A DNA stretch of 64,000 nt from an uncultured Pseudomonadota bacterium (GTDB taxonomy: Bacteria; Oederibacteriota; Muellerivitia; Muellerivitales; Muellerivitaceae): contig CAWJKT010000013.1 in assembly GCA_963843375.1 (NCBI GenBank), forward strand, positions 32,610 to 96,609, written 5' to 3'. Of this stretch, positions 1 to 64,000 are shown piece after piece (position 1 is the first letter of the stretch; each line of letters begins with the position of its first letter). Made by a program: the position numbers and the translations under genes. Below the pieces are notes generated by a model, which saw only the letters and a program-made list of their open reading frames with translations, was not told the DNA's origin and did no database searches.

Positions 1-1388
1 ACTCCAAAAGCCATCAAAACCAACAAACCGATCTTTCCCAGCGTCATAATAAAATTCTGCTGTTCTTCCATCTGAGTCTCCTTCAAGCTCGCCAAAGCTT
101 GGGTGTTATCAAATGGCATGTTCTCAACTTCCACTTGATCGCCCCGATTTAAATCCAACCCCGCCGCCGCAATGACCGCCGTTTTAATTGCGTCAACTTG
201 TTGAGGTTGAAGGTTATCCACAAAAACTCCCACTGAAATTCTTTTCGGAGATCCCGGAGCCACGACATTGTGCTTGACCGTCCGATTGACTTCATAATTG
301 GTAATATTTTGTTCTTTAGAATATTGGGAATTGGATCCTTGAACGGCTTGATATCCAGGAATATTCGAATCTGTCCCCGGAACCCCTCCAACGATACTCG
401 ACGGAAACCCGCCATCACCCACATATTGTTCTTTTTGGGCGTCTACGGAACGAGCAATCCCCTGGCCATCCACGACTGGCTCAAAAATTTCCGAGTCATT
501 TTCGGTTTTATCAAAATTCAACTCAGCGGAAACAGAAACGGCAAACCGGCTATTGCCGCCAAAAACCTTGGTCAACATTGATGTTACTTTTCGTTCCAAA
601 TCTTTTTCAAAACTTTGCTGAACTTCCATTTCATGAAGAGTCAGTTTCGCTTGTTGGGTAAGAGTGCTTGCCATCCGGGTTATCAGGATTGTTTTCTTGT
701 TGCTCTTCCTGGATAAAAGCCGAAAGAATATTTCCCTTGCTATCAATGACATTCACATTTTCCGGATTCAATCCTTCAACACTAGCGGAAACCAAGTGAA
801 CAATACCTCGAACTTGTTCTTTTTTAACTTGTTCATCAGGCTTGAGTTCCAAAACTACCGAGGCGGTTGTAGGTTTTTCTTTTTCCGTAAAAAGTTCCGG
901 CTCGGGCATAACAATACTAACCCGGGCGCTTTCAATTTGTTGCAGACTGCCAATGGTTCTTTGAAGTTCGCCTTCTAAGGCCCTTTTATAATTCACTTTT
1001 TGGGTGAAATCAGTTGACCCCCATTTCGGTTGATCAAAAATCTCATAGCCAACGCCCGTTCCCCGGGGAAGTCCCTGGCCCGCAAGTGCAAGCCGCGTGT
1101 CATAAACCTTATCCGAGGGCACCAAAACCATCACAAAATTGTCTTTGCTGGCCAAACTGATAGGGAATATTTTCTTTTTTCAACTCGGTTGTTACTTCCG
1201 CAGCATCTTTTTGTTCCAGATGTGAATAAAGAACTTCAAAGCGGGACTGGGAAGAAACAAAAATGAAAACCACGAGGCCAATAAAAAGAGCCAAGAGGAA
1301 TAGCAACAAGGAGTATCTTCTGAGTTCTATTAAACCGACCCCAAATTTCTTTAAATTGCTGTATCAATTGTTGGAGAAAATTGTTCAA
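1..1388 (-). CDS. fliF: Flagellar M-ring protein FliF (3'-partial, split by several indels)
   Basis: Fragments 1236-1427, 1109-1309 and 631-1155 carry FliF motifs (LYSHLEQKDAAEV, GYEIFD, RALEGELQRTI, ARVSIVMP, SASVEGL). TTG start at 1388 after GAGG; follows fliE. Confidence 0.93.
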
Positions 1389-1445
1389 TCTTTCCTCGCC
1401 ATTATTAAGATCAAAATCAAGTCTCAATCTAACTGCCCAAGTTGT

Positions 1446-1772
1446 TTAAATCTGCATTTGGCTGACAGTTTGATAAGCTTCCAATATTTTATTGCGTATT
1501 TGAATTCCATACTGCAATGTCATACTGGCTTTTTCCATTGCGATAATGACATCATGCAAATTTTCTTCCCCACCAGTCGCAAGACTTTTAATAGCATCAC
1601 TTCCGCCCACTTGGCTCGCATTAAGATCGGTCAAAGCCTTTTTCAGTAAATCTTTGAAATTCGAAGGCGAAACTTCCGCCGTATTTTGCGCCGCATCGAC
1701 GGAAAGATTCGGAATCGGAGCAATCATACCTTGGGTCAAGGATATCGGCATTTGGATGGGTTGAATTTCCAT
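1446..1772 (-). CDS. fliE: Flagellar hook-basal body protein FliE
   Basis: LHDVIIAMEKA...QIRNKILEAYQ..MQI signature; lies between flgC and fliF. Confidence 0.95.
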   Translation of the reverse strand: MEIQPIQMPISLTQGMIAPIPNLSVDAAQNTAEVSPSNFKDLLKKALTDLNASQVGGSDAIKSLATGGEENLHDVIIAMEKASMTLQYGIQIRNKILEAYQTVSQMQI

Positions 1773-1811
1773 CGACTAAACCTTTAATCGATTTCAGAAA
1801 TCTTTTAAATC

Positions 1812-2267
1812 TTATTTACCAATGGTCAAAGCTTGTAACGCCATTGACTTCGTTGCGTTAAAAGCCGTTATATTTGCCTCATAAGCACGGGTCGCAGAAA
1901 TCATATCAACCATTTCATTCACAACATTTACATTCGGATAAGCCACATATCCCTCGGCATTGGCATCGGGATGGCCAGGGTCATAAACCATATGAGGCGG
2001 AGTAGGGTCATTTTGAATCGACGTCACTCTCACCCCAACCGGCAAACCCTCCGGCGTCATAGTAGCTAATAGGGGAGCAAACGTAGGCGCCGGATCAAAA
2101 CGAGGAGAAAAAACAACCCGTTGACGGATATAAGGCCCTCCCTCCAGCGTCCGAGTTGTATTTGCATTGGCTATATTATTTGAAATAACATCCATTCGTA
2201 AACGTTCAGCCGTTAAAGCGGAAGCCGAAATAGCAAAAGGCGCAAAAACTCCCGAAAGAGCTCCCAT
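1812..2267 (-). CDS. flgC: Flagellar basal-body rod protein FlgC
   Basis: SNNIANANTT, YDPGHPDA, PNVNVVNEMVDMISATRAYEAN. Confidence 0.97.
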   Translation of the reverse strand: MGALSGVFAPFAISASALTAERLRMDVISNNIANANTTRTLEGGPYIRQRVVFSPRFDPAPTFAPLLATMTPEGLPVGVRVTSIQNDPTPPHMVYDPGHPDANAEGYVAYPNVNVVNEMVDMISATRAYEANITAFNATKSMALQALTIGK

Positions 2268-2270
2268 AAA

Positions 2271-2695
2271 TTATGCTCTCCCTTCCGTAATGGCATGTTT
2301 GAGGTCGGCGATATAGCGGCCGGTCACATCAGCCAAGCTGTTGTACAGAAGATTATTTTCAGCAAGAAGACCGGATTCCATTTCCAAATCCACATTATTG
2401 CCGTCATTTCTTCCAATTGTTTCCGTAATGGTTCTGAATATCAGGTTTAAAATCATTCAAAGAAATGGTTTGGGGAATTGGAAAATGTTTTGGATTCGTT
2501 CGCCACAAAGCAGAAGGCTGATTGATCGCCAAGGCGTTTTTTAGCTTATCTTGAAATGAAACAACCGAACGCTTGAATTGAGGGGTATCGATGTTGGCTA
2601 AATTATTTGCAATGGCCTCATGTTGAACCGCCAATGAATCAAGGCTTTTTTGCAAAACCATCATAGGATCAACTGGCGACGACAGGATTAATCAC
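2271..2695 (-). CDS. flgB: Flagellar basal-body rod protein FlgB (two indels)
   Basis: ANNLANIDTP in 2404-2664 and DGNNVDLEME in 2271-2456; GTG at 2695 after GGAGG. Confidence 0.93.
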
Positions 2696-2932
2696 GCTGG
2701 CTCCTCCGGACAAAGTCCAATCCAAGCGAATAAAAAACTCAACCGTTTTTCACAAATGAAACTTGGATGCGGCTAGAAGAAACAAGGGCGCGAATTTCCG
2801 TCAGTGGCGAAAAATTAGTGTCATTATGACAAAGCTTTTATCACTGTCAAGAAATAACAACCTAGAAACCCTTTATTTTCCAAGCCTTTCAGCTTCGCCT
2901 TCCTGTTCAAAACCTGACAACAATTTTTCAGG

Positions 2933-3202
2933 CTAAAAAATTAATGCCGATGACCAACGCTCAATAATTTGGATTTTCACATTTTTTTCACGAGCAAGCA
3001 ATGCCTTTATACCCCGTAGATTTATGCCTTGATCGGAAAACCCAGCAATCTTTTTGCAAAGGAGAATATCTTTTTCGTTATAAATTCGCGTCCGATTACG
3101 CCCAATGCGGGATATCTTCAATAATCCAAGACGTTCCCAATTGCGGAGGGTTTGCTCATGAACCCCAATCTTTGTCGCAATTTCTTTGATGGTCAGTATC
3201 AT
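2933..3202 (-). CDS. MerR-family HTH protein (DNA-binding domain only)
   Basis: TIKEIATKIGVHEQTLRNWERLGLL...RIY MerR HTH pattern. Confidence 0.85.
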   Translation of the reverse strand: MILTIKEIATKIGVHEQTLRNWERLGLLKISRIGRNRTRIYNEKDILLCKKIAGFSDQGINLRGIKALLAREKNVKIQIIERWSSALIF

Positions 3203-3412
3203 TCCACACCCTTTTGAGGAGGTTGACAATACCCCACTAAACTTAATGATAACGTTATTGTAAGAAGGGGAAATGCTTAAGAAAGAGAGAAGCTTGGTAG
3301 GTCATGCTTACCGAAACTTTTTTCTTAAATTCCACTAATTTTAGTAGGGTTTAATTAAACCACACAACATATGGGGGGGTGGTTCTATTTCATTATAAAT
3401 TAAGGTGAAAAG

Positions 3413-5565
3413 CTATTTTAGAGCTTTAAATCTTCGAACACAATTTCGACCGGAATTTTTGGCCTCATAAAGCGCCTGGTCAGCCGATTGAATTAAACCC
3501 TTTTGATCTCGGGCATCGAAAGGATAAGAAGCAATGCCAACAGATACCGTTACTCGGTAAAGGCTTTTGCCATTATTTTCAAATAAGTAACTTTCAACGT
3601 TTTTTCGGATTCTTTCCGCCAAATCCTTCCCGACATTACCATCTGCTTCGGGAAGAATTACCGTAAATTCTTCTCCACCATAACGAGCGACGGTATCAAT
3701 TTTGTCCCGAACGGTTCCCTGGATAACATCCGAAACTATCCGAAGAACTTTATCGCCTTCCTGATGCCCATAACTATCATTAAATTTTTTAAAGTGGTCC
3801 ACATCCAAAAGAGCCAAACTTAAATCTTTATTAAAACGTTCGGCCTTTTTTATTTCATTCGGCTAGTTGTTCTTGAAAATAACGATGGTTATAAGCTCCC
3901 GTCAAACCGTCTCTTATAGCCATATCGTGTATTTGTTTGACCATCAAGGCATTTTCAAGAACAATTGCCGTCTGGTTGGCTAAAGTGGATAACACATCCT
4001 GATCATATTCCTGATAGGTATCGGGTTTAGTACTGTTTAAACGGATAACCCCCAAAATATCCTCCCCGACCAAGAGCGGAATCATGAGAAAGGATTGGGT
4101 TGACCCCAACATACCTTCTTTCCTAGAAAAAGAATTAAGACTCTTGTCTTTTTGTCCACGGGTATAGCGGATAGGTTTTTTATTTTCTAAAACCCATGAA
4201 GCCAATTCATCTTCCAGATATTCAGGTTTTTCCGTTCCCCGGGAATGACCACGCCATGCCAGAACCCGAAATCTCTTTTTATCTCCTCTTCTACGAGGGC
4301 AAGATAAGATGAATCGCAATGGCATAAATCCGCGGCCGTTTTCAAAGCGGTTTCCATTACCGAATTGGCATCCAAAACCGAAGTAAAAGATTTAGAGACT
4401 TCGTACAAAGCGTGAAGATTTCTCGTTTTGGTCCTGGAAAAATGCATGATTCTTGCGTTTTCAATGGTGTCCGCCAGCATTGATCCAAATATGTTCGGCC
4501 AAGACCAATTCCCTTTCATTAAAAAAGCCCGTTTTCAAATGATCCAAAATCAAAACTCCTATCAGTTCCGAATCCTCATGGACACTCGTTTCCGAATGTT
4601 TACTGTTCAGGTAAACCGGTTGAGCTAAAAAAGAGCCTATCGAATCCGGTTTAAGGTAGTAAGGAAGTGCTCTGAGCGCTTTCCAAAGCAATATCATTCA
4701 AAAGAACCCGTCTTCCTTCCTTGGCGGAAAGTCCCACCAGTGTTTCCCCGAGTTGAAGAGTCACATCCGTAGCGATTGATTCCGAAACGCTTGAAAAAGC
4801 TCTAAGTCGCAACACTTTCTTGTTTTGGATATTGGTCAAAAGAAAAAAAACAGCGGAATGAAGAGAAAGGGATTTTTGAAAAAGAGATAATTGACGCGAT
4901 AAGTTTTCTTCCAATTCCATTACGGTTCCAACCCGGGCCGAAAGACGATTTTCTTCCATTAACAGCTTATCTTTGGGGACATTAAAGGAGGATGGTTCCG
5001 CTTCCGAAGCCAATTGGATGGCATCATTTTTGAGAGCTTCCAAGCGATGGTTTAATTGCTCTTTTTCTTTGCGGGTCTTGACCACCCGAGTTAGGAAAAA
5101 GGCGGAAACTAAATAAGCCGCCCAACGAAGATAAAGAGAAAGCCCTTGAGGGGCGTCTTCTTTCCGGAGATAAAAAGCCTCCAAAAAGATGAAAACCAAG
5201 GCCACCCAATAACCAAAGAGAGCCTCCCCTTCCCAAGCGGCAATTCCCATCAAAAGGAAAACACCGAAAAGAAGCGGAGATTGCTCGCCCCCCGTGCTTT
5301 GGGCCAGCAAATTAAAACCAATAACGGTTCCCAAAAGGAACAAGGCGCGATTTGATTTGGAGAAGGCCTGAATGCGGATTAAGAGGAATAACCAGAAAAA
5401 CGTTGCGATCCAGGAAAGGACAAGCCACGCGGAGGAAACATCAACCAGCTGACGGATGCAAACACCACTGGCGGCTAAAAAAAAGGCAACCGCTAAGCCG
5501 ACATAGGCAAACCACTTTCCCATGTTTCTGCTAGAACTAGTAGAAGAGTGGTTCGCCAACGCCAA
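3413..5565 (-). CDS. Membrane-bound GAF-GAF-GGDEF diguanylate cyclase (split by several indels)
   Basis: N-terminal multi-TM region (4651-5565), GAF pieces (IPLLVGEDILGVI, LANQTAIVLENA), DGLTGAYN, DVDHFKKFNDSYGH, RYGGEEF, ADQALYEAK. Confidence 0.9.
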
Positions 5566-5571
5566 TTTAAA

Positions 5572-5676
5572 TTAAAGCCTGCCTTGCCGACGCAGCAAGG
5601 CCCGCATCTTCTTGCGGTGTTTTTTGCGTTTATGGGTTTTAATTTTTTGACGATGGCGTTTTTTACCACAAGGCAT
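5572..5676 (-). CDS. Small basic protein, AURKAIP1/COX24 (bS22-like) family
   Basis: Manual translation MPCGKKRHRQKIKTHKRKKHRKKMRALLRRQGRL with GGAGG upstream; below the ORF-track cutoff. Confidence 0.8.
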   Translation of the reverse strand: MPCGKKRHRQKIKTHKRKKHRKKMRALLRRQGRL

Positions 5677-5766
5677 TCCAGAACCCTCCATTAATAATAT
5701 AATTCAAAAACAACGGGGTTGCTTTCGGCCCACAGTTTAACAGGAAACAAACATCCTGCAACAGCA

Positions 5767-6185
5767 TTACTGAATTCTCATGCATTTTGCCGTGGCTTCC
5801 GCCACGACCGTCCCATCTTCCAACTTGGCTTCCGCTGCCGTGAAATGAATATTCCTTTTGGTTTCCACATGCCAAGCCGACAAAAACACTTTTTGATTTA
5901 CCGGACAAGGGGCTTTTAAACGCACCTGATACTCGGCCGTGACGGCTTTTTCGCCTCTCAGCCAATAAAGGTTGACCATCATCTCGTCCAAAAGGGTTCC
6001 GAGAACACCTCCGTGAACCACATCGGCGAAACCCTGATACTCCTTTGAAACAACCGCTTCCGACAAAAGTCTTTTCCTTCTCATAAGCGAAACTTCATTT
6101 TAAATCCCAAGGGATTTTTTTCCCCACAACAAAGGCAATAATGGTCATCTGTAAAGATATTGTCCACTATGTTTCTATCATCCAT
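5767..6185 (-). CDS. PaaI/hotdog-fold thioesterase (indel near 6085)
   Basis: CLCCGEKNPLG N-terminus (manual), then YQGFADVVHGGVLGTLLDE. Confidence 0.88.
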
Positions 6186-7245
6186 GATGGATTTGACTTT
6201 TCTCTTAGAGGCAGCCTTGAGAGATCGATTATAAGGGATTCGGCAAACGCCCGTCTCAAGGACAATGGCGGTAATAAGATTTCCCCGGCGTCACATCGAA
6301 GGCGGGGTTATAAACAGGATAGCTTTCTTTCGCGATAGGAACCCCTTGTGGATGGGTTACCTCCCTGGAGTTTCTTTGCTCGATAATGATTTCCTTGCCG
6401 TTTTTTTAGTTAGATCCAGGGTCGTAGTCGGAGCGGAAACATAAAATGGTATTCCATGGGCCTTCGCAAGAACCGCAAGGGCATAGGTACCAATCTTATT
6501 GGCGGTATCGCCGTTGGCCACAATGCGATCCGCCCCAACAATAACAGCATCCACCTTCCCATCCTTCATCAGGGAGGCCGACATGTTATCGGTAATGAGG
6601 TGAAAATCGATTCCGGCATGGTCCACCTCATAAGCCGTCAAGCGGGCCCCTTGCAGATAAGGCCTGGTTTCATCCACCCACACATGAAGTTTTCGGTTCT
6701 TTCGGGCCGCCGTGGTGATTGCCGCCAGAGCCGTCCCATCTCCTCCGGTCGCCAAAGCCCCGGTATTGCAATGGGTCAAAACATTTTTGCACCCAGACAA
6801 TAAACCCGCTCCATACTTCCCCAAGTCTGGTGCATAGGGCTTCGTCTTCCCGATGAATGGCGACCGCTTCTTTTTCCAATTCTTTTTTTTGGAGCACCAC
6901 TGGAGAATCTTTCAGTCTTTCTAATTTCTTTTGCATCCGATCCAAAGCCCAAAAAAGATTTACGGCGGTTGGCCTTGTTTTACGAAGTCGGGAAATGGCC
7001 TTTACTATTTCTTCTTTAAACAAGATCGAAGAAGAAGTTCTGGATCGAACCCCTGCCACCGCAACCCCATATGCTGCCGTTATGCCGATGGCGGGGGCCC
7101 CACGAACGGTCATATCCTCGATAGCGCTGGCGACCTGTTCCACCGTCTGGCACTTCACCCACTTTTCCTCGAATGGAAGAAGTCTTTGCTCCAAAAGGTA
7201 AAGTGAGCCGTTCACCCAACGAATAGGTCTCAAATTTGTCGGCAT
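6186..7245 (-). CDS. mtnA: S-methyl-5-thioribose-1-phosphate isomerase (several indels; 3' end approximate)
   Basis: [62 protein letters not shown]. Confidence 0.93.
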
Positions 7246-7246
7246 A

Positions 7247-8074
7247 TTATTTAGATTCCAAGGAAGCGATAACTTCCTTCATAAGAACTGTCAATTTCGG
7301 CTCAGCTTCTTGGGCGTGTTTGATGATTTTCTGGATATCGGCCGGTTCCAACGTATCCGCCACACATTTATCCGTCACAACCGATATTCCCAATACTTTC
7401 AAGCCGCTATGCACAGCCACTATAACTTCCGGAACCGTGGACATGCCCACCACATCGGCAAAAGTCGAGAGCCATCGATATTCGGCCCGGGTTTCCAAAT
7501 TAGGCCCCGTCACGGCTGCATAAACCCCTTTTCGAACCTGGATATGTTTTTCCCAGGCGACCTTCTCTGCTATTTTGATCAACTCTTTTGAATAGGGCTC
7601 GATCATATCTGGCCATCGGACGCCTAACCGATCATCATTTTTCCCAATCAAGGGATTGTCCCCCATCAGGTTCACATGGTCATCGATAATCATCAAATCA
7701 CCTGGATTATAAGTACGGTTCATTCCACCGCATGCGTTCGATACCAGCAAATATTTGATCCCTAAAGCCTTCATCACCCTCACTGGAAAAGTCACTTGTT
7801 GAAGGGTATAGCCCTCATAGCGATGGAATCGTCCCTTCATTGCCACCACAGAGGTATTCCCGAGCTTTCCAAATACAAGCTGCCCGGCATGGGATTCCAC
7901 CGTCGATAAGGGGAAATGAGGGATTTTTTCATAAGGTATAACGGTAGGCTCTTTAATTTCGTGGGCTAAAGCACCTAATCCCGTCCCAAGAATGATTCCC
8001 ACTTTGGGGTCCATTGGGGTTACTTTTCGAATTTCTTTGACCGACTCCTGAATTTGTTCGAACAATTCTGTCAT
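7247..8074 (-). CDS. Purine-nucleoside phosphorylase (trimeric PNP/MTAP family)
   Basis: [34 protein letters not shown]. Confidence 0.93.
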
Positions 8075-8086
8075 GGACGCCTCTTT

Positions 8087-8386
8087 TTATTGGTTTAAAG
8101 CAGCAAGTATTTCGGTTTTTTTCAGCCCTGTAATTAGAACAATCTTGTGCCGGGATTGTTGTCCCGAAAGTAAACTCACTGATTTTTTTGACTTTTTGAA
8201 TATTTTCGCCAAAAATTCCACAAGCGCTTCATTCGCGGCACCCTCAACCGGTGGAGCTATTAATTTTATTTTTAACACTCCCTGTTCCTCACCCACTATT
8301 TGATTCTTGGAAGACCGGGGAATCACTTTAAGAGAAAGGGCACAACACAAATTTGATTCACGGATAAATGATCCTGAAATGTCCAA
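8087..8386 (-). CDS. yggU: DUF167/YggU family protein
   Basis: LKVIPRSS...APPVEGAANEALVEFLA...GQQSRHK. Confidence 0.9.
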   Translation of the reverse strand: MDISGSFIRESNLCCALSLKVIPRSSKNQIVGEEQGVLKIKLIAPPVEGAANEALVEFLAKIFKKSKKSVSLLSGQQSRHKIVLITGLKKTEILAALNQ

Positions 8387-8391
8387 GACTT

Positions 8392-8691
8392 TTAACCGCG
8401 CATCGAAAAGCTAAAGAGAACCAACCACGGGACACCATATAAACTGATAATTAAAAATAAAACAGCCAAAAGAAGTCCTCTAGAGTTAAAGAAATCAACT
8501 TTAATTTCAAAATACCGATCACTCCATTGTAAGAATGGAAATGAGATCCGGAACAAGGTTCGTCGAATCGGATTCAATCCAGCGCCAGGAAATAAATGAA
8601 CCAACCACTCTAAAACTAGAATAAAAGCTTCGAGATTACATACAATCGCTAAAAGATAAGCCAAATCCGCGATTAAGTACGCCATTTCCAT
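8392..8691 (-). CDS. YggT-like membrane protein (divergent)
   Basis: Two hydrophobic segments and NPIRRTLFRISFPFL; position in yggS-proC-yggT-yggU order. Confidence 0.65.
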   Translation of the reverse strand: MEMAYLIADLAYLLAIVCNLEAFILVLEWLVHLFPGAGLNPIRRTLFRISFPFLQWSDRYFEIKVDFFNSRGLLLAVLFLIISLYGVPWLVLFSFSMRG

Positions 8692-8705
8692 CCCATCCTC
8701 GCACT

Positions 8706-9528
8706 TTAATTGGACATTTGCCTTAATTCGGCGCACCGTTTGGTAGCCGCCTCAATCGCTTCATGAACCGTTTCCCGAAAACCTTTTTCTGCCATCTTGG
8801 TTAAGGCAGCTTGAGTTGTTCCGCCGGGTGAAGTTACCTGAATCCGCAGTTCCTCAGGGGTCTTTCCTGTCTCCAAAACCATACGTGCCGAACCATAAAC
8901 CGTCTGGGCTACCAAAAGATGAGCCACCTTTGCGGAAAGCCCGCCTTCTATAGCCGATTCGATCATAGCTTCGACCATATGGAAAATATAGGCTGGACCA
9001 CTTCCGGAAATCGCCGTCACCAAATCCATTTGATTTTCATCCACTTGAACTGCACGGCCAACAGCTGAAAAAAGGTTTAAAACCAATTTAACATGGGAAT
9101 TTTTAGCTCTTTTCCCTCCTGCAACCGCGGCCATGCCGGCGCTCTAAAAGGGCTGGGGTATTGGGCATAACCCTCACGACTGGGCAGCCTTGAGGAAGAC
9201 TTTGTTCAATTTGTTCCGTCGATACGCCCGCGGCGATGGAAACTACTAACGCACTTTTAGGAAATTCTTTTCCGGCTTGGGCCAAAAGATCTCTCATCTG
9301 CTGGGGTTTTACCGCCAAAAGAACCAGACCCGCGCCTTTTAAAGCATGGGATGGGTCGACTCCGGCTTTAATTTTGAATTGGGAAGCCATTTTTTTACAC
9401 TTGGCCTGGTCCACATCCAAAGCCGTAATGAGGCCCGGCTTAATCATTTTTGAAGAAATCCAACCTTTGACCAGGGCGCTTCCCATTGCCCCTATCCCGA
9501 ACACAACTGTTTTTTGGCCGACCTTCAT
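8706..9528 (-). CDS. proC: Pyrroline-5-carboxylate reductase (indel near 9140)
   Basis: GIGAMG, LAVKPQ, SIAAG, RVMPNTP, then SGSGPAY and VTSPGGTT. Confidence 0.95.
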
Positions 9529-9591
9529 GGTTCACCTTTCCTTATAGCTCTATCCATTCTAATTGCCAGAAAGCTTTTTCAACACCATTTA

Positions 9592-10270
9592 TTACCTAGG
9601 GCCAAATAAAGCCGTTCCAACCCTTACCAAAGTCGAGCCTTCCTCAATCGCCATTTCAAAATCTCCGCTCATGCCCATGGATAGAATGGAAAAACCGGCA
9701 CCGGCAAACCCATTTGTTTTTATTTTCTCAAACAATTCCTTCAGTTTTCTAAAAGCATCCCGTCGTTTTTGAAGATCATCCGTTAAAGGGCCAACTGTCA
9801 TGAGTCCCCTCAATTTCAACCGTGGTAACCGAGTTATTTTTTCAGCCGTTTCAAGCGTTAGCTCCGGTGCAACACCCGCCTTGGTTTCCTCGTTGGAAGT
9901 GTGGACCTCCAGTAGAACATCCTGAAAGCCATCTCCCAGCCGGGATGATAACGACTCCGCCAAAAAAAGCGAATCGATCGAATGAATCAATACAAACTTT
10001 CTTAATCACCTTGTTGATTTTATTGGTTTGAAGCTGACCTATTAGGTGCCAGCGGATATCGGCTGGAAGTTCACTTATTTTGGGAAGAGCTTCCTGAACC
10101 CGGTTTTCTCCAAAATCCCGCAACCCCGCCTCAAAAGCCTGGCGGATAATTTCAACTGGAAAAGTTTTAGTTACCGCCAAAAGGGTGATTTCTTCTGGTT
10201 GCCGACGGGACCGAACAGCGGCATCCGCAATCCGCTTTTGGATATCCTGAATGCGGTCATCAAGACCCAT
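9592..10270 (-). CDS. yggS: PLP homeostasis protein YggS (indel near 9990)
   Basis: LLAVTK, FGENRVQE, WHLIGQLQTNK, LRGLMT, LSMGMSGD, VRVGTALFG. Confidence 0.95.
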
Positions 10271-10329
10271 GGAGAACTTCCCATCCTTTTGATGATCCAT
10301 CGGTCAATGAAAAGGTGTTGGGATGCCTT

Positions 10330-11284
10330 TTATTTCAAAACCGCCTGGGCTTGGGGAGATTTGGGCTTCGAGAGAAGGTCCCACTCCACCAAAATAGGGC
10401 TTGCCACAAAGATGGAGGAATAGGTCCCTACCACGATTCCCAAAAGGAGGGTCAAGGCGAAATCCTTCAAGACATCTCCGCCCATGATACAAAGGGGCAA
10501 AAGGGTCAAGAATACCGTACTGCTGGTGTTGATCGTCCGGCTTAAGGTTTCATTGACGCTCAAATTCACCAAACCCATAAAAGTCCGGTCTTTGACTAAG
10601 AACTTCATGTTTTCCCGGATCCGATCAAAGGTAACAACCGTGTCATTCAAGGAATACCCTGCCAAGGTAAGAAGGGCGGTTACCTGTAAAAGATTGAATT
10701 CCCGTTTGGTTAATACAATGATGCCCAGGATCACCAAAATATCATGGATAGTGGTAATGACCGCCGACACCCCAAACTCAAATTTTTTGAACCGCCAAAC
10801 GATGTAAACCAGGATGCCCATCATCGATAAAAAGAAGGCCTTAAAGGCATCATCCCGAAGCTTTTGGGATACCGCAGGGCCCACCTCATCACTTCCATCC
10901 AAGGAAAATTTTGCATTCGGGAAATTTTTATTAAAAACGCCCAAAACATCGTCCCCAATGCTTCCCACAACCTTCCCGGCGATCATACTTGATTTTGATG
11001 ATCAGTCTTAAACCCTTGGAACTATCGTCTTTGACCTGCTGAATTTGGGCTTCAGGATATCCGTCGGTTTTAAGCGACTGGCGGATTTGGTCGACCTCAA
11101 CATTATTTTGCGACGACATGCGCAGTAAGACTCCTGCGCCAAAATCCGTCCCTAAATTGGCCTTGCCCTGCCACAACAACACACAGGCGTAAAGCCCCGC
11201 CAGACATCCCAATGCGGAAAGCCCCAGGAAAAACCGGCGTGGAGCCATAAAGTCGATTTTCGGCTCATTGAACCATTGAAACAA
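10330..11284 (-). CDS. secF: Protein translocase subunit SecF (indel near 10985)
   Basis: NLGTDF, VGPAV, HDIL, GYSLNDTVVTFDRIREN, TLSRTINTS, GTYSSIFVA. Confidence 0.95.
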
Positions 11285-11314
11285 TTGGGTTTCGAAAACG
11301 ACCTTTCATCATAA

Positions 11315-12675
11315 TTAAATACTCTGAGGCTTTGGCGTTCTTTTCGAACATCAAAAATCATTTTGGTAATAACCACGGCGGTAAAGAGGCTCAACGCCAC
11401 ACCCAAACTTAAGTTGACTGCAAAGCCCTTAATGGGGCCGGTCCCAAATTGAAACAAGAAAATCGCCGAGATCAAAGTGGTAACATGCGTATCAATAATG
11501 GCCTGCAATGCCCGTTTATAACCCGCATCAATGGCGGCCTGGGTTGTTTTTCCTGCCCTTAATTCCTCACGAATTCTTTCGAAAATCAAAACGTTCGAAT
11601 CCACGGACAATCCCAAGGTCAGGATAATCCCCGCGATACCAGGAAGGGTAATTGTCACTTTAAGAAAAGCTAACAATCCCATGAGGTAAACCATGTTCAT
11701 GATAAGGCCTGCATTCGCGATCCAACCCGACCACCGGTAATAAATTCCCATAAAAAGAAGGACGAGCAATAGGCCATAGATGGCCGCCATTGTTCCTTTC
11801 TTCACGGAATCGGCTCCCAAAGTTGGACCCACAATGAATTGGCTGGTCACTTTTAAAGGGGCCGGCAAAGCACCCGCTTTCAATACCAGGGCCAAATCCG
11901 CAGCTTCTTCATCAGAGAAATGTCCCGTAATAATACCCGATCCGCCCGGAATACGGCTTTGGATGGTCGGAGCCGAATAAACCCGGTCGTCTAGTACGAT
12001 AGCCAATCTACGTTGAACATTGTCTCCGGTGATGATTCCGAACTGTTTCCCGCCCTCGTCATTCAACTTAAAAGCAATATGGGGGCTGCCCGTGGTCATA
12101 TCCGTTTCAACATGGGCATCCACTAAGGAGTCACCTGTCAATAACACCTTTTCGCAAAGGTACTTCTCTTCGTCCTTGCCCGGCAGATAGGTAATGCCTT
12201 CGGGAAGCTTACTGACATCAACACTGCCATCTTTTTCATTAATATATTGAGAAATTGGAATTTCAGAAACAAGACGGAACTGAAGTTGAGCGGTGGATAA
12301 GATCACGTCCCGGGCTCTTTTGGTATCGGTAAGCCCCGGCAATTGAATGACGATTCCTCCGGTCCCTTCCCTTTCCAACACCGGCTCGGTTACGCCCAAA
12401 CCATCAATGCGGTTACGAAGGATTTCCAGTGCCCGGTCCGCCGCGTCGGAAATTTCCTGTTCGCTCTTTCCTTGCATTTTATCCCGGTCAACTTCCAAAT
12501 TCATCTGGAGCCCGCCTTGGATATCCAGGCCTAATTTGAGAGAGGTGATTTTTTTCTCTTTATGGTTTTTCAACCAGGCATCTTGATCGTCCTTGGAGAT
12601 ATTAAGGAAAACGCCGTATATACAGGCGCCGGCAAAAACAATGACAATAATGCTCATCCAAGTTCGAAAACTCAC
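11315..12675 (-). CDS. secD: Protein translocase subunit SecD (terminal indel; likely true end ...QSLSI*)
   Basis: LGLDIQGG, RIDGLGVTEP, LAIVLD, GALPAPL, VGPTLG, TLPGIAG, VDSNVLIFERIREE. Confidence 0.96.
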
Positions 12676-12775
12676 TTAAAACCTTTCTTTGAACCAAACA
12701 GGGAGAAAACCCCAGATTCTTTGTAACAAACAGTGTTATGGATTTCCCACGTTGAGGCGGGTCAAAAACCGTGGC

Positions 12776-12806
12776 AGTATAAGGAAAAGTAGCGAAAAAC
12801 TGTCAA
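12776..12806 (-). promoter_or_regulatory. Putative sigma-70 promoter of secDF
   Basis: TTGACA...TATACT on minus strand; 19-nt spacer contains homopolymers. Confidence 0.45.
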
Positions 12807-12901
12807 TGCATTCATGGGCTAAAACAGACCGACTGGACCGGAAATCCCTTTGCTTCCGGGATTTAGCGCTTCACTGATAGGATTTTAAAACTTCAGAAGT
12901 A

Positions 12902-13345
12902 TTAAGACTTTGGACTAGCAATACTTCCGACTGGCAGAACTACTTTTTCAATCCCGGATTTCAAATCCTCTTCGCGATAACCAAGCCCGACCCAATTCAT
13001 GACCGCGTTTCCTTTTTGGAAGAGAATCGAATTTGGGATGGCATTAATTTTAAATGCCCTTGAGAGTCCAGGGTTTTGGTCCACATCCACCCGAACCACC
13101 TTCAATCTGCCTTTGTAATCCGAAGCCACTTGGTCAACCACGGGGCCATACATGCGGCAAGGACCGCACCAAGTTGCCCAAAAATCAACCAAAACTGGAA
13201 TGTCTGAACCCAGAACTTCTTTCTGAAAGGAAGAGTCCGTTACAACCAAAACATCCGCTTCCGAACCTTTATGAGAACAAGCACCTGAAACCAGAAAAAG
13301 CGAAAAGCCCGCAGTGAATAAAAACACTCGTAAAACATTACTCAT
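12902..13345 (-). CDS. Thioredoxin, probable lipoprotein
   Basis: Signal peptide ending LVSGAC; DFWATWCGPC. Confidence 0.88.
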   Translation of the reverse strand: MSNVLRVFLFTAGFSLFLVSGACSHKGSEADVLVVTDSSFQKEVLGSDIPVLVDFWATWCGPCRMYGPVVDQVASDYKGRLKVVRVDVDQNPGLSRAFKINAIPNSILFQKGNAVMNWVGLGYREEDLKSGIEKVVLPVGSIASPKS

Positions 13346-13352
13346 TTCGCCC

Positions 13353-13794
13353 TCAATTCGACTTCAGTACTTGATCGATTCCATTTTTTAAACCCGCTTC
13401 GGAAATTGTTCCCGCCCAACGTTTTACAACTTTTCCATGATTAAAAACCAAAATTGAAGGCAACATATCTATTCCGAATTTATGGGGAAAAACTGGATTT
13501 TCCGTCACATCAAACTTGGCGAACTTTAATTTATTTCCATAGCCGGTCGACGATTTTTTCAATTGTTGGGGAAAGACGAGCCGCAATTCACGCACCAACT
13601 TGCCCAAAAATCCACCAACACAGGCTTGGGGGACTTTATTACATTTCGGTCAAAATCAGAGTCCGTAACAACACAAACCCCGGACTTTCTTTATCTCCTC
13701 GGCTTGAAGATTAGATACCCCCATCCATAATAGGCGAATAAAAAACAAGAAAATAAACGATAAAATAAAAAACCCGAGTACTTTGTAGCTCCAA
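13353..13794 (-). CDS. Thioredoxin-like protein with hydrophobic N-terminus (indels)
   Basis: Manual translation [29 protein letters not shown], then KFAKFDV...[16 protein letters not shown]. Confidence 0.8.
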
Positions 13795-13795
13795 A

Positions 13796-14125
13796 TTAAC
13801 TTCCGATCACTTCCTGGATTTCGGTGACAAGTTTGGTTTTGGGATGGGCGCCTATCAGCTGTTTCACCATTTCCCCGTTCTTGAAAAAAAGAAGCGTGGG
13901 AATACTGCGGATATGAAAATCCATGGACACTTGCTGGTTTTCGTCCACGTTTACTTTGGCAATTTTGATCTTCCCGTCATATTCTTTCGCCAATTCATCC
14001 AAAACCGGGGCCACCATCCGGCAAGGGCCACACCATTCTGCCCAAAAATCCACTAAAACCGGGACTTTAGAGTCCAAAACATCCTTTTTAAAGTCGGCAT
14101 CTGTTGTATGAAGCGCTACGCCCAT
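13796..14125 (-). CDS. trxA: Thioredoxin
   Basis: [18 protein letters not shown]; 109 aa. Confidence 0.96.
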
Positions 14126-14208
14126 GGCACCCTCCGTGTCATATGTTAAAGATAATGGTTTTAAAAGAAAAAGGTTACGCCCACCAGGAATCTTTATATC
14201 TTTCGGTA

Positions 14209-14237
14209 AGTTTAGGTACCCCCCTACCGGGTGTCAA
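14209..14237 (-). promoter_or_regulatory. Sigma-70 promoter of the trx cluster with a CsoR/RcnR-like operator in the spacer
   Basis: TTGACA-N17-TAAACT; spacer CCCGGTAGGGGGGTACC. Confidence 0.6.
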
Positions 14238-14320
14238 GGGACGACCACGAGGATACTCGAAGGCATGACCCGACGTGATATTCCGTTAACACTTCATGGA
14301 ACACCTCATCCAAGGTGCTT

Positions 14321-15694
14321 TTATTGTCTATTCACCCCCTTAAGGAACCTCACATCCCAAAGAGCGCCTCGCACACGCGGGGTCAACTTTGAGTCACCAT
14401 CCTCAACAATCACCACCCGCCGTCCATATCTCTCCACATAAGCTTCGTTATTGCCGCCTTTCAAGGATACCCAATATATGGTTTCATCGGATCTGCGGAA
14501 AACGTCGATTTCGTATTTTTTGTCCAACAAACTCCGATAACTCTTGAAAAAATCATCCGCCGACTCCTCACCATCAAAAATTATGTAGCCCACCATAAGA
14601 AGTTTATGGGAATCTTTATTTTCGTAAATTTGAACCGAATCCCCACGCCAACCACGCACCGAATAAAGAGCCTCTTTTTCGGGCATATATTCTTGAAGCA
14701 AGGTCTTCAAGCCATACTCTCCAAGAGTATTTTCCCAAATCTTTTCAAAACCCACGAGGACATTTGAAGACATGTCCTCAATCCGGACACCCACGGGGTT
14801 CCGGCGGTGTGGAAAAAAATCACTCGGATGAAGTATCTGATGAGTCGAGGTCGGTGGGTGTTGAAATAAATAAGCCATCCCCGGCCATCCATAAGACTTG
14901 ATATAGCTTTGTAAAAAAGCGGCTCCATAAATATACGGGAAATTGATAACCTGGTTTAACCTGGCCTCTATCCCAAAAGCCTTTTTTCCACTCTCGATTA
15001 GTAAATTATTTAGTTCAACCCAATTTGCGATATTGACGACTTTTGTGAAATCAGTATGACGGTCTTCTAAGGAATAATTCAAAGCAATGGCCACGGCTTG
15101 CCCCTCCATAACACTGGCCCTGGCAAACTGGGTATCCATAGGAAGGGATTCGCCGGTAGTTAAATATGATTGTAGGTCAAAAGACTGGTCTTGAAGGGCA
15201 TGGGTTAATTCATGGGCCAAGGTTCCCTCCAGGTCCCCAGATTTGATCCAATCGGCGATATAGAGTGTTTGGGTCTTCGGGTCATAGAGGCCTTCAACTA
15301 CCTTCATAAAGGAATCCAGGTAGGTCTGAATCAGGTCGGTGCCGGGTGATAAAAAACCAAAAAAAGTGAAAGCTTTTTCAAAAGCTATTTTCTTTTCTGA
15401 CGGGTATTGTTCCTGGAGTGCCTGAAGGTAGTAATCATGAAAAAAAGCTTTGTTCCCAAACTTTTTTTGGACGGGATATTTAATGGGTAACCCTGACAAC
15501 CGGGATACCTCAGCGAATATGGCATCTGCTTCCTGCAGGATTTCAGCTTGGTCTACTCGGTTTGCGAGAAATTCGGGAGAAACACTTGTTTCCTGTCCCC
15601 ATAAAAGCTGAGGACCCATCAAGAGGAACCCCCAAAACACATAGACGAGAGTTTTCAATGAACCTTCCGGGAGAAATTTCAGTCTCCCTCGCAT
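14321..15694 (-). CDS. Exported zincin-like metallopeptidase (HExxH)
   Basis: Signal peptide; GLYDP, LAHELTHALQDQ, EGQA, FPYIYG, GWRGD. Confidence 0.75.
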   Translation of the reverse strand: MRGRLKFLPEGSLKTLVYVFWGFLLMGPQLLWGQETSVSPEFLANRVDQAEILQEADAIFAEVSRLSGLPIKYPVQKKFGNKAFFHDYYLQALQEQYPSEKKIAFEKAFTFFGFLSPGTDLIQTYLDSFMKVVEGLYDPKTQTLYIADWIKSGDLEGTLAHELTHALQDQSFDLQSYLTTGESLPMDTQFARASVMEGQAVAIALNYSLEDRHTDFTKVVNIANWVELNNLLIESGKKAFGIEARLNQVINFPYIYGAAFLQSYIKSYGWPGMAYLFQHPPTSTHQILHPSDFFPHRRNPVGVRIEDMSSNVLVGFEKIWENTLGEYGLKTLLQEYMPEKEALYSVRGWRGDSVQIYENKDSHKLLMVGYIIFDGEESADDFFKSYRSLLDKKYEIDVFRRSDETIYWVSLKGGNNEAYVERYGRRVVIVEDGDSKLTPRVRGALWDVRFLKGVNRQ

Positions 15695-16728
15695 TAAATG
15701 ACGGGTACGGTTGGGTGATGGATCAATCTATAACTAGATTCGATTAACTCGACAGTCTTTAAACCCTCTTCACCCGAAACCCAAGGGATTTTGTTCCGAC
15801 GGATACAATCAATAAAATGCTCATAAATCGTCGGTGAGAAGCTGTCCTTATCTAAAGCGGGAAAAATCTTTCCATCCTGTTTCCGAAATTCGACTGTGAT
15901 GGGATCCCCCTTGGCTAGATTTAAGGATAGGGTCCCTTTCGTTCCAAAAAAATAATAACGGTTATGGTAGCCTGAATCCCCCCAACCGACGTTTACGGTC
16001 CCCACGGCGCCCGATTTAGAGCGCAGAAGACAAGAACAGTGAATTTCGGGGGTGGAAGTCTTCACCCCTCCGATTTGAGCCGCCGCCGCCCCTGAAATTA
16101 TCATGGATTCTCCCAATAAGAATTCCAAACTGCCGAACACATGGGGCCCCAGATCCATTAAGGCCCCTCCTCCAGATTTTTTTTTATCAAAAAACCAGTT
16201 TGCTTTTGGGCTCCAGGCCTCGGGGCCACGATGCGTTAAAGAACCCTTAAAAGCGAATATGTCCCCAATCACCTTTTTTCGGAGCAGTTTTTCAGTTGTA
16301 CGAACAGCGGGGTCAAAACGCATATTGTGATGCACCATCAAAACCTTTCCGCTTTTTTTGGCCGCTCGAATAATGTCAAGCGCCTCACCCCGGGTGACTG
16401 CCATTGGTTTTTCCACCATTACATGTTTACCTTCACGAAAAGCTTTCAAGGCAATGGAGGCATGGGTGTAATTGGGTGTGCAGATGGAAACCGCATCCAC
16501 ATGGTCGGACTCCAAAAGGTGGTTCAAATCGGTATAGATGTGGGGGATTCCATATTGAACCGCCACCTGTTTGGCATGCGCCTCCCTCAAGGAATGAACG
16601 GCCATCAATTGGCAGCCTTCGGTCTTGGCATAACCCGGCAGATGGGCTTTCAAGGCGATCTGGCCAAGGCCAATCACTCCGATTCGGATGGGACTTATCT
16701 TTTTTGAGCGTTTTTTAATCTTTTTCAT
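15694..16728 (-). CDS. Gfo/Idh/MocA oxidoreductase
   Basis: IGLGQI, CTPNYTH, GKHVMVEKP, GGGALMDLGPH. Confidence 0.93.
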   Translation of the reverse strand: MKKIKKRSKKISPIRIGVIGLGQIALKAHLPGYAKTEGCQLMAVHSLREAHAKQVAVQYGIPHIYTDLNHLLESDHVDAVSICTPNYTHASIALKAFREGKHVMVEKPMAVTRGEALDIIRAAKKSGKVLMVHHNMRFDPAVRTTEKLLRKKVIGDIFAFKGSLTHRGPEAWSPKANWFFDKKKSGGGALMDLGPHVFGSLEFLLGESMIISGAAAAQIGGVKTSTPEIHCSCLLRSKSGAVGTVNVGWGDSGYHNRYYFFGTKGTLSLNLAKGDPITVEFRKQDGKIFPALDKDSFSPTIYEHFIDCIRRNKIPWVSGEEGLKTVELIESSYRLIHHPTVPVI

Positions 16729-16918
16729 GCTCCTATTATATCGGAAAGATTGAAATTGTCTGGCGGAACATAGCTTTATCGAAGGTTAAGGATTATTAAT
16801 TTTCCCGAGGGGGCCAGTGCAGGTTTGGACTTCCAGCTTAAAAAAGAAAACTTCGTTGATCACATTGGATCCGTTTTGTTTTCAAATCCCTTAGGATTCT
16901 TAAGGTAAAACCACGGGA

Positions 16919-18868
16919 TTATTTTACAAAGATGATGTCATCAAGCCACAAATCAAAATCCTCGTCGCTAAAATCAGAATTGGGGGTGAAGGCCAAGAAA
17001 AGCACGTCAGTTAACTTGAAAGGAATCGGCCTCGCCCAGGAAGGTTGCTTGAAATCGGCGAAATTCAAAGCCACCTTCGTCCAAGTTGGTGCGCCATTGA
17101 AATCCAAGCGATAGTTGCCGTAATCCTGCACCGCCGATCGAACCAGTACCACCGAATAGAATTTTCCATTGCCCGTGGTCCAAAACTCGATTCCTTTAAA
17201 GTCGCTCAAATCCGCTGCTGATCCCGTATCGTTCAAAGTTCCAGTAAGCTCCGCGTAAGGCCAGGGGGCTCTGTTTATCCCTAAATGACCGAAGATATGG
17301 GCAGCGTACTTTTCCGATTTCGGAGCTCCCACGGAAGTGCACACGAAAGGGATAGGATTTAATACGGTTCCTAAATTACTATTATCACAATCCGCAGACC
17401 ATTTCCCTCCCAAGACGTTGGTTATTCCACCATTTTCGAAATCACCGATCACAACCCTGTCACCCGGCGCTTTAATTTTTTTTCCTACCACTTCCTTTAC
17501 CGGCAATAAATCAAGGAGTGCCCGGGCATCTTGAAATTTCCGGTCAATCCCACTCAAAGCGCACTGAATCTCCCAAAGTTTTTTTCCAAGAGCTTTAGAA
17601 TCCCCTCCCATTGGAACCGTAACATCCGGGAAGGACCCAGGATCATCGGCCTTAGCTTCATCCGTTTTACCGGCCGCAGTTAATTGGGTGCGGGCTGACT
17701 GTAGTTTTGAATAGGAATCTTTTACCATGAACCCAAGGTTTTGAATCGATTTAACCAGGCCGCTGGGAGGCATTGGGATCACGGGAGCTCCATAGGCACC
17801 TGCGATTGTATCCAAAAGGGGAGTATGTTCCCCAACCAGGTCCGCTCCCAGGTTCCAAATCATGACACCCTTAAGACCCTTTTTTGCGGCGTAAACGCAT
17901 TTAATCGCAATGGATTTTGAATCGTCATAAGAAATCACAATCCCGCCATCTATTTTTTCCAAATACGAGGCCTTCGCACTTTCGTCCCAAAAGGTCTTGT
18001 AAACCCCTTTGTCGTCTATAAGCGGTGCGATTTCGTAATACTGAACCTCCGAACCTTGCAAGTAGGAATTTCCCGAAAAGGAAACACCCATATGGGAAGT
18101 AAAAAATTCAATGCCATAAAAGGGAAGGCCCAAAACCACCTTATCTGGCGGAAGGTTGTATTGGGTTTCAAGCCGACTTAGGTCTTGATCGATACTAGTC
18201 TTACTGTCGACTTTCGGGTCCTTGGGCGGGTAAAGATTAGCGTCGTGGACTGAATGCTCACTCCATTTTCCCCCAAAGTCATAGGTCATCCAATTGATCC
18301 AATCCACTTGTTGGGCGACTTCAGCCCAGGAGATGTGCTTGCCATAGTAATCACTCGCACCCAGGGCCGTGCTTATGATCCAATTTGGGAACCGAGCCCG
18401 GAGGGATTTCATGAAGTCGGTAAAAGTGGTTTGGTCTTGTTCCGTAAGGGCCGAAGGTTCCCAATCGATATCCACTCCATCGTAGTGGTGGTCGGTAATC
18501 AATTTTTCAAGGTTATCGAAAAAGGCTTTCTTGGCGATTGGGTCCCGAGCCATTGCCAGCCAATTGTCGGCGTTGGAAGCCGCGCCCCCTAACGAGGCCA
18601 GCAATTTCACGCCATGGCCATGGGCCAGTCTTTCCAAGTCCGGTTCCCAATAGCCCCCCTGCGCCACGATGGTCCCATTAGCTTTTGGGGTAAGGAATGC
18701 CCGGATAAGGTGGGTGAAAGCATCATAATTGTAGCTTTCCGGGGGATAAATACCGTCAAACCACAAAGCCGAATAACCAACGACAAAGTGATTGGGTTTC
18801 GCCCAGGCTGGAGTCTTGGTCATAAATAAACTCAAAACGATAACAATTAGCCGCATTTTTTCGATCAT
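16919..18868 (-). CDS. Exported GH18 (chitinase-like) hydrolase with C-terminal CIA30/CBM11-like domain
   Basis: SLGG, DGVDIDWE, MTYDF, LGLPFYG, GVMIW; C-terminal DLSDFKGIEFW...FADFKQPSW...LDDI. Confidence 0.9.
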   Translation of the reverse strand: MIEKMRLIVIVLSLFMTKTPAWAKPNHFVVGYSALWFDGIYPPESYNYDAFTHLIRAFLTPKANGTIVAQGGYWEPDLERLAHGHGVKLLASLGGAASNADNWLAMARDPIAKKAFFDNLEKLITDHHYDGVDIDWEPSALTEQDQTTFTDFMKSLRARFPNWIISTALGASDYYGKHISWAEVAQQVDWINWMTYDFGGKWSEHSVHDANLYPPKDPKVDSKTSIDQDLSRLETQYNLPPDKVVLGLPFYGIEFFTSHMGVSFSGNSYLQGSEVQYYEIAPLIDDKGVYKTFWDESAKASYLEKIDGGIVISYDDSKSIAIKCVYAAKKGLKGVMIWNLGADLVGEHTPLLDTIAGAYGAPVIPMPPSGLVKSIQNLGFMVKDSYSKLQSARTQLTAAGKTDEAKADDPGSFPDVTVPMGGDSKALGKKLWEIQCALSGIDRKFQDARALLDLLPVKEVVGKKIKAPGDRVVIGDFENGGITNVLGGKWSADCDNSNLGTVLNPIPFVCTSVGAPKSEKYAAHIFGHLGINRAPWPYAELTGTLNDTGSAADLSDFKGIEFWTTGNGKFYSVVLVRSAVQDYGNYRLDFNGAPTWTKVALNFADFKQPSWARPIPFKLTDVLFLAFTPNSDFSDEDFDLWLDDIIFVK

Positions 18869-18911
18869 TAGTTTCCTATCAACTGTGATGATGGGAATAC
18901 TTTCCGTTTTA

Positions 18912-19664
18912 CTACTTCAAAAGTTCTAAATCATCGATTTTAAAATCATAATCCGCGTCGTTTAAACCAGGAGCGAAAGCGATGTTCTTCACATCGTCGA
19001 ACTTTCTTTCTAATTTCGAACCCCAATCCGGCTGAGCGAATTTTTCAAAAGAAATAGTGATCTGCGTCCATTTTTTTGGCGAAACAAAATGGGCCTCAAA
19101 ATCGGCAAAATCCTTAACGGAAGTCTTTTGAAAGCGAATTAAATGATCCTTGCCATCTCCCATGGTGTAAAACCGGATCGCTTTATAAGCGCTCAAATCC
19201 ATGGGCTCTCCATTGTTACCCATCGCCAAAGTAAGGGTGGCCCAAGCCCAGGGTTCCTCATTGGGACCCAAGTGGCCCTTCATCCCGGCGCAATAACCTG
19301 GAGACTTAGGGGATCCACCTTTAAGGCGAGTATAAGGGTCCGGCGCAATGGTCGTTCCCATCTTGTTTTGATCGCAACCTTCCCACCAGGAAGTCCCCAA
19401 CGCGGGCGTTTCCTTCTCGAAATCATCCACCTTGATGACTTCGCTTGTTTCGGAAACGGAGGAATCATTGTTGGAATAGTCGGAAGAATTCGATCTGATT
19501 TTCGCTTGAAGATCCGATATTTGTTTCTTGAGTTTGACTATTTCGGTTTTCAGTTGATCGGGAGTCCAGCCTTTATAGGCATCGTCCTCAGCTCGAAGCA
19601 ACCCAGTCGTAAATGCGAAGCCTATCACAAGCATCCAAAACGTCTTTTTCATGGTTTTCTCCAT
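18912..19664 (-). CDS. Exported CIA30/CBM11-like protein with N-terminal coiled coil
   Basis: Signal peptide, heptad helix, DLSAYKAIRF...FAQPDW...IDDLEL. Confidence 0.75.
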   Translation of the reverse strand: MEKTMKKTFWMLVIGFAFTTGLLRAEDDAYKGWTPDQLKTEIVKLKKQISDLQAKIRSNSSDYSNNDSSVSETSEVIKVDDFEKETPALGTSWWEGCDQNKMGTTIAPDPYTRLKGGSPKSPGYCAGMKGHLGPNEEPWAWATLTLAMGNNGEPMDLSAYKAIRFYTMGDGKDHLIRFQKTSVKDFADFEAHFVSPKKWTQITISFEKFAQPDWGSKLERKFDDVKNIAFAPGLNDADYDFKIDDLELLK

Positions 19665-19763
19665 CCGGGTTCAAGATGAAATTAAAAACATCATATCAGG
19701 TCAATGGCAAAGTCCAAAAAGCTGTTTCTTTTCACTCTTCCCTGAGGCTATGATTATTTCGAG

Positions 19764-21368
19764 GTGTTTATGCCCTTGCGATTACTACAGGTTTTTATCA
19801 CCCTATTATTCTTTTTTACCCACCCACTCTTTATCCACCCCCAGGACAACCCCGCTTCACTTTCTGAGCGTCAAAAAGAACTCCAAGTTTTAAACCGCAT
19901 AACTTTTGGACCCCGGACAATCGATTTAGACCATATCGAGAAAATCGGGATCCAATCCTTCATTACCGAACAGCTGAATCCCGATAAAATCGATGATTCA
20001 GCCTGTGAAAAAGACCTAAAGAAATTTGATCTTATTGACAAATCCACTGAAGACCTAATGACCCTTTTCCCCGACCCCGCCAATCCTATTCGGCGACCCG
20101 AGTTGAGGGGGAAAATTAGAGACAAGCAATCCGCCGACGAGGCTTATCACAACATTGAAAAAATGGGCCTGGAATTGGCCTCGGCCAAGCTCACTCGGGC
20201 CGTAGAAAGCCGGCGACAGCTCCAGGAAATCATGGTGAATTTTTGGTTCAATCATTTCAACGTGCACTTTTGGAAAAACGAGGTTCCCTGGCTGATCATT
20301 CCCTACGAAAGGGATTCCATTCGTCCCCATGTCCTGGGCAAGTTCCGCGACCTTCTTTTAGCCGTTGCCAAAAGCCCGGCGATGCTTGTGTACTTAGATA
20401 ACGCCAGCAACCATGGTAATCCCACCGGCACCGGAACTATGAAGATCAACGAAAATTATGGTCGGGAGCTTTTGGAACTTCACACCGTAGGTGTGGACGG
20501 CGGCTATACCCAGAATGACGTTATTGAAGCCGCCCGGGTTTTGACCGGTTGGGGAATCCAAGGAATGGGATATAATTCTGCCCCGATTTCGGTCGTGTTC
20601 AAATTCAAACCCTACCAACACGATGACGGTGCCAAAGTGGTCTTGGGCCATACCTTTGGGCCTGACCAGGGGGAGGCGGAAGGCGTCCAAATGATCGCCA
20701 TGCTGGCCACCCATCCTTCAACCGCCCACTTTATCTCCACAAAACTCTGCCGCCATTTCCTCAGCGACGATCCTCCGGAAGAATTGGTCAAGCGAGTAGC
20801 CGCCCGTTTCCTTGCTACTGACGGTGATATCAAAGAAACTCTCAAGGCTATTTTCGATTCTCCGGAGTTTTTCGATCCCCGATACTACAAAGTCAAGATC
20901 AAAACTCCTTTGGAGTTTGTAGCCGGAAGCCTCCGGGCTGCCGGAACCTCCATTATCGGATGGGATTCTGTTTATTGGGACCTTCAAGGCATGGGGGAAC
21001 CTCTTTATCTCTGTGAGCCTCCTAACGGCTACCCGGATGTGGCTAAAGCCTGGATTGGCTCTGGATCGCTCCTAACCCGGCTCAATTTCGCCACGGATCT
21101 CTTCAAAACTCCTTACGGAGGTTACCTGCGTACCGACTTGGATGGACTTGAGGGAAACGTTGTTTACAACGATGGCAAAACCATGTTGAACAACCTGATT
21201 CACAATTTACTTTTAGATGACATTTCCAAAACCAGTCGACAAGCCCTCGAGAATCAATTGGAAAACCCGGACATCTCCCAAGTGGCTTTGTTCGGTCATA
21301 AAAAAGGGATCGATAACAAGAAACTCGCGGCATTGGTCCTTTCGGTGCCAGAATTCCAAAAGAGGTAA
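19764..21368 (+). CDS. DUF1800 family protein
   Basis: LNRITFG, FWFNHFN, MLVYLDN, NENYGRELLELHT, KTPLEF, PEFQKR. Confidence 0.93.
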   Translation: MFMPLRLLQVFITLLFFFTHPLFIHPQDNPASLSERQKELQVLNRITFGPRTIDLDHIEKIGIQSFITEQLNPDKIDDSACEKDLKKFDLIDKSTEDLMTLFPDPANPIRRPELRGKIRDKQSADEAYHNIEKMGLELASAKLTRAVESRRQLQEIMVNFWFNHFNVHFWKNEVPWLIIPYERDSIRPHVLGKFRDLLLAVAKSPAMLVYLDNASNHGNPTGTGTMKINENYGRELLELHTVGVDGGYTQNDVIEAARVLTGWGIQGMGYNSAPISVVFKFKPYQHDDGAKVVLGHTFGPDQGEAEGVQMIAMLATHPSTAHFISTKLCRHFLSDDPPEELVKRVAARFLATDGDIKETLKAIFDSPEFFDPRYYKVKIKTPLEFVAGSLRAAGTSIIGWDSVYWDLQGMGEPLYLCEPPNGYPDVAKAWIGSGSLLTRLNFATDLFKTPYGGYLRTDLDGLEGNVVYNDGKTMLNNLIHNLLLDDISKTSRQALENQLENPDISQVALFGHKKGIDNKKLAALVLSVPEFQKR

Positions 21369-21376
21369 TACCCTTT

Positions 21377-22618
21377 ATGAAAAACAAAGAAAAATCTTTG
21401 ACCCGTCGGGACTTTTTAAAAGCAGGTGGACTGGCCACCGCAGGACTTGCGGTTTACGCCATGCCCTCCTGGCTCCGGGCAGCCGCCCTTTCGGCTAACT
21501 CCCATGACAAAACTCTGGTAGTTCTCTTCCAGCGCGGGGCTGCCGATGGATTGAACATCGTAGTTCCTTTTGCCGATCCCCTTTATCAACATGCTCGTCC
21601 AACCATCAGTTTGAAGGAACCCGGAAAAGATGCGGGGGTTTTGGACTTGGATGGAAAGTTCGGACTCCATCCCACCTTATCCACCCTAATGCCCCTGTGG
21701 AAAAACGGGCAAATGGCTATAATCCATGCCGCCGGTTCACCGGATGGAAGCCGGTCCCATTTTGACGCCCAAGACAATATGGAGACCGGAACCCCCGGCG
21801 TCAGCACCACGCTTGACGGCTGGCTCAACCGGGCCCTGTCCACAACCCTCAAGAATGCCGACCCTTTGACCGCTGTTGCCTTAACGGCTCGACTTCCTCT
21901 GATCTTACGGGGCAACTATCCCGTTTCGGCCATGACCAGCGCCAACGGCTACGATTTCTCCATGGGCGCCCAGGAATCCGACACTATCGCAAGTCTTTAT
22001 GAGGGTTACCCGGAATCCATGGTATCCAACGCTGGTAAGGAAACTTGTGACTCGGTCAAATTAGTTCAAAGTCTGTTGAAAAACGCACCCATCTCTTTGG
22101 CATCCGCTAATTACAGCCAAAGCGAACTTGGCCACCGTTTTTCCGATCTGGCTAAACTTATCAAAGCTGGGGCTGGTGTCAAAGTGGGTTTCCTGGATGT
22201 CGGTGGGTGGGATAACCATTATGAAGAAGGGTCCATTCAAGGCTACCTTAGTTACGCCTTGAAAGATTTCGGGCAAAACATCGCCGCCTTTTTCAAGGAT
22301 TTGGATGAAAAAACAAAGGACGTGATTCTAGTGAGCATGACTGAGTTTGGCCGCACTTTGAATGAAAACGGCGCCCGTGGTACAGACCATGGTCATGGTA
22401 GCGTGATGTTTGTTATTGGAGGGCCCGTAAAAGGCGGCAAAATTTATGGCCGTTGGCCTGGCCTGGAACCTGAGAACCTATATGAGGCCCGTGATTTGCA
22501 GGTAACGACCGACTTTCGCCAGGTTCATTTGGAAGTTCTTCAAAAACACTTGAGAATAACGCATCACTCTTCCGTTTTTCCGGGTTTTAACCCCGGCTCA
22601 AATCTAGGCTTAGTTTAA
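21377..22618 (+). CDS. DUF1501 family protein, Tat-exported
   Basis: TRRDFLK, RGAADGL, RSHFDAQ, GGWDNH, TEFGRT, GTDHG. Confidence 0.93.
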   Translation: MKNKEKSLTRRDFLKAGGLATAGLAVYAMPSWLRAAALSANSHDKTLVVLFQRGAADGLNIVVPFADPLYQHARPTISLKEPGKDAGVLDLDGKFGLHPTLSTLMPLWKNGQMAIIHAAGSPDGSRSHFDAQDNMETGTPGVSTTLDGWLNRALSTTLKNADPLTAVALTARLPLILRGNYPVSAMTSANGYDFSMGAQESDTIASLYEGYPESMVSNAGKETCDSVKLVQSLLKNAPISLASANYSQSELGHRFSDLAKLIKAGAGVKVGFLDVGGWDNHYEEGSIQGYLSYALKDFGQNIAAFFKDLDEKTKDVILVSMTEFGRTLNENGARGTDHGHGSVMFVIGGPVKGGKIYGRWPGLEPENLYEARDLQVTTDFRQVHLEVLQKHLRITHHSSVFPGFNPGSNLGLV

Positions 22619-22771
22619 ACTCCTTAACCGTTATGAACCTTTTTTTATTGAATTTTAGTTCGATTTTCCACCTATTTCCCTCATTCCATGTAGGATGTAA
22701 GCATCTTTCGGGGCTACAATAGCTTGGAAGAAGTAGTTAAATTTTTAGAAAAAAGTAGAGGTTTTACGCAA

Positions 22772-22972
22772 ATGGCTCAAGGAACAGTGAAGTGGTTTAA
22801 GAACGAAAAAGGTTTTGGTTTTATCTCCCAAGATGGTGGTGAGGACGTATTCGTTCACCATTCGTCCATTCAAGGCGAGGGATACAAATCGCTGAACGAG
22901 GGGGACCGCGTTGAATTCGAGGTCACCCGCGGGGAAAAAGGCCTCAAGGCCGAAAACGTCGTCAAGATCTAA
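22772..22972 (+). CDS. cspA: Cold-shock protein (CspA family)
   Basis: GTVKWF, KGFGFI, DVFVH. Confidence 0.96.
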
Positions 22973-22992
22973 CAAGGTCTTTTCGAAACCCA

Positions 22993-23029
22993 AAGCCCCG
23001 GAGGCGAAAGCCCCCGGGGCTTTTTTTTT
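22993..23029 (+). terminator. Rho-independent terminator
   Basis: AAAGCCCCGGAGGC-GAAA-GCCCCCGGGGC followed by T9. Confidence 0.9.
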
Positions 23030-23317
23030 GAGAACTCCTTTATAAAAAAGATTGTCGTTGATTAATGAATGCTTACTTTTGAAATGAAAATTAATCGCAA
23101 AACCATCCGCCAAATAAAAGGATTTAAATCTGCCGGGATTGAGGAGACAGCTAAAACGAGACCAACCGACAAATAATTATTTATTTTCATTACTGAAGAA
23201 AACGCGACAGATGAAGAAGCTCATGCCAGGGAAATGAAGTTAGCAAGACCGTCCCAGTCCAAACATCCAGAAATTGGGTACAATCAAGAGCCAAAGTTTA
23301 CGAAACAGGATTACTCT

Positions 23318-23830
23318 TCAACTCTTTTCGTACAAACTGACCTTGAATCCGCTGGGGAGTTCCTTAAAGCCGACATTATTGAATTGAAGGTCTTTGTAAT
23401 AGTGGTTGATTCGTGGATTCTCCGCCATGCAATCCAAACGTATGATTTTTCCTTTACTTCGGATATAGTCCACAGCCCAATTGAGTATTTCCTTCCCGAC
23501 GCCCTTATGGCCAAACTCAGGGAGAATAGCCAGGCCGTGCATATAACCCGCCTTTCCATCCTTGCCCTTCTCATCCCAACTGATCGGATCCTCCCAAAGG
23601 ATGGAAATCGTGCCCACCGCCTGAGCACCCTTAAGGACTAGGTAGACTTCTCCTTGGTAAACCCGTTTATAAACCATATCCTCACCCGGTGCCATCAAGA
23701 TACCAGCCCATTGATGAATGCCTTTATTTTCCAACCAGCGGGCGGCCTCTTGTTTGATATGGATGACGGTGGATTTGTCTTCCTCTTCCACCTTACGAAT
23801 TGTCAAATCCCCAATAATGCTTTTAATCAT
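23318..23830 (-). CDS. GNAT acetyltransferase
   Basis: YMHGLAI...GHKGVG, IRLDC...N...YY. Confidence 0.88.
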   Translation of the reverse strand: MIKSIIGDLTIRKVEEEDKSTVIHIKQEAARWLENKGIHQWAGILMAPGEDMVYKRVYQGEVYLVLKGAQAVGTISILWEDPISWDEKGKDGKAGYMHGLAILPEFGHKGVGKEILNWAVDYIRSKGKIIRLDCMAENPRINHYYKDLQFNNVGFKELPSGFKVSLYEKS

Positions 23831-23838
23831 GGCGAGCC

Positions 23839-24351
23839 TTACTTTGTCATAGCCGAAAGGGCCATGTTGGTACGACGTAATCGGTTGGATATGGAGCTAA
23901 TCAGGGTACGGAAGATACCATAAGCGGCTTTTGGGTTTTGCTGAAGAAAGTTTTGGAAATCGAAACCTCGGATGATGTAGACATCGCAATCCTCCAAGGC
24001 CCGCACCGAGGCCGAATAAGGGGCCCCGTCAAATACGCTCATTTCACCGAAGACTGAACCTTTTTGAAGCTTGGCCAATTGTTTGCCTTTGGCTCTCCCC
24101 CTAATGGTTTTCACTACTTCCGCTTTACCATTGATGAGGATATGAAGATTTCCACCTTGTTGCCCTTCCCGGATGACGAGATCTCCTCTTCGAAAGTTTT
24201 GAACCAAACCCAGTTTAAAAATTTGGTTGTGGACTTTGTTGTCCATCCCCTCGAAAAGATCGACTTCTTTTAAAAAATCGGAAACTTTAGCGTTCTTTTG
24301 GATCGTCATCAAATCCTCCCAGGATGGATAAGAAAAAGGGTTCTCATTCAA
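23839..24351 (-). CDS. Stand-alone cyclic-nucleotide-binding protein
   Basis: IREG, G..FGEMSVFDGAPYSASVRA; no HTH. Confidence 0.88.
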   Translation of the reverse strand: MNENPFSYPSWEDLMTIQKNAKVSDFLKEVDLFEGMDNKVHNQIFKLGLVQNFRRGDLVIREGQQGGNLHILINGKAEVVKTIRGRAKGKQLAKLQKGSVFGEMSVFDGAPYSASVRALEDCDVYIIRGFDFQNFLQQNPKAAYGIFRTLISSISNRLRRTNMALSAMTK

Positions 24352-24483
24352 TTAGACTTGGAACCATAACCATCATAACGCCTGGAGGTTAACGGATAAA
24401 AAGAAAATATAGCGCTATTGATAAAGGTTAAGACGTTTTTAGGAGAAAAAACCAGTTTAACCCAGGTCTATAGAATTTATGAC

Positions 24484-27400
24484 TTAGTGGAGGATGACGA
24501 GTTTGATTGTTTTTTGATCAGCGACTCCGCCCGCCGGGTTCAGGGAGTCGACTACCGCGATATAGAGGCCGCTGGCCAGTCCTGTGGCGTCCAGAACGCC
24601 TCATTCGTTCCCGGCGAACCATTCACTACCTTTACCAACTCTCCCGCCGTCGTGTAAATACGCACCGACAACGTCAGGGTCTCCGCCGTCGTGTCCTCAA
24701 AGGTCGTGGAAAAATCCGTTCGCGCTAGTCAATATATTCGGTTTCGCCAGCACCGTCCCAATGCCGGTGTTCAGGTTCCCATCCAACACCGATATCCTCT
24801 GGTCAATAACCGAATCTCCACCCTCGCCGTCCACCGAGTGAATCTCCACGAAATACTGTCCGCTTTGCACAATACTCCCGGTGTCGTTCTGCCCGTTCCA
24901 TACCACTGTCGTACCGTTGCTTAAGCTGATCGTAACCTGCGATGGCGTTCCCCCTCCCGACACCCCATTGCTGGGCTCTATCACGCCGGTGGACAATTGC
25001 GCGCTTGTCACGATCGATGCACCCGGGTTGTCCGTATAAGCATAAAGGTGGCGCACCACCTCCCCGGCCGCGTTATAAATCAGCACCGTCGTCGCATAAA
25101 GCTCCCGGCTCACCATCGCCTGGACCGTCGTCGACTCCACCACACCATTGGAATCGATGTTGTCGATCTTGATGTAATAGCTTCCATTCGTCACCAAAGA
25201 CCCGTTACTCGTCGTTCCGTTCCAGGTTCCAAGCAAGTAGCCCTCATAGTAAATATTAATGCTGCTGCCGGGCCCGCTGAGGGTCGTAATGACATTACTC
25301 GCCTGTAAAGTCACGTTCAAAATCGGCTGGGAATACTGGACCACCGGGAATTCCATCACGATCTCCCCTGCCTCGTTGTAAACCCCGATCTTCACCGTGT
25401 ACTGTCCGACCACTGGAATACTCACACAACTGGATACCGGAGCGCCGCCCGTGAAGCTTAATTGGGCGCAATTGGTCAGTGTCGTCCCGCCGTTAATGAA
25501 ATTGTTCACCTGGGCTGAATAGGTGATCTGGTAACTTCCAGCCGCCAGGTTATTCGGAAGGGTCCAGACCAGTTGGGTGGCCGACGCGCTGGCGCTCATC
25601 ACCGGAGTCGTTCCAGCGGGGCTGGTAAGAAACTCTTGGAAAGTCTCGTTAGGCGGCAACACATCGGTGACCGCGACATTGTTCACATTGTTCCCCGTCA
25701 CTGCGATCGTCAGACTATAGGTGATCATATCCCCCGATTTCGCGCTGGATTCGGAAGCTTGCTTACTGATGCTCACCGACGAGGGCAGCGGCGTGTTGGT
25801 TGCTGTATTTGTCGGGGTAATAGTCGGGGTATTCGTGAGTGTATTGGTCGCTGTATTGGTAACGCTATTCGTGGGTGTAGCCGTGGCGGTAAAGGTTTCC
25901 GTGTTAGTGGGTGTGTTGGTAGCCGTAAAAGTATTGATCGGCGTATTCGTGGGTGTTGCGGTGGCCGTATTCGTCAGCGTATTGGTCTGGGTCGGTGTTG
26001 GGGTATTCGTCGGAGTATTGGTTGGGGTAAATGTATTTATAGGAGTATTGGTCACAGTATTAGTCGTTGTATTCGTGGGAGTATTGGTTGGTGTAAAGGT
26101 ATTAATGGGCGTATTCGTGGGAGTGGTCGTTGGGGTGTTGGTCGGTGTATTCGTTAACGTTGAAGTGGGAGTCAGACTATCGGTATTCGTAGGGGTATTC
26201 GTCGCGGTGGGAGTGATCACGTTTGTATTGGTGGGGGTCAAAGTTATTGTTGGGGTTGCGGTATTAGTCGGTGTATTCGTCGCCGTATTGGTAAGGGTCG
26301 CCGTTGGGGTATTAGTAACCGTATTAGTGGAAGTCGCGGTGGGTGTATTAGTAAGAGTGTTGGTGGAAGTCGCCGTAGCGGTGGCCGTTGGGGTATTGGT
26401 AGCGGTCCGTGTAGGGGTTGCAGTGTCGGTGCTGGTGGCGGTGTTCGTGGGTGTGGATGTTGGTGTTGAGCTATCGGTAATTGTAGGTGTACTTGTCGCA
26501 GTGGGAGTAATCACATTTGTATTCGTGGGGGTCATAGTTATCGTTGGGGTTGCGGTATTAGTCGTCGTATTGGTTGGAGTGTAAGTAAATGTTTTAGTCG
26601 GGGTATTCGTGAAAGTATTGCTTGGCGTGGGGGTCGGGGAATTGGTGGGGGTAATAGTTGGGGTTAATGTCGGAGTATTCGTAAGCGTATTGGTAGGGGT
26701 AGCCGTATTCGTTTTCGTAGGTGTATTAGTCAGGGTAAGTGTGGGAGTAGATGTATTTGTGTTGGTCGGGGAATTGGTGGGGGTAAGGGTCGGAGTAAGT
26801 GTATCCGTATTAGTGAGTGTATTGGTGACGGTCTTCGTCGGGGTATTGGTGAAGGTATTGCTTGGAGTGGGAGTCAGGGTATTAGTGGGACTGTTGGTCG
26901 GCGTGGCTGTGTTCGTATTGGTCAGGGTATTAGTGGGAGTATTGGTATTCGTCTTTGTCGGAGTATTAGTGAAAGTATTGCTGGGAGTCGGGGTGAGAGT
27001 ATTCGTGGGGGTGAGAGTGGGAGTATAGGTTGGCGTGATCGTAGGGGTATTCGTGGGGGTAAAAGTCGGAGTTTTAGTCGGGGTATTAGTGAAGGTCTCT
27101 GTAATCGTGGGGGTTGGGGTGTTGGTCGCCGTATTCGTCGGGGTATGCGAGGGCGTAGGCGTGGGGGTATTGCAGAGTAACACCGCCGTCACGGCATTGG
27201 ATGTGACCGCCGCATCCCCGGTGGCTGTAATGGCCGCCTGATTGATGTAAGTTACCGAACTTGCGCCTCCGCAGGTCACCGATCCCCACCAAGTGATGGC
27301 CCCCGACAAGTTATAAACCGTTGCGGGGAAATTCCAGGACAAGTTGGGGCCCGAACCGGGACAAGCTATCGCCGTTGTAACCCCGGAATTGGCCGTGCTG

Positions 27401-29322
27401 CAACCCACATAAGTCATTCCTGTCGGCACAACATCGGTCAATTGCGTATTCACCACCGCGTCGTCCGTGAAAAGCATCAAGTTCCCATAATTATCCTGAG
27501 CCGAGGTAGAGTCTAACTGCCATCCCTGCTCCCATAGCCCACCCGGACAGGTCAAATCCGAGGACGGGAGACTACACGATGTGCTTTGAACCAGGGTATT
27601 GGTTCCCTTCAGGTACAAGTCCATGGTGATGTTGTAGCCAGCGCCGGTTTCCTGCACCGTGGCGACCATGGTGTACCATTGGCCGGCTACCGGCGCGGTT
27701 CCGGTTTTGGTGACGCAGGGCCAACTCGCCCCGGCGGCTCCGTTATTAACTTGCAGGAAAATATAACCCGGGTTGGGATCCAGCGACATCCCGGCCATAA
27801 GGGCATAGGTCACCCCTCCGCTCACCTGGTAGGCAAGCACCATAGTGGCGTCCCCTCCCGCACTTGAACCAGCGGCTCCCGACGCTCCCGCCGGAATTTC
27901 CATGTCCCCTTCCACCGTGAAGGCCGTGCCAGAGCACAAGCTCACGCCCCCACTGTTGCGGATCAGCAGGGGAAAATCTGTTCCGGTTGTACTATAACAA
28001 GCCGTAGGCATATTCCCGCCAAGGTAGTTATTCCCGTCCGGCCCTTGAACCACCGTGTAACCGGCTCCAGTGGCATCAGCGGAACAATTACAGCCACCAG
28101 AACCACACGCTTCAAACGTATAGCCCGCTCCGCCCATTCCCTCAATGCTGCCATCCGAGGTGTTGGCCGAATCATTGTCGTAAGAATCGTACCATTGCAG
28201 GCTTTCCCCATTGATGTTGTAGGTGAGGGTATAGGTCTCATCTTGTCCTGGAGCCAAAACCGCCGAGGACTGGGCCTTAAGAAGCTGGAATCCCCCTCCA
28301 TTCACCGTGGCCTTGGCTGTATTGGTGGAGGAGGAGGTGCCCCCAGCCGGGTTGACAGTCGCTTGGTTGGAGATGACAGTGCCGTTGGCCGTTCCGGCGT
28401 TCACTTGCACCAGCATCCAAACCTGGCCCGTTTGATTTTTTCCGTTGCCGGGAATTGTCCAGACCACGGGGCCCGCCCCTGACGCATACTCCGAGGGGCC
28501 GTCCGACACCAGAGTCGTATTCGCCGGAATCGGGTCGCTGATGGTGTTGTTGCCTGTCGTGGCATCGAAATCGTAATTGATCGAGAAAAGAATATAATCG
28601 CCGGGCGCTGCGCTGGCGCCGTCGGCAATGTTCCCGTTCACCGTCTTAACTGCCGTTCCAGTGGGTGTGCTGGAATTGGGGATCGTGACGCAAGCTTCTT
28701 CCGTTACACCTGCGGTGCTGCAATTCAACACATTGGCCGCTTCCACGGCCGTGAAACAGTAAGTCACCCCATAGGTATCGGCCGGCAATTCATAGTAATA
28801 GTCCTGTGTGATGGTCAAACACTGGCTTGTGCCAGTCCATGCCGGGGTGGCTCCCGGCGTCGGAGTCGCCAATTCGGGGATTGATACCCCCGCTTGACCC
28901 CCATCACTATCCCAGGGAATCGTATCACTCCCATTTTGATTGACCCCGTTTACGTCCGCCAAAAAGTATTGCCCTGCGGTCGCGATATTGCAGCTTTCAA
29001 TGGATGCCGCACCGCTATTGTTGACGGCCAACATCAAAGAAGTGTATTCATAAAAATCCGAATTGCAGTAACTGACGGCGATCGTAACCGTTTGGCCCGG
29101 AACCGGATTAGGGGGGGTAATGGTTAGGGATATCGGGGTAACAACATCCTGGGCTGACGCGAAAGAAACAAAAAGCATCCACAAAATCACCCCAAAAGCC
29201 ACTCGGCATCTGCCCAATAAACTAAGCCACGAGGAGATGACCCGGGTTGGAAGAGCTCGGGTTACGCATGTAAAAGGCAGCTTGATTTGTTTGGTTTTAA
29301 AGAAAGGGGTTTCAAATATCAA
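24484..29322 (-). CDS. Giant exported protein: DUF11 domains, Thr-Pro stalk, three FlgD-Ig-like C-terminal repeats (two indels near 3' end)
   Basis: 1541-aa ORF. Manual reading past indels at about 24712 and 24590 gives ...[12 protein letters not shown]...[15 protein letters not shown]...KTIKLVILH* ending at 24484. Confidence 0.85.
25790..27170 (-). repeat. (Thr-X)n low-complexity stalk
   Basis: About 460 aa of TPTNT-type repeats. Confidence 0.9.
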
Positions 29323-29399
29323 TTCACTTGCCGTAACTTTCCAGGTCTTAATTCGTTCATTACCTTCAAAATAATGGCCGCATTTTATGGTTAAAATTC

Positions 29400-29416
29400 T
29401 GCAATTTCTATGCCCC
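29400..29416 (-). promoter_or_regulatory. Sigma-54 (-24/-12) promoter
   Basis: Minus strand GGGGCATAGAAATTGCA matches GG-N10-GC. Confidence 0.7.
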
Positions 29417-29684
29417 TTTTACAGTGCACTATGTTTTTATGATGTTATAAACATCTGAGTTTCACGGAAAACAAAAACAGGCGAATATTGTAATCTTTTC
29501 GGAAGGATAATTCGTTTGGAATCTTACAGTTTTTGGAAAAAATACGACAATTCGCGCGGAAAGTACTTCAGGAAGATGTTTTTGATGAAATCTTGCATTT
29601 CTAAATGATACCAACAGCCATTAGAACTCATTTGACAAAAAAAAGATGGATTATAAGGTCAAATTTAAGACTGGGTAGGGATGG

Positions 29685-32600
29685 TTAATGAATAACCAAA
29701 ACCTTTAGGATTTTCACTGTCGGTTGAATTCCACTAACGCGAATACGAATGTAATATAGCCCATCGGCTACAGGATTTCCCCAATTGTCTTTCAAATCCC
29801 ATCCAAGAGAGGTTTGTCCATTTATTTGAACCGGCGGTTGGCTCACGATCTTACGGAAGGCCGCAGTGAATACGTCGAAATTAACTGTCGAGGGTCCTGG
29901 AACATTGACGGAAACGGAGATCGGGGCTGTCCCAGTGGCAGGATTGGGGAAAGGTAGTCCAATGACAGTCGTCAAAATGGATGTCGATGTAACCGTTGGA
30001 GTTGCTGTAATTGAAGCATTGGGAGTGGCGGAAGCGGTGGAGGTTGGATTTCCAATAGTCACGGTAGCCCCAGTTACCGGCAATCCCGAGAAACCAACCG
30101 GCTGGCTGTTGTTCCCCACCCCACCCGTCACGCTGAACTGGTAGTTTCCTGTGGGTGCGCTTCCGGAAAAGTTTGCGACTACTTCGTAAGTTACCTCTCC
30201 GCCACTCGCGGGAATGGTTCCGTTAAAATTAAAGATTGCGGTGGATCCGCTAAAACTGGCGGTGGCAATAGTCACTCCGCCCTGTACAAGGGATACGGAG
30301 GTAATTCCCGATGGGGCGGCTCCCGACTCGGTAAGGGTCAATTGGGTCATAGTAACGGCGTTATTTCCAGGATTTGTCAATTGAATCTGCAGGACAGCAA
30401 CATTAGAAGCGCCTGGCACTTGGCTTGAATTGGAAGGCGCCCCAGTCCCTGGCGTAGCCTGAACAACCACTTCCGTGGGCGTAACGGTTAAGGTAAGCGT
30501 GGCAGTGGCGGTATTGGCCATGGTATTGGTGATCGTTTCCGTTGCCGTAAATGTCGGAGTTCCGGTTGGAGTTAAAGTAACGGTATTGGTAGGAGTGCTG
30601 GAATAGGTTGGCGTAATCACATTCGTATTCGTAGGCGTCAAGGTGATTGTGGATGTAGCAGTATTCGTAACCGTATTCGAAGGAGTAGGTGTTTGAGTCA
30701 TAGTGGCTGTGGAGGTAGAAGTATTTGCCGCTGTTGTATTGGTGGGTGTTCCGGTAGCGGTCGGCGTGATCACATTCGTATTCGTGGGAGTTAATGTAAT
30801 TGTGGCTGTTGCTGTATTCGTAACCGTATTTGTCGTTGTCAACGTAGGACTGTTCGTAGTTGTGCTGGTGGGCGTAGAGGTTTTAGTTAAAGTGGTTGTA
30901 TTGGTGGGCGTACCGGTGTAGGTCGGAGTAATCACATTGGTGTTCGTGGGCGTGGAGGTGATGGTGGGCGTACCCGTGTTTGTAACCGTAGTTGTCGGAG
31001 TCAGGGTGGTGGTCAAAGTGGCGGTAGAAGTGAGCGAAGATGTTGGACTGCTCGTAGTTGTGTTGGTGGGCGTAGAGGACTTGGTTGAAGTGGTGGTGTT
31101 GGTAGGAGTACCGGTGTAGGTCGGAGTAATCAAATTGGTGTTTGTGGGTGTAGATGAAATGGTAGGTGTAGCTGTATTCGTTGAAGTTTGGGTTGTGGTT
31201 AAGGTGACAGTAGATGTGGCACTGTTGGTTGGCGTATTAGTCTTGGTCAGGGTAGCGGTCGAGGTCGGGGTGGAGGTGGAAGTATTCACTACCGTATTAG
31301 TTATCGTCGGTGTTGGACTATTAGTAGTGGTTTTGGTTGGTGTGGAGGTGTTGGTTGAAGAGGGCGTATTAGTTGGGGTACCGGTATAGGTCGGGGTAAT
31401 CACATTGGTGTTCGTAGGCGTTGATGTGATGGTGAATGTAGCTGAATTCGTGCCCGTATTCGTTGGAGTCTGGGTAGTCGTCAAGGTGAGCGTAGAAGTT
31501 GGTGTATTGGTTGGTGTGTTTGTCTTTGTCAGAGTAGGGGTCGAGGTGGGCGTGAATGTCGAAGTATTTGCCGGAGTATTGGTGGGAGTTGCACTGGCTG
31601 TCAGGGTGGCCGTATTAGTGGGACTGTTAGTCTTGGTTGCCGTAGTCGTGGATGTTGCCGTGCTCGTGGGGGTAGAGGTGGAAGTGCTGGCAGGCGTGTT
31701 TGTATAAGTCCCACTGGCAGTGGCTGTTGTCGTATTAGTCCGAGTGGCGGTAGGAGTGCTGGTTAGGGTGGATGTCGTGGTTGAAGTTAATGTAGAAGTT
31801 AACGTATTCGTCATCGTATTCGTGGGTGAGGATGTTGGAGTGCTGGCAGAGGTATTGGTTCGGGTTGCCGTTGGGGTTGAACTCGCCGTCATCGTCATCG
31901 TATTCGTTACAGTGTTGGTGGCCGTAGAAGTGAAGGTTTTGGTCGGGGTACTAGAAGCAGTACTTGTACCGGTATTGGTGGCAGTGGGGGGACAAGTTCC
32001 ATAAAAACCAATATTATCTACATAGATTGTCGCTGTCACACCCGATGTGGAGGTCAACCACTCAAAGTCAATTTCACCAATATCTGTCGAGCTAAAAGTT
32101 GTAGCCCCTGAGCCGCCTGTGGTGAAATCCGAAACAGGAAGATCAACCGTCTGCCAGCCCGTACCCGTAATTGTCACCATCGCGGCTTTTGACTGAGTTT
32201 GCCCTGTGGTTCCGGCACCGTTGTAATCAGAAAGGAACACTTCAATTGTCATGGGCGAGGCCGCTGAGGTCGTATTGTCGATCTCAAATTGTAAAGTCGA
32301 TTCATTGGCCAAATTGACTTCTTTGGCTGTACCATAATCCGCCCAATTCCATTCCACCTCGCCATACGAGGCCGAAGGAGCAGCCAAAGCGATATTCATT
32401 CCGTTGGTGTCCCCGGTATAGGCCGCTCCCGCCGTTTCAGTCAAAGTCGCATTGCCCTCATATGGAATCGCCCCCGAAGCCAAATTCGTCGGAGCCGTTC
32501 CGTTATAGTAGAGGGTTTCGCAGCCCGAGATTGGCGTCGGGGTACCTGTAGGAGTTGAGGTCTCAGTGCGTGTGGGAGTGCTAGTCGGAGTCCCCGGAAT

Positions 32601-33596
32601 AGGTGTGTGTGTTGGAGTACTGGTAGGCCCGGTCACGCAATCAGGAAACTGAACAGTGGTAGTACCTGGAGGAGCTGTCTGACCGGGAGTATATCCTCCG
32701 GTGTTGTCCACGGTTACTGTCACGGGCGCAACAGTCGATTCGTAACTATTTAACTGGAAATACAAGTCCCCAGTTGGATAAGTAGTTCCATCACCCCAAA
32801 AATCCGGAACGCTTCCTTCATATCTCGTCACATTATTGAATGGCCCGGTTGAGCTTGTGCTATATCCTACCGATTTAACGGGAAAAACAGTGTTGAGAAA
32901 CATGATAGGGTTATAAGTAGAAGATGCGCCGTTTTTCCATTCGTAAGATATATCACCTGAAGCGTTGTCAAAAGTCACGGCGGCGTAGCCCGTGAGTGGG
33001 CATTGAACAAAATGCCAAGTAACGTTTGAACCGTTGCGACTTCCTGAAGTGCCATTGTTTGTAACAGTGCCGCAACCAGAAGTCAGTTCTGTGTATGCTG
33101 TCATGGCTAAATCCAAGTGATACGAACCAACTTCACAATTAAAACTAGGACTTGAATCATTCCCGTTGATGGGACATTCATCCACTATCATTACTGTAGT
33201 TGAACAAGACCCATTGACCATAGCGGCACAAGCCCCACAAGGATACCCACCAGTAGTATCAGTCGAACTTGGATCACCATAATCGTCTCCCGAAATTGCA
33301 GCGTAATGGTTCGGGTCGTAACTACCGACGGGGTATCCACAAGCTGTCAAGCCGGTTGGTGCAGCGTAATTAGTTGGTTGGTTCATCTCATAGACGATTT
33401 GTTGATCGCTCGGACACCATTGCGGGGTAAGCATTATGGTTGGAACCGCAACGGCGTTCGAATAACCATAGGTAACAGGGGTGGATTGGGCTCGCAAAAC
33501 CGATATGTTTGTCGCCCAAATGGTGGTCGCCATAAATGCCAATGAAAAAACAAAGCGTTTCGACGAAAGATTGATAAATCTACTAAACTTTTTCAA
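29685..33596 (-). CDS. Giant exported protein: expansin-like head, CBM-like domain, Thr/Ser-Pro stalk, Ig-like domain, FlgD/T9SS-like C-terminal domain
   Basis: YAAI..CGAC..TVMIVDECP..HLDL..VTWHFVQCP; C-terminus PFPNP..WDLKDNWGNPVADGLYYI..KVLVIH. Confidence 0.85.
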   Translation of the reverse strand: MKKFSRFINLSSKRFVFSLAFMATTIWATNISVLRAQSTPVTYGYSNAVAVPTIMLTPQWCPSDQQIVYEMNQPTNYAAPTGLTACGYPVGSYDPNHYAAISGDDYGDPSSTDTTGGYPCGACAAMVNGSCSTTVMIVDECPINGNDSSPSFNCEVGSYHLDLAMTAYTELTSGCGTVTNNGTSGSRNGSNVTWHFVQCPLTGYAAVTFDNASGDISYEWKNGASSTYNPIMFLNTVFPVKSVGYSTSSTGPFNNVTRYEGSVPDFWGDGTTYPTGDLYFQLNSYESTVAPVTVTVDNTGGYTPGQTAPPGTTTVQFPDCVTGPTSTPTHTPIPGTPTSTPTRTETSTPTGTPTPISGCETLYYNGTAPTNLASGAIPYEGNATLTETAGAAYTGDTNGMNIALAAPSASYGEVEWNWADYGTAKEVNLANESTLQFEIDNTTSAASPMTIEVFLSDYNGAGTTGQTQSKAAMVTITGTGWQTVDLPVSDFTTGGSGATTFSSTDIGEIDFEWLTSTSGVTATIYVDNIGFYGTCPPTATNTGTSTASSTPTKTFTSTATNTVTNTMTMTASSTPTATRTNTSASTPTSSPTNTMTNTLTSTLTSTTTSTLTSTPTATRTNTTTATASGTYTNTPASTSTSTPTSTATSTTTATKTNSPTNTATLTASATPTNTPANTSTFTPTSTPTLTKTNTPTNTPTSTLTLTTTQTPTNTGTNSATFTITSTPTNTNVITPTYTGTPTNTPSSTNTSTPTKTTTNSPTPTITNTVVNTSTSTPTSTATLTKTNTPTNSATSTVTLTTTQTSTNTATPTISSTPTNTNLITPTYTGTPTNTTTSTKSSTPTNTTTSSPTSSLTSTATLTTTLTPTTTVTNTGTPTITSTPTNTNVITPTYTGTPTNTTTLTKTSTPTSTTTNSPTLTTTNTVTNTATATITLTPTNTNVITPTATGTPTNTTAANTSTSTATMTQTPTPSNTVTNTATSTITLTPTNTNVITPTYSSTPTNTVTLTPTGTPTFTATETITNTMANTATATLTLTVTPTEVVVQATPGTGAPSNSSQVPGASNVAVLQIQLTNPGNNAVTMTQLTLTESGAAPSGITSVSLVQGGVTIATASFSGSTAIFNFNGTIPASGGEVTYEVVANFSGSAPTGNYQFSVTGGVGNNSQPVGFSGLPVTGATVTIGNPTSTASATPNASITATPTVTSTSILTTVIGLPFPNPATGTAPISVSVNVPGPSTVNFDVFTAAFRKIVSQPPVQINGQTSLGWDLKDNWGNPVADGLYYIRIRVSGIQPTVKILKVLVIH
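30480..31990 (-). repeat. (Thr-X)n low-complexity stalk
   Basis: About 500 aa with five TPTNTN(V/L)ITPT modules. Confidence 0.9.
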
Positions 33597-33696
33597 TTCA
33601 CGCCTTTTGGGGGTATCACCCGAAAAATGAAGTCGAAAGATGTGGTTTAGAATACTTTAATTAGTTTACCATAAGGTAATTCCAGAGAGAATAATT

Positions 33697-33713
33697 GGCA
33701 ATTTCCATGCCTT
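33697..33713 (-). promoter_or_regulatory. Sigma-54 (-24/-12) promoter
   Basis: Minus strand AAGGCATGGAAATTGCC matches GG-N10-GC; near-identical to the copy at 29400. Confidence 0.7.
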
Positions 33714-33992
33714 TTCAAGCCTTTTAGTTTAATGGTAAACATGGATATTCAAGTATTATAACCGTTTTCATACCTTTAATCGTTTCCCGTTCAAACAAGA
33801 AAATGTCACAATTTCAGACAAAAGGCGTTTAGGAACTGACGAAATAACAAAAACACTCTCAAAAATCATCAAATCCATAATCGTGAAATGATGTCTATTC
33901 AGTACTCCCCCAATTCCGGAGCTTTTCATCAAACTAATAAACCGATGGAAAAAGTTACCAATTTGGTTAAGAGTTTCAAAATACTGGCAAAA

Positions 33993-34190
33993 TTATTCAC
34001 AAGCCCCATCCATCCGTGACTGATTTTTTTGAGTCCGGCTCGGTGGAATTGGGATTTGCGACATTCCTACAAAAAAATCATCTACTTCAATTCCTTTTAA
34101 AATGTCGTTATCGCAATCAATACTTCCATAAATATCCACCAAAAAAACCCAACTGTCCTCTTTAAATCCAATAGGAAGACAGGATTTCAT
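33993..34190 (-). CDS. Small hypothetical protein
   Basis: ATGA overlap with rmuC stop; no recognisable family. Confidence 0.3.
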   Translation of the reverse strand: MKSCLPIGFKEDSWVFLVDIYGSIDCDNDILKGIEVDDFFVGMSQIPIPPSRTQKNQSRMDGACE

Positions 34191-35431
34191 TCTTCTTCGC
34201 TCAATAAATCTTTTTGTTCCCCAGATGTATCACCTTCTGTAATCGGAAGGCCCTCGACATCTCTCAATTTCCTTTCAATGCTTCTTGTCTTGGTTGTTGC
34301 TTTTTCGATCGTATTACTGGCTTCCTGCAACTTCTTTTGGGTTCTTTCCAATATCTCGGTGAACAACCCGAACTCTTTTTTTACGGCACCTAAAAGGCTC
34401 CAGACCTCACTCGATCTTTTCTCTATGGCCAAAGTTCGAAATCCAATTTGCAGGCTATTTAGTATGGCTCCCAGAGTCGTAGGCCCCGTAACCACAATCC
34501 GATGTTCTCGTTGCAAAAAATCAGAAAGTCCCGGCTGGCGAAGGACTTCCGCGTAAAGGCCTTCGGTCGGAAGAAATAAAATTCCAAAATCGGTTGTATA
34601 AGGCGGATCCAAGTATTTTTCTTTGATGGTCTTAGCTTCCAACTTGATTCGATGAACAAGATTTTTCGAATGTTCCTCAACCCCCGCCACATCCCCGCTC
34701 TCAACCGATGATATAAGCCGCTGGTAGTCTTCCAATGGAAATTTAGCGTCAATAGGAAGCCAGATTTCATTCCAATCGCCGATCCCGCGTCCCGGGAGCC
34801 GGACGGCGAATTCCACCCGGTCTTCACTTCCTTTTTTGGTCACAACGTTTTGGGCAAACTGTTCAGGCGACAATAACTGGGAAAGAAGCCCTTCCAGTTG
34901 GACCTCGCCCCAATTTCCCCGGGTTTTCACATTGGTCAATACAGCTTTTAAATCGCCTACGCTAGAAGCCAAGGAGTGCATTTCACCGAGTCCTTGATGC
35001 ACCTTTTCCAGGTGTTCGCTTACTTGCCGAAAAGAATCACCCAATCTCTTTTCCAGGGTTGCCTGAAGTTTCTCATCCACTATCAATCTCATTTGATCCA
35101 GCTTTTGCCCGTTTTCCTCTTGTAGGGCCTTCAATTGTTTTTCCAAAGTTTGTCGAATGGACTCCAATTTTTGTTCGTTCACCTGGGTATTTTGCAAAAG
35201 CAGGCGGTTCAATTCTTTCCTTGCCGCTCTTTCCTGGATGCTGGAAGCTTCCCGCCCCCGACCCATTTCGTCCTTCAGGACCTTTTCAAAGCGTTCCTGT
35301 TCTTTGGACAATGTCATCAATTGATTCTCCAAGGAATCATTCGACCTGTTTGGGGATTTTTTGATGAAGAGGATTAAAATCAAAATTCCCAAGACAAATC
35401 CGACCGTAATTAAAACCCAATCCAGAATCAT
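34187..35431 (-). CDS. rmuC: DNA recombination protein RmuC
   Basis: KTRGNWGE, LPIDAKFP, TTDFGILFLPTEGLYAE, GPTTL. Confidence 0.95.
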   Translation of the reverse strand: MILDWVLITVGFVLGILILILFIKKSPNRSNDSLENQLMTLSKEQERFEKVLKDEMGRGREASSIQERAARKELNRLLLQNTQVNEQKLESIRQTLEKQLKALQEENGQKLDQMRLIVDEKLQATLEKRLGDSFRQVSEHLEKVHQGLGEMHSLASSVGDLKAVLTNVKTRGNWGEVQLEGLLSQLLSPEQFAQNVVTKKGSEDRVEFAVRLPGRGIGDWNEIWLPIDAKFPLEDYQRLISSVESGDVAGVEEHSKNLVHRIKLEAKTIKEKYLDPPYTTDFGILFLPTEGLYAEVLRQPGLSDFLQREHRIVVTGPTTLGAILNSLQIGFRTLAIEKRSSEVWSLLGAVKKEFGLFTEILERTQKKLQEASNTIEKATTKTRSIERKLRDVEGLPITEGDTSGEQKDLLSEEE

Positions 35432-35751
35432 TCGATACCCTCTTAAAGGTGGTTTAGTCCAACTTCAATCACCTTTCTTTATAGTGGTCTTTGAATTTCG
35501 GCGCAATCACTCTTCCCCAAGAATGAACTTCAAGCTGAAATGAGGGGTTTTTTCTCTTTATTCCTCTTTCATTACCCTTAAAATGCATGGGTTCATTTAA
35601 CAGGGTATTGAATAAATGACTTTACACCTGTCTGTGCCACAGGTCAGAACGAATCGAAAGAAAAGTCAATGTTTTTCCTTCGACTCGTTCGCAAGTTGCG
35701 AAAAAGTCGTTTTCGATATTTTATTTACAACCTGTTCAAGGAGTTTTATTC

Positions 35752-37573
35752 ATGGCTTTAATCGACCCATTCAAGCGTTATAAACCCTTGCCGCTTTCGC
35801 GCCATCGGCGTACCAAGCTGCCCTCATTTCGTACGGTTATCGTATTTTCTTTATTATTTATTGCTTTGGTCATGTCCAAAACATCCTTGATGAATCAATA
35901 CAATTACATCAAGGGCCTGAAATATTGGAGAACCGGGGATTTAGAGCTGGCCAAAATGGAATTCAATAAGGTTCTCACCCGTACCCCTGGCGACGCCAAG
36001 GCTGTAGATGGACTTGGGTTGATTGAAATGAAAACCGGGAATCTAGATAAGGCGAAAGAACTTTACGACCAAGCCATGAAAATGGGTTTGGGGTTTAGCA
36101 AAAAATTCAGTCATTTGAAAACCGGACAAGCTTTTATTGATGACGGTAAATACAACATTGCCGAATTGGAATTGCAGCATGCCTTGGAACTTCAACCTAA
36201 CAATCCGGACATATATGTCGCCTTGGGAACCGTCGAACGAGCCCTCGGCCAGGTCAGCAAGGGTGAAAAATATTACGAGGCCGCCCTCAATTACGACCCC
36301 AAGAATAAAAAAATGCAGGTTCTGTTGGAACAGGCCCGTGAAGAACGGGACCGGGGTTCAGTCTATTACATTTTCGACCGCAACGGCGTCCCTCTCGCCT
36401 TCCAATTGACTAAAAACGGAGAACGGGGCTACCCGATGGGAAAGGAATTTGCCCATCTAATCGGTTATGTGGACCAGCAAGCCACGAACAACCGGGGAGC
36501 GGCCGGTCTTGAAAAGGTTTATCAGCAATATTTCCCCGGCAACAAGCTTTACTTGACTATCGATAGCCGCATCCAGCGAGTCCTTTCCAAGGCTTTGGGA
36601 TGGCAAAAAGGTTCCATCGTGGTCCTTGATCCCCGCACCGGTGAAATTCTCGGCTGCGTCTCCCAGCCCACTTACACCCCTGAAAAGGTCCATGACCAAT
36701 GGTGGAATTACATCGCGAATAAGAACACCCCTTTAAAAAACCGGGCCTTTGAAACCCTCTATGAACCTGGCTCCATCATTAAAATCATCAGCTCAGCGGC
36801 TGCCGTCGAGAAAAACATCAGTCTCACATCGGTATTCCCCTTTTATTGCAAGGGATACACTTATATCGACGGTAAGATTTTCATGGATTGGGGAAAACAT
36901 AAATTCATCAAAAGCCTTGAGGAGGCTTTCGACACTTCCTGCAATATGGCTTATGCCCGACTTGGATTCGCTCTCGGGGAAGACACGCTATTTGAGTACA
37001 ACAATAGGTTCGGTTTCAACTCCGTTCCCAAAACCATCGAACTCCCTGTAACCGCCAGCACTTCCCCCAAATTGGGGTTGACCCGGTATGAATTGGCCGA
37101 AACCGCCACCGGCTTGGGCCCGGCTTTTCGCATTACCCCTCTAAACGCCGCCATGATGGTATCCGCCATCGCCAATGACGGGGTCATGATGTCCCCCTAT
37201 CTTACTGATAAGCTGACCAACATCAACGGCAAGGTTCTCCAAGAAAACAAACCAGTACTTTATAAAAACACTATCAGCCGCCAAACAGCCCAGTTCCTCA
37301 CCACGATGATGCTCAATGACGTGGAAAGGGGAATCGGGGTAAAGGCCAGAGTCAAAGGAATCAACGATTGCGGGTAAAACCGGAACTTCCGGAAGCCGAG
37401 ACCCCAATTTCCACGCCTGGTTTATCTGTTTTGCCCCCGTGGAAAACCCCAAAATCGCCATGGCGATCGTGGCCGAGAACGGCGGCACCGGAAAAGACAT
37501 CGCAGCTCCCATTGCCAAAAAAGTGTTCGAAGGCATCTTGGAGTTTCATGGATTTAACATCAACCAACGATAA
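35752..37573 (+). CDS. TPR-fused class B penicillin-binding protein (indel near 37363)
   Basis: TM anchor, TPRs, DRNG, GLEK, LTID, SIIK, SCN; corrected frame gives AGKTGT...HAWF. Confidence 0.9.
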
Positions 37574-37590
37574 AAAATAGGTGGTATCAA

Positions 37591-37803
37591 ATGATTATTT
37601 TTGAAACGATCATTTCATTCGCAATGGGAACAATTGGCGCTTACATGCTTTACCGGGGTAAAAAAACGCAAAACTCAAAAATGATGATTTGGGGCGGCGT
37701 GCTTATCGTTCTTTCTTATTTTGTGTTCTCCGGGGGCGGAAACGACGACACATCCAAAGCCGTTTTAAAAACCCTGATGCCCCAACAACAGCAGCAACCT
37801 TAG
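37591..37803 (+). CDS. Small membrane protein
   Basis: Two hydrophobic segments; AGGTGG RBS. Confidence 0.6.
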   Translation: MIIFETIISFAMGTIGAYMLYRGKKTQNSKMMIWGGVLIVLSYFVFSGGGNDDTSKAVLKTLMPQQQQQP

Positions 37804-37891
37804 AAAAACCGGGGTTTTCCGCTCGCCCCGGTCGGGGTCGCATCCGGATAAAAGAAGTTCGGTCACTTAATCGATAGTCGTTGAATTGGTC

Positions 37892-39037
37892 TCAGGGAAT
37901 TTCCAGCTTTTTAGGGTAAACCGTCAAATTCCGATGGCCCTTTTCCGTAACCACTAAAAGGTCCTCAATGCGGACAGCGCCCACACCCGGATAATAGAGT
38001 CCAGGTTCCACGGTCACCACCTCCCCTTTTTTCAAAACATGGTCCGTGGAATTCACCCGAGGGGGCTCATGGACATCCAGTCCCAATCCATGTCCTGTCC
38101 CATGGAAAAAACCCACCATTGTTCCATTCCGGCGTTCGGTCTTATAACCCCGGCTTTCCATGTCCCGCATGATCGTTTGGTGAACGTCTTTCCCATTTAT
38201 TCCGGGGGCAACCATGTCGATACCCTTTTCTTGCGCCACCTTCACAGCCTCATATTGGGCTTTCAGTGCGGACGAAGCCTTTCCCTTGACGAAGGTCCGG
38301 GTAATGTCGGCGTAATAAAAGGTGTCCCCCGACCTGGGAAAAACATCCACAATCAGGGAATGGTTGGCCCAAACGGGTCCGTTTCCTTCATTGTGGGGAT
38401 CGCAACCTTGGTTGCCGCTGGCCACAATGGTATGGCTGCCCACGCAGTTGTTTTCCATCATGGAAACATTCAATACTTTCTTCAGCAGTTCGGAAGTCAC
38501 CCATTGCCCTCGGTAGGATATTTTCTTGCCAATAATCTTGGACTTTCGCAACAAGACTTCTAACTTGTTGATGGCGGCTTCGGTATAACGAAGAGAGGCC
38601 GTGATCATCTTCACTTCTTGACTTGATTTATAAACCCGCTCTTCGAAAAAAGGGTCAGGTTTGCTCTCGACTTCAATTCCTCTTTTCCTCAAAGCATCGG
38701 CTAAACCCAAGTTGAAATTATATGGAACTTGGATTTTTTTAACCTGCTTGGATTTGAGAAAATAGGATGTGACATCCGCCACACCGGGACGTTCAGTTCC
38801 GTTTTTTCGAGCCTTCACGTGGATATCCGAGTAGGAAATCACTTCATCCACTTTGGCCTGTTTTTGGGACCGCCCCAATTCAAGATCGCTCATCAAGATA
38901 ATGCTTTTCCCCCCGATTCGAAAATAAGGAAAGGGGTCGGGGACGGAAAATTTCACGGCGTAATAAAGATTCGAGTCGTATTCGCTAGCCGCGTACATCA
39001 TTAAGGCGCTTTTGAAAGTGTTGATTTTCGATGACAT
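37892..39037 (-). CDS. Xaa-Pro aminopeptidase (M24)
   Basis: PH, D..ADITRT, HGTGHGLGLDVHE, TVEPGLY, RIED. Confidence 0.93.
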   Translation of the reverse strand: MSSKINTFKSALMMYAASEYDSNLYYAVKFSVPDPFPYFRIGGKSIILMSDLELGRSQKQAKVDEVISYSDIHVKARKNGTERPGVADVTSYFLKSKQVKKIQVPYNFNLGLADALRKRGIEVESKPDPFFEERVYKSSQEVKMITASLRYTEAAINKLEVLLRKSKIIGKKISYRGQWVTSELLKKVLNVSMMENNCVGSHTIVASGNQGCDPHNEGNGPVWANHSLIVDVFPRSGDTFYYADITRTFVKGKASSALKAQYEAVKVAQEKGIDMVAPGINGKDVHQTIMRDMESRGYKTERRNGTMVGFFHGTGHGLGLDVHEPPRVNSTDHVLKKGEVVTVEPGLYYPGVGAVRIEDLLVVTEKGHRNLTVYPKKLEIP

Positions 39038-39054
39038 TTTAAGATCCTTGGGTA

Positions 39055-39552
39055 TTAGAAGTAGTATCGCGATCCGATATCTCCATAAAGTTGAAAGTTG
39101 GAAACTCCCCCGCTGTAAAACCAAATTTCCGGAACAACTTGCACGTATATATCCACAGGAACATCCACGCGGTTGAACAAATAAGAAATTCCTACGACTC
39201 CCCTCGCCCCGACTGCCACGTTGTTTTGCAGGTCTAAATCCCCTCCCACTCCAAAATACAGTGGCATGAGTCCTTCCCTGGGATGAATAACATCGTAATC
39301 GTGCCAGAGGTAATCCAATTGCAACAGGGTTGTTCCATCCCCAATTTTTACGGCGGGCTGGAAGGCATTAGCCTTATCCATCCATATCTTCCCCACCGCT
39401 CCCCAAGCTCCCGGATCCCCCAGTTCCAGTCCCAACCCAAAATTCCCGCCCCCTAAAATGGGAGAATCTCCCGCTTGGACAAGAACCGGCATGCAAATAA
39501 AGCCGCCTAATATCAACGACCCCCAAAGAATCTTGCTTAAAAAGGACTTCAT
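39055..39552 (-). CDS. Small outer-membrane beta-barrel-like protein
   Basis: Signal peptide, amphipathic strands, terminal RYYF. Confidence 0.6.
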   Translation of the reverse strand: MKSFLSKILWGSLILGGFICMPVLVQAGDSPILGGGNFGLGLELGDPGAWGAVGKIWMDKANAFQPAVKIGDGTTLLQLDYLWHDYDVIHPREGLMPLYFGVGGDLDLQNNVAVGARGVVGISYLFNRVDVPVDIYVQVVPEIWFYSGGVSNFQLYGDIGSRYYF

Positions 39553-39576
39553 GATCGTCTCCTTATCAATAACAAT

Positions 39577-40068
39577 TTAAAGACTTTGCCGTAAAAGGCG
39601 AAGTCTTGCCCGCCGCTTCAATTCTTCCCTCAACTCACGGATTTTCCCAGTCAATTTGTCCCCCGGCATTTCAATATAGGCTTCTTGCCCCTCCAAGCTT
39701 TCGGGCGGATCAAACTTGGAAGTTTCCGTATCGACAAACAAAACTTCCGGTAGTTTCAATCCTTCTTGATAATCACCGGAGAGTTCTTTGAAATAATCCT
39801 TCTTATCCACAAATTTCCGAAATCGATAAACCAACGCTCCTAAGGGTTTTCCTCCCTCCATCACTTGGTGGACGAAGTGGACTTCCAAATCCATGTCCCG
39901 GATAGCCAGTTGGTCTTCCGGAAAGTAACTGGCGATGAAGTCGATGAGCCATTTAAAGGTTTGCTCCAAATACACCTGTTGGGAATGTTGAAAAGCCTTT
40001 AATTGCTCTTCCATTTCCTCTTCGCTCAACTCCGGCCTCTCATGATCATGCGGATGTTCTAATGGCAT
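39577..40068 (-). CDS. Hypothetical protein
   Basis: 163-aa ORF in the operon; no family recognised. Confidence 0.6.
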   Translation of the reverse strand: MPLEHPHDHERPELSEEEMEEQLKAFQHSQQVYLEQTFKWLIDFIASYFPEDQLAIRDMDLEVHFVHQVMEGGKPLGALVYRFRKFVDKKDYFKELSGDYQEGLKLPEVLFVDTETSKFDPPESLEGQEAYIEMPGDKLTGKIRELREELKRRARLRLLRQSL

Positions 40069-40149
40069 TTTAGATCCCTTTTTCCTTCAATTGCTTCAGT
40101 CTTTCCATTTAAAGGAAACGGCATTTTACTGAAAGCCCCTCTGGGATAT

Positions 40150-40716
40150 CTATCCTATTAGCTCAAATTCCTTCAAGCGGGTGTGAACAGCGCCGCCAGG
40201 AAATAGTTGGCTTTGAAAAAGCGAAAACCCCTTTACCTTCCAACCTGCGCCTAAGGCCAAACCGCTCTCCCTAAGGGCTTGAACCGCCTTTGAGCTATCT
40301 TGGCCCACCCGAACCCTTCCTAAAGTGACATGGGGGCGAAGTTCCTTGTCATCCCGACCGATTCCAAGGGGCTCCAGCCGTTTGGAAATCATTCGCGAGA
40401 GACTCACGAAAGATTCTTGCCCGTTGGTCACCGGAACGAATAAGACTTTCGGATGCTTTAAATTGGGAAACCCATCCAAGCCCTTAATCTCGGCGTCAAA
40501 GGGTTCAAAGTTTGACGCGACCTCCTTCAATCTTCCTTCAAGCGAAGATAATTTTTCACCTTCCCAATCGCCGATAAATTTCAACGTGACATGAAATTGG
40601 AGGCGGGACCCCCACTTAATTTCCGGGTATTGGGAGACCTTGCTTAAGACCAATTCCACCTGCTCTTCCACCCAACGCGATAATGACACAGCGGCGAAAA
40701 GTCTCAAGAAGGGCAT
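40150..40716 (-). CDS. thpR: RNA 2',3'-cyclic phosphodiesterase (2H family)
   Basis: RLF, HVTLKF, PHVTLGR. Confidence 0.93.
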   Translation of the reverse strand: MPFLRLFAAVSLSRWVEEQVELVLSKVSQYPEIKWGSRLQFHVTLKFIGDWEGEKLSSLEGRLKEVASNFEPFDAEIKGLDGFPNLKHPKVLFVPVTNGQESFVSLSRMISKRLEPLGIGRDDKELRPHVTLGRVRVGQDSSKAVQALRESGLALGAGWKVKGFSLFQSQLFPGGAVHTRLKEFELIG

Positions 40717-40719
40717 GCC

Positions 40720-41979
40720 TTAATCTCGAAGCGGCATCTGGAGGCAATGACGCCGTAATATTTCGAGAGCGGCTTGGCTGGTCCTTTTTTTGACGCTTTC
40801 CCGGTCGCCGGTGAACCGGAACTGGCACACTTGAGTGGATTGGTCATCGGAAATTCCGATATAAACCAGCCCGACGGGTTTTTCCACCGAACCGCCCGAA
40901 GGGCCGGCGATCCCGGTGGTGGAAAGACCTACATCGGACTTGGCGATCCGGCGGACATTGGTGGCCAAGGCTTCCGCCACCTCCCTGCTGACAGCTCCTT
41001 TTTGCTGGATCAATTCGGCATCCACTTTTAAAGCGTCATTTTTGGCTTCATTGCCATAAACCACATAACCCCGCAGAAAATAATTGGAACTTCCAGGCAC
41101 CTGGGTGATTCGGTGGGCAATCAGTCCTCCGCTGCAGGACTCCGCGGTCGCGACGGTCATTTTGCGGGTGGTCAACATTCGTCCCACGATCGTCTCCAGA
41201 TTGTCCTGATCCCAGCCATAAATGAAATTGGGCAACCGGGTGGTAAGGGTCTTACCCAGGCCCTCGATCAGGCGATCGGCTTGGGCCTCACTTTCGGCCT
41301 TCGAGGAAAGGCGGATATCCACTCCCTCCCAATGGGCCAGGACACCCACCGTTGGGTTGGTTGATTTTTCGAAAATGTCCAAAATCTTTTCGTTCAGGGC
41401 TGATTCATCGATACCCGTCGTTCGAAAAACCCGCGACTTGATGATGGTTCCCCCGGGCGAAAGGGATTTCAGGAAAGGCTTCAAGGTTTCCTCAAACATG
41501 GCCTTCATCTCCGAGGGAACCCCCGGCAAACATGCCAAATGCGACTTTCCAACTTTGATGATAAACCCGGGGGCTGTCCCGTTGTCATTGGGAATAATTG
41601 TGGCTCCTTGGGGAACAAAAGCCTGGTTCAGGTTCACCTTGGGAAAGGGCTTGCCGGGTCGGAATTTCGCGAACCTTTCCTCGATTTTCTTGGCCAAGTT
41701 GTCGTGAAAAACAAGCTGTTTTTGGGCCAAGCGCCCGATGACTTTGCGGCTCACGTCATCCACAGTCGGGCCCAAGCCGCCGGTGGTAATGACCATTTGG
41801 CTTCGTTCACAGGCTAGCTTGAGGGCCGCCTCAAGCCTTTTTTCGTTATCCCCCACCGCTTGGAACCCATACACGTCGATACCCAGTAGGGCCAGTTCGC
41901 GAGCGATCCAGGAGGAATTGGTGTCGACATTCTGGCCCAACAGCATTTCAGTGCCGATAGCCACGATTTCAGCGTTCAC
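40720..41979 (-). CDS. cinA: Competence/damage-inducible protein CinA
   Basis: GTEML.G..DTN, GGLGPT.DD, GTAPG, LPGVP, AESCSGG, TGIAGP. Confidence 0.95.
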   Translation of the reverse strand: MNAEIVAIGTEMLLGQNVDTNSSWIARELALLGIDVYGFQAVGDNEKRLEAALKLACERSQMVITTGGLGPTVDDVSRKVIGRLAQKQLVFHDNLAKKIEERFAKFRPGKPFPKVNLNQAFVPQGATIIPNDNGTAPGFIIKVGKSHLACLPGVPSEMKAMFEETLKPFLKSLSPGGTIIKSRVFRTTGIDESALNEKILDIFEKSTNPTVGVLAHWEGVDIRLSSKAESEAQADRLIEGLGKTLTTRLPNFIYGWDQDNLETIVGRMLTTRKMTVATAESCSGGLIAHRITQVPGSSNYFLRGYVVYGNEAKNDALKVDAELIQQKGAVSREVAEALATNVRRIAKSDVGLSTTGIAGPSGGSVEKPVGLVYIGISDDQSTQVCQFRFTGDRESVKKRTSQAALEILRRHCLQMPLRD

Positions 41980-41994
41980 GAGTTTCCCTTTTTC

Positions 41995-42468
41995 CTATTG
42001 AAGCAGATTGACGAGCCATATGCCGATTTGTATCCAAACCCGGGCATAGATCCCAGCAACTAGGTCATCTGTCATAATCCCCCAGCCTCCTGGCAGTTTC
42101 TCAATCTGCCGGATGGGATAGGGTTTCCAAATATCGAATAGGCGAAAAAGAATGAGTGCCATGATGACAAAAGAGATCTTATAAAAAAATCCCTTGTCTG
42201 AGGGAATGGCGATCATCGCAATCCCCATGCCCAATACCTCGTCAATGACCGCGCTGGACGGATCGACCACACCCAGATTTTTGGCGTATTGGGTGGTGGT
42301 ATAGACCCCTAAAAAATAGATTCCTACCAACAGGGCCGCCAAGTTGGCGGGATAATCGACGAGGGGATAAAAAAGTGCGGCTGTCGCGACAGAAGCCCAG
42401 GTGCCCGGAGCGACCGGCAATTTACCGATGCCTAGAAATGTCGAGATCAAAAAATAAAAATATTTCAT
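41995..42468 (-). CDS. pgpA: Phosphatidylglycerophosphatase A
   Basis: APGT, DP..VIDEVLG, FRLFDIWKP, GIMTDD. Confidence 0.93.
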   Translation of the reverse strand: MKYFYFLISTFLGIGKLPVAPGTWASVATAALFYPLVDYPANLAALLVGIYFLGVYTTTQYAKNLGVVDPSSAVIDEVLGMGIAMIAIPSDKGFFYKISFVIMALILFRLFDIWKPYPIRQIEKLPGGWGIMTDDLVAGIYARVWIQIGIWLVNLLQ

Positions 42469-43118
42469 TTTTTCGTTCCGTTCCAAATATGCCGGTTTCG
42501 CAACACATAATCCACGCCCGAAATAATTGACATGACGGTAGCGTAAAACATCAGCCAATAGGGCCCGTACCAGACCACGTTATCCAACCATTCCCCCAGG
42601 TTGCCCAGCCTAGCTACGAACAAATCCCATTTTCCCTGATAGGCCTCCACGGTTCCCTGGGCGCAAATAATTGCCAGGATAAAGGAAATGGCGATAATCT
42701 GGGAAACCGTTTTGTGTTTCCCGGCACGGCTGGCGGCAATGATGACATTTTGGTTTTGTGCCATTTGCCTCAATCCCGTGATGAGAAATTCACGGGCCAC
42801 GATAATCACCACCATCCAGACCGGAACCAGGTCCAGCGCCACAAAGGACACGAAGACAGAAACGATGAGGATTTTATCGGCGAAAGGGTCCAAAAGCGCG
42901 CCAAAATCGGTCCTTAAGTTGTACTTCCGGGCCAGGTAACCGTCCAAGTAATCGCTGATCGCGCCCCAAGCGAATAAAAGCCCGGCCGTCCACTTGGCCC
43001 AAAGTTCGTCCCGAAAAATCAAAATTAGAAACAAAGGCGTCACGGCGATGCGGGACATGGTGACCAGATTTGCTGAGTTCCACCTTGATGGGCTTTTGGT
43101 TATATCTGGATTTTCCAA
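42465..43118 (-). CDS. pgsA: CDP-diacylglycerol--glycerol-3-phosphate phosphatidyltransferase
   Basis: DYLDGYLAR...GALLDPFADK, REFLITGLR. Confidence 0.95.
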   Translation of the reverse strand: MENPDITKSPSRWNSANLVTMSRIAVTPLFLILIFRDELWAKWTAGLLFAWGAISDYLDGYLARKYNLRTDFGALLDPFADKILIVSVFVSFVALDLVPVWMVVIIVAREFLITGLRQMAQNQNVIIAASRAGKHKTVSQIIAISFILAIICAQGTVEAYQGKWDLFVARLGNLGEWLDNVVWYGPYWLMFYATVMSIISGVDYVLRNRHIWNGTKK

Positions 43119-43227
43119 GGGTCACCTTGTTTAAATCAATGTTTAAAATTTTAATTGTTGAGTTATAAGGTTTGAACAATTTCCGGTCTAGCGGGAACTA
43201 TCCAAACCGCAACTTAAAACTCAGAAA

Positions 43228-44604
43228 TCAGATCGCCCTAGCGACAAGATCCAGTTGAAGGGTATGAGTGATTTCCACTTTGGTCCATTGGCCTACCCTG
43301 GGATTGGACAGCCCTTCGATCAGAACGATGCCATCGACTTCCGGGGCTTGATATTGGGTCCTTCCCTGCACCTCCCCGTTTTCATCCACCGATTCGACCA
43401 CCGCCCATAATTTTTCACCCACCCACCTTTGGTGGGACTTCTCTGCGATTTCTTCCTGCATCCGATAGGCCTCGGCCAGCCGATTTTTTTTGACACCTTC
43501 CGGCACTTGGTTTTCCATGATTCCTGCCGGGGTATTTTCTTCTTGGGAATAGGAGAAAAAGCCAACATAGTCCAATTGGGAACTCTTTAGAAATTCAATC
43601 AATTCATCAAAATCCTCATCCGTTTCGTCTGGAAAACCCACGATGAAGGTGGACCGAATGGAGGAGTGGGGTAATTTGGTTCGAATCCGTCTGATCATTT
43701 TTTCCAAAAGGGCCCTGTCGCCGATGCGTTGCATGGATTTGAGGATCTTGTCGCTTGCGTGCTGCAGGGGCACATCGAAATAAGGCGCGATCCTGGGGTT
43801 GGCGGCCATCACATCCAACATCTCGTCCGTGACTCGGCTGGGGTAAAGATAATGAAGCCGGACCCATTCAATTTCATCAATCTTGGCAAGACGCTCCAAA
43901 AGCTCGGCGATTTTCGGCTTTCCGTAACGGTCGGCCCCGTACCAAGTACTGTCCTGAGCTACCAAACAAAGCTCTTTCACCCCCTGGGCCGACAGTTGGC
44001 GGGCTTCCTGCTCTATATCCTCCAGAGAACGGCTTCGGTAATGGCCACGTATCTTCGGGATAATGCAGAAAGTGCACGGCAAGTCGCAACCCTCCGAAAT
44101 TTTCACATAAGCGAAATGGCCGGGAGTGGAAAGCAGACGGGGCGAGGAAGCATCGTAAACATAAGTGGCTTCACTCAAGGAATCGGGCAACAAAGGCTTC
44201 CTTAAATCGCGTGAAGAATTGATCGTTAAGGGTGTTCCCTTGATTTGGCTGGCCACGTTCTCAACATCATTGAGCCCGAATAAAATGTCGATTTCGGGCA
44301 ATTCCTTCTTCAGTTCTTCACCATAACGGTGGGCCAGGCATCCTCCCACAACGAGAGATTTCAACTGGCCGCTTTTGCGAAGTTTGGCAACATCCAAAAT
44401 GGTATCGATAGATTCCTTTTTGGAAGCTTCTATAAACCCGCAAGTATTTACAATCACGACTTCGGCTTCCGAAGGGTCCTTCACCAAGGAGTAGTGGTCC
44501 TGGGCCAGCTTTCCTAACATCACCTCCGAATCCACGGTATTCTTGGGACAGCCAAGGCTGATGACCGCGACGGTTTTGGTTTTTACTTCCGCTGTTTTTT
44601 TCAC
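43228..44604 (-). CDS. rimO: Ribosomal protein S12 methylthiotransferase
   Basis: SLGCPKN, NTCGFI, EGCDLPCTFC, YLYP, APEVDG. Confidence 0.96.
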   Translation of the reverse strand: MKKTAEVKTKTVAVISLGCPKNTVDSEVMLGKLAQDHYSLVKDPSEAEVVIVNTCGFIEASKKESIDTILDVAKLRKSGQLKSLVVGGCLAHRYGEELKKELPEIDILFGLNDVENVASQIKGTPLTINSSRDLRKPLLPDSLSEATYVYDASSPRLLSTPGHFAYVKISEGCDLPCTFCIIPKIRGHYRSRSLEDIEQEARQLSAQGVKELCLVAQDSTWYGADRYGKPKIAELLERLAKIDEIEWVRLHYLYPSRVTDEMLDVMAANPRIAPYFDVPLQHASDKILKSMQRIGDRALLEKMIRRIRTKLPHSSIRSTFIVGFPDETDEDFDELIEFLKSSQLDYVGFFSYSQEENTPAGIMENQVPEGVKKNRLAEAYRMQEEIAEKSHQRWVGEKLWAVVESVDENGEVQGRTQYQAPEVDGIVLIEGLSNPRVGQWTKVEITHTLQLDLVARAI

Positions 44605-44743
44605 AATTTGCCTTCTCAAAGGATGGTAAAGCGGGCTAAGAATAACACATTCCTAATCGAAAATCCCTTGGAGGTCCTTTGTTTTCATAGAGTTTTCATG
44701 AATGGATTTAGAACCCCAACAAAACCAAAAGAAAAACCCTTTG

Positions 44744-44875
44744 AACCACGAAGGCACAAAGGACAAGGACCTCCACTAAAGCTTTCAATGAGACCGGTAT
44801 ATTACCGTTTTCCAAATTTCTCTATGGAAAATCGATTCGCTTTGCCCTTCTTGGCATCTTTCGAGTTTCGTGGTT
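44744..44875. repeat. Degenerate palindromic intergenic element
   Basis: Terminal inverted repeat AACCACGAA...TTCGTGGTT. Confidence 0.55.
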
Positions 44876-44896
44876 AAAAGATTTTTTTATTGTCTT

Positions 44897-46573
44897 TCAA
44901 TAGAAGACCCGTGAATTTCCTATCCAATAGTATCGGTAGGCTGGCGCGGAATGTAAAAGGGGGCTGTCATCTTTTTTCGGTTCACCCGGCACCGTAAAGT
45001 AACGCCAGGTGTCACCCAATCTACCCATGGGTTTTGTTCTGGATGCCCATCCTTGGGCGATGGGTAAACACCCGGGAAAGAAAGCGGGTCCTAATTGTAA
45101 AAAGCTCGTATCAATCAAATATACCCAGCCGGGTTGCGGTCCTTGCAAGTCCTTCTGGGTCCAAGGGTTCCAATTGAGTCCATAAAAATGGGGGTCCACC
45201 CCCGCGAAGAGAGCCAGCTTGACGTGGGTCCAACCTTTTTCCTTCGCCAACCGGCAAAGGCGCAGTTGGTCTTGCCCCCAATCCAAATCCGCGTCCGCCA
45301 GGAAACGGGATTTGTTTTCATCCGACAAAGTCTCATTGGCATAACTAAGGTAATTTGGAAAATTCAGCGCCAGGCTTAAAACAAGCCAGACCGCCAACCC
45401 TACCAAAACCCAACGGAAGGTTTTTTGAGCGGCGAGGCCGGTTCCCTCCCAAATCCAACCCGCCGCCCGCCCCGCGATCAAAATAAGAAAAGGTATAGCC
45501 GGAAGCATTAGTCGGATGCCCATATTGGAAGCCGGTAAAACTGAAAGAAAGAAAACCAGGGGCGCTATCCACTCGAAAGCCTCTAACTTCACTTTTCCCA
45601 AACCCCAAAGCAGTAAAGCGCCGGCCAGGAGGATCAAAAACGGCAAAGTGGATTTGAATAAAAAAGCCATGGGCAAATAAAGGATATGGCTGGCATCGAA
45701 GCTTTGGCCGAGATAGTAATAATGGGCCCAACCCTTTTGGGAGATTCGCCATCCCATCAAGACTTTGTCGAGGAAATAGGAATAGGGGCAACGGTGGTCC
45801 GGCAAATTAAGAGTGCCCGGCAAGTAAAGGAGGCCAATCCAAGCCAACGCCCCGCCGATAACCCAAGCCCACCGGGTCAAAAGATCGCGAAACGAAAAAC
45901 CCGACGGTTTCAGACGATTGGCCATGAAATTCACGACTTCCAACCCCAAGTAAATCGGCCCTAAAGCCAGGGCTGTCACTTTGGTCGTTACCGCCAGACC
46001 GGTAAAAACACCCGCCAAAAGAAGTCTCTTCCAGCCGGACTTTTCAAAAGTTTTGTTATAGACAATAATGGCGGCGAAAAAGAAAAGTGTGAGGGCAATA
46101 TCCGATTTGGCGATTGCCGAATGCGCGATCAAGTTGGGTTCAAAGGCCCACAACATCGAAACCGCCAAGTAGAAAACCAACGATTCCTTAAGGACTTGGG
46201 TTAAGAGGAGAAATCCGATTCCCAACCCCAAAACCAAATTGATCAATCTGGGCATAATCGTCAGAGGCTTTAAAAATTCAAGGTTGGATTCAAAGAAAAA
46301 CCGGTATGCCCGGTCGTCCTCATTAACGAAACCATGGGCTTTCTGAAGGGGAAGGAAAACGAGCGGAAGAGTCTGAAGTGCCGCCGCCACCGGCGGCTGC
46401 ATCCGGGAAGTGACCACATCTCCCTTGGTCCAATAATAATAGCCCCCCGTAATCTCAAAAGGCTCATCGTTGGTCAGAGAATCATGGTGAATCAGGTAGA
46501 GGGCTTGGGCATTGAAAATCAGGTAGAAGACCGTGAAAAGAAGCATTCGAAACCTGGGGGAGTCCGTGCACAT
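44897..46573 (-). CDS. GT-C glycosyltransferase (ArnT/PMT-like)
   Basis: T.DE after TM1, (H/Q)PP, EPNLIAH, multi-TM, DLDWGQD. Confidence 0.85.
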   Translation of the reverse strand: MCTDSPRFRMLLFTVFYLIFNAQALYLIHHDSLTNDEPFEITGGYYYWTKGDVVTSRMQPPVAAALQTLPLVFLPLQKAHGFVNEDDRAYRFFFESNLEFLKPLTIMPRLINLVLGLGIGFLLLTQVLKESLVFYLAVSMLWAFEPNLIAHSAIAKSDIALTLFFFAAIIVYNKTFEKSGWKRLLLAGVFTGLAVTTKVTALALGPIYLGLEVVNFMANRLKPSGFSFRDLLTRWAWVIGGALAWIGLLYLPGTLNLPDHRCPYSYFLDKVLMGWRISQKGWAHYYYLGQSFDASHILYLPMAFLFKSTLPFLILLAGALLLWGLGKVKLEAFEWIAPLVFFLSVLPASNMGIRLMLPAIPFLILIAGRAAGWIWEGTGLAAQKTFRWVLVGLAVWLVLSLALNFPNYLSYANETLSDENKSRFLADADLDWGQDQLRLCRLAKEKGWTHVKLALFAGVDPHFYGLNWNPWTQKDLQGPQPGWVYLIDTSFLQLGPAFFPGCLPIAQGWASRTKPMGRLGDTWRYFTVPGEPKKDDSPLLHSAPAYRYYWIGNSRVFY

Positions 46574-46625
46574 GGAAGGATTTTACAGCAGAACCTCCAA
46601 CAAAAATTCAAAAGCTAAGAATTTT

Positions 46626-46735
46626 GATCACGAATACACGAAGATTGCGAAGAATGGCAAAAAAAATACTTAATTAGGGTTAAAAATCCAAACTTTATCT
46701 TTGCTTTTCTTGGGGCACCTTGCGCCATCGTGGTT
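46626..46735. repeat. Second degenerate palindromic element
   Basis: GATCACGAATACACGAAG...ATCGTGGTT, similar to the 44744 copy. Confidence 0.45.
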
Positions 46736-48101
46736 AATAAGATTTTTCATTCCCGGTAGCCAGATTGATGCTTTTTGAAATCACTTCGATCAAAAAGCCC
46801 AAATCTTTTTTTGTGATCGCCAATGGCGGCATCAGAACGATCACATTCCCCAGGGGCCGCAATAAGACTCCCCGTTTTTTCGCTTCGGCACAAACCCGAA
46901 ATCCTATTTTCATCGAATAAGGATAGGGTTCGTTGGTTTTCTTGTTTTTAATTAGCTCAATTCCTCCCATCAAACCCCTCAACCGGACTTCGGATACATG
47001 GGAGTGAGCGACCAATGGTTCCAACAATTCTTGAAGCATTTCGCACTTCTCCTGAACCGACTTGAGGAACCCTCTTTTTCCAATCAATTGAAGATTGGCC
47101 AATGCCGCCGCGCATCCCAATTGGTTCCCGGTGAAAGTATGTCCATGGTAAAAAGTCCTGGCGGATTCAAATGTTCCCAGGAAAGCCTTGTAAACCTTCT
47201 CGGTGGCCAGGGTGGCCGCCAAGGGCAAATACCCTCCCGTCAGGTTCTTCGCCACACAAAGGATATCGGGGCTCACCCCCTCTTGATCGCAGGCGAACAT
47301 CGTTCCCGTCCGCCCAAATCCGGTCGCCACCTCATCCAATATCAAGAGCACCTGATAGCGGTCGCACAAACGGCGAATGGCCTTGAGGTAACCCCAAGGG
47401 TGCACCAGCATCCCCCCCGCCCCTTCGATTAAGGGTTCCATGTGAACCGCCGCCAAGCGGGAACCATATTTTCGAAAAAAGCTTTCGGCTTCCCGGACAC
47501 AATCCTGAAGCCACTTGGCATTGGAAACCTTCCGGCTGGCATATTGGTGAGGGCTTTTAACTTTGATGGTCTTAAAAAGAAGGGGCCCAAATATCCCATG
47601 GAACAAATCAATCCCGCCCAAGCTGACCGACCCCACCGTATCCCCGTGATACCCTTCTCTAATTGTCAGGAAAAGTTTCTTTTTTCGGAGTGGGGGCTTC
47701 ACCTGTTGCCAATATTGGAAAGCCATCTTCATAGCGATTTCATTGGCTTCGGAACCGGAGTCGGAATAGAAAACCCGGGTCAGTCCCTGGGGCGCCAGTT
47801 TCACCAGCTTTTCAGCCAACAAAATGGCGGGTTCGTTCGAAGCGCCCAGCATGGTCGAATGGGCGATTTTCTTGATTTGTTTTTGGATAGCTCGATCGAT
47901 TTCGGGAACCTGGTGCCCATGGACGTTACACCAAAGGGAAGAGACGCCGTCCAAATACTTATTACCTTTCGCATCGTAAAGGCAGATGCCCTTACCCTTG
48001 GTTATGATGGATATATCTTGGTCCAATTCCCATTCTTGTTGCTGGGTAAAGGGATGCCAGAGATATTTTTTGTCTTTTTGAGAAAGTTTTTGGTTATTCA
48101 T
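46734..48101 (-). CDS. bioA: Adenosylmethionine--8-amino-7-oxononanoate transaminase
   Basis: WHPFTQ, SSLWCNVHG, SDSGS, YHGDT, DEVATGFGRTG, RPLGN. Confidence 0.96.
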   Translation of the reverse strand: MNNQKLSQKDKKYLWHPFTQQQEWELDQDISIITKGKGICLYDAKGNKYLDGVSSLWCNVHGHQVPEIDRAIQKQIKKIAHSTMLGASNEPAILLAEKLVKLAPQGLTRVFYSDSGSEANEIAMKMAFQYWQQVKPPLRKKKLFLTIREGYHGDTVGSVSLGGIDLFHGIFGPLLFKTIKVKSPHQYASRKVSNAKWLQDCVREAESFFRKYGSRLAAVHMEPLIEGAGGMLVHPWGYLKAIRRLCDRYQVLLILDEVATGFGRTGTMFACDQEGVSPDILCVAKNLTGGYLPLAATLATEKVYKAFLGTFESARTFYHGHTFTGNQLGCAAALANLQLIGKRGFLKSVQEKCEMLQELLEPLVAHSHVSEVRLRGLMGGIELIKNKKTNEPYPYSMKIGFRVCAEAKKRGVLLRPLGNVIVLMPPLAITKKDLGFLIEVISKSINLATGNEKSY

Positions 48102-48180
48102 GTTTTTCGGATTAAATTCAGTTGCATTTTAAACCTTGTTATAAATTTACAAAAATTCTGATAACCGATCATTCCCTTTC

Positions 48181-48585
48181 ATGAGCAGGCCCAATTTACC
48201 AAAATACCAAGAAATTCCATCGATCATCTTCCATTTTTATTTTCAGGACCAACCGGATGGATTACCATATTTTCCAATTCGCACCAACTTAAAGGGGTTT
48301 GTAGTGGAGAATTTGGAGATCATCCAAAAATTAACGACCGTCATTCAAGCAAATGTAACGCGGCATTTTGGCCATATGCGCCCAACGGAAAAAGGGCTAG
48401 ACACCGTCCGCAAATATGCTCAAGAGCAACTAGACCTTTATTTAAAAGGAATGATCTCAGAATCAAAGGAACTGCAACAAAGGTGGCGGGGCGGCCACCC
48501 CCTCATCATTCTTGCTCGCGTAAGCCGCAAGACCCGGGAATATGAGATCGTCATCACCACCAAGGACAACCCCAAAGGGCTTTAA
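48181..48585 (+). CDS. Hypothetical protein
   Basis: 134-aa ORF filling the bioD-bioA gap on the opposite strand. Confidence 0.55.
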   Translation: MSRPNLPKYQEIPSIIFHFYFQDQPDGLPYFPIRTNLKGFVVENLEIIQKLTTVIQANVTRHFGHMRPTEKGLDTVRKYAQEQLDLYLKGMISESKELQQRWRGGHPLIILARVSRKTREYEIVITTKDNPKGL

Positions 48586-48687
48586 AACCATTTAATATTT
48601 ATGCCGCTTTTCTAAAGTTAATTTTTAAAACCACAAGGGCAGCTTATTGGTATGCCGGCGGGGAGACGGGAAAATTACCCTAAAGGG

Positions 48688-49377
48688 TCAAACCGGCAAG
48701 CCAAGTTTGGCGATGTCTTGGGCGAGGAGGTCCAAGTCCTTGGGATATTGGGGGTCGTACTTCAGGGGACCAAAGACAGCTACCCTTAAAAGTTTCTTCA
48801 GGGCCTTCACGTTGGTTTGTTCCGCTATTCCCTTGCCGGTATAACCGTTCACCAGTACCCCCAAAAGTTTAATTTTGCGCCTTTCAAGGGCTTCAACCGT
48901 CAGCAATGTGTGATTAAGCGTTCCCAACCCCGCCCGGGCCACCACCAGAACCGGCAATTTCCACTTCACCATCCAATCAGTCACAAAGAAGTTTTGGGTG
49001 ATGGGAACACGAACACCCCCTACCCCCTCCACAATGAGGCAATCCCAGGCTGCTTTTCCCTTCTGGTAGACTTTTTCGACTTGGAGTAGATTGATGGGCC
49101 CCTCTTCCCATCCAGCCACCCAAGGGGCCAGAGGTTGTTTGTAATGAAACGGGACAATGTTGCGATAAGCCGAATCCGGAAATTTCGCCGCTCTTTGAAG
49201 AAGCTTCCCATCCTCGCTAATGGTTCCACCAGAGGCAACGGGCTTGAAAACCCCCACGGAGACACCCCGATTCGCGAGCATCCTTGTCAATCCTGCGGCG
49301 ACCAGGGTTTTGCCCACGCCGGTGTCAGTTCCAGTGACGAATAAACCGTTTTTCAAAGCCGACTCCTTAAAACTCAT
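48688..49377 (-). CDS. bioD: Dethiobiotin synthase
   Basis: TGTDTGVGKT, KPVASG, EGVGG, LGTLNHTLLT. Confidence 0.96.
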   Translation of the reverse strand: MSFKESALKNGLFVTGTDTGVGKTLVAAGLTRMLANRGVSVGVFKPVASGGTISEDGKLLQRAAKFPDSAYRNIVPFHYKQPLAPWVAGWEEGPINLLQVEKVYQKGKAAWDCLIVEGVGGVRVPITQNFFVTDWMVKWKLPVLVVARAGLGTLNHTLLTVEALERRKIKLLGVLVNGYTGKGIAEQTNVKALKKLLRVAVFGPLKYDPQYPKDLDLLAQDIAKLGLPV

Positions 49378-49442
49378 AACCAGGGGTTCCCCCAATCGCA
49401 AATCGTGCCTATGGGTTCTTTTCCTTGAAAGGACCAATAAAC

Positions 49443-50597
49443 CTAAAGTTTTTTAAAGGCATCAAACAGTTTTTCGATATCCATATCCGTATGGGCCGCC
49501 GAAACCGATAGCCTTAAGCGGGCCGTGCCCTTGGGCACCGTGGGTGGGCGGATGGCGACAACCAGAATTCCTTCTTCCAACAGCTTATCGGACATCTTCA
49601 CCGCTTCCTCATTTTCCCCCACGATGATCGGCATTATAGGCCCGGCACCTCGGGGAATGTCATAACCCAAAGCCCTCAAACCATCCCGGATTTTCTTGGC
49701 GTTGTCCCAAAGCTTCTCCACTCTTTGAGGTTCCTGTTGTAAAACTTCCAATGCTCCAAGCGATGCCCCGCAGGCGGCGGGGGGCAAGCCGGTGGTATAA
49801 ATGAAAGTCCGGGCCTTATTTAAAAGATACTCAATGAAAATCTGGGGACCACAGACAAATCCGCCAACGCTTCCCAGCGCCTTGCTATAAGTACCCATGA
49901 CCACAGCCGGAAAATGCTTCAAGGGAAAATGATGAGTTCCGCCTTGGCCTCCCTCACCCAATACCCCGGTTCCATGGGCATCGTCCACCATGACCAAAGC
50001 ATCATAATCATGGGCTAGGTTGGTGATTTTAAGAAGCGGGGCCAAATCCCCATCCATACTGAAAAGGGATTCGGTAACGATCAAACGACGGCGGTATTCA
50101 CCCGCCCTTTCCATTTGTTTCTTGAGATCATCCAGATTGAGATGTTCGTAAATCAGGAGCTTGGCCTTGGACAAGCGGCAGGCATCGATCAGGCTAGCAT
50201 GGTTCAAACGGTCGCAAAGAATGACGTCTTCATCCCCCACCATTACCGAAACGGTCGCCAAATTGGCCATATAACCCGTCGGGAAAGACAAACAAGCCTC
50301 CGACCCTTTAAAGAGGGCCGTGATTTCCTCCAACTGCATATGTATAGGAAAATGCCCCGAGACCAACCGGGAAGCCTGGGCCCCCGCGCCGAACCTCAAA
50401 AGGGCCTTTTGGGAGCGTTCCAAAACCTTCGGATGATCGGCCAGCCCCAGGTAATTGTTGGTACAAAAGAGGACGCAATCCTTGTGATTGACGGATGCTC
50501 TCATGCCACCCAGATAATCCACCACGCGAAGACGCCGTCGCATGCCTTCGTGGTCCAAGATGTGAAGTTCTTCGTGTATGTCATCAATCCAACTCAA
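49443..50597 (-). CDS. bioF: 8-amino-7-oxononanoate synthase
   Basis: NNYLGL, TGYMAN, DRLNHASL, FSMDGD, DDAH, TYSKA, IRPPTVP. Confidence 0.96.
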   Translation of the reverse strand: MSWIDDIHEELHILDHEGMRRRLRVVDYLGGMRASVNHKDCVLFCTNNYLGLADHPKVLERSQKALLRFGAGAQASRLVSGHFPIHMQLEEITALFKGSEACLSFPTGYMANLATVSVMVGDEDVILCDRLNHASLIDACRLSKAKLLIYEHLNLDDLKKQMERAGEYRRRLIVTESLFSMDGDLAPLLKITNLAHDYDALVMVDDAHGTGVLGEGGQGGTHHFPLKHFPAVVMGTYSKALGSVGGFVCGPQIFIEYLLNKARTFIYTTGLPPAACGASLGALEVLQQEPQRVEKLWDNAKKIRDGLRALGYDIPRGAGPIMPIIVGENEEAVKMSDKLLEEGILVVAIRPPTVPKGTARLRLSVSAAHTDMDIEKLFDAFKKL

Positions 50598-50642
50598 GAA
50601 AACCTTCTTTCGAACATAATGTTAATCAAGAAGAGGGCTCAA

Positions 50643-51821
50643 TCATAATTTTGAAAAAATAACGGCCCCCAATTGTCCTCCAAAACCATAAGACAGCGAC
50701 ATCACGTGATCCACCTTTAACTTCATCCCGCCTTTTTTCACGTGGCGAATTTGGCATTCAGGGTCGGGATTTTCCAAGTTACGTGTTTCGGGCAGTTCTC
50801 CTTTGGTTAAAGCCATGATGGATAAAACCGCCTCAACGCTTCCAGCCGCCCCCAACAAGTGGCCCGTCGCCCCCTTGGTTGAACTAACCCAAGTATCGGA
50901 GTTTCCAAACACCTTCGTCAAAGCCATGGATTCCACCCGATCATTCAAAATCGTGCCAGTGCCATGGGCGTTAATATAGCCGATATCGGAGGGTTTCAAT
51001 CCCGCCTTACGAAGGGTTCTATCAATTACCGCCGCAATGGAATTTCCACGAGGTTCCATTTCCAACATGGCCGTCGCATCCGCGCCCAAGGCCCACCCCG
51101 ATACCTTGGCAAGAATAGGGACCATACGCTTTTTGGCGGTCTTTTCCCTTTCTAAAATCAATACCGCCGATCCCTCACCCATTAAAAAGCCATCCCGGGT
51201 GGAGTCAAAGGGTGAAGGGCCTTCCGGTTTGCGGGTAAAGATTCCCATGTTCTGGAAACCGGCGTAAATAAGCGGATGAATGGAGGCTTCGGTGCTTCCC
51301 ACGATGACCGCGTCGCATTCCCCATCTTCCAAAAGTCGGGCGCCCATGACTAGGCTTCCCAACCCCGTGGAGCAGGCCGACGCAACTGAAAGAGCGGGAC
51401 CGCTAAATCCAAAACACTCGGCAAGTAATTGCCCGCCAGCATGGGGAAAGAATTCACTGAGAAAATCCCATTTGACAGCGGGGTCCAACCCCACTTGTAA
51501 AAGACTTAGGACTCCACCCTTGCTGGAAGAAAAAGTGGTGGCAATTCGGGTCGGAGGAACCCGGAACAATCCGGCGTTGTCCCAGGCTTCCTGGGCGGCG
51601 ATCACACCCAACTGGAGGGAACGATCACACCGGATTAAAGTTTGGGGAATCCAAGCTTCCAAAGCCTGCGCAACACGGGGACGATCAAAATTTTCCCACT
51701 CCTTGCCCTTTAAAGTCCCAAAAACAACCCGACCCTCCATCAGGGACTTCCATGTCCATTGAGAATTTGCCCCCAAGGGCGTCGTCATTCCATACCCAGT
51801 CACAACAATGGAATCATTCAT
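50643..51821 (-). CDS. Divergent beta-ketoacyl-ACP synthase (FabF-like)
   Basis: SACSTG, GEG, NAHGTGT..ND, KGATGHLLGA, SYGFGG. Confidence 0.9.
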   Translation of the reverse strand: MNDSIVVTGYGMTTPLGANSQWTWKSLMEGRVVFGTLKGKEWENFDRPRVAQALEAWIPQTLIRCDRSLQLGVIAAQEAWDNAGLFRVPPTRIATTFSSSKGGVLSLLQVGLDPAVKWDFLSEFFPHAGGQLLAECFGFSGPALSVASACSTGLGSLVMGARLLEDGECDAVIVGSTEASIHPLIYAGFQNMGIFTRKPEGPSPFDSTRDGFLMGEGSAVLILEREKTAKKRMVPILAKVSGWALGADATAMLEMEPRGNSIAAVIDRTLRKAGLKPSDIGYINAHGTGTILNDRVESMALTKVFGNSDTWVSSTKGATGHLLGAAGSVEAVLSIMALTKGELPETRNLENPDPECQIRHVKKGGMKLKVDHVMSLSYGFGGQLGAVIFSKL

Positions 51822-51870
51822 TATTATTTTTTATCAAGAACTCAAAATTCAAAACTTAAAGCTGCCTTTC

Positions 51871-52620
51871 CTAGAGCCAACCCGGCAAACGCGAATCCAG
51901 GTTAAACACCTGCCCCGAAATCGTCTGGGTACCGGCCAGCCAAACCGTGAATTCCGCCACTTCGTTTAAATCCGCGGTTTTTCCCAAGAGATGATGGTTT
52001 CGTATGTTTTCCTCCGCCTCAAGTGAAAGCCCCTGCGCGATGCGAGTTTTATGAAAGCCGGGACAAAGTACGTTGGAGCGGATGTTTTTTCCGCCATATT
52101 CCCTGGCCAAACTGCGGGCTAGGCCGATGATTCCCGCTTTGGCAGCCGTGTAGCTTCCTTGCCCAATATTGCCGGTCGTCGCCACCACCGAGGAAACAAA
52201 AATAAAGTGGCCATTTTTTTGTTTGAGCATTGGCCTGAGGCAGGCTTTGGAAAGCAGAAAGGCCCCCTTCAAATGGACTCCCAGGGTGGCATCCCATTGG
52301 GCTTCCTCCACGTTGAGAAGGCGGGCGTTCCAAGTGGCTCCCGCATTGTGGATAACGCAGTCCAAGACGCCATGTTTTTCCATCGTGGACTGGGTCAGAC
52401 TGGAAACTTCGTTTTCGATGGAAACATCGCACTTGGAAATAAAAAATCGGGAGGTGAGAGAAGAAAGTTCCTTCGCGGCTTGGGAGGCGGATTCTTCATC
52501 CTGATGGTAACAGGTGCTGACTGCCCATCCCTTTTGGGCAAAGGCCTTGCAAAGGGCAAGCCCAATCCCACGGGTTCCACCTGTCACCAAGACAGACTGC
52601 ATCAGGAAATCCCTTCCCAT
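51871..52620 (-). CDS. 3-oxoacyl-ACP reductase-like SDR (FabG-like)
   Basis: TGGTRGIG, NAG, SS, GQGSYTAAKAG. Confidence 0.9.
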   Translation of the reverse strand: MGRDFLMQSVLVTGGTRGIGLALCKAFAQKGWAVSTCYHQDEESASQAAKELSSLTSRFFISKCDVSIENEVSSLTQSTMEKHGVLDCVIHNAGATWNARLLNVEEAQWDATLGVHLKGAFLLSKACLRPMLKQKNGHFIFVSSVVATTGNIGQGSYTAAKAGIIGLARSLAREYGGKNIRSNVLCPGFHKTRIAQGLSLEAEENIRNHHLLGKTADLNEVAEFTVWLAGTQTISGQVFNLDSRLPGWL

Positions 52621-52673
52621 TGGATGTTCTTTTTCATTTTCGGAAACCTATCAATGCCAAGGGGAAATGGGAG

Positions 52674-53027
52674 TTAATCCGTCGGCGACAAAATGTCGGT
52701 GAACCAATCCGCAAAGGCGAGGACGCTCACTAAAAGAAGGACAAAAAACACGACCAAGGGAAATATCACCCAAACAAGAAAGGCGATGAGTAGACAATTC
52801 CGGCCAACTTTTCGAATTTCCTGGGAGTCCTGATCATACAGTAAAAGGGCGACCAGCATGCCCGAGAAAGGGATAAAAAGTGAAAGGAGATACCAAACCC
52901 AACGATAGGAAAGAACCATATCTTGCCCCAGCGGGGGTGCTTCCACGGCAACAGAGACGGTCCCTCGGGAAGAAGGCGCTGCGGAGCGGGAAGCTCTCTG
53001 GCGAGATAAGGGAGGATGGGTTTTCAT
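52674..53027 (-). CDS. Small membrane protein
   Basis: Hydrophobic segments; ATGA overlap with upstream gene. Confidence 0.65.
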   Translation of the reverse strand: MKTHPPLSRQRASRSAAPSSRGTVSVAVEAPPLGQDMVLSYRWVWYLLSLFIPFSGMLVALLLYDQDSQEIRKVGRNCLLIAFLVWVIFPLVVFFVLLLVSVLAFADWFTDILSPTD

Positions 53028-53554
53028 TTAAACACCTTGAACATGAAGATCACGAATCCCGTTAATACCGCGACGAGCGAAAAAGGCAAACCCACGTAAA
53101 TTCCTGCTGTCCACCGGGAGCAGCGCAGGACTTTCTCGATCCCGACCACCTGAAAAACGAAGGTGGCTAGGGCCAGCCACTTACCCAATCCATACCCCAA
53201 TCCGAAAAGCGTGAGCCCAGCCACGGAATAAGCCACTATTTGCCGAACCGGTTCCAATGGCAAGACTTCCCCCAACATATAAGCGCAGAGCTTCATGAAA
53301 CCTGACCAAAGATAAATCCAGGCGTTCACGAAAAAGGGCATTCCCAACAGCATCACCAGGGTTACAAGAGCCACATTGGTGACAGAACCGCCAGAAAATA
53401 TCTCAGCAATTCCCAATTCCAAGGCCACCAGGATGCCGGTAATATTGGCGAAACGGAACGCTTTGTTTTCGCCGTCGGCATCATAATTCTCGCGGAAAAA
53501 CTCGGAGGGCCGGGACCACAAAAACCCTAAATCCCTAAAGTATTCTTGGACCAT
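53024..53554 (-). CDS. YIP1-like membrane protein
   Basis: SRPSEFF N-terminal motif, about five TM segments, VAYS. Confidence 0.7.
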   Translation of the reverse strand: MVQEYFRDLGFLWSRPSEFFRENYDADGENKAFRFANITGILVALELGIAEIFSGGSVTNVALVTLVMLLGMPFFVNAWIYLWSGFMKLCAYMLGEVLPLEPVRQIVAYSVAGLTLFGLGYGLGKWLALATFVFQVVGIEKVLRCSRWTAGIYVGLPFSLVAVLTGFVIFMFKVFK

Positions 53555-53610
53555 GGTGGCTAGAGTTTAGCACAACCTCGGATTCAAGTGTCACCCCCAA
53601 CAGGTGCCGA

Positions 53611-53646
53611 AAACAAAAAAGCCCGGGAAGTTTTCTTCCCGGGCTT
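53611..53646 (-). terminator. Rho-independent terminator
   Basis: GCCCGGGAAG-TTTT-CTTCCCGGGC with a T-run on the minus strand. Confidence 0.85.
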
Positions 53647-53661
53647 CGCTTTAAAAACCGC

Positions 53662-54084
53662 TTATTCCTCCAGCCGCTCAATGGCCTCGTCCCAAGCCTC
53701 ATCCATTGAAACCACTTCACCTTCATTGATGACTTCCACCAAAAGCTTCTTCAACTTGGACGCCAGGGTCACTTCCATGTCGTTTTCTTTCAGCACTTCC
53801 CGGACATCGTCCATCGTCAAGCTTTCCAGCACGTCTTCCGCTTCAGCCTGAAACAGCTTCTGCCGCTCGACCTGTTCGACAGACTTGTCCTTCTCCTCAT
53901 CTTCATCGTCGTCGTCATCCACATCGTCGTCGTCTTCCTCTTCTTCGGCCTTGTCTAAATCAATGATGTCTTCGTCATCCTCATCATCCTCGTCATCATC
54001 CTCAACGGTTTTCTCATCGTCCATTTCATCGTCGTCTTTGATTTCTTCATCTTCTTCGTGACCACGCTTGCGGGCCAAGGGCAT
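53662..54084 (-). CDS. Highly acidic hypothetical protein
   Basis: AAGGAGG RBS; D/E-rich N-half and helical C-half; terminator downstream. Confidence 0.8.
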   Translation of the reverse strand: MPLARKRGHEEDEEIKDDDEMDDEKTVEDDDEDDEDDEDIIDLDKAEEEEDDDDVDDDDDEDEEKDKSVEQVERQKLFQAEAEDVLESLTMDDVREVLKENDMEVTLASKLKKLLVEVINEGEVVSMDEAWDEAIERLEE

Positions 54085-54194
54085 CCTCCTTAAGGGAATT
54101 TAACACAATGAATACTTCTACTTTTTTTATCTGTCAAGAGTGTAAAAAAAATATTGCCGGTGGCGGAAGCGGCACAGCCGGGCCGACAATCTTG

Positions 54195-55943
54195 TCAAAG
54201 ATGGCGGCGGAGGTTTTCCCATGTGTTCCGATCAACCAGTTCCACGTTGGAAAAGCGGGCCAGGGCCCGGGCGTCCATAGCGTAGTCGGCGGGAACCATC
54301 AATATGCCCCTGTAACAAAATTCCGATCTCATGACATGGCTCATTTCGCTGACCAGTTCACCCGGCACCCTTTCCCCCGCCGGAAACTGCCTTCCCATCA
54401 CGCAGAACTTGCCGCCCGTGATGGGATGGGGGAATTCGGCCACCGCCACCACCGCCCCCCCCGGCACTCGCCGGATTTTTTCCAAACGGAAACCCATGCT
54501 TTTCAAAAACAAATCCACTTCCCTTTCGAAGTTCAAAAGCGGCATTTTGCTCAAATCCGTAACCACGCCCTTCTCATCCACTACCCGGAAAGTCCACCGT
54601 CCGTCGAAGTGGGGGCCTTGGATCAACTCGGTCAATTTCACCCCATCCACCAGGTCCACCGCCATCTTACGGGAGATATTCTTGGCCTCCTCGGTAAAAC
54701 GGCCGGTAACAATATAGATACCCCTTTTGCAGGCTTCTTCCCGCGTCACCTCGTCCAATTCGCGGATCAAATCGGCGTGAACCGGAGCAGTCTCGGGATA
54801 TTGCCGGGCCAACACCAGGAAACTCCCGCCCACCACCGGATGGGAGAAATCCGCCTGGATTTGGAGAGTTCCACCGGGAACTTTTTTGACTTTTTGGACT
54901 TCAAAACTCATCTTGGCCAGAACGCTTAAAGCCAAGTCCTGGAATTGGGCAAGGGGCATGGAGCTGAATTCTTTTCCCCGAAGGGTCTCCTGGATGACCT
55001 CGGGTTCTTCCATCTCCTTGGGCTTTTCCCATCCGTCCTCAACCTTGGTTTTGGCCGATTCGTACCGCACGTCCAGCCTGGGAGCGTTTTCCTTGAGGCG
55101 TTCGATGAGTCTGGCTGTCTTACTTTCCTCCTCGGGCATGGGTTTCACTTCCATTCCGTCGTTATAGCGCAGATCAAACGAAGTGAGGACTTTAAAGGGC
55201 GGGTACTTCTTTAGCATGGTGTGTTCGTAGACGTCCCTTTGGGCCTTCACGCTCAAAACGTGGCCGTCATAATATTTGGCTTTACCGCTGATGAAATTCA
55301 TCATCCCGTCCACGATGGCGACGGTAATGTTTTCGGAGAGGGAAAAAACAACCTCGAGGATATGAAGAGTATCCTGGAAAAGAGTATCCCGGAAAAGCTC
55401 ATAGTTCTTATCCACTTGGCCGCCTAATTCGGTGTTAAAACGCCTTACCATGAAACGAACTCTCGGGATCATATCCACCATATGGACCGTTTTGATTTCG
55501 ATTTCGGGGTATTTCCCGGTGAGATAAAAGCGGAGGATTTCCTCGATGTTTCCCATAGCCCCACGCTTTAAATATTCCCTTTTTTCCTCGATTCTGTGCC
55601 TTTCCATCTGGATCTTTTTCTTTTTTTCTGCAGTTCGCGAATTCACCAGCCGGATGATTTGGAAGAGAATGGCTAAAAGCATCATGGTCCCAAAAATGGC
55701 GACCCCGATGGCTTCATTCGGATTTTTGTCACAATAGCGCAATATATCCCGGTAGAAACCCCGAACACTTCCGATAATGAAAGAGTTGAAAATAATGATC
55801 GTCAAAAAAAGAACCAACCCGCCCATTGCCAGCGCGCCCGCATCGGCCTCTTCTTCGGTATGACCTTTATGAACGAGGTGGTTCTTGAAGTGTTTGACCC
55901 CGGGCAGTCGCAGAAGTCTTTTAGTCCATGACGGTAATGGCAT
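54195..55943 (-). CDS. Membrane-anchored protein with two Mrr-like restriction-endonuclease-fold domains
   Basis: Two TM segments; twice F...L..MxF...PGG, followed by GIYIVTGRFTEEA..VDLVDG and GILMV..VELVD. Confidence 0.75.
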   Translation of the reverse strand: MPLPSWTKRLLRLPGVKHFKNHLVHKGHTEEEADAGALAMGGLVLFLTIIIFNSFIIGSVRGFYRDILRYCDKNPNEAIGVAIFGTMMLLAILFQIIRLVNSRTAEKKKKIQMERHRIEEKREYLKRGAMGNIEEILRFYLTGKYPEIEIKTVHMVDMIPRVRFMVRRFNTELGGQVDKNYELFRDTLFQDTLHILEVVFSLSENITVAIVDGMMNFISGKAKYYDGHVLSVKAQRDVYEHTMLKKYPPFKVLTSFDLRYNDGMEVKPMPEEESKTARLIERLKENAPRLDVRYESAKTKVEDGWEKPKEMEEPEVIQETLRGKEFSSMPLAQFQDLALSVLAKMSFEVQKVKKVPGGTLQIQADFSHPVVGGSFLVLARQYPETAPVHADLIRELDEVTREEACKRGIYIVTGRFTEEAKNISRKMAVDLVDGVKLTELIQGPHFDGRWTFRVVDEKGVVTDLSKMPLLNFEREVDLFLKSMGFRLEKIRRVPGGAVVAVAEFPHPITGGKFCVMGRQFPAGERVPGELVSEMSHVMRSEFCYRGILMVPADYAMDARALARFSNVELVDRNTWENLRRHL

Positions 55944-56014
55944 TTTTCTCTTTCAGTGTCCTGATTGGAATTAATACGGCTTCATGTTAAAGTCCCAACA
56001 CTTCGGAGGCAAGC

Positions 56015-56707
56015 ATGGATTACCTTAAACGGCTTGAAAAACTAATGGCTCGGTTACGTTCCAAAAACGGTTGCCCGTGGGACAAACAGCAAACCCACCA
56101 GAGCCTGAAACCTTATCTGTTGGAAGAAACCCATGAAACCTTTGACGCCATCGATAGCGGCAATATGGATTTCTTGCGAGAAGAACTGGGCGACGTCCTC
56201 CTCCAAGTAGTATTTCATTCCCAATTAGCTCGGGAAAAGAACCGGTTTAATCTCCAGGACGTGGCAAAAACCATTGGCGACAAACTCATTCGCCGCCACC
56301 CCCATGTATTCGGCAAGGGCGCCAGCCGCAAAATCGCCGATATCAACCGCAAATGGGAAGAATTAAAACGTCAAGAAAAACCCGAGAGAAAATCCATCTT
56401 AGATGGCCTTCCCAAATCCCTCCCCGCGCTTCTGCGAGCCCAACGGATGCACGAAAAGATATCAAAACAAGATAAACGGGCAAGGGACAAAAAACAGGAA
56501 AAAGCGCTGGAAAAACTCTGGAAAAAATTTAAACGATCGCTGGCTGGCGGGGGTAAAAAGTCTAAGAATAAATCCGCCGGCGAGTTTCTGCTGGCCTTTG
56601 CCCAACTCGCCCAATCCACCGGTATTCATGCCGAAATGTCCTTATCTGAGGCTTCCTCCAGATTCGAAAAAGGATTCCGAAAACTTGAATCTACTCCCAA
56701 AAATTAG
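56015..56707 (+). CDS. mazG: Nucleoside triphosphate pyrophosphohydrolase MazG
   Basis: GCPWD.QT, EETHE, EELGDVLLQ, KLIRRHPHVF; degenerate second domain. Confidence 0.92.
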   Translation: MDYLKRLEKLMARLRSKNGCPWDKQQTHQSLKPYLLEETHETFDAIDSGNMDFLREELGDVLLQVVFHSQLAREKNRFNLQDVAKTIGDKLIRRHPHVFGKGASRKIADINRKWEELKRQEKPERKSILDGLPKSLPALLRAQRMHEKISKQDKRARDKKQEKALEKLWKKFKRSLAGGGKKSKNKSAGEFLLAFAQLAQSTGIHAEMSLSEASSRFEKGFRKLESTPKN

Positions 56708-57372
56708 TTTTGCTTTGTCTGATAAATCTTCTTATCCGGCAGGGACATAGCCGTCAGGTAATTGCCATAAACGCATCCAGTGTCCAAATTAATTCGGTCC
56801 CGGGTGGTGTCAAGTTCCAGGATGGGAGTATGGCCATGGACAACAAGCTTGGGCGTGGGACGGGGATCTTGGATGAACTTTCGCCGAATCCACAAGAGGT
56901 CATCCGGTTCCTGAGCGTTCAAAGGATTGTCCAGGTTAATTCCGGCGTGGCAAAAGAAAGCTTCGGACCTATCGAGGGTCAATGGCAGGGCGTTTAGAAA
57001 CTCAACATGGGTGTGCGGTATATAAGATTGCAGAAGAATATGCGCCCCTTCGCCCCTTACCTCATCCAACTTTTCCTTAGGCACGTAGGATTGTAGGGTT
57101 TGGTGGCCGCCATTTAAGAGCCAATTAGCTGCCGCCAGGGGATTGGGGGTGCCGAGCCAATCCAATAGCATCTGCTCGTGGTTCCCCCGCAAGAAATGCC
57201 AGTTCGGCTTTTGGTTGGCTAACAGGTAATCCAAAACACCCTTGCTATCAGGCCCCCGATCGATGTAATCACCCAGGAACACGACCTCATCATCGCCCTT
57301 CACCGGCAGTTCCTCCATCAATTCCTTCAAAGCTTTCAAACAACCGTGAATGTCGCCGATCGCATAGATCAC
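56704..57372 (-). CDS. PPP-family metallophosphoesterase
   Basis: GDIHG, GDYIDRG, GNHE, HAG, HGHT, DTG. Confidence 0.93.
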   Translation of the reverse strand: MIYAIGDIHGCLKALKELMEELPVKGDDEVVFLGDYIDRGPDSKGVLDYLLANQKPNWHFLRGNHEQMLLDWLGTPNPLAAANWLLNGGHQTLQSYVPKEKLDEVRGEGAHILLQSYIPHTHVEFLNALPLTLDRSEAFFCHAGINLDNPLNAQEPDDLLWIRRKFIQDPRPTPKLVVHGHTPILELDTTRDRINLDTGCVYGNYLTAMSLPDKKIYQTKQN

Positions 57373-57401
57373 TTATAAACTCCTGCGGGTTTTTCTCTAT
57401 T

Positions 57402-58118
57402 TTACGCCTTTTGGGGATGATTTGAGGGCATTTCGTTGTTTTTATTTCGAGGAAGAAACAGAAATACGCCCATATGCGCGAATCCCAAAATAAGCAAGGC
57501 GATCCGAAGGCCCATTTCCCCAAAAAAAGAAAGGCCGCCTAAAAATCCAATCACCCCTATCACTCGACCCAAACCCAGGGGCACTTCCCGAATAGCCAGG
57601 TATTCAATCTTGCTGGAGGAGGCTTCCCTGGCTTTTTCCAGGATCGTAAAGGAAAAAGCTCCAAAAACCACTTGCCCCCAGGTTCCACCTGTGGCAACCA
57701 AAAGCGCGTACAGAAGAAAAGTGAAATAATTGATTTTGACAAAAAGTCCCACGAAGGACAATCCCAACAGCCAGGACGAAATCCAAAGGCCTTGCCAACG
57801 GTTGCCAGCCTTGGCCCAAAGGGAAAGTGCGTAAGTGGTTAAAACTCCTTGGAAATTTACCAGCATGCTGTAGCCACCCACAACCGCCTCATTGAGGGAA
57901 AAGCGATAAACCAGAAGAGGCACCACAAACCAAAAGACCCCGCCCCGCAAACCCAAAAGGAACTGAGCGATCATCAATCGGTTCCAATCCTCGTTCTTTT
58001 TAAAAGTAAGAACCTTCCAGAAATAGAATACCTTTTGGGTCGATCTGGCATGAAATTGGAAACTTTTGAGGGTGAGAACCAGGTAAAGAACCAGCGCGAT
58101 GGCGAAAACCAGGTAATC
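57402..58118 (-). CDS. MFS transporter, C-terminal half (5'-truncated at junction)
   Basis: Frame open from about 58118 (YLVFAIALVLY...) through six TM segments and EYLAIRE..GRVIG. Confidence 0.7.
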   Translation of the reverse strand, partial: DYLVFAIALVLYLVLTLKSFQFHARSTQKVFYFWKVLTFKKNEDWNRLMIAQFLLGLRGGVFWFVVPLLVYRFSLNEAVVGGYSMLVNFQGVLTTYALSLWAKAGNRWQGLWISSWLLGLSFVGLFVKINYFTFLLYALLVATGGTWGQVVFGAFSFTILEKAREASSSKIEYLAIREVPLGLGRVIGVIGFLGGLSFFGEMGLRIALLILGFAHMGVFLFLPRNKNNEMPSNHPQKA

Positions 58119-58119
58119 C

Positions 58120-58366
58120 GGCCGAGGCCGAAGTGATATTTCATCGAAAGGATTGCCGCGAGATAGGCGCCGACGCTGAAATAGGCCGCCTGGCCGAGCG
58201 AGGCGAGACCGACAAAGCCGAGCAGGATATCCACGCTCATCGCCAGGATCGCGAACACCAGCGCCCGCGTCGCCAACAGCACCACGAACGACGTGGAATG
58301 CGGAATGATCACCGCAAGCGCAAGCAGAACGGCGGCGACGGCAATAATGTTGGCGCGCTGGCTCAT
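58120..58366 (-). CDS. livM: Branched-chain amino acid ABC permease LivM, 5' fragment
   Basis: [27 protein letters not shown]. Confidence 0.8.
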
Positions 58367-58373
58367 CGGCCGG

Positions 58374-58466
58374 TCACTCGCGCCCGAACAGGCCGGTGGG
58401 CTTGATCGCCAGGATCAGCACCATCGGCGCATAGAGCGTGAAATAGGCAAGTTCCGGAAACAGAAT
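58374..58466 (-). CDS. livH: Branched-chain amino acid ABC permease LivH, 3' fragment
   Basis: [30 protein letters not shown]. Confidence 0.75.
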
Positions 58467-59228
58467 CGCAAGACGGTAACCCAGATGGATTTTGAAACCT
58501 CCAAGGACAAAGTCCTGATGGGGCCGGAACGCAAGTCGATGATCCTGTCGGAGAGCGAAAAGAAGAACACGGCTTATCACGAGGCCGGACACGCTCTGGT
58601 GGCCGCCAATATCCCTGAATCCGATCCCTTGCACAAGGTCACCATCATTCCGCGTGGTTGGGCGCTGGGGCTGACGCAGCAACTTCCCCTCGACGACAAG
58701 CACACCTATACCCGCGAGTATCTGGAGGCCCAGCTTGCCGTGTTGATGGGCGGACGCGTGGCCGAAGAACTCTTTCTGCACCACATGACCACCGGCGCGG
58801 GAAACGATATCGAGCGTGCTACTCACATCGCCCGCGATATGGTGTGCGAATTCGGCATGTCGAACCTCGGTCCGCTGGCGTTTGGCAAGAACCAGCAGGA
58901 AATTTTCCTGGGACGCGACATCGCCACCCAGCGTGACTTTAGTGAAGACACAGCAATCAAAATCGACCAGGAAGTTAAAACCTTTGTAACTACGGGTTAC
59001 GAGCGGGCCAAAAATATTCTGACCGGCAACCGCGACGTTCTTGTCCGCATTGCCGAAGCCTTGCTCGAGCGCGAGGTTCTGGACGCCGGCGAAATGAAAC
59101 TCCTGATCGAAGGTAAGCCCCTGCCGGAATTCGTGCGCGTGAAGCCCTTGCCTCCTGCTCCCGAAACCGTGCAGGTGCTCAAGCCGCAGCCCACGTCGCC
59201 TTCGATGCCGCGCCCCCAACCGGCCTGA
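58461..59228 (+). CDS. ftsH: FtsH protease, C-terminal fragment
   Basis: [49 protein letters not shown] domain missing. Confidence 0.93.
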
Positions 59229-59242
59229 GGGCGGGAAGATCA

Positions 59243-59367
59243 GAAGCTGGAAACTCGAAATTAGAAACTGGAAACTGGAAAATCGAAAATCGGCATGAGT
59301 TTCGAATTTCGATTTTCCAGTTTCTAGTTTCCGACTCTCCCGTTTCGAGTTTCGAGCTCCCAGTTTC
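59243..59367. repeat. Palindromic heptamer array (GAAACTC-like units followed by inverted units)
   Basis: Seven forward heptamers, 5-nt spacer, then GAGTTTC/CAGTTTC units. Confidence 0.85.
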
Positions 59368-59465
59368 TACTGCCCCTTCCCTTCTTTTCCTACGCAAATC
59401 TCTGCCCGCCGCACTATACTCTTGGGAATCTTGCCGGCTGTTGAAAACGATTGCGGAGGCTCAGG

Positions 59466-60182
59466 ATGAGTACGTTCATGGCGGAGCTTGTGGGCACGAT
59501 GCTGTTGATCGTTCTGGGTGATGGAGTTGTCGCCGCGGTGGTCCTGAATAAAACCAAAGCCCAGAACTCCGGCTGGATGGTCATCACCACGGGCTGGGCG
59601 CTGGCGGTAGCGATGCCAGTCTATGCGGTAGGCCGCATCAGCGGCGCGCACCTGAATCCTGCCATCACCCTGGGTTTGGCGATCACCGGCAAGTTCGCGT
59701 GGGGCTCCGTTCCCAGCTATCTGGCGGCGCAATTCCTGGGAGCTTTCTTGGGAGCGATTGTCGTATGGCTCGCCTATCTTGCGCATTGGCCCGTGACGGA
59801 GGATCGCAGCGCGAAGCTCATCGTTTTCTCCACCGCCCCGGCCATTCGCAACTTGCCACTGAATCTGGTCACCGAAATCATTGGAACGTTCGTCCTGATG
59901 TTTGGCGTGCTCGCGATCGGCGCGAACTCTGCCCCCACGCAGAGTGGTCTCGCTCCGCTGCTCGTGGGCTTTCTCGTTTGGTCGATCGGATTGTCGCTGG
60001 GGGCCCCAACCGGTTACGCCATCAATCCCGCGCGCGACCTGGGACCGCGCATCGCCCATGCGCTGTTGCCCATTTCCGGCAAGGGGGGCTCCGACTGGAG
60101 CTACTCCTGGGTGCCGATCGTGGGCCCAGTCATCGGCGGCCTTCTCGGGGCGGTCGCCTACGTACGGATCTTCGGTTCCTGA
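59466..60182 (+). CDS. glpF: MIP family glycerol facilitator
   Basis: SGAHLNPA, GYAINPARD. Confidence 0.93.
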   Translation: MSTFMAELVGTMLLIVLGDGVVAAVVLNKTKAQNSGWMVITTGWALAVAMPVYAVGRISGAHLNPAITLGLAITGKFAWGSVPSYLAAQFLGAFLGAIVVWLAYLAHWPVTEDRSAKLIVFSTAPAIRNLPLNLVTEIIGTFVLMFGVLAIGANSAPTQSGLAPLLVGFLVWSIGLSLGAPTGYAINPARDLGPRIAHALLPISGKGGSDWSYSWVPIVGPVIGGLLGAVAYVRIFGS

Positions 60183-60185
60183 GTC

Positions 60186-61160
60186 ATGAGCTTCCGTCCT
60201 CAATTTCGAATCGAGATCGGCGGCCGCAAGGTTACGATAGGCGCCCGCACCCTCGTGATGGGCGTGCTCAATGTCACCCCCGATTCCTTCTCTGACGGCG
60301 GGCGTTACTACGTCCCGGATCGCGCGATCCAGCATGGTGTGGACCTCGCCGGCCAGGGAGCTGACTGGATTGACGTAGGCGGCGAGTCCACACGGCCGGG
60401 TGCGCAGCCGGTGACTGCCGACGAAGAGCTTCGCCGCGTCCTGCCCGTCATCCGCGCGCTGCGGAGCAAACTGCCTCGAGTCCCGATCTCCATTGACACC
60501 ACCAAAGCGCAGGTAGCCGAACGGGCCCTCGGCGCCGGTGCGAGCATTTTGAACGATGTCAGTGGACTGCGGTTTGATCTCCGACTTGCCGAACTTGCGT
60601 GCCGGTACCGCGTGCCGCTCGTCCTGATGCACTCGCGCCACAATCCCGAAACAATGCAGCGCAAGCCTTTCGTGCGCGACATCTGGCGCTCGCTCACGAG
60701 CGGACTTGAAGCATCGATTCGGCGGGCGCTCGCGGCCGGAGTTGCGAGCACGCAGCTTATTCTCGATCCCGGCCTGGGCTTCGGGAAGTCGCGCCGCCAA
60801 AACTTCGAAATCCTCGCCAGCCTTCGGAAACTTCAGCGCTTCCACCTTCCCCTTCTCATTGGCGCCTCGCGCAAATCGTTCGTGCAAGCCGTCGTTTCGG
60901 GCGAAGGGCTCGATCCTTCGCGAGCGCCTCGTCCCGGCCTTCGCTATTGGCCGATCGCGAGGTCCCATGGCAATCTTTCAAAATCCCGCCGCGAAGCGAA
61001 CCAAGAGAGCATTGCGCTCCTCCCGATGGGCGACGCAGCCGCGGTGGTCGCTGCAATTCTGAATGGAGCGCACATCGTTCGCGTGCATGACCCGGGCGCG
61101 ATCCTCCCTGCGGTCCGCGTTGCCGACGCCTTGCTCGTCGCCATTAATCGTCATCCATAG
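60186..61160 (+). CDS. folP: Dihydropteroate synthase
   Basis: NVTPDSFSDGG, GESTRPG, DPGLGF, SRKS, VRVHD. Confidence 0.95.
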   Translation: MSFRPQFRIEIGGRKVTIGARTLVMGVLNVTPDSFSDGGRYYVPDRAIQHGVDLAGQGADWIDVGGESTRPGAQPVTADEELRRVLPVIRALRSKLPRVPISIDTTKAQVAERALGAGASILNDVSGLRFDLRLAELACRYRVPLVLMHSRHNPETMQRKPFVRDIWRSLTSGLEASIRRALAAGVASTQLILDPGLGFGKSRRQNFEILASLRKLQRFHLPLLIGASRKSFVQAVVSGEGLDPSRAPRPGLRYWPIARSHGNLSKSRREANQESIALLPMGDAAAVVAAILNGAHIVRVHDPGAILPAVRVADALLVAINRHP

Positions 61161-61202
61161 CTCAACTTTCCGTCCGTGCCGATGGTCGAGTATCATTCCG
61201 AT

Positions 61203-63176
61203 ATGCGCCTGGCGCGATGCTCTCGACTGCTGTCTATTTTCTTCCTGGCCGCCTTGCTGGTTTGGCCGACGCGAGTGGCAGCGGCGAGCCCGCAGCGAAT
61301 GGCTTCGGGAACCGGAGGACCTCCGCCGGTTATCCTCATTTCCGTCGACACCCTGCGCGCCGACCATCTGAGTTGCTACGGTTACTCGCGCCTTGAAACC
61401 CCGCACATCGACTCGCTCGTGCACGGTGGCACGCTTTTCGAAGAGATCAGCAGTCAAGTGCCTATCACCTTGCCCTCGCACGTATCGCTCTTTACCTCCA
61501 CCTACGCCTTTGCGAATGGCGTTCGCGAGAATGCCGAAGTCCTGGTGCCTGGAGCCGCGACGCTCGCGACAGTTCTCGCCGCCCATGGCTACAGCACGGC
61601 GGCTTTCATTGGAGGATTTTCTCTCGATCGCCGCTACGGTTTGGCACAGGGGTTTGGAACCTACGACAGTCCGTTCGACTCGCGCGTTATCAAGGGCGCT
61701 CTCGATCTGAAGCGGCCCGCACCCCAAGTGCTGAATGCCGCGGAAGGTTGGCTTGAGAAGAATTCCGGCCACCCCTTTCTGCTCTTCGTCCATCTATTTG
61801 ATCTTCACCAGCCCTACGACCCACCCGCCGCCTACAGCACCCGCGCCCCGCAGAGCGAGTACGACCAGGAACTGGCTTACGTGGACGACTCGCTGGGGGG
61901 CTTGTTCGATTTCCTCGCGAAGTTGGGATTGGACCGCCGCGCACTTGTCGTGCTCTTTTCCGATCACGGTGAAAGCCTGGGGGAGCACGGCGAAAACACG
62001 CACGGGTATTTCATTTATCGCAGCACGGTGCACGTACCGCTCATCTTCCATTGGCCGCGGGCGGAGGAAAGCGGAAGTTCGAAGCTCGAAACTCGAAACT
62101 CGACACGAGCTTCGAGTTTCCAGTTTCGCGTTTCGGCCCCCGCCGGGCTGATCGATGTTGCTCCGACGATCTTGAGCTTTCTAGGAATTCCAGCTCCCGC
62201 GAGCTTTTGTGGTCACAGCCTTTTGGACCTCGCCAAGGGCGGAGATTCCCCGCCGCGCGACGTTTACAGCGAAAGCTCCTACGCGCACGACAAGTTTGGG
62301 TGGGCTGCGCTGAGCAGCCTGCGGCAGGGAAACTACCAATACATCGACGCTCCGCGCCCCGAGCTTTATGACTTGAAGCGTGATCCCGCTGAACTACACA
62401 ATCTCTTGCCGGCTCAAACGGCCCTGGCCGCATCTTTCCGTGAGCGATTGGCGGCGTTTGTGGCGACTTTTCATTCCGCACCAGGCTTGCGCCGTCAAAA
62501 GTCTGCTCCCGTCGCTAAGGAATCTGCCGAGAGTTTGCGCTCGCTCGGATACCTGGAGGTCACCTCGCCCAAAGCCGCTCTCGACAATTCCGGCGTTGAT
62601 CCGAAGGACCGTATTTTTGAGTACAAACGTTATCTGCTCGCGGAGCATCTTGGCCGCACCGGTAAGGCGGATGAGGCGATCGCGGAATATCGGGCCATCC
62701 TTGCCGACGATCCGCGCAATCTTCCGGCCTCTATCGATCTGGCCCGCTTGGATGCCGAGTTGCATCGCTACATGGACGGCGCGAATCAACTCGAGGCAGC
62801 GCTTGGCCTCGATCCGCACAATATCGAGGCTGCGGAAATGCTCGGTGACATCTGGCTGACCGTTGGCGATTCCGGGCGCGCCGCAGCGGAGTTTCAACAC
62901 CTTCTCACCTTCGCGCCAGATGCCTACGAGGCGCATTTCGGATTGGGGCTCCTCGCCGCCCGCCGGCACGACGCTGCCAAAGCCTCGGAGCACTTTCGCG
63001 CCGCGCTCGCCGCGAACCCGCTTTCCGCCGAGGCGCATTACCAACTGGGCTTGATCCTGGAAGGGCAACATCAGAAGGATGCTGCGGTGCGCGAGTTCAA
63101 AGCGGCACTCCAAAACGATCCCCAGTTCCAAGATGCGCGGCGTGAGCTTTCCCGGCTGACCTCGCCCGTGCAGTGA
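61203..63176 (+). CDS. Sulfatase/alkaline-phosphatase-superfamily hydrolase with C-terminal TPRs
   Basis: DTLRADH, TLPSH, DLHQPY, SDHGE, ELYDL..DP.E, then TPRs. Confidence 0.9.
   Translation: MRLARCSRLLSIFFLAALLVWPTRVAAASPQRMASGTGGPPPVILISVDTLRADHLSCYGYSRLETPHIDSLVHGGTLFEEISSQVPITLPSHVSLFTSTYAFANGVRENAEVLVPGAATLATVLAAHGYSTAAFIGGFSLDRRYGLAQGFGTYDSPFDSRVIKGALDLKRPAPQVLNAAEGWLEKNSGHPFLLFVHLFDLHQPYDPPAAYSTRAPQSEYDQELAYVDDSLGGLFDFLAKLGLDRRALVVLFSDHGESLGEHGENTHGYFIYRSTVHVPLIFHWPRAEESGSSKLETRNSTRASSFQFRVSAPAGLIDVAPTILSFLGIPAPASFCGHSLLDLAKGGDSPPRDVYSESSYAHDKFGWAALSSLRQGNYQYIDAPRPELYDLKRDPAELHNLLPAQTALAASFRERLAAFVATFHSAPGLRRQKSAPVAKESAESLRSLGYLEVTSPKAALDNSGVDPKDRIFEYKRYLLAEHLGRTGKADEAIAEYRAILADDPRNLPASIDLARLDAELHRYMDGANQLEAALGLDPHNIEAAEMLGDIWLTVGDSGRAAAEFQHLLTFAPDAYEAHFGLGLLAARRHDAAKASEHFRAALAANPLSAEAHYQLGLILEGQHQKDAAVREFKAALQNDPQFQDARRELSRLTSPVQ
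62074..62134. repeat. Palindromic heptamer element inside the CDS
   Basis: Four heptamers, GACAC spacer, four inverted heptamers. Confidence 0.8.
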
Positions 63177-63352
63177 TCTTCGCCCCGACGCCAGCACGGA
63201 ACAATCCCCAGCCCGGGATGTCATCCCGACTTTCGGTTACCGCCACTCGGGAACCCCCGGGCGATTAGAGGGCTAGCGGTAGTTTACTGCGAAGGCGCTA
63301 AAAACAGCGGGATGTAGTTGGATTCTCATGGGGTTACCCTGAGAGGGTTGTA

Positions 63353-64000
63353 TTACCCACGTGCGGTCGTAGCGAGTTGTTGCAAGCCCAAGGTTTCGGT
63401 CAGGCCTTTTTGGATAAGGCTCTGGGTGGAGAGCACGGTGGCGGTGCGATAAGGACCGGCGCCTTGGGCGGGATACAACAGGACGAACTGCTGAATTTGT
63501 TCCAACTCTTTCTGCAGCTCTTCGATGGTGATCGAGGGCCAGAAGGCCTGGGCCTGGCGGTGCACGTAGTGCAGCAGGGACAGGCCCAGCAGGCAGTAGA
63601 AGGCGTGCACGCGGATTTTGCTATCGGTCCAGTGATACAGCGGTTGCCAATTCAGCCAGTCGCCTTCCTTGAGGCCGCGAAAAACTCTTTCAATCTGCTG
63701 CTGCCCGGCGTAGGCGGCCACCCCTGCTCGGGCGTCCAATCGAGGCGATTGGTGGCCAGCAGCGTGCGGCCCAGGCGATGCGTCAGCAGTTCCTGCAGGG
63801 CGGCGTGATCGACCTGAAACACCAGGCGCTTGCCGCCCGGCTCCTCGACGATCTGATAATGCACCAAGCCGGAGAGGAAGGGGGCGGCAAGCCAGCGGCT
63901 GATCTTCGCTTGCACGCCGGCTTCGGTGAGTCGATGACCGGGGCGCGCCATCTCCACTGCCAGGCGCTTGAGTGCGGCCAGCACCTTGCTCAATGAGGGC
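63353..64000 (-). mobile_element. IS1634-like (IS4 superfamily) transposase, 3' part with indel
   Basis: LLATN.LDW, Y..QQQIERVFRGLK, P.YHWTDSKIRVHAFYCLL. Possible element end near CTAG at about 63273. Confidence 0.85.

Follow-up and report, generated by a model that had tools for sequence, protein, structure and literature searches.

How pimeloyl-ACP reaches BioF is the question that this locus raises, the pimelate part of biotin synthesis being a variable and still incomplete portion of the pathway. Described pimelate routes are those of BioC-BioH, BioW/BioI, BioZ and BioE. In a stretch of 64,000 nucleotides (hereafter the window), whose host is a soil bacterium of a little-known phylum, a ketosynthase (KS) and a FabG-like reductase (SDR) are encoded together with biotin genes, and an initial annotation of this DNA had proposed that such dedicated enzymes elongate a free-carboxyl primer without methyl masking.

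Positions 48688-52620 are filled by four consecutive minus-strand open reading frames, SDR, KS, bioF and bioD (Table 1). The intergenic gaps measure 49 nt between SDR and KS, 45 nt between KS and bioF and 5 nt between bioF and bioD, the first two in keeping with the initial annotation, which had placed SDR and KS directly before bioF with gaps of about 50 bp. Contigs from four public runs (two studies) match the stretch at ~100% identity and span the bioD-bioF, bioF-KS and KS-SDR junctions. All three biotin enzymes score above their curated cut-offs, BioF with 461.5 bits on TIGR00858 (cut-off 426.45), BioD with 164.3 bits on TIGR00347 (83.3) and BioA with 529.7 bits on TIGR00508 (405). The BioD match starts at residue 33, and the true start of the gene is possibly the ATG at 49377, which would be a better fit to the start of the family match. 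The bioA gene, absent from the initial annotation, comes after bioD, with a plus-strand 134-aa open reading frame (orf134) in between. In most relatives bioA is directly 3' of bioD, and orf134, which is shared with only one of 20 related loci, that of the same-genus genome G054, is probably outside the pathway. In the window's assembly, bioB is spread over three reading frames. The pair of membrane-protein reading frames located 5' of SDR (tm176 and tm117) is syntenic across the family, SDR-less loci included, and is possibly co-transcribed with SDR and the genes that follow. Nothing above threshold was found for tm117, tm176 or orf134, relaxed Pfam scans included, and tm117 does not resemble the DUF423 protein encoded in an Elusimicrobia operon described below. 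A terminator-like hairpin terminates the upstream acidic-protein gene and is likely the 5' border of the transcription unit; inspection by eye of positions 53555-53617 revealed no obvious palindrome.

Table 1. Features of the biotin locus in the window.
Feature	Position	Strand	Description
SDR	52620..51871	-	249 aa; FabG-like 3-oxoacyl-ACP reductase paralogue; proposed dedicated ketoreductase
KS	51821..50643	-	392 aa; clade apart from FabF; proposed omega-carboxy acyl condensing enzyme
bioF	50597..49443	-	384 aa; 8-amino-7-oxononanoate synthase; TIGR00858
bioD	49437..48688	-	249 aa counted from TTG; dethiobiotin synthase; TIGR00347
bioA	48101..46734	-	adenosylmethionine-8-amino-7-oxononanoate transaminase; TIGR00508
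orf134	48181..48585	+	134-aa reading frame between bioD and bioA; no Pfam/NCBIfam match
tm176, tm117	52674..53554	-	two overlapping membrane-protein reading frames (176 aa, 117 aa), 5' of SDR
Terminator-like hairpin	53618..53647	-	13 pairs, 8 G-C, then T-run

The KS carries both ketoacyl-synt domains (PF00109 and PF02801) and has an identity of 34-38% to solved FabFs. Its triad Cys150/His286/His321 is invariant in family alignments together with Lys316, which gives it the catalytic residues of a FabF/KAS II enzyme, and it scores 300.6 bits on the fabF model TIGR03150, below the cut-off of 493.75, versus 632 bits for the housekeeping fabF; the divergent ketosynthase with an intact Cys-His-His that had been described at first sight is thus confirmed. 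It is not a BioZ-type (FabH/KAS III) enzyme, since it matches KAS I/II domains. In the acyl pocket, the motif Ser98-x-Ser100-Lys101 (SSSKGG) occurs in place of the Gly-Ser-Gly-Ile of FabF. S98, S100 and K101 are invariant in the 26 bio-type KS examined, and the same columns hold G, G and I/M/V/A in 20 FabFs, a comparison set of 21 rows labelled fabF from which L062 had been moved out as bio-type. By sequence alignment, K101 falls on FabF Ile108 (GSGIGG) and F189 on Phe202, so that a basic residue of the kind that the initial annotation had suggested looking for stands at the Ile108 position; the hydrophobic back gate of FabF is interrupted by Lys101, with the gate Phe retained as F189. The E. 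coli FabF numbering presumably fits the 413-residue chain 4r8e, provided that the initiator Met is counted. The I108-F202 gate of FabF has been described as sitting near C7-C8 of the bound acyl chain (PMC9006962). The KS forms a clade separate from FabF and does not group with it: 25 of 27 bio-type rows, along with three other Lys-bearing rows, split from all 20 FabFs with an SH-aLRT of 94, and the long-branch G034 and G039 fall outside both the bio-type and the FabF groups.

The SDR matches Pfam adh_short (8.5e-51), and its translation contains the cofactor and catalytic motifs of FabG (TGGTRGIG, the Ser of FVSS, and YTAAK). On the FabG model TIGR01830 it reaches 206.7 bits, short of the cut-off of 297.75, versus 331.8 for the housekeeping fabG, and it has family-specific H190, H210 and R244 at positions occupied by Ile, Ile and Gly in 11 FabGs. 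The gene is missing from two of 20 related loci, G064 and G073, both of which keep the KS, and the reductase is therefore dispensable.

The housekeeping genes with which these scores are compared belong to a classic fab cluster, plsX-fabH-fabD-fabG-acpP-fabF, located on contig C3, so the separate fabF and fabG copies for which a check had been advised are present. Outside the locus, plsX, fabH, fabD, fabG, acpP, fabF and fabZ are all above curated cut-offs in the genome, whose assembly is 80% complete, a figure that bounds the genome-wide absences given here. One FabA/FabZ domain has been detected in the whole of this genome, on contig C15 and above the fabZ cut-off. The genome contains acpP and a second PP-binding gene, adjacent to one for an amino-acid adenylation protein; neither is near the locus, and no such gene occurs in four other annotated operons. 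As to the rival pimelate genes, which the initial annotation had reported missing from the window, their absence extends to the genome for BioC and BioW: the best of 20 BioC matches has 57.9 bits versus 184.95, and no BioW was found. Each of the two is also missing from all 31 family genomes, with BioC searched at E<=1e-25 and 17 of the genomes at least 90% complete. No BioG was found in the window's genome or in any of five genomes searched. A FabH-like gene occurs as a single copy in G000 and in G054, the two genomes searched, and the genome's copy lies in the fab cluster; with one FabH per genome there is therefore no BioZ candidate in these two. The window's contig has no P450 gene; such genes occur on contigs C1 and C10 and also in the same-genus relative, and a BioI-like pimelate source is still conceivable in these two genomes. 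BioC-like genes (full-length match of at least 161 bits, 16 genomes) are confined to three other families of the phylum, where the three BioC-family loci examined have no KS match beside bioF and the one with annotated neighbours, L190, reads bioA-bioF-BioG-BioC-bioD.

Taken from the sequence, the reading that we consider rather probable is that KS and SDR, the latter in a supporting role, form a dedicated BioC-independent pimeloyl-ACP module feeding BioF. The substrates, how many rounds take place and what Lys101 does are all inferred. In this scheme, Lys101 and the two invariant Ser would anchor a short dicarboxyl acyl chain on Cys150 by its free omega-carboxylate and would shut the pocket to longer chains. 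The KS would first condense a malonyl-ACP primer with malonyl-ACP, and the resulting 3-oxoglutaryl-ACP would pass through a reduction cycle to glutaryl-ACP; a second condensation and cycle would lead to pimeloyl-ACP. The SDR would reduce the 3-oxo group of the charged intermediates, while housekeeping FabZ, enoyl reductase and AcpP, invoked because no gene for any of them is present at the locus, would supply dehydration, enoyl reduction and the carrier. Biotin would then be completed by BioF, BioA, BioD and BioB. The original proposal of dedicated enzymes acting on a free-carboxyl primer without methyl masking is supported by all the computational checks that it had itself suggested, its primer chemistry being a prediction. 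It is unlikely, in our estimate, that the KS instead performs a single BioZ-like round, taking preformed glutaryl-ACP or glutaryl-CoA (e.g., from lysine or aromatic catabolism) through one malonyl-ACP condensation to 3-oxopimeloyl-ACP, which would be reduced by the SDR and housekeeping enzymes. A Lys at C7-C8 depth would be better placed for the carboxylate of a Cys-bound C5 chain than for that of a C3 chain, and BioZ, with its Ser/Arg/Ser carboxylate site, shows that such chemistry exists, but KAS I/II-type enzymes normally use acyl-ACP primers, and no gene for glutaryl-ACP or glutaryl-CoA synthesis and no CaiB-like transferase is found in any operon examined.

The proposed BioC-independent module can also be weighed against its distribution. 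The linkage is conserved, a point on which the initial annotation had been prepared to give way: SDR-KS-bioF is found again in remote families of the phylum as well as in an Elusimicrobia MAG, with a KS identity of 30-41%. The arrangement is bioB-SDR-KS-bioF in G017, SDR-KS-bioF-bioD in G034, KS-bioF-bioD in G039 and bioB-DUF423-SDR-KS-bioF-bioD in the Elusimicrobia MAG, where genes for an HGLS (2-oxoadipate dioxygenase/decarboxylase-like) protein and an aldehyde dehydrogenase lie 3-4 kb downstream. In support of a shared role, the three family genomes G057, G058 and G060, which have no KS, have no true bioF either. Synteny within the family extends over the entire 15-kb neighbourhood, and the family's 17 adjacent loci are therefore not independent. 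There are also exceptions, with G052 (93% complete) showing SDR-bioF-bioD-bioA with the KS cleanly missing and its remaining KS genes without the signature, G044 showing bioF-bioD-bioA with neither KS nor SDR upstream, and G047 and G049 having KS and bioF 10-20 kb apart. Relocation of the bio-type KS was weighed as an origin for the additional KS genes of G044 and G052, but was discarded, as the loops of these genes read GACVGGM and GTTMGEV and the genes belong to other clusters. Such loss of KS or SDR while bioF, bioD and bioA persist, the synteny of the neighbourhood as a block and the presence of Lys- or Arg-bearing KS among sequences without visible gene context would all suit a pair that makes some other acyl-ACP, short or dicarboxylic, or else a secondary lipid, its bio linkage reflecting shared regulation or inherited synteny. 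We regard this as improbable, given that bioB and bioF flank the pair in G017 and the Elusimicrobia MAG, that the pair is directly 5' of bioF in two further families at a KS identity of ~30%, and that searches for BioC, BioW, BioG and FabH-like genes found no other known pimelate route in those genomes. That the two genes are redundant or decaying fabF/fabG paralogues without special function is very improbable, for although both score as FabF/FabG relatives under curated cut-offs and either is absent from a few relatives, the catalytic residues are intact, ~80 KS clusters are 46-100% identical over their full length and the signature is invariant across phyla, as is typical of purifying selection for a distinct function.

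In a wider KS-alignment scan of genome contigs, 79 of 80 loci were uninformative, being flooded by housekeeping FabF, and the other, L062, was a bio-type operon. When 401 genomes from the phylum to which a Desulfobacteraceae MAG belongs were searched with a KS profile, the matches listed were only proteins of FabF length with at most 367 bits, and no KS-like gene was found within ~4.5 kb of bioF at 60 loci in 121 genomes of that phylum. The Desulfovibrionia are possibly placed in a different GTDB phylum. Against protein representatives, the only matches to the profile were multi-module synthases of giant size (3484-7920 aa), and a protein-cluster atlas search with the KS gave generic KS clusters only. 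When homologues were searched from divergent KS members, the named organisms among the 120 matches listed were all Elusimicrobia, with no Desulfovibrio.

A broader reading, which we put forward tentatively and would sooner doubt than expect, is that the exchange of the back-gate Ile for Lys, together with the two Ser, defines a widespread class of ketosynthases that, alone or with an optional reductase, makes fatty acid synthesis yield pimeloyl-ACP from a free-carboxylate malonyl-ACP primer. This would constitute a minimal, oxygen-independent fifth route, without methyltransferase, esterase, dedicated ACP or dehydratase, in several uncultured phyla. Should the module proposed for this locus work, biotin prototrophy would be explained in many uncultured lineages annotated without a pimelate route, and a compact part would become available for biotin production strains.

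Known systems share individual traits with this locus. In the E. coli BioC-BioH pathway, FabF and FabB are described as elongating the methyl esters of malonyl- or glutaryl-ACP to the pimeloyl stage (PMC9006962), whereas the locus here has neither methyltransferase nor esterase. Fold and triad are common to the KS and E. coli FabF; the KS differs in having Lys for Ile108, Ser for the flanking Gly105 and Gly107 and Leu for the Asn of NSFGFGG, and in being ~20 residues shorter. BioZ of alpha-proteobacteria is likewise a condensing enzyme recruited from fatty acid synthesis, and has a pair of Ser and one basic residue far inside its pocket: S84, R147 and S287, at the bottom of the tunnel, are reported to neutralise the free carboxylate of glutaryl primers (PMC8024396), a free-carboxyl primer being predicted here as well. 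According to the same account, E. coli FabG, FabA and FabI convert the keto-pimeloyl-ACP from BioZ to pimeloyl-ACP (PMC8024396), and completion by ordinary FAS II enzymes is proposed here. BioZ is, however, a FabH-type KAS III enzyme with Cys-His-Asn that uses glutaryl-CoA, in contrast to the FabF-type Cys-His-His of the KS, and the sole FabH-like gene of the genome is the housekeeping copy.

The closest resemblance, in gene content, is to DVU2558-2565 of Desulfovibrio vulgaris, with the KS set beside DVU2563 on gene description. The initial annotation was correct on fab-like genes in deltaproteobacterial bio operons (Rodionov 2004, PMC545781), but was out of date on one point, since the extended cluster, DVU2558-DVU2565 and DVU1220 (PMC545781; PMC10102598), has since been covered by transposon fitness data, in which its FAS-like genes are reported as required for biotin-free growth (Trotter 2023, PMC10102598). 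As presented there, the route has genetic support and its free-carboxyl primer chemistry is deduced (PMC10102598); on the accounts cited, a FAS-like route of this kind, without the usual methyl-ester step, is known to date only through this Desulfovibrio genetics. Both loci have a FabF-like KS and a FabG-like reductase among bio genes (bioB, bioF, bioA and bioD in Desulfovibrio); the published cluster descriptions list no bioC, bioH or bioW, and no bioC or bioW was found here. The Desulfovibrio cluster is described as having a specialised ACP and two FabZ-like proteins and as needing a nitroreductase-like protein, none of which is encoded in or near the present locus. Since the latter lacks both a dedicated ACP and FabZ-like genes, it is classed as a reduced variant of the Desulfovibrio cluster, and it would represent a simpler version of that route, with one or two genes and a clear, mutable Ser-x-Ser-Lys signature.

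In the window, a FabG-like reductase (SDR) and a divergent ketosynthase (KS) directly precede bioF and bioD, as the initial annotation had proposed. The four ORFs occupy the entire stretch singled out there and are separated by 49, 45 and 5 nt, and both the KS and the SDR score well under the curated cut-offs for FabF and FabG (see table). Contigs from four public runs in two studies match the stretch at about 100% identity and run across the gene junctions, so the order SDR-KS-bio is no assembly artefact. A single position, 51384, is A in the window and G in the contigs of all four runs, a synonymous difference in KS codon 146. Given that a strong terminator-like hairpin shuts the preceding gene, the bio transcription unit may begin at 53554. 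The ORF between bioD and bioA is without any family match and has been found otherwise only in G054, a genome of the same genus, with bioD and bioA adjacent in most relatives. Further upstream, two adjacent genes are kept across the family (Muellerivitaceae), one for an extremely acidic protein with long Asp/Glu runs and the other for a protein with two Mrr-type restriction-endonuclease domains. Elsewhere in the window, GC skew is very high in two 2-kb bins, 26001-28000 (+0.30) and 30001-32000 (+0.40), and G+C reaches 57-63% in the last 6 kb (58001-64000) vs about 48% elsewhere.

Features of the bio locus and its upstream neighbours, in window coordinates
Feature	Coordinates	Strand	Score or remark
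Mrr-type protein, 582 aa	54195-55943	-	
Acidic protein, 140 aa	53662-54084	-	
Terminator-like hairpin	53647..53618	-	ends preceding gene
Two overlapping membrane-protein ORFs	53554..52674	-	family-less; upstream of SDR
SDR, 249 aa	52620..51871	-	206.7 bits vs 297.75 FabG NCBIfam cut-off
KS, 392 aa	51821..50643	-	300.6 bits vs 493.75 fabF NCBIfam cut-off
bioF	50597..49443	-	above curated NCBIfam cut-off
bioD	49437..48688	-	above curated NCBIfam cut-off
134-aa ORF	48181-48585	+	between bioD and bioA
bioA	48101..46734	-	above curated NCBIfam cut-off; rimO next

The remainder of the genome of this soil bacterium has been searched in an assembly of 32 contigs that is 80% complete, to which the gene absences in this paragraph refer. 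Housekeeping fabF and fabG are separate from the bio pair, lying in a plsX-fabH-fabD-fabG-acpP-fabF cluster on contig C3, with fabZ on C15, all above their cut-offs. Only two carrier-protein genes occur, acpP and a second one adjoining an amino-acid adenylation protein and a SagB-type dehydrogenase. The absence of bioC and bioW, at first noted for the window, extends to this assembly, where the top of 20 methyltransferase matches reaches 57.9 bits vs the BioC cut-off of 184.95 and neither BioW nor BioG was found. A FabH-like BioZ candidate is likewise missing, the only FabH-like gene being that of the C3 cluster, and P450 genes are located on C1 and C10. The bioB gene lies outside the window (C18:5649-6562), its family match running through three consecutive frames with two apparent frameshifts; these are more likely to be assembly indels than the mark of a pseudogene, because split ORFs are numerous on C18 and the P450 at C1:99971-101135 is split too. 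In a maximum-likelihood tree the housekeeping FabF groups with that of an Omnitrophota MAG (L090; SH-aLRT 90), a weak hint at the phylum.

No BioC-like gene (full-length match of at least 161 bits) and no BioW occur in any of the 31 genomes of the family; BioC-like genes at that threshold are present in 16 genomes, all in three other families of the phylum. In the sole BioC-family locus with annotated neighbours (L190) the order is bioA-bioF-BioG-BioC-bioD, and none of the three such loci fetched has a KS match beside bioF.

Among the 99 species genomes of the phylum in the collection, KS homologues with at least 47% identity are confined to the window's own family, where 24 of the 30 other genomes carry one. 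In 17 of the 20 family loci fetched and compared, the KS is at most 1.3 kb from bioF; in G047 and G049, of one genus, the two are 10-20 kb apart on the same strand, and in one locus the contig ends after the KS. The SDR is present in 18 of the 20 and cleanly missing from G064 and G073, both 98% complete, which keep the KS. Because gene order is conserved over the entire 15-kb neighbourhood throughout the family, the 20 loci do not count as independent evidence. Such evidence is provided by more distant operons, namely bioB-SDR-KS-bioF in G017 (another family), SDR-KS-bioF-bioD in G034, KS-bioF-bioD at a contig start in G039 and bioB-DUF423-SDR-KS-bioF-bioD in an Elusimicrobia MAG (L062). The KS-bioF linkage recurs in these lineages with KS proteins 30-41% identical to that of the window, and none of the four operons holds an ACP or dehydratase gene. 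In L062, genes for an aldehyde dehydrogenase and a 2-oxoadipate dioxygenase/decarboxylase-like (HGLS) protein follow 1-4 kb downstream of bioD (12415-14910) and could bear on a source of glutarate.

Six family genomes are without the KS. In G057, G058 and G060 a true bioF is absent too, and in G063 bioF is at a contig edge. G052 and G044 keep bioF-bioD-bioA, the former with SDR-bioF order and the KS cleanly gone, the latter with a rearranged upstream region; together with G064 and G073, which have no SDR, these weigh most heavily against either gene being strictly required. Additional KS genes in G044 and G052 lack the S98/S100/K101 signature described below and have been ruled out as bio-type KS (the Lys-bearing KS of bio operons). 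G052, G064 and G073 can be regarded as natural "knock-outs" of the KS/SDR module. Other layouts, with neither BioC nor KS, have been observed in other families of the phylum. In G004 (L179, 5892-6884) bioB is followed by a 330-aa protein with weak Rossmann-type matches only, then bioF-bioD, with no bioA nearby; we take this protein to be a possible BioU-like replacement of BioA. The layouts of G001 (L182, 6986-8839) and G042 (L181, 6593-8509) include a BioF extended at its N terminus by about 230-260 family-less residues and a 638-aa BioF-BioD fusion. The locus of G035 (L188, 3086-5068), also without KS or BioC, has 226-aa and 426-aa proteins with no Pfam match directly upstream of bioF-bioD.

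An alignment of 26 bio-type KS with 20 FabFs (21 had first been taken as FabF, L062 proving bio-type) revealed S98, S100 and K101 (window KS numbering) as invariant in the former, where FabF has Gly, Gly and Ile, Met or Val (once Ala), respectively; a FabF Asn is replaced by Leu376 and a FabF Ser by Gly289. A quick maximum-likelihood tree splits the Lys-bearing KS from FabF (SH-aLRT 94), with the long-branched KS of G034 and G039 outside both groups. The motif is common in databases: 84 of the best 120 matches to the window KS carry it, as do at least 68 of the 110 new ones obtained with a divergent-member profile. The SDR family has a signature of its own relative to 11 FabGs, with H190 and H210 replacing Ile and R244 the C-terminal Gly.

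When the KS is aligned with three solved FabFs by HMMER, K101 falls on the Ile of GSGIGG and F189 on a FabF Phe, which we take to be Phe202 in E. coli numbering. A basic residue, as the initial annotation suggested looking for in the acyl pocket, thus aligns with the back-gate Ile. In elongating ketosynthases this gate has been described as I108 and F202, lying level with about C7-C8 of a bound acyl chain; the change I108F restricts elongation to short chains, and a glutaryl-ACP methyl ester has the length of a C7 acid (PMC9006962). Judged from the alignment, a glutaryl chain on Cys150 would therefore present its free carboxylate to K101, and with some stretch a malonyl chain would do so too. 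BioZ constitutes a close precedent for a basic residue and Ser meeting a glutaryl carboxylate, as S84, R147 and S287 at its tunnel bottom have been proposed to neutralise that group (PMC8024396). The BioZ product is completed by E. coli FabG, FabA and FabI (PMC8024396), so a special enzyme may plausibly be needed for condensation alone. Within the reach of sequence analysis, the view that dedicated enzymes elongate a free-carboxyl primer without methyl masking is supported; the reactions, the identity of the primer and the function given to the Lys are inferred.

Searches of the literature under the Desulfovibrio locus tags, or under pimeloyl-ACP and ketoacyl-ACP synthase, retrieved no later work on the route of that genus and nothing on a two-gene form or the Lys signature. 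The FAS-like genes of Desulfovibrio bio operons were predicted to make pimeloyl-CoA (Rodionov et al., 2004; PMC545781), and transposon fitness data have shown DVU2558-2565 and DVU1220 to be required without biotin (Trotter et al., 2023; PMC10102598). The authors of the fitness study proposed a route free of methyl esters, in which malonyl-ACP is elongated on a specialised ACP, and left the biochemistry open; they also named homologues in Syntrophobacter, Desulfobacter and Desulfurispirillum. The window locus would work alike, but two defining features of that route, a dedicated ACP and FabZ-like genes, are missing here. The locus is therefore filed as a new, reduced variant of the Desulfovibrio-type route, to which it is likened by gene content rather than by orthology of its KS with DVU2563.
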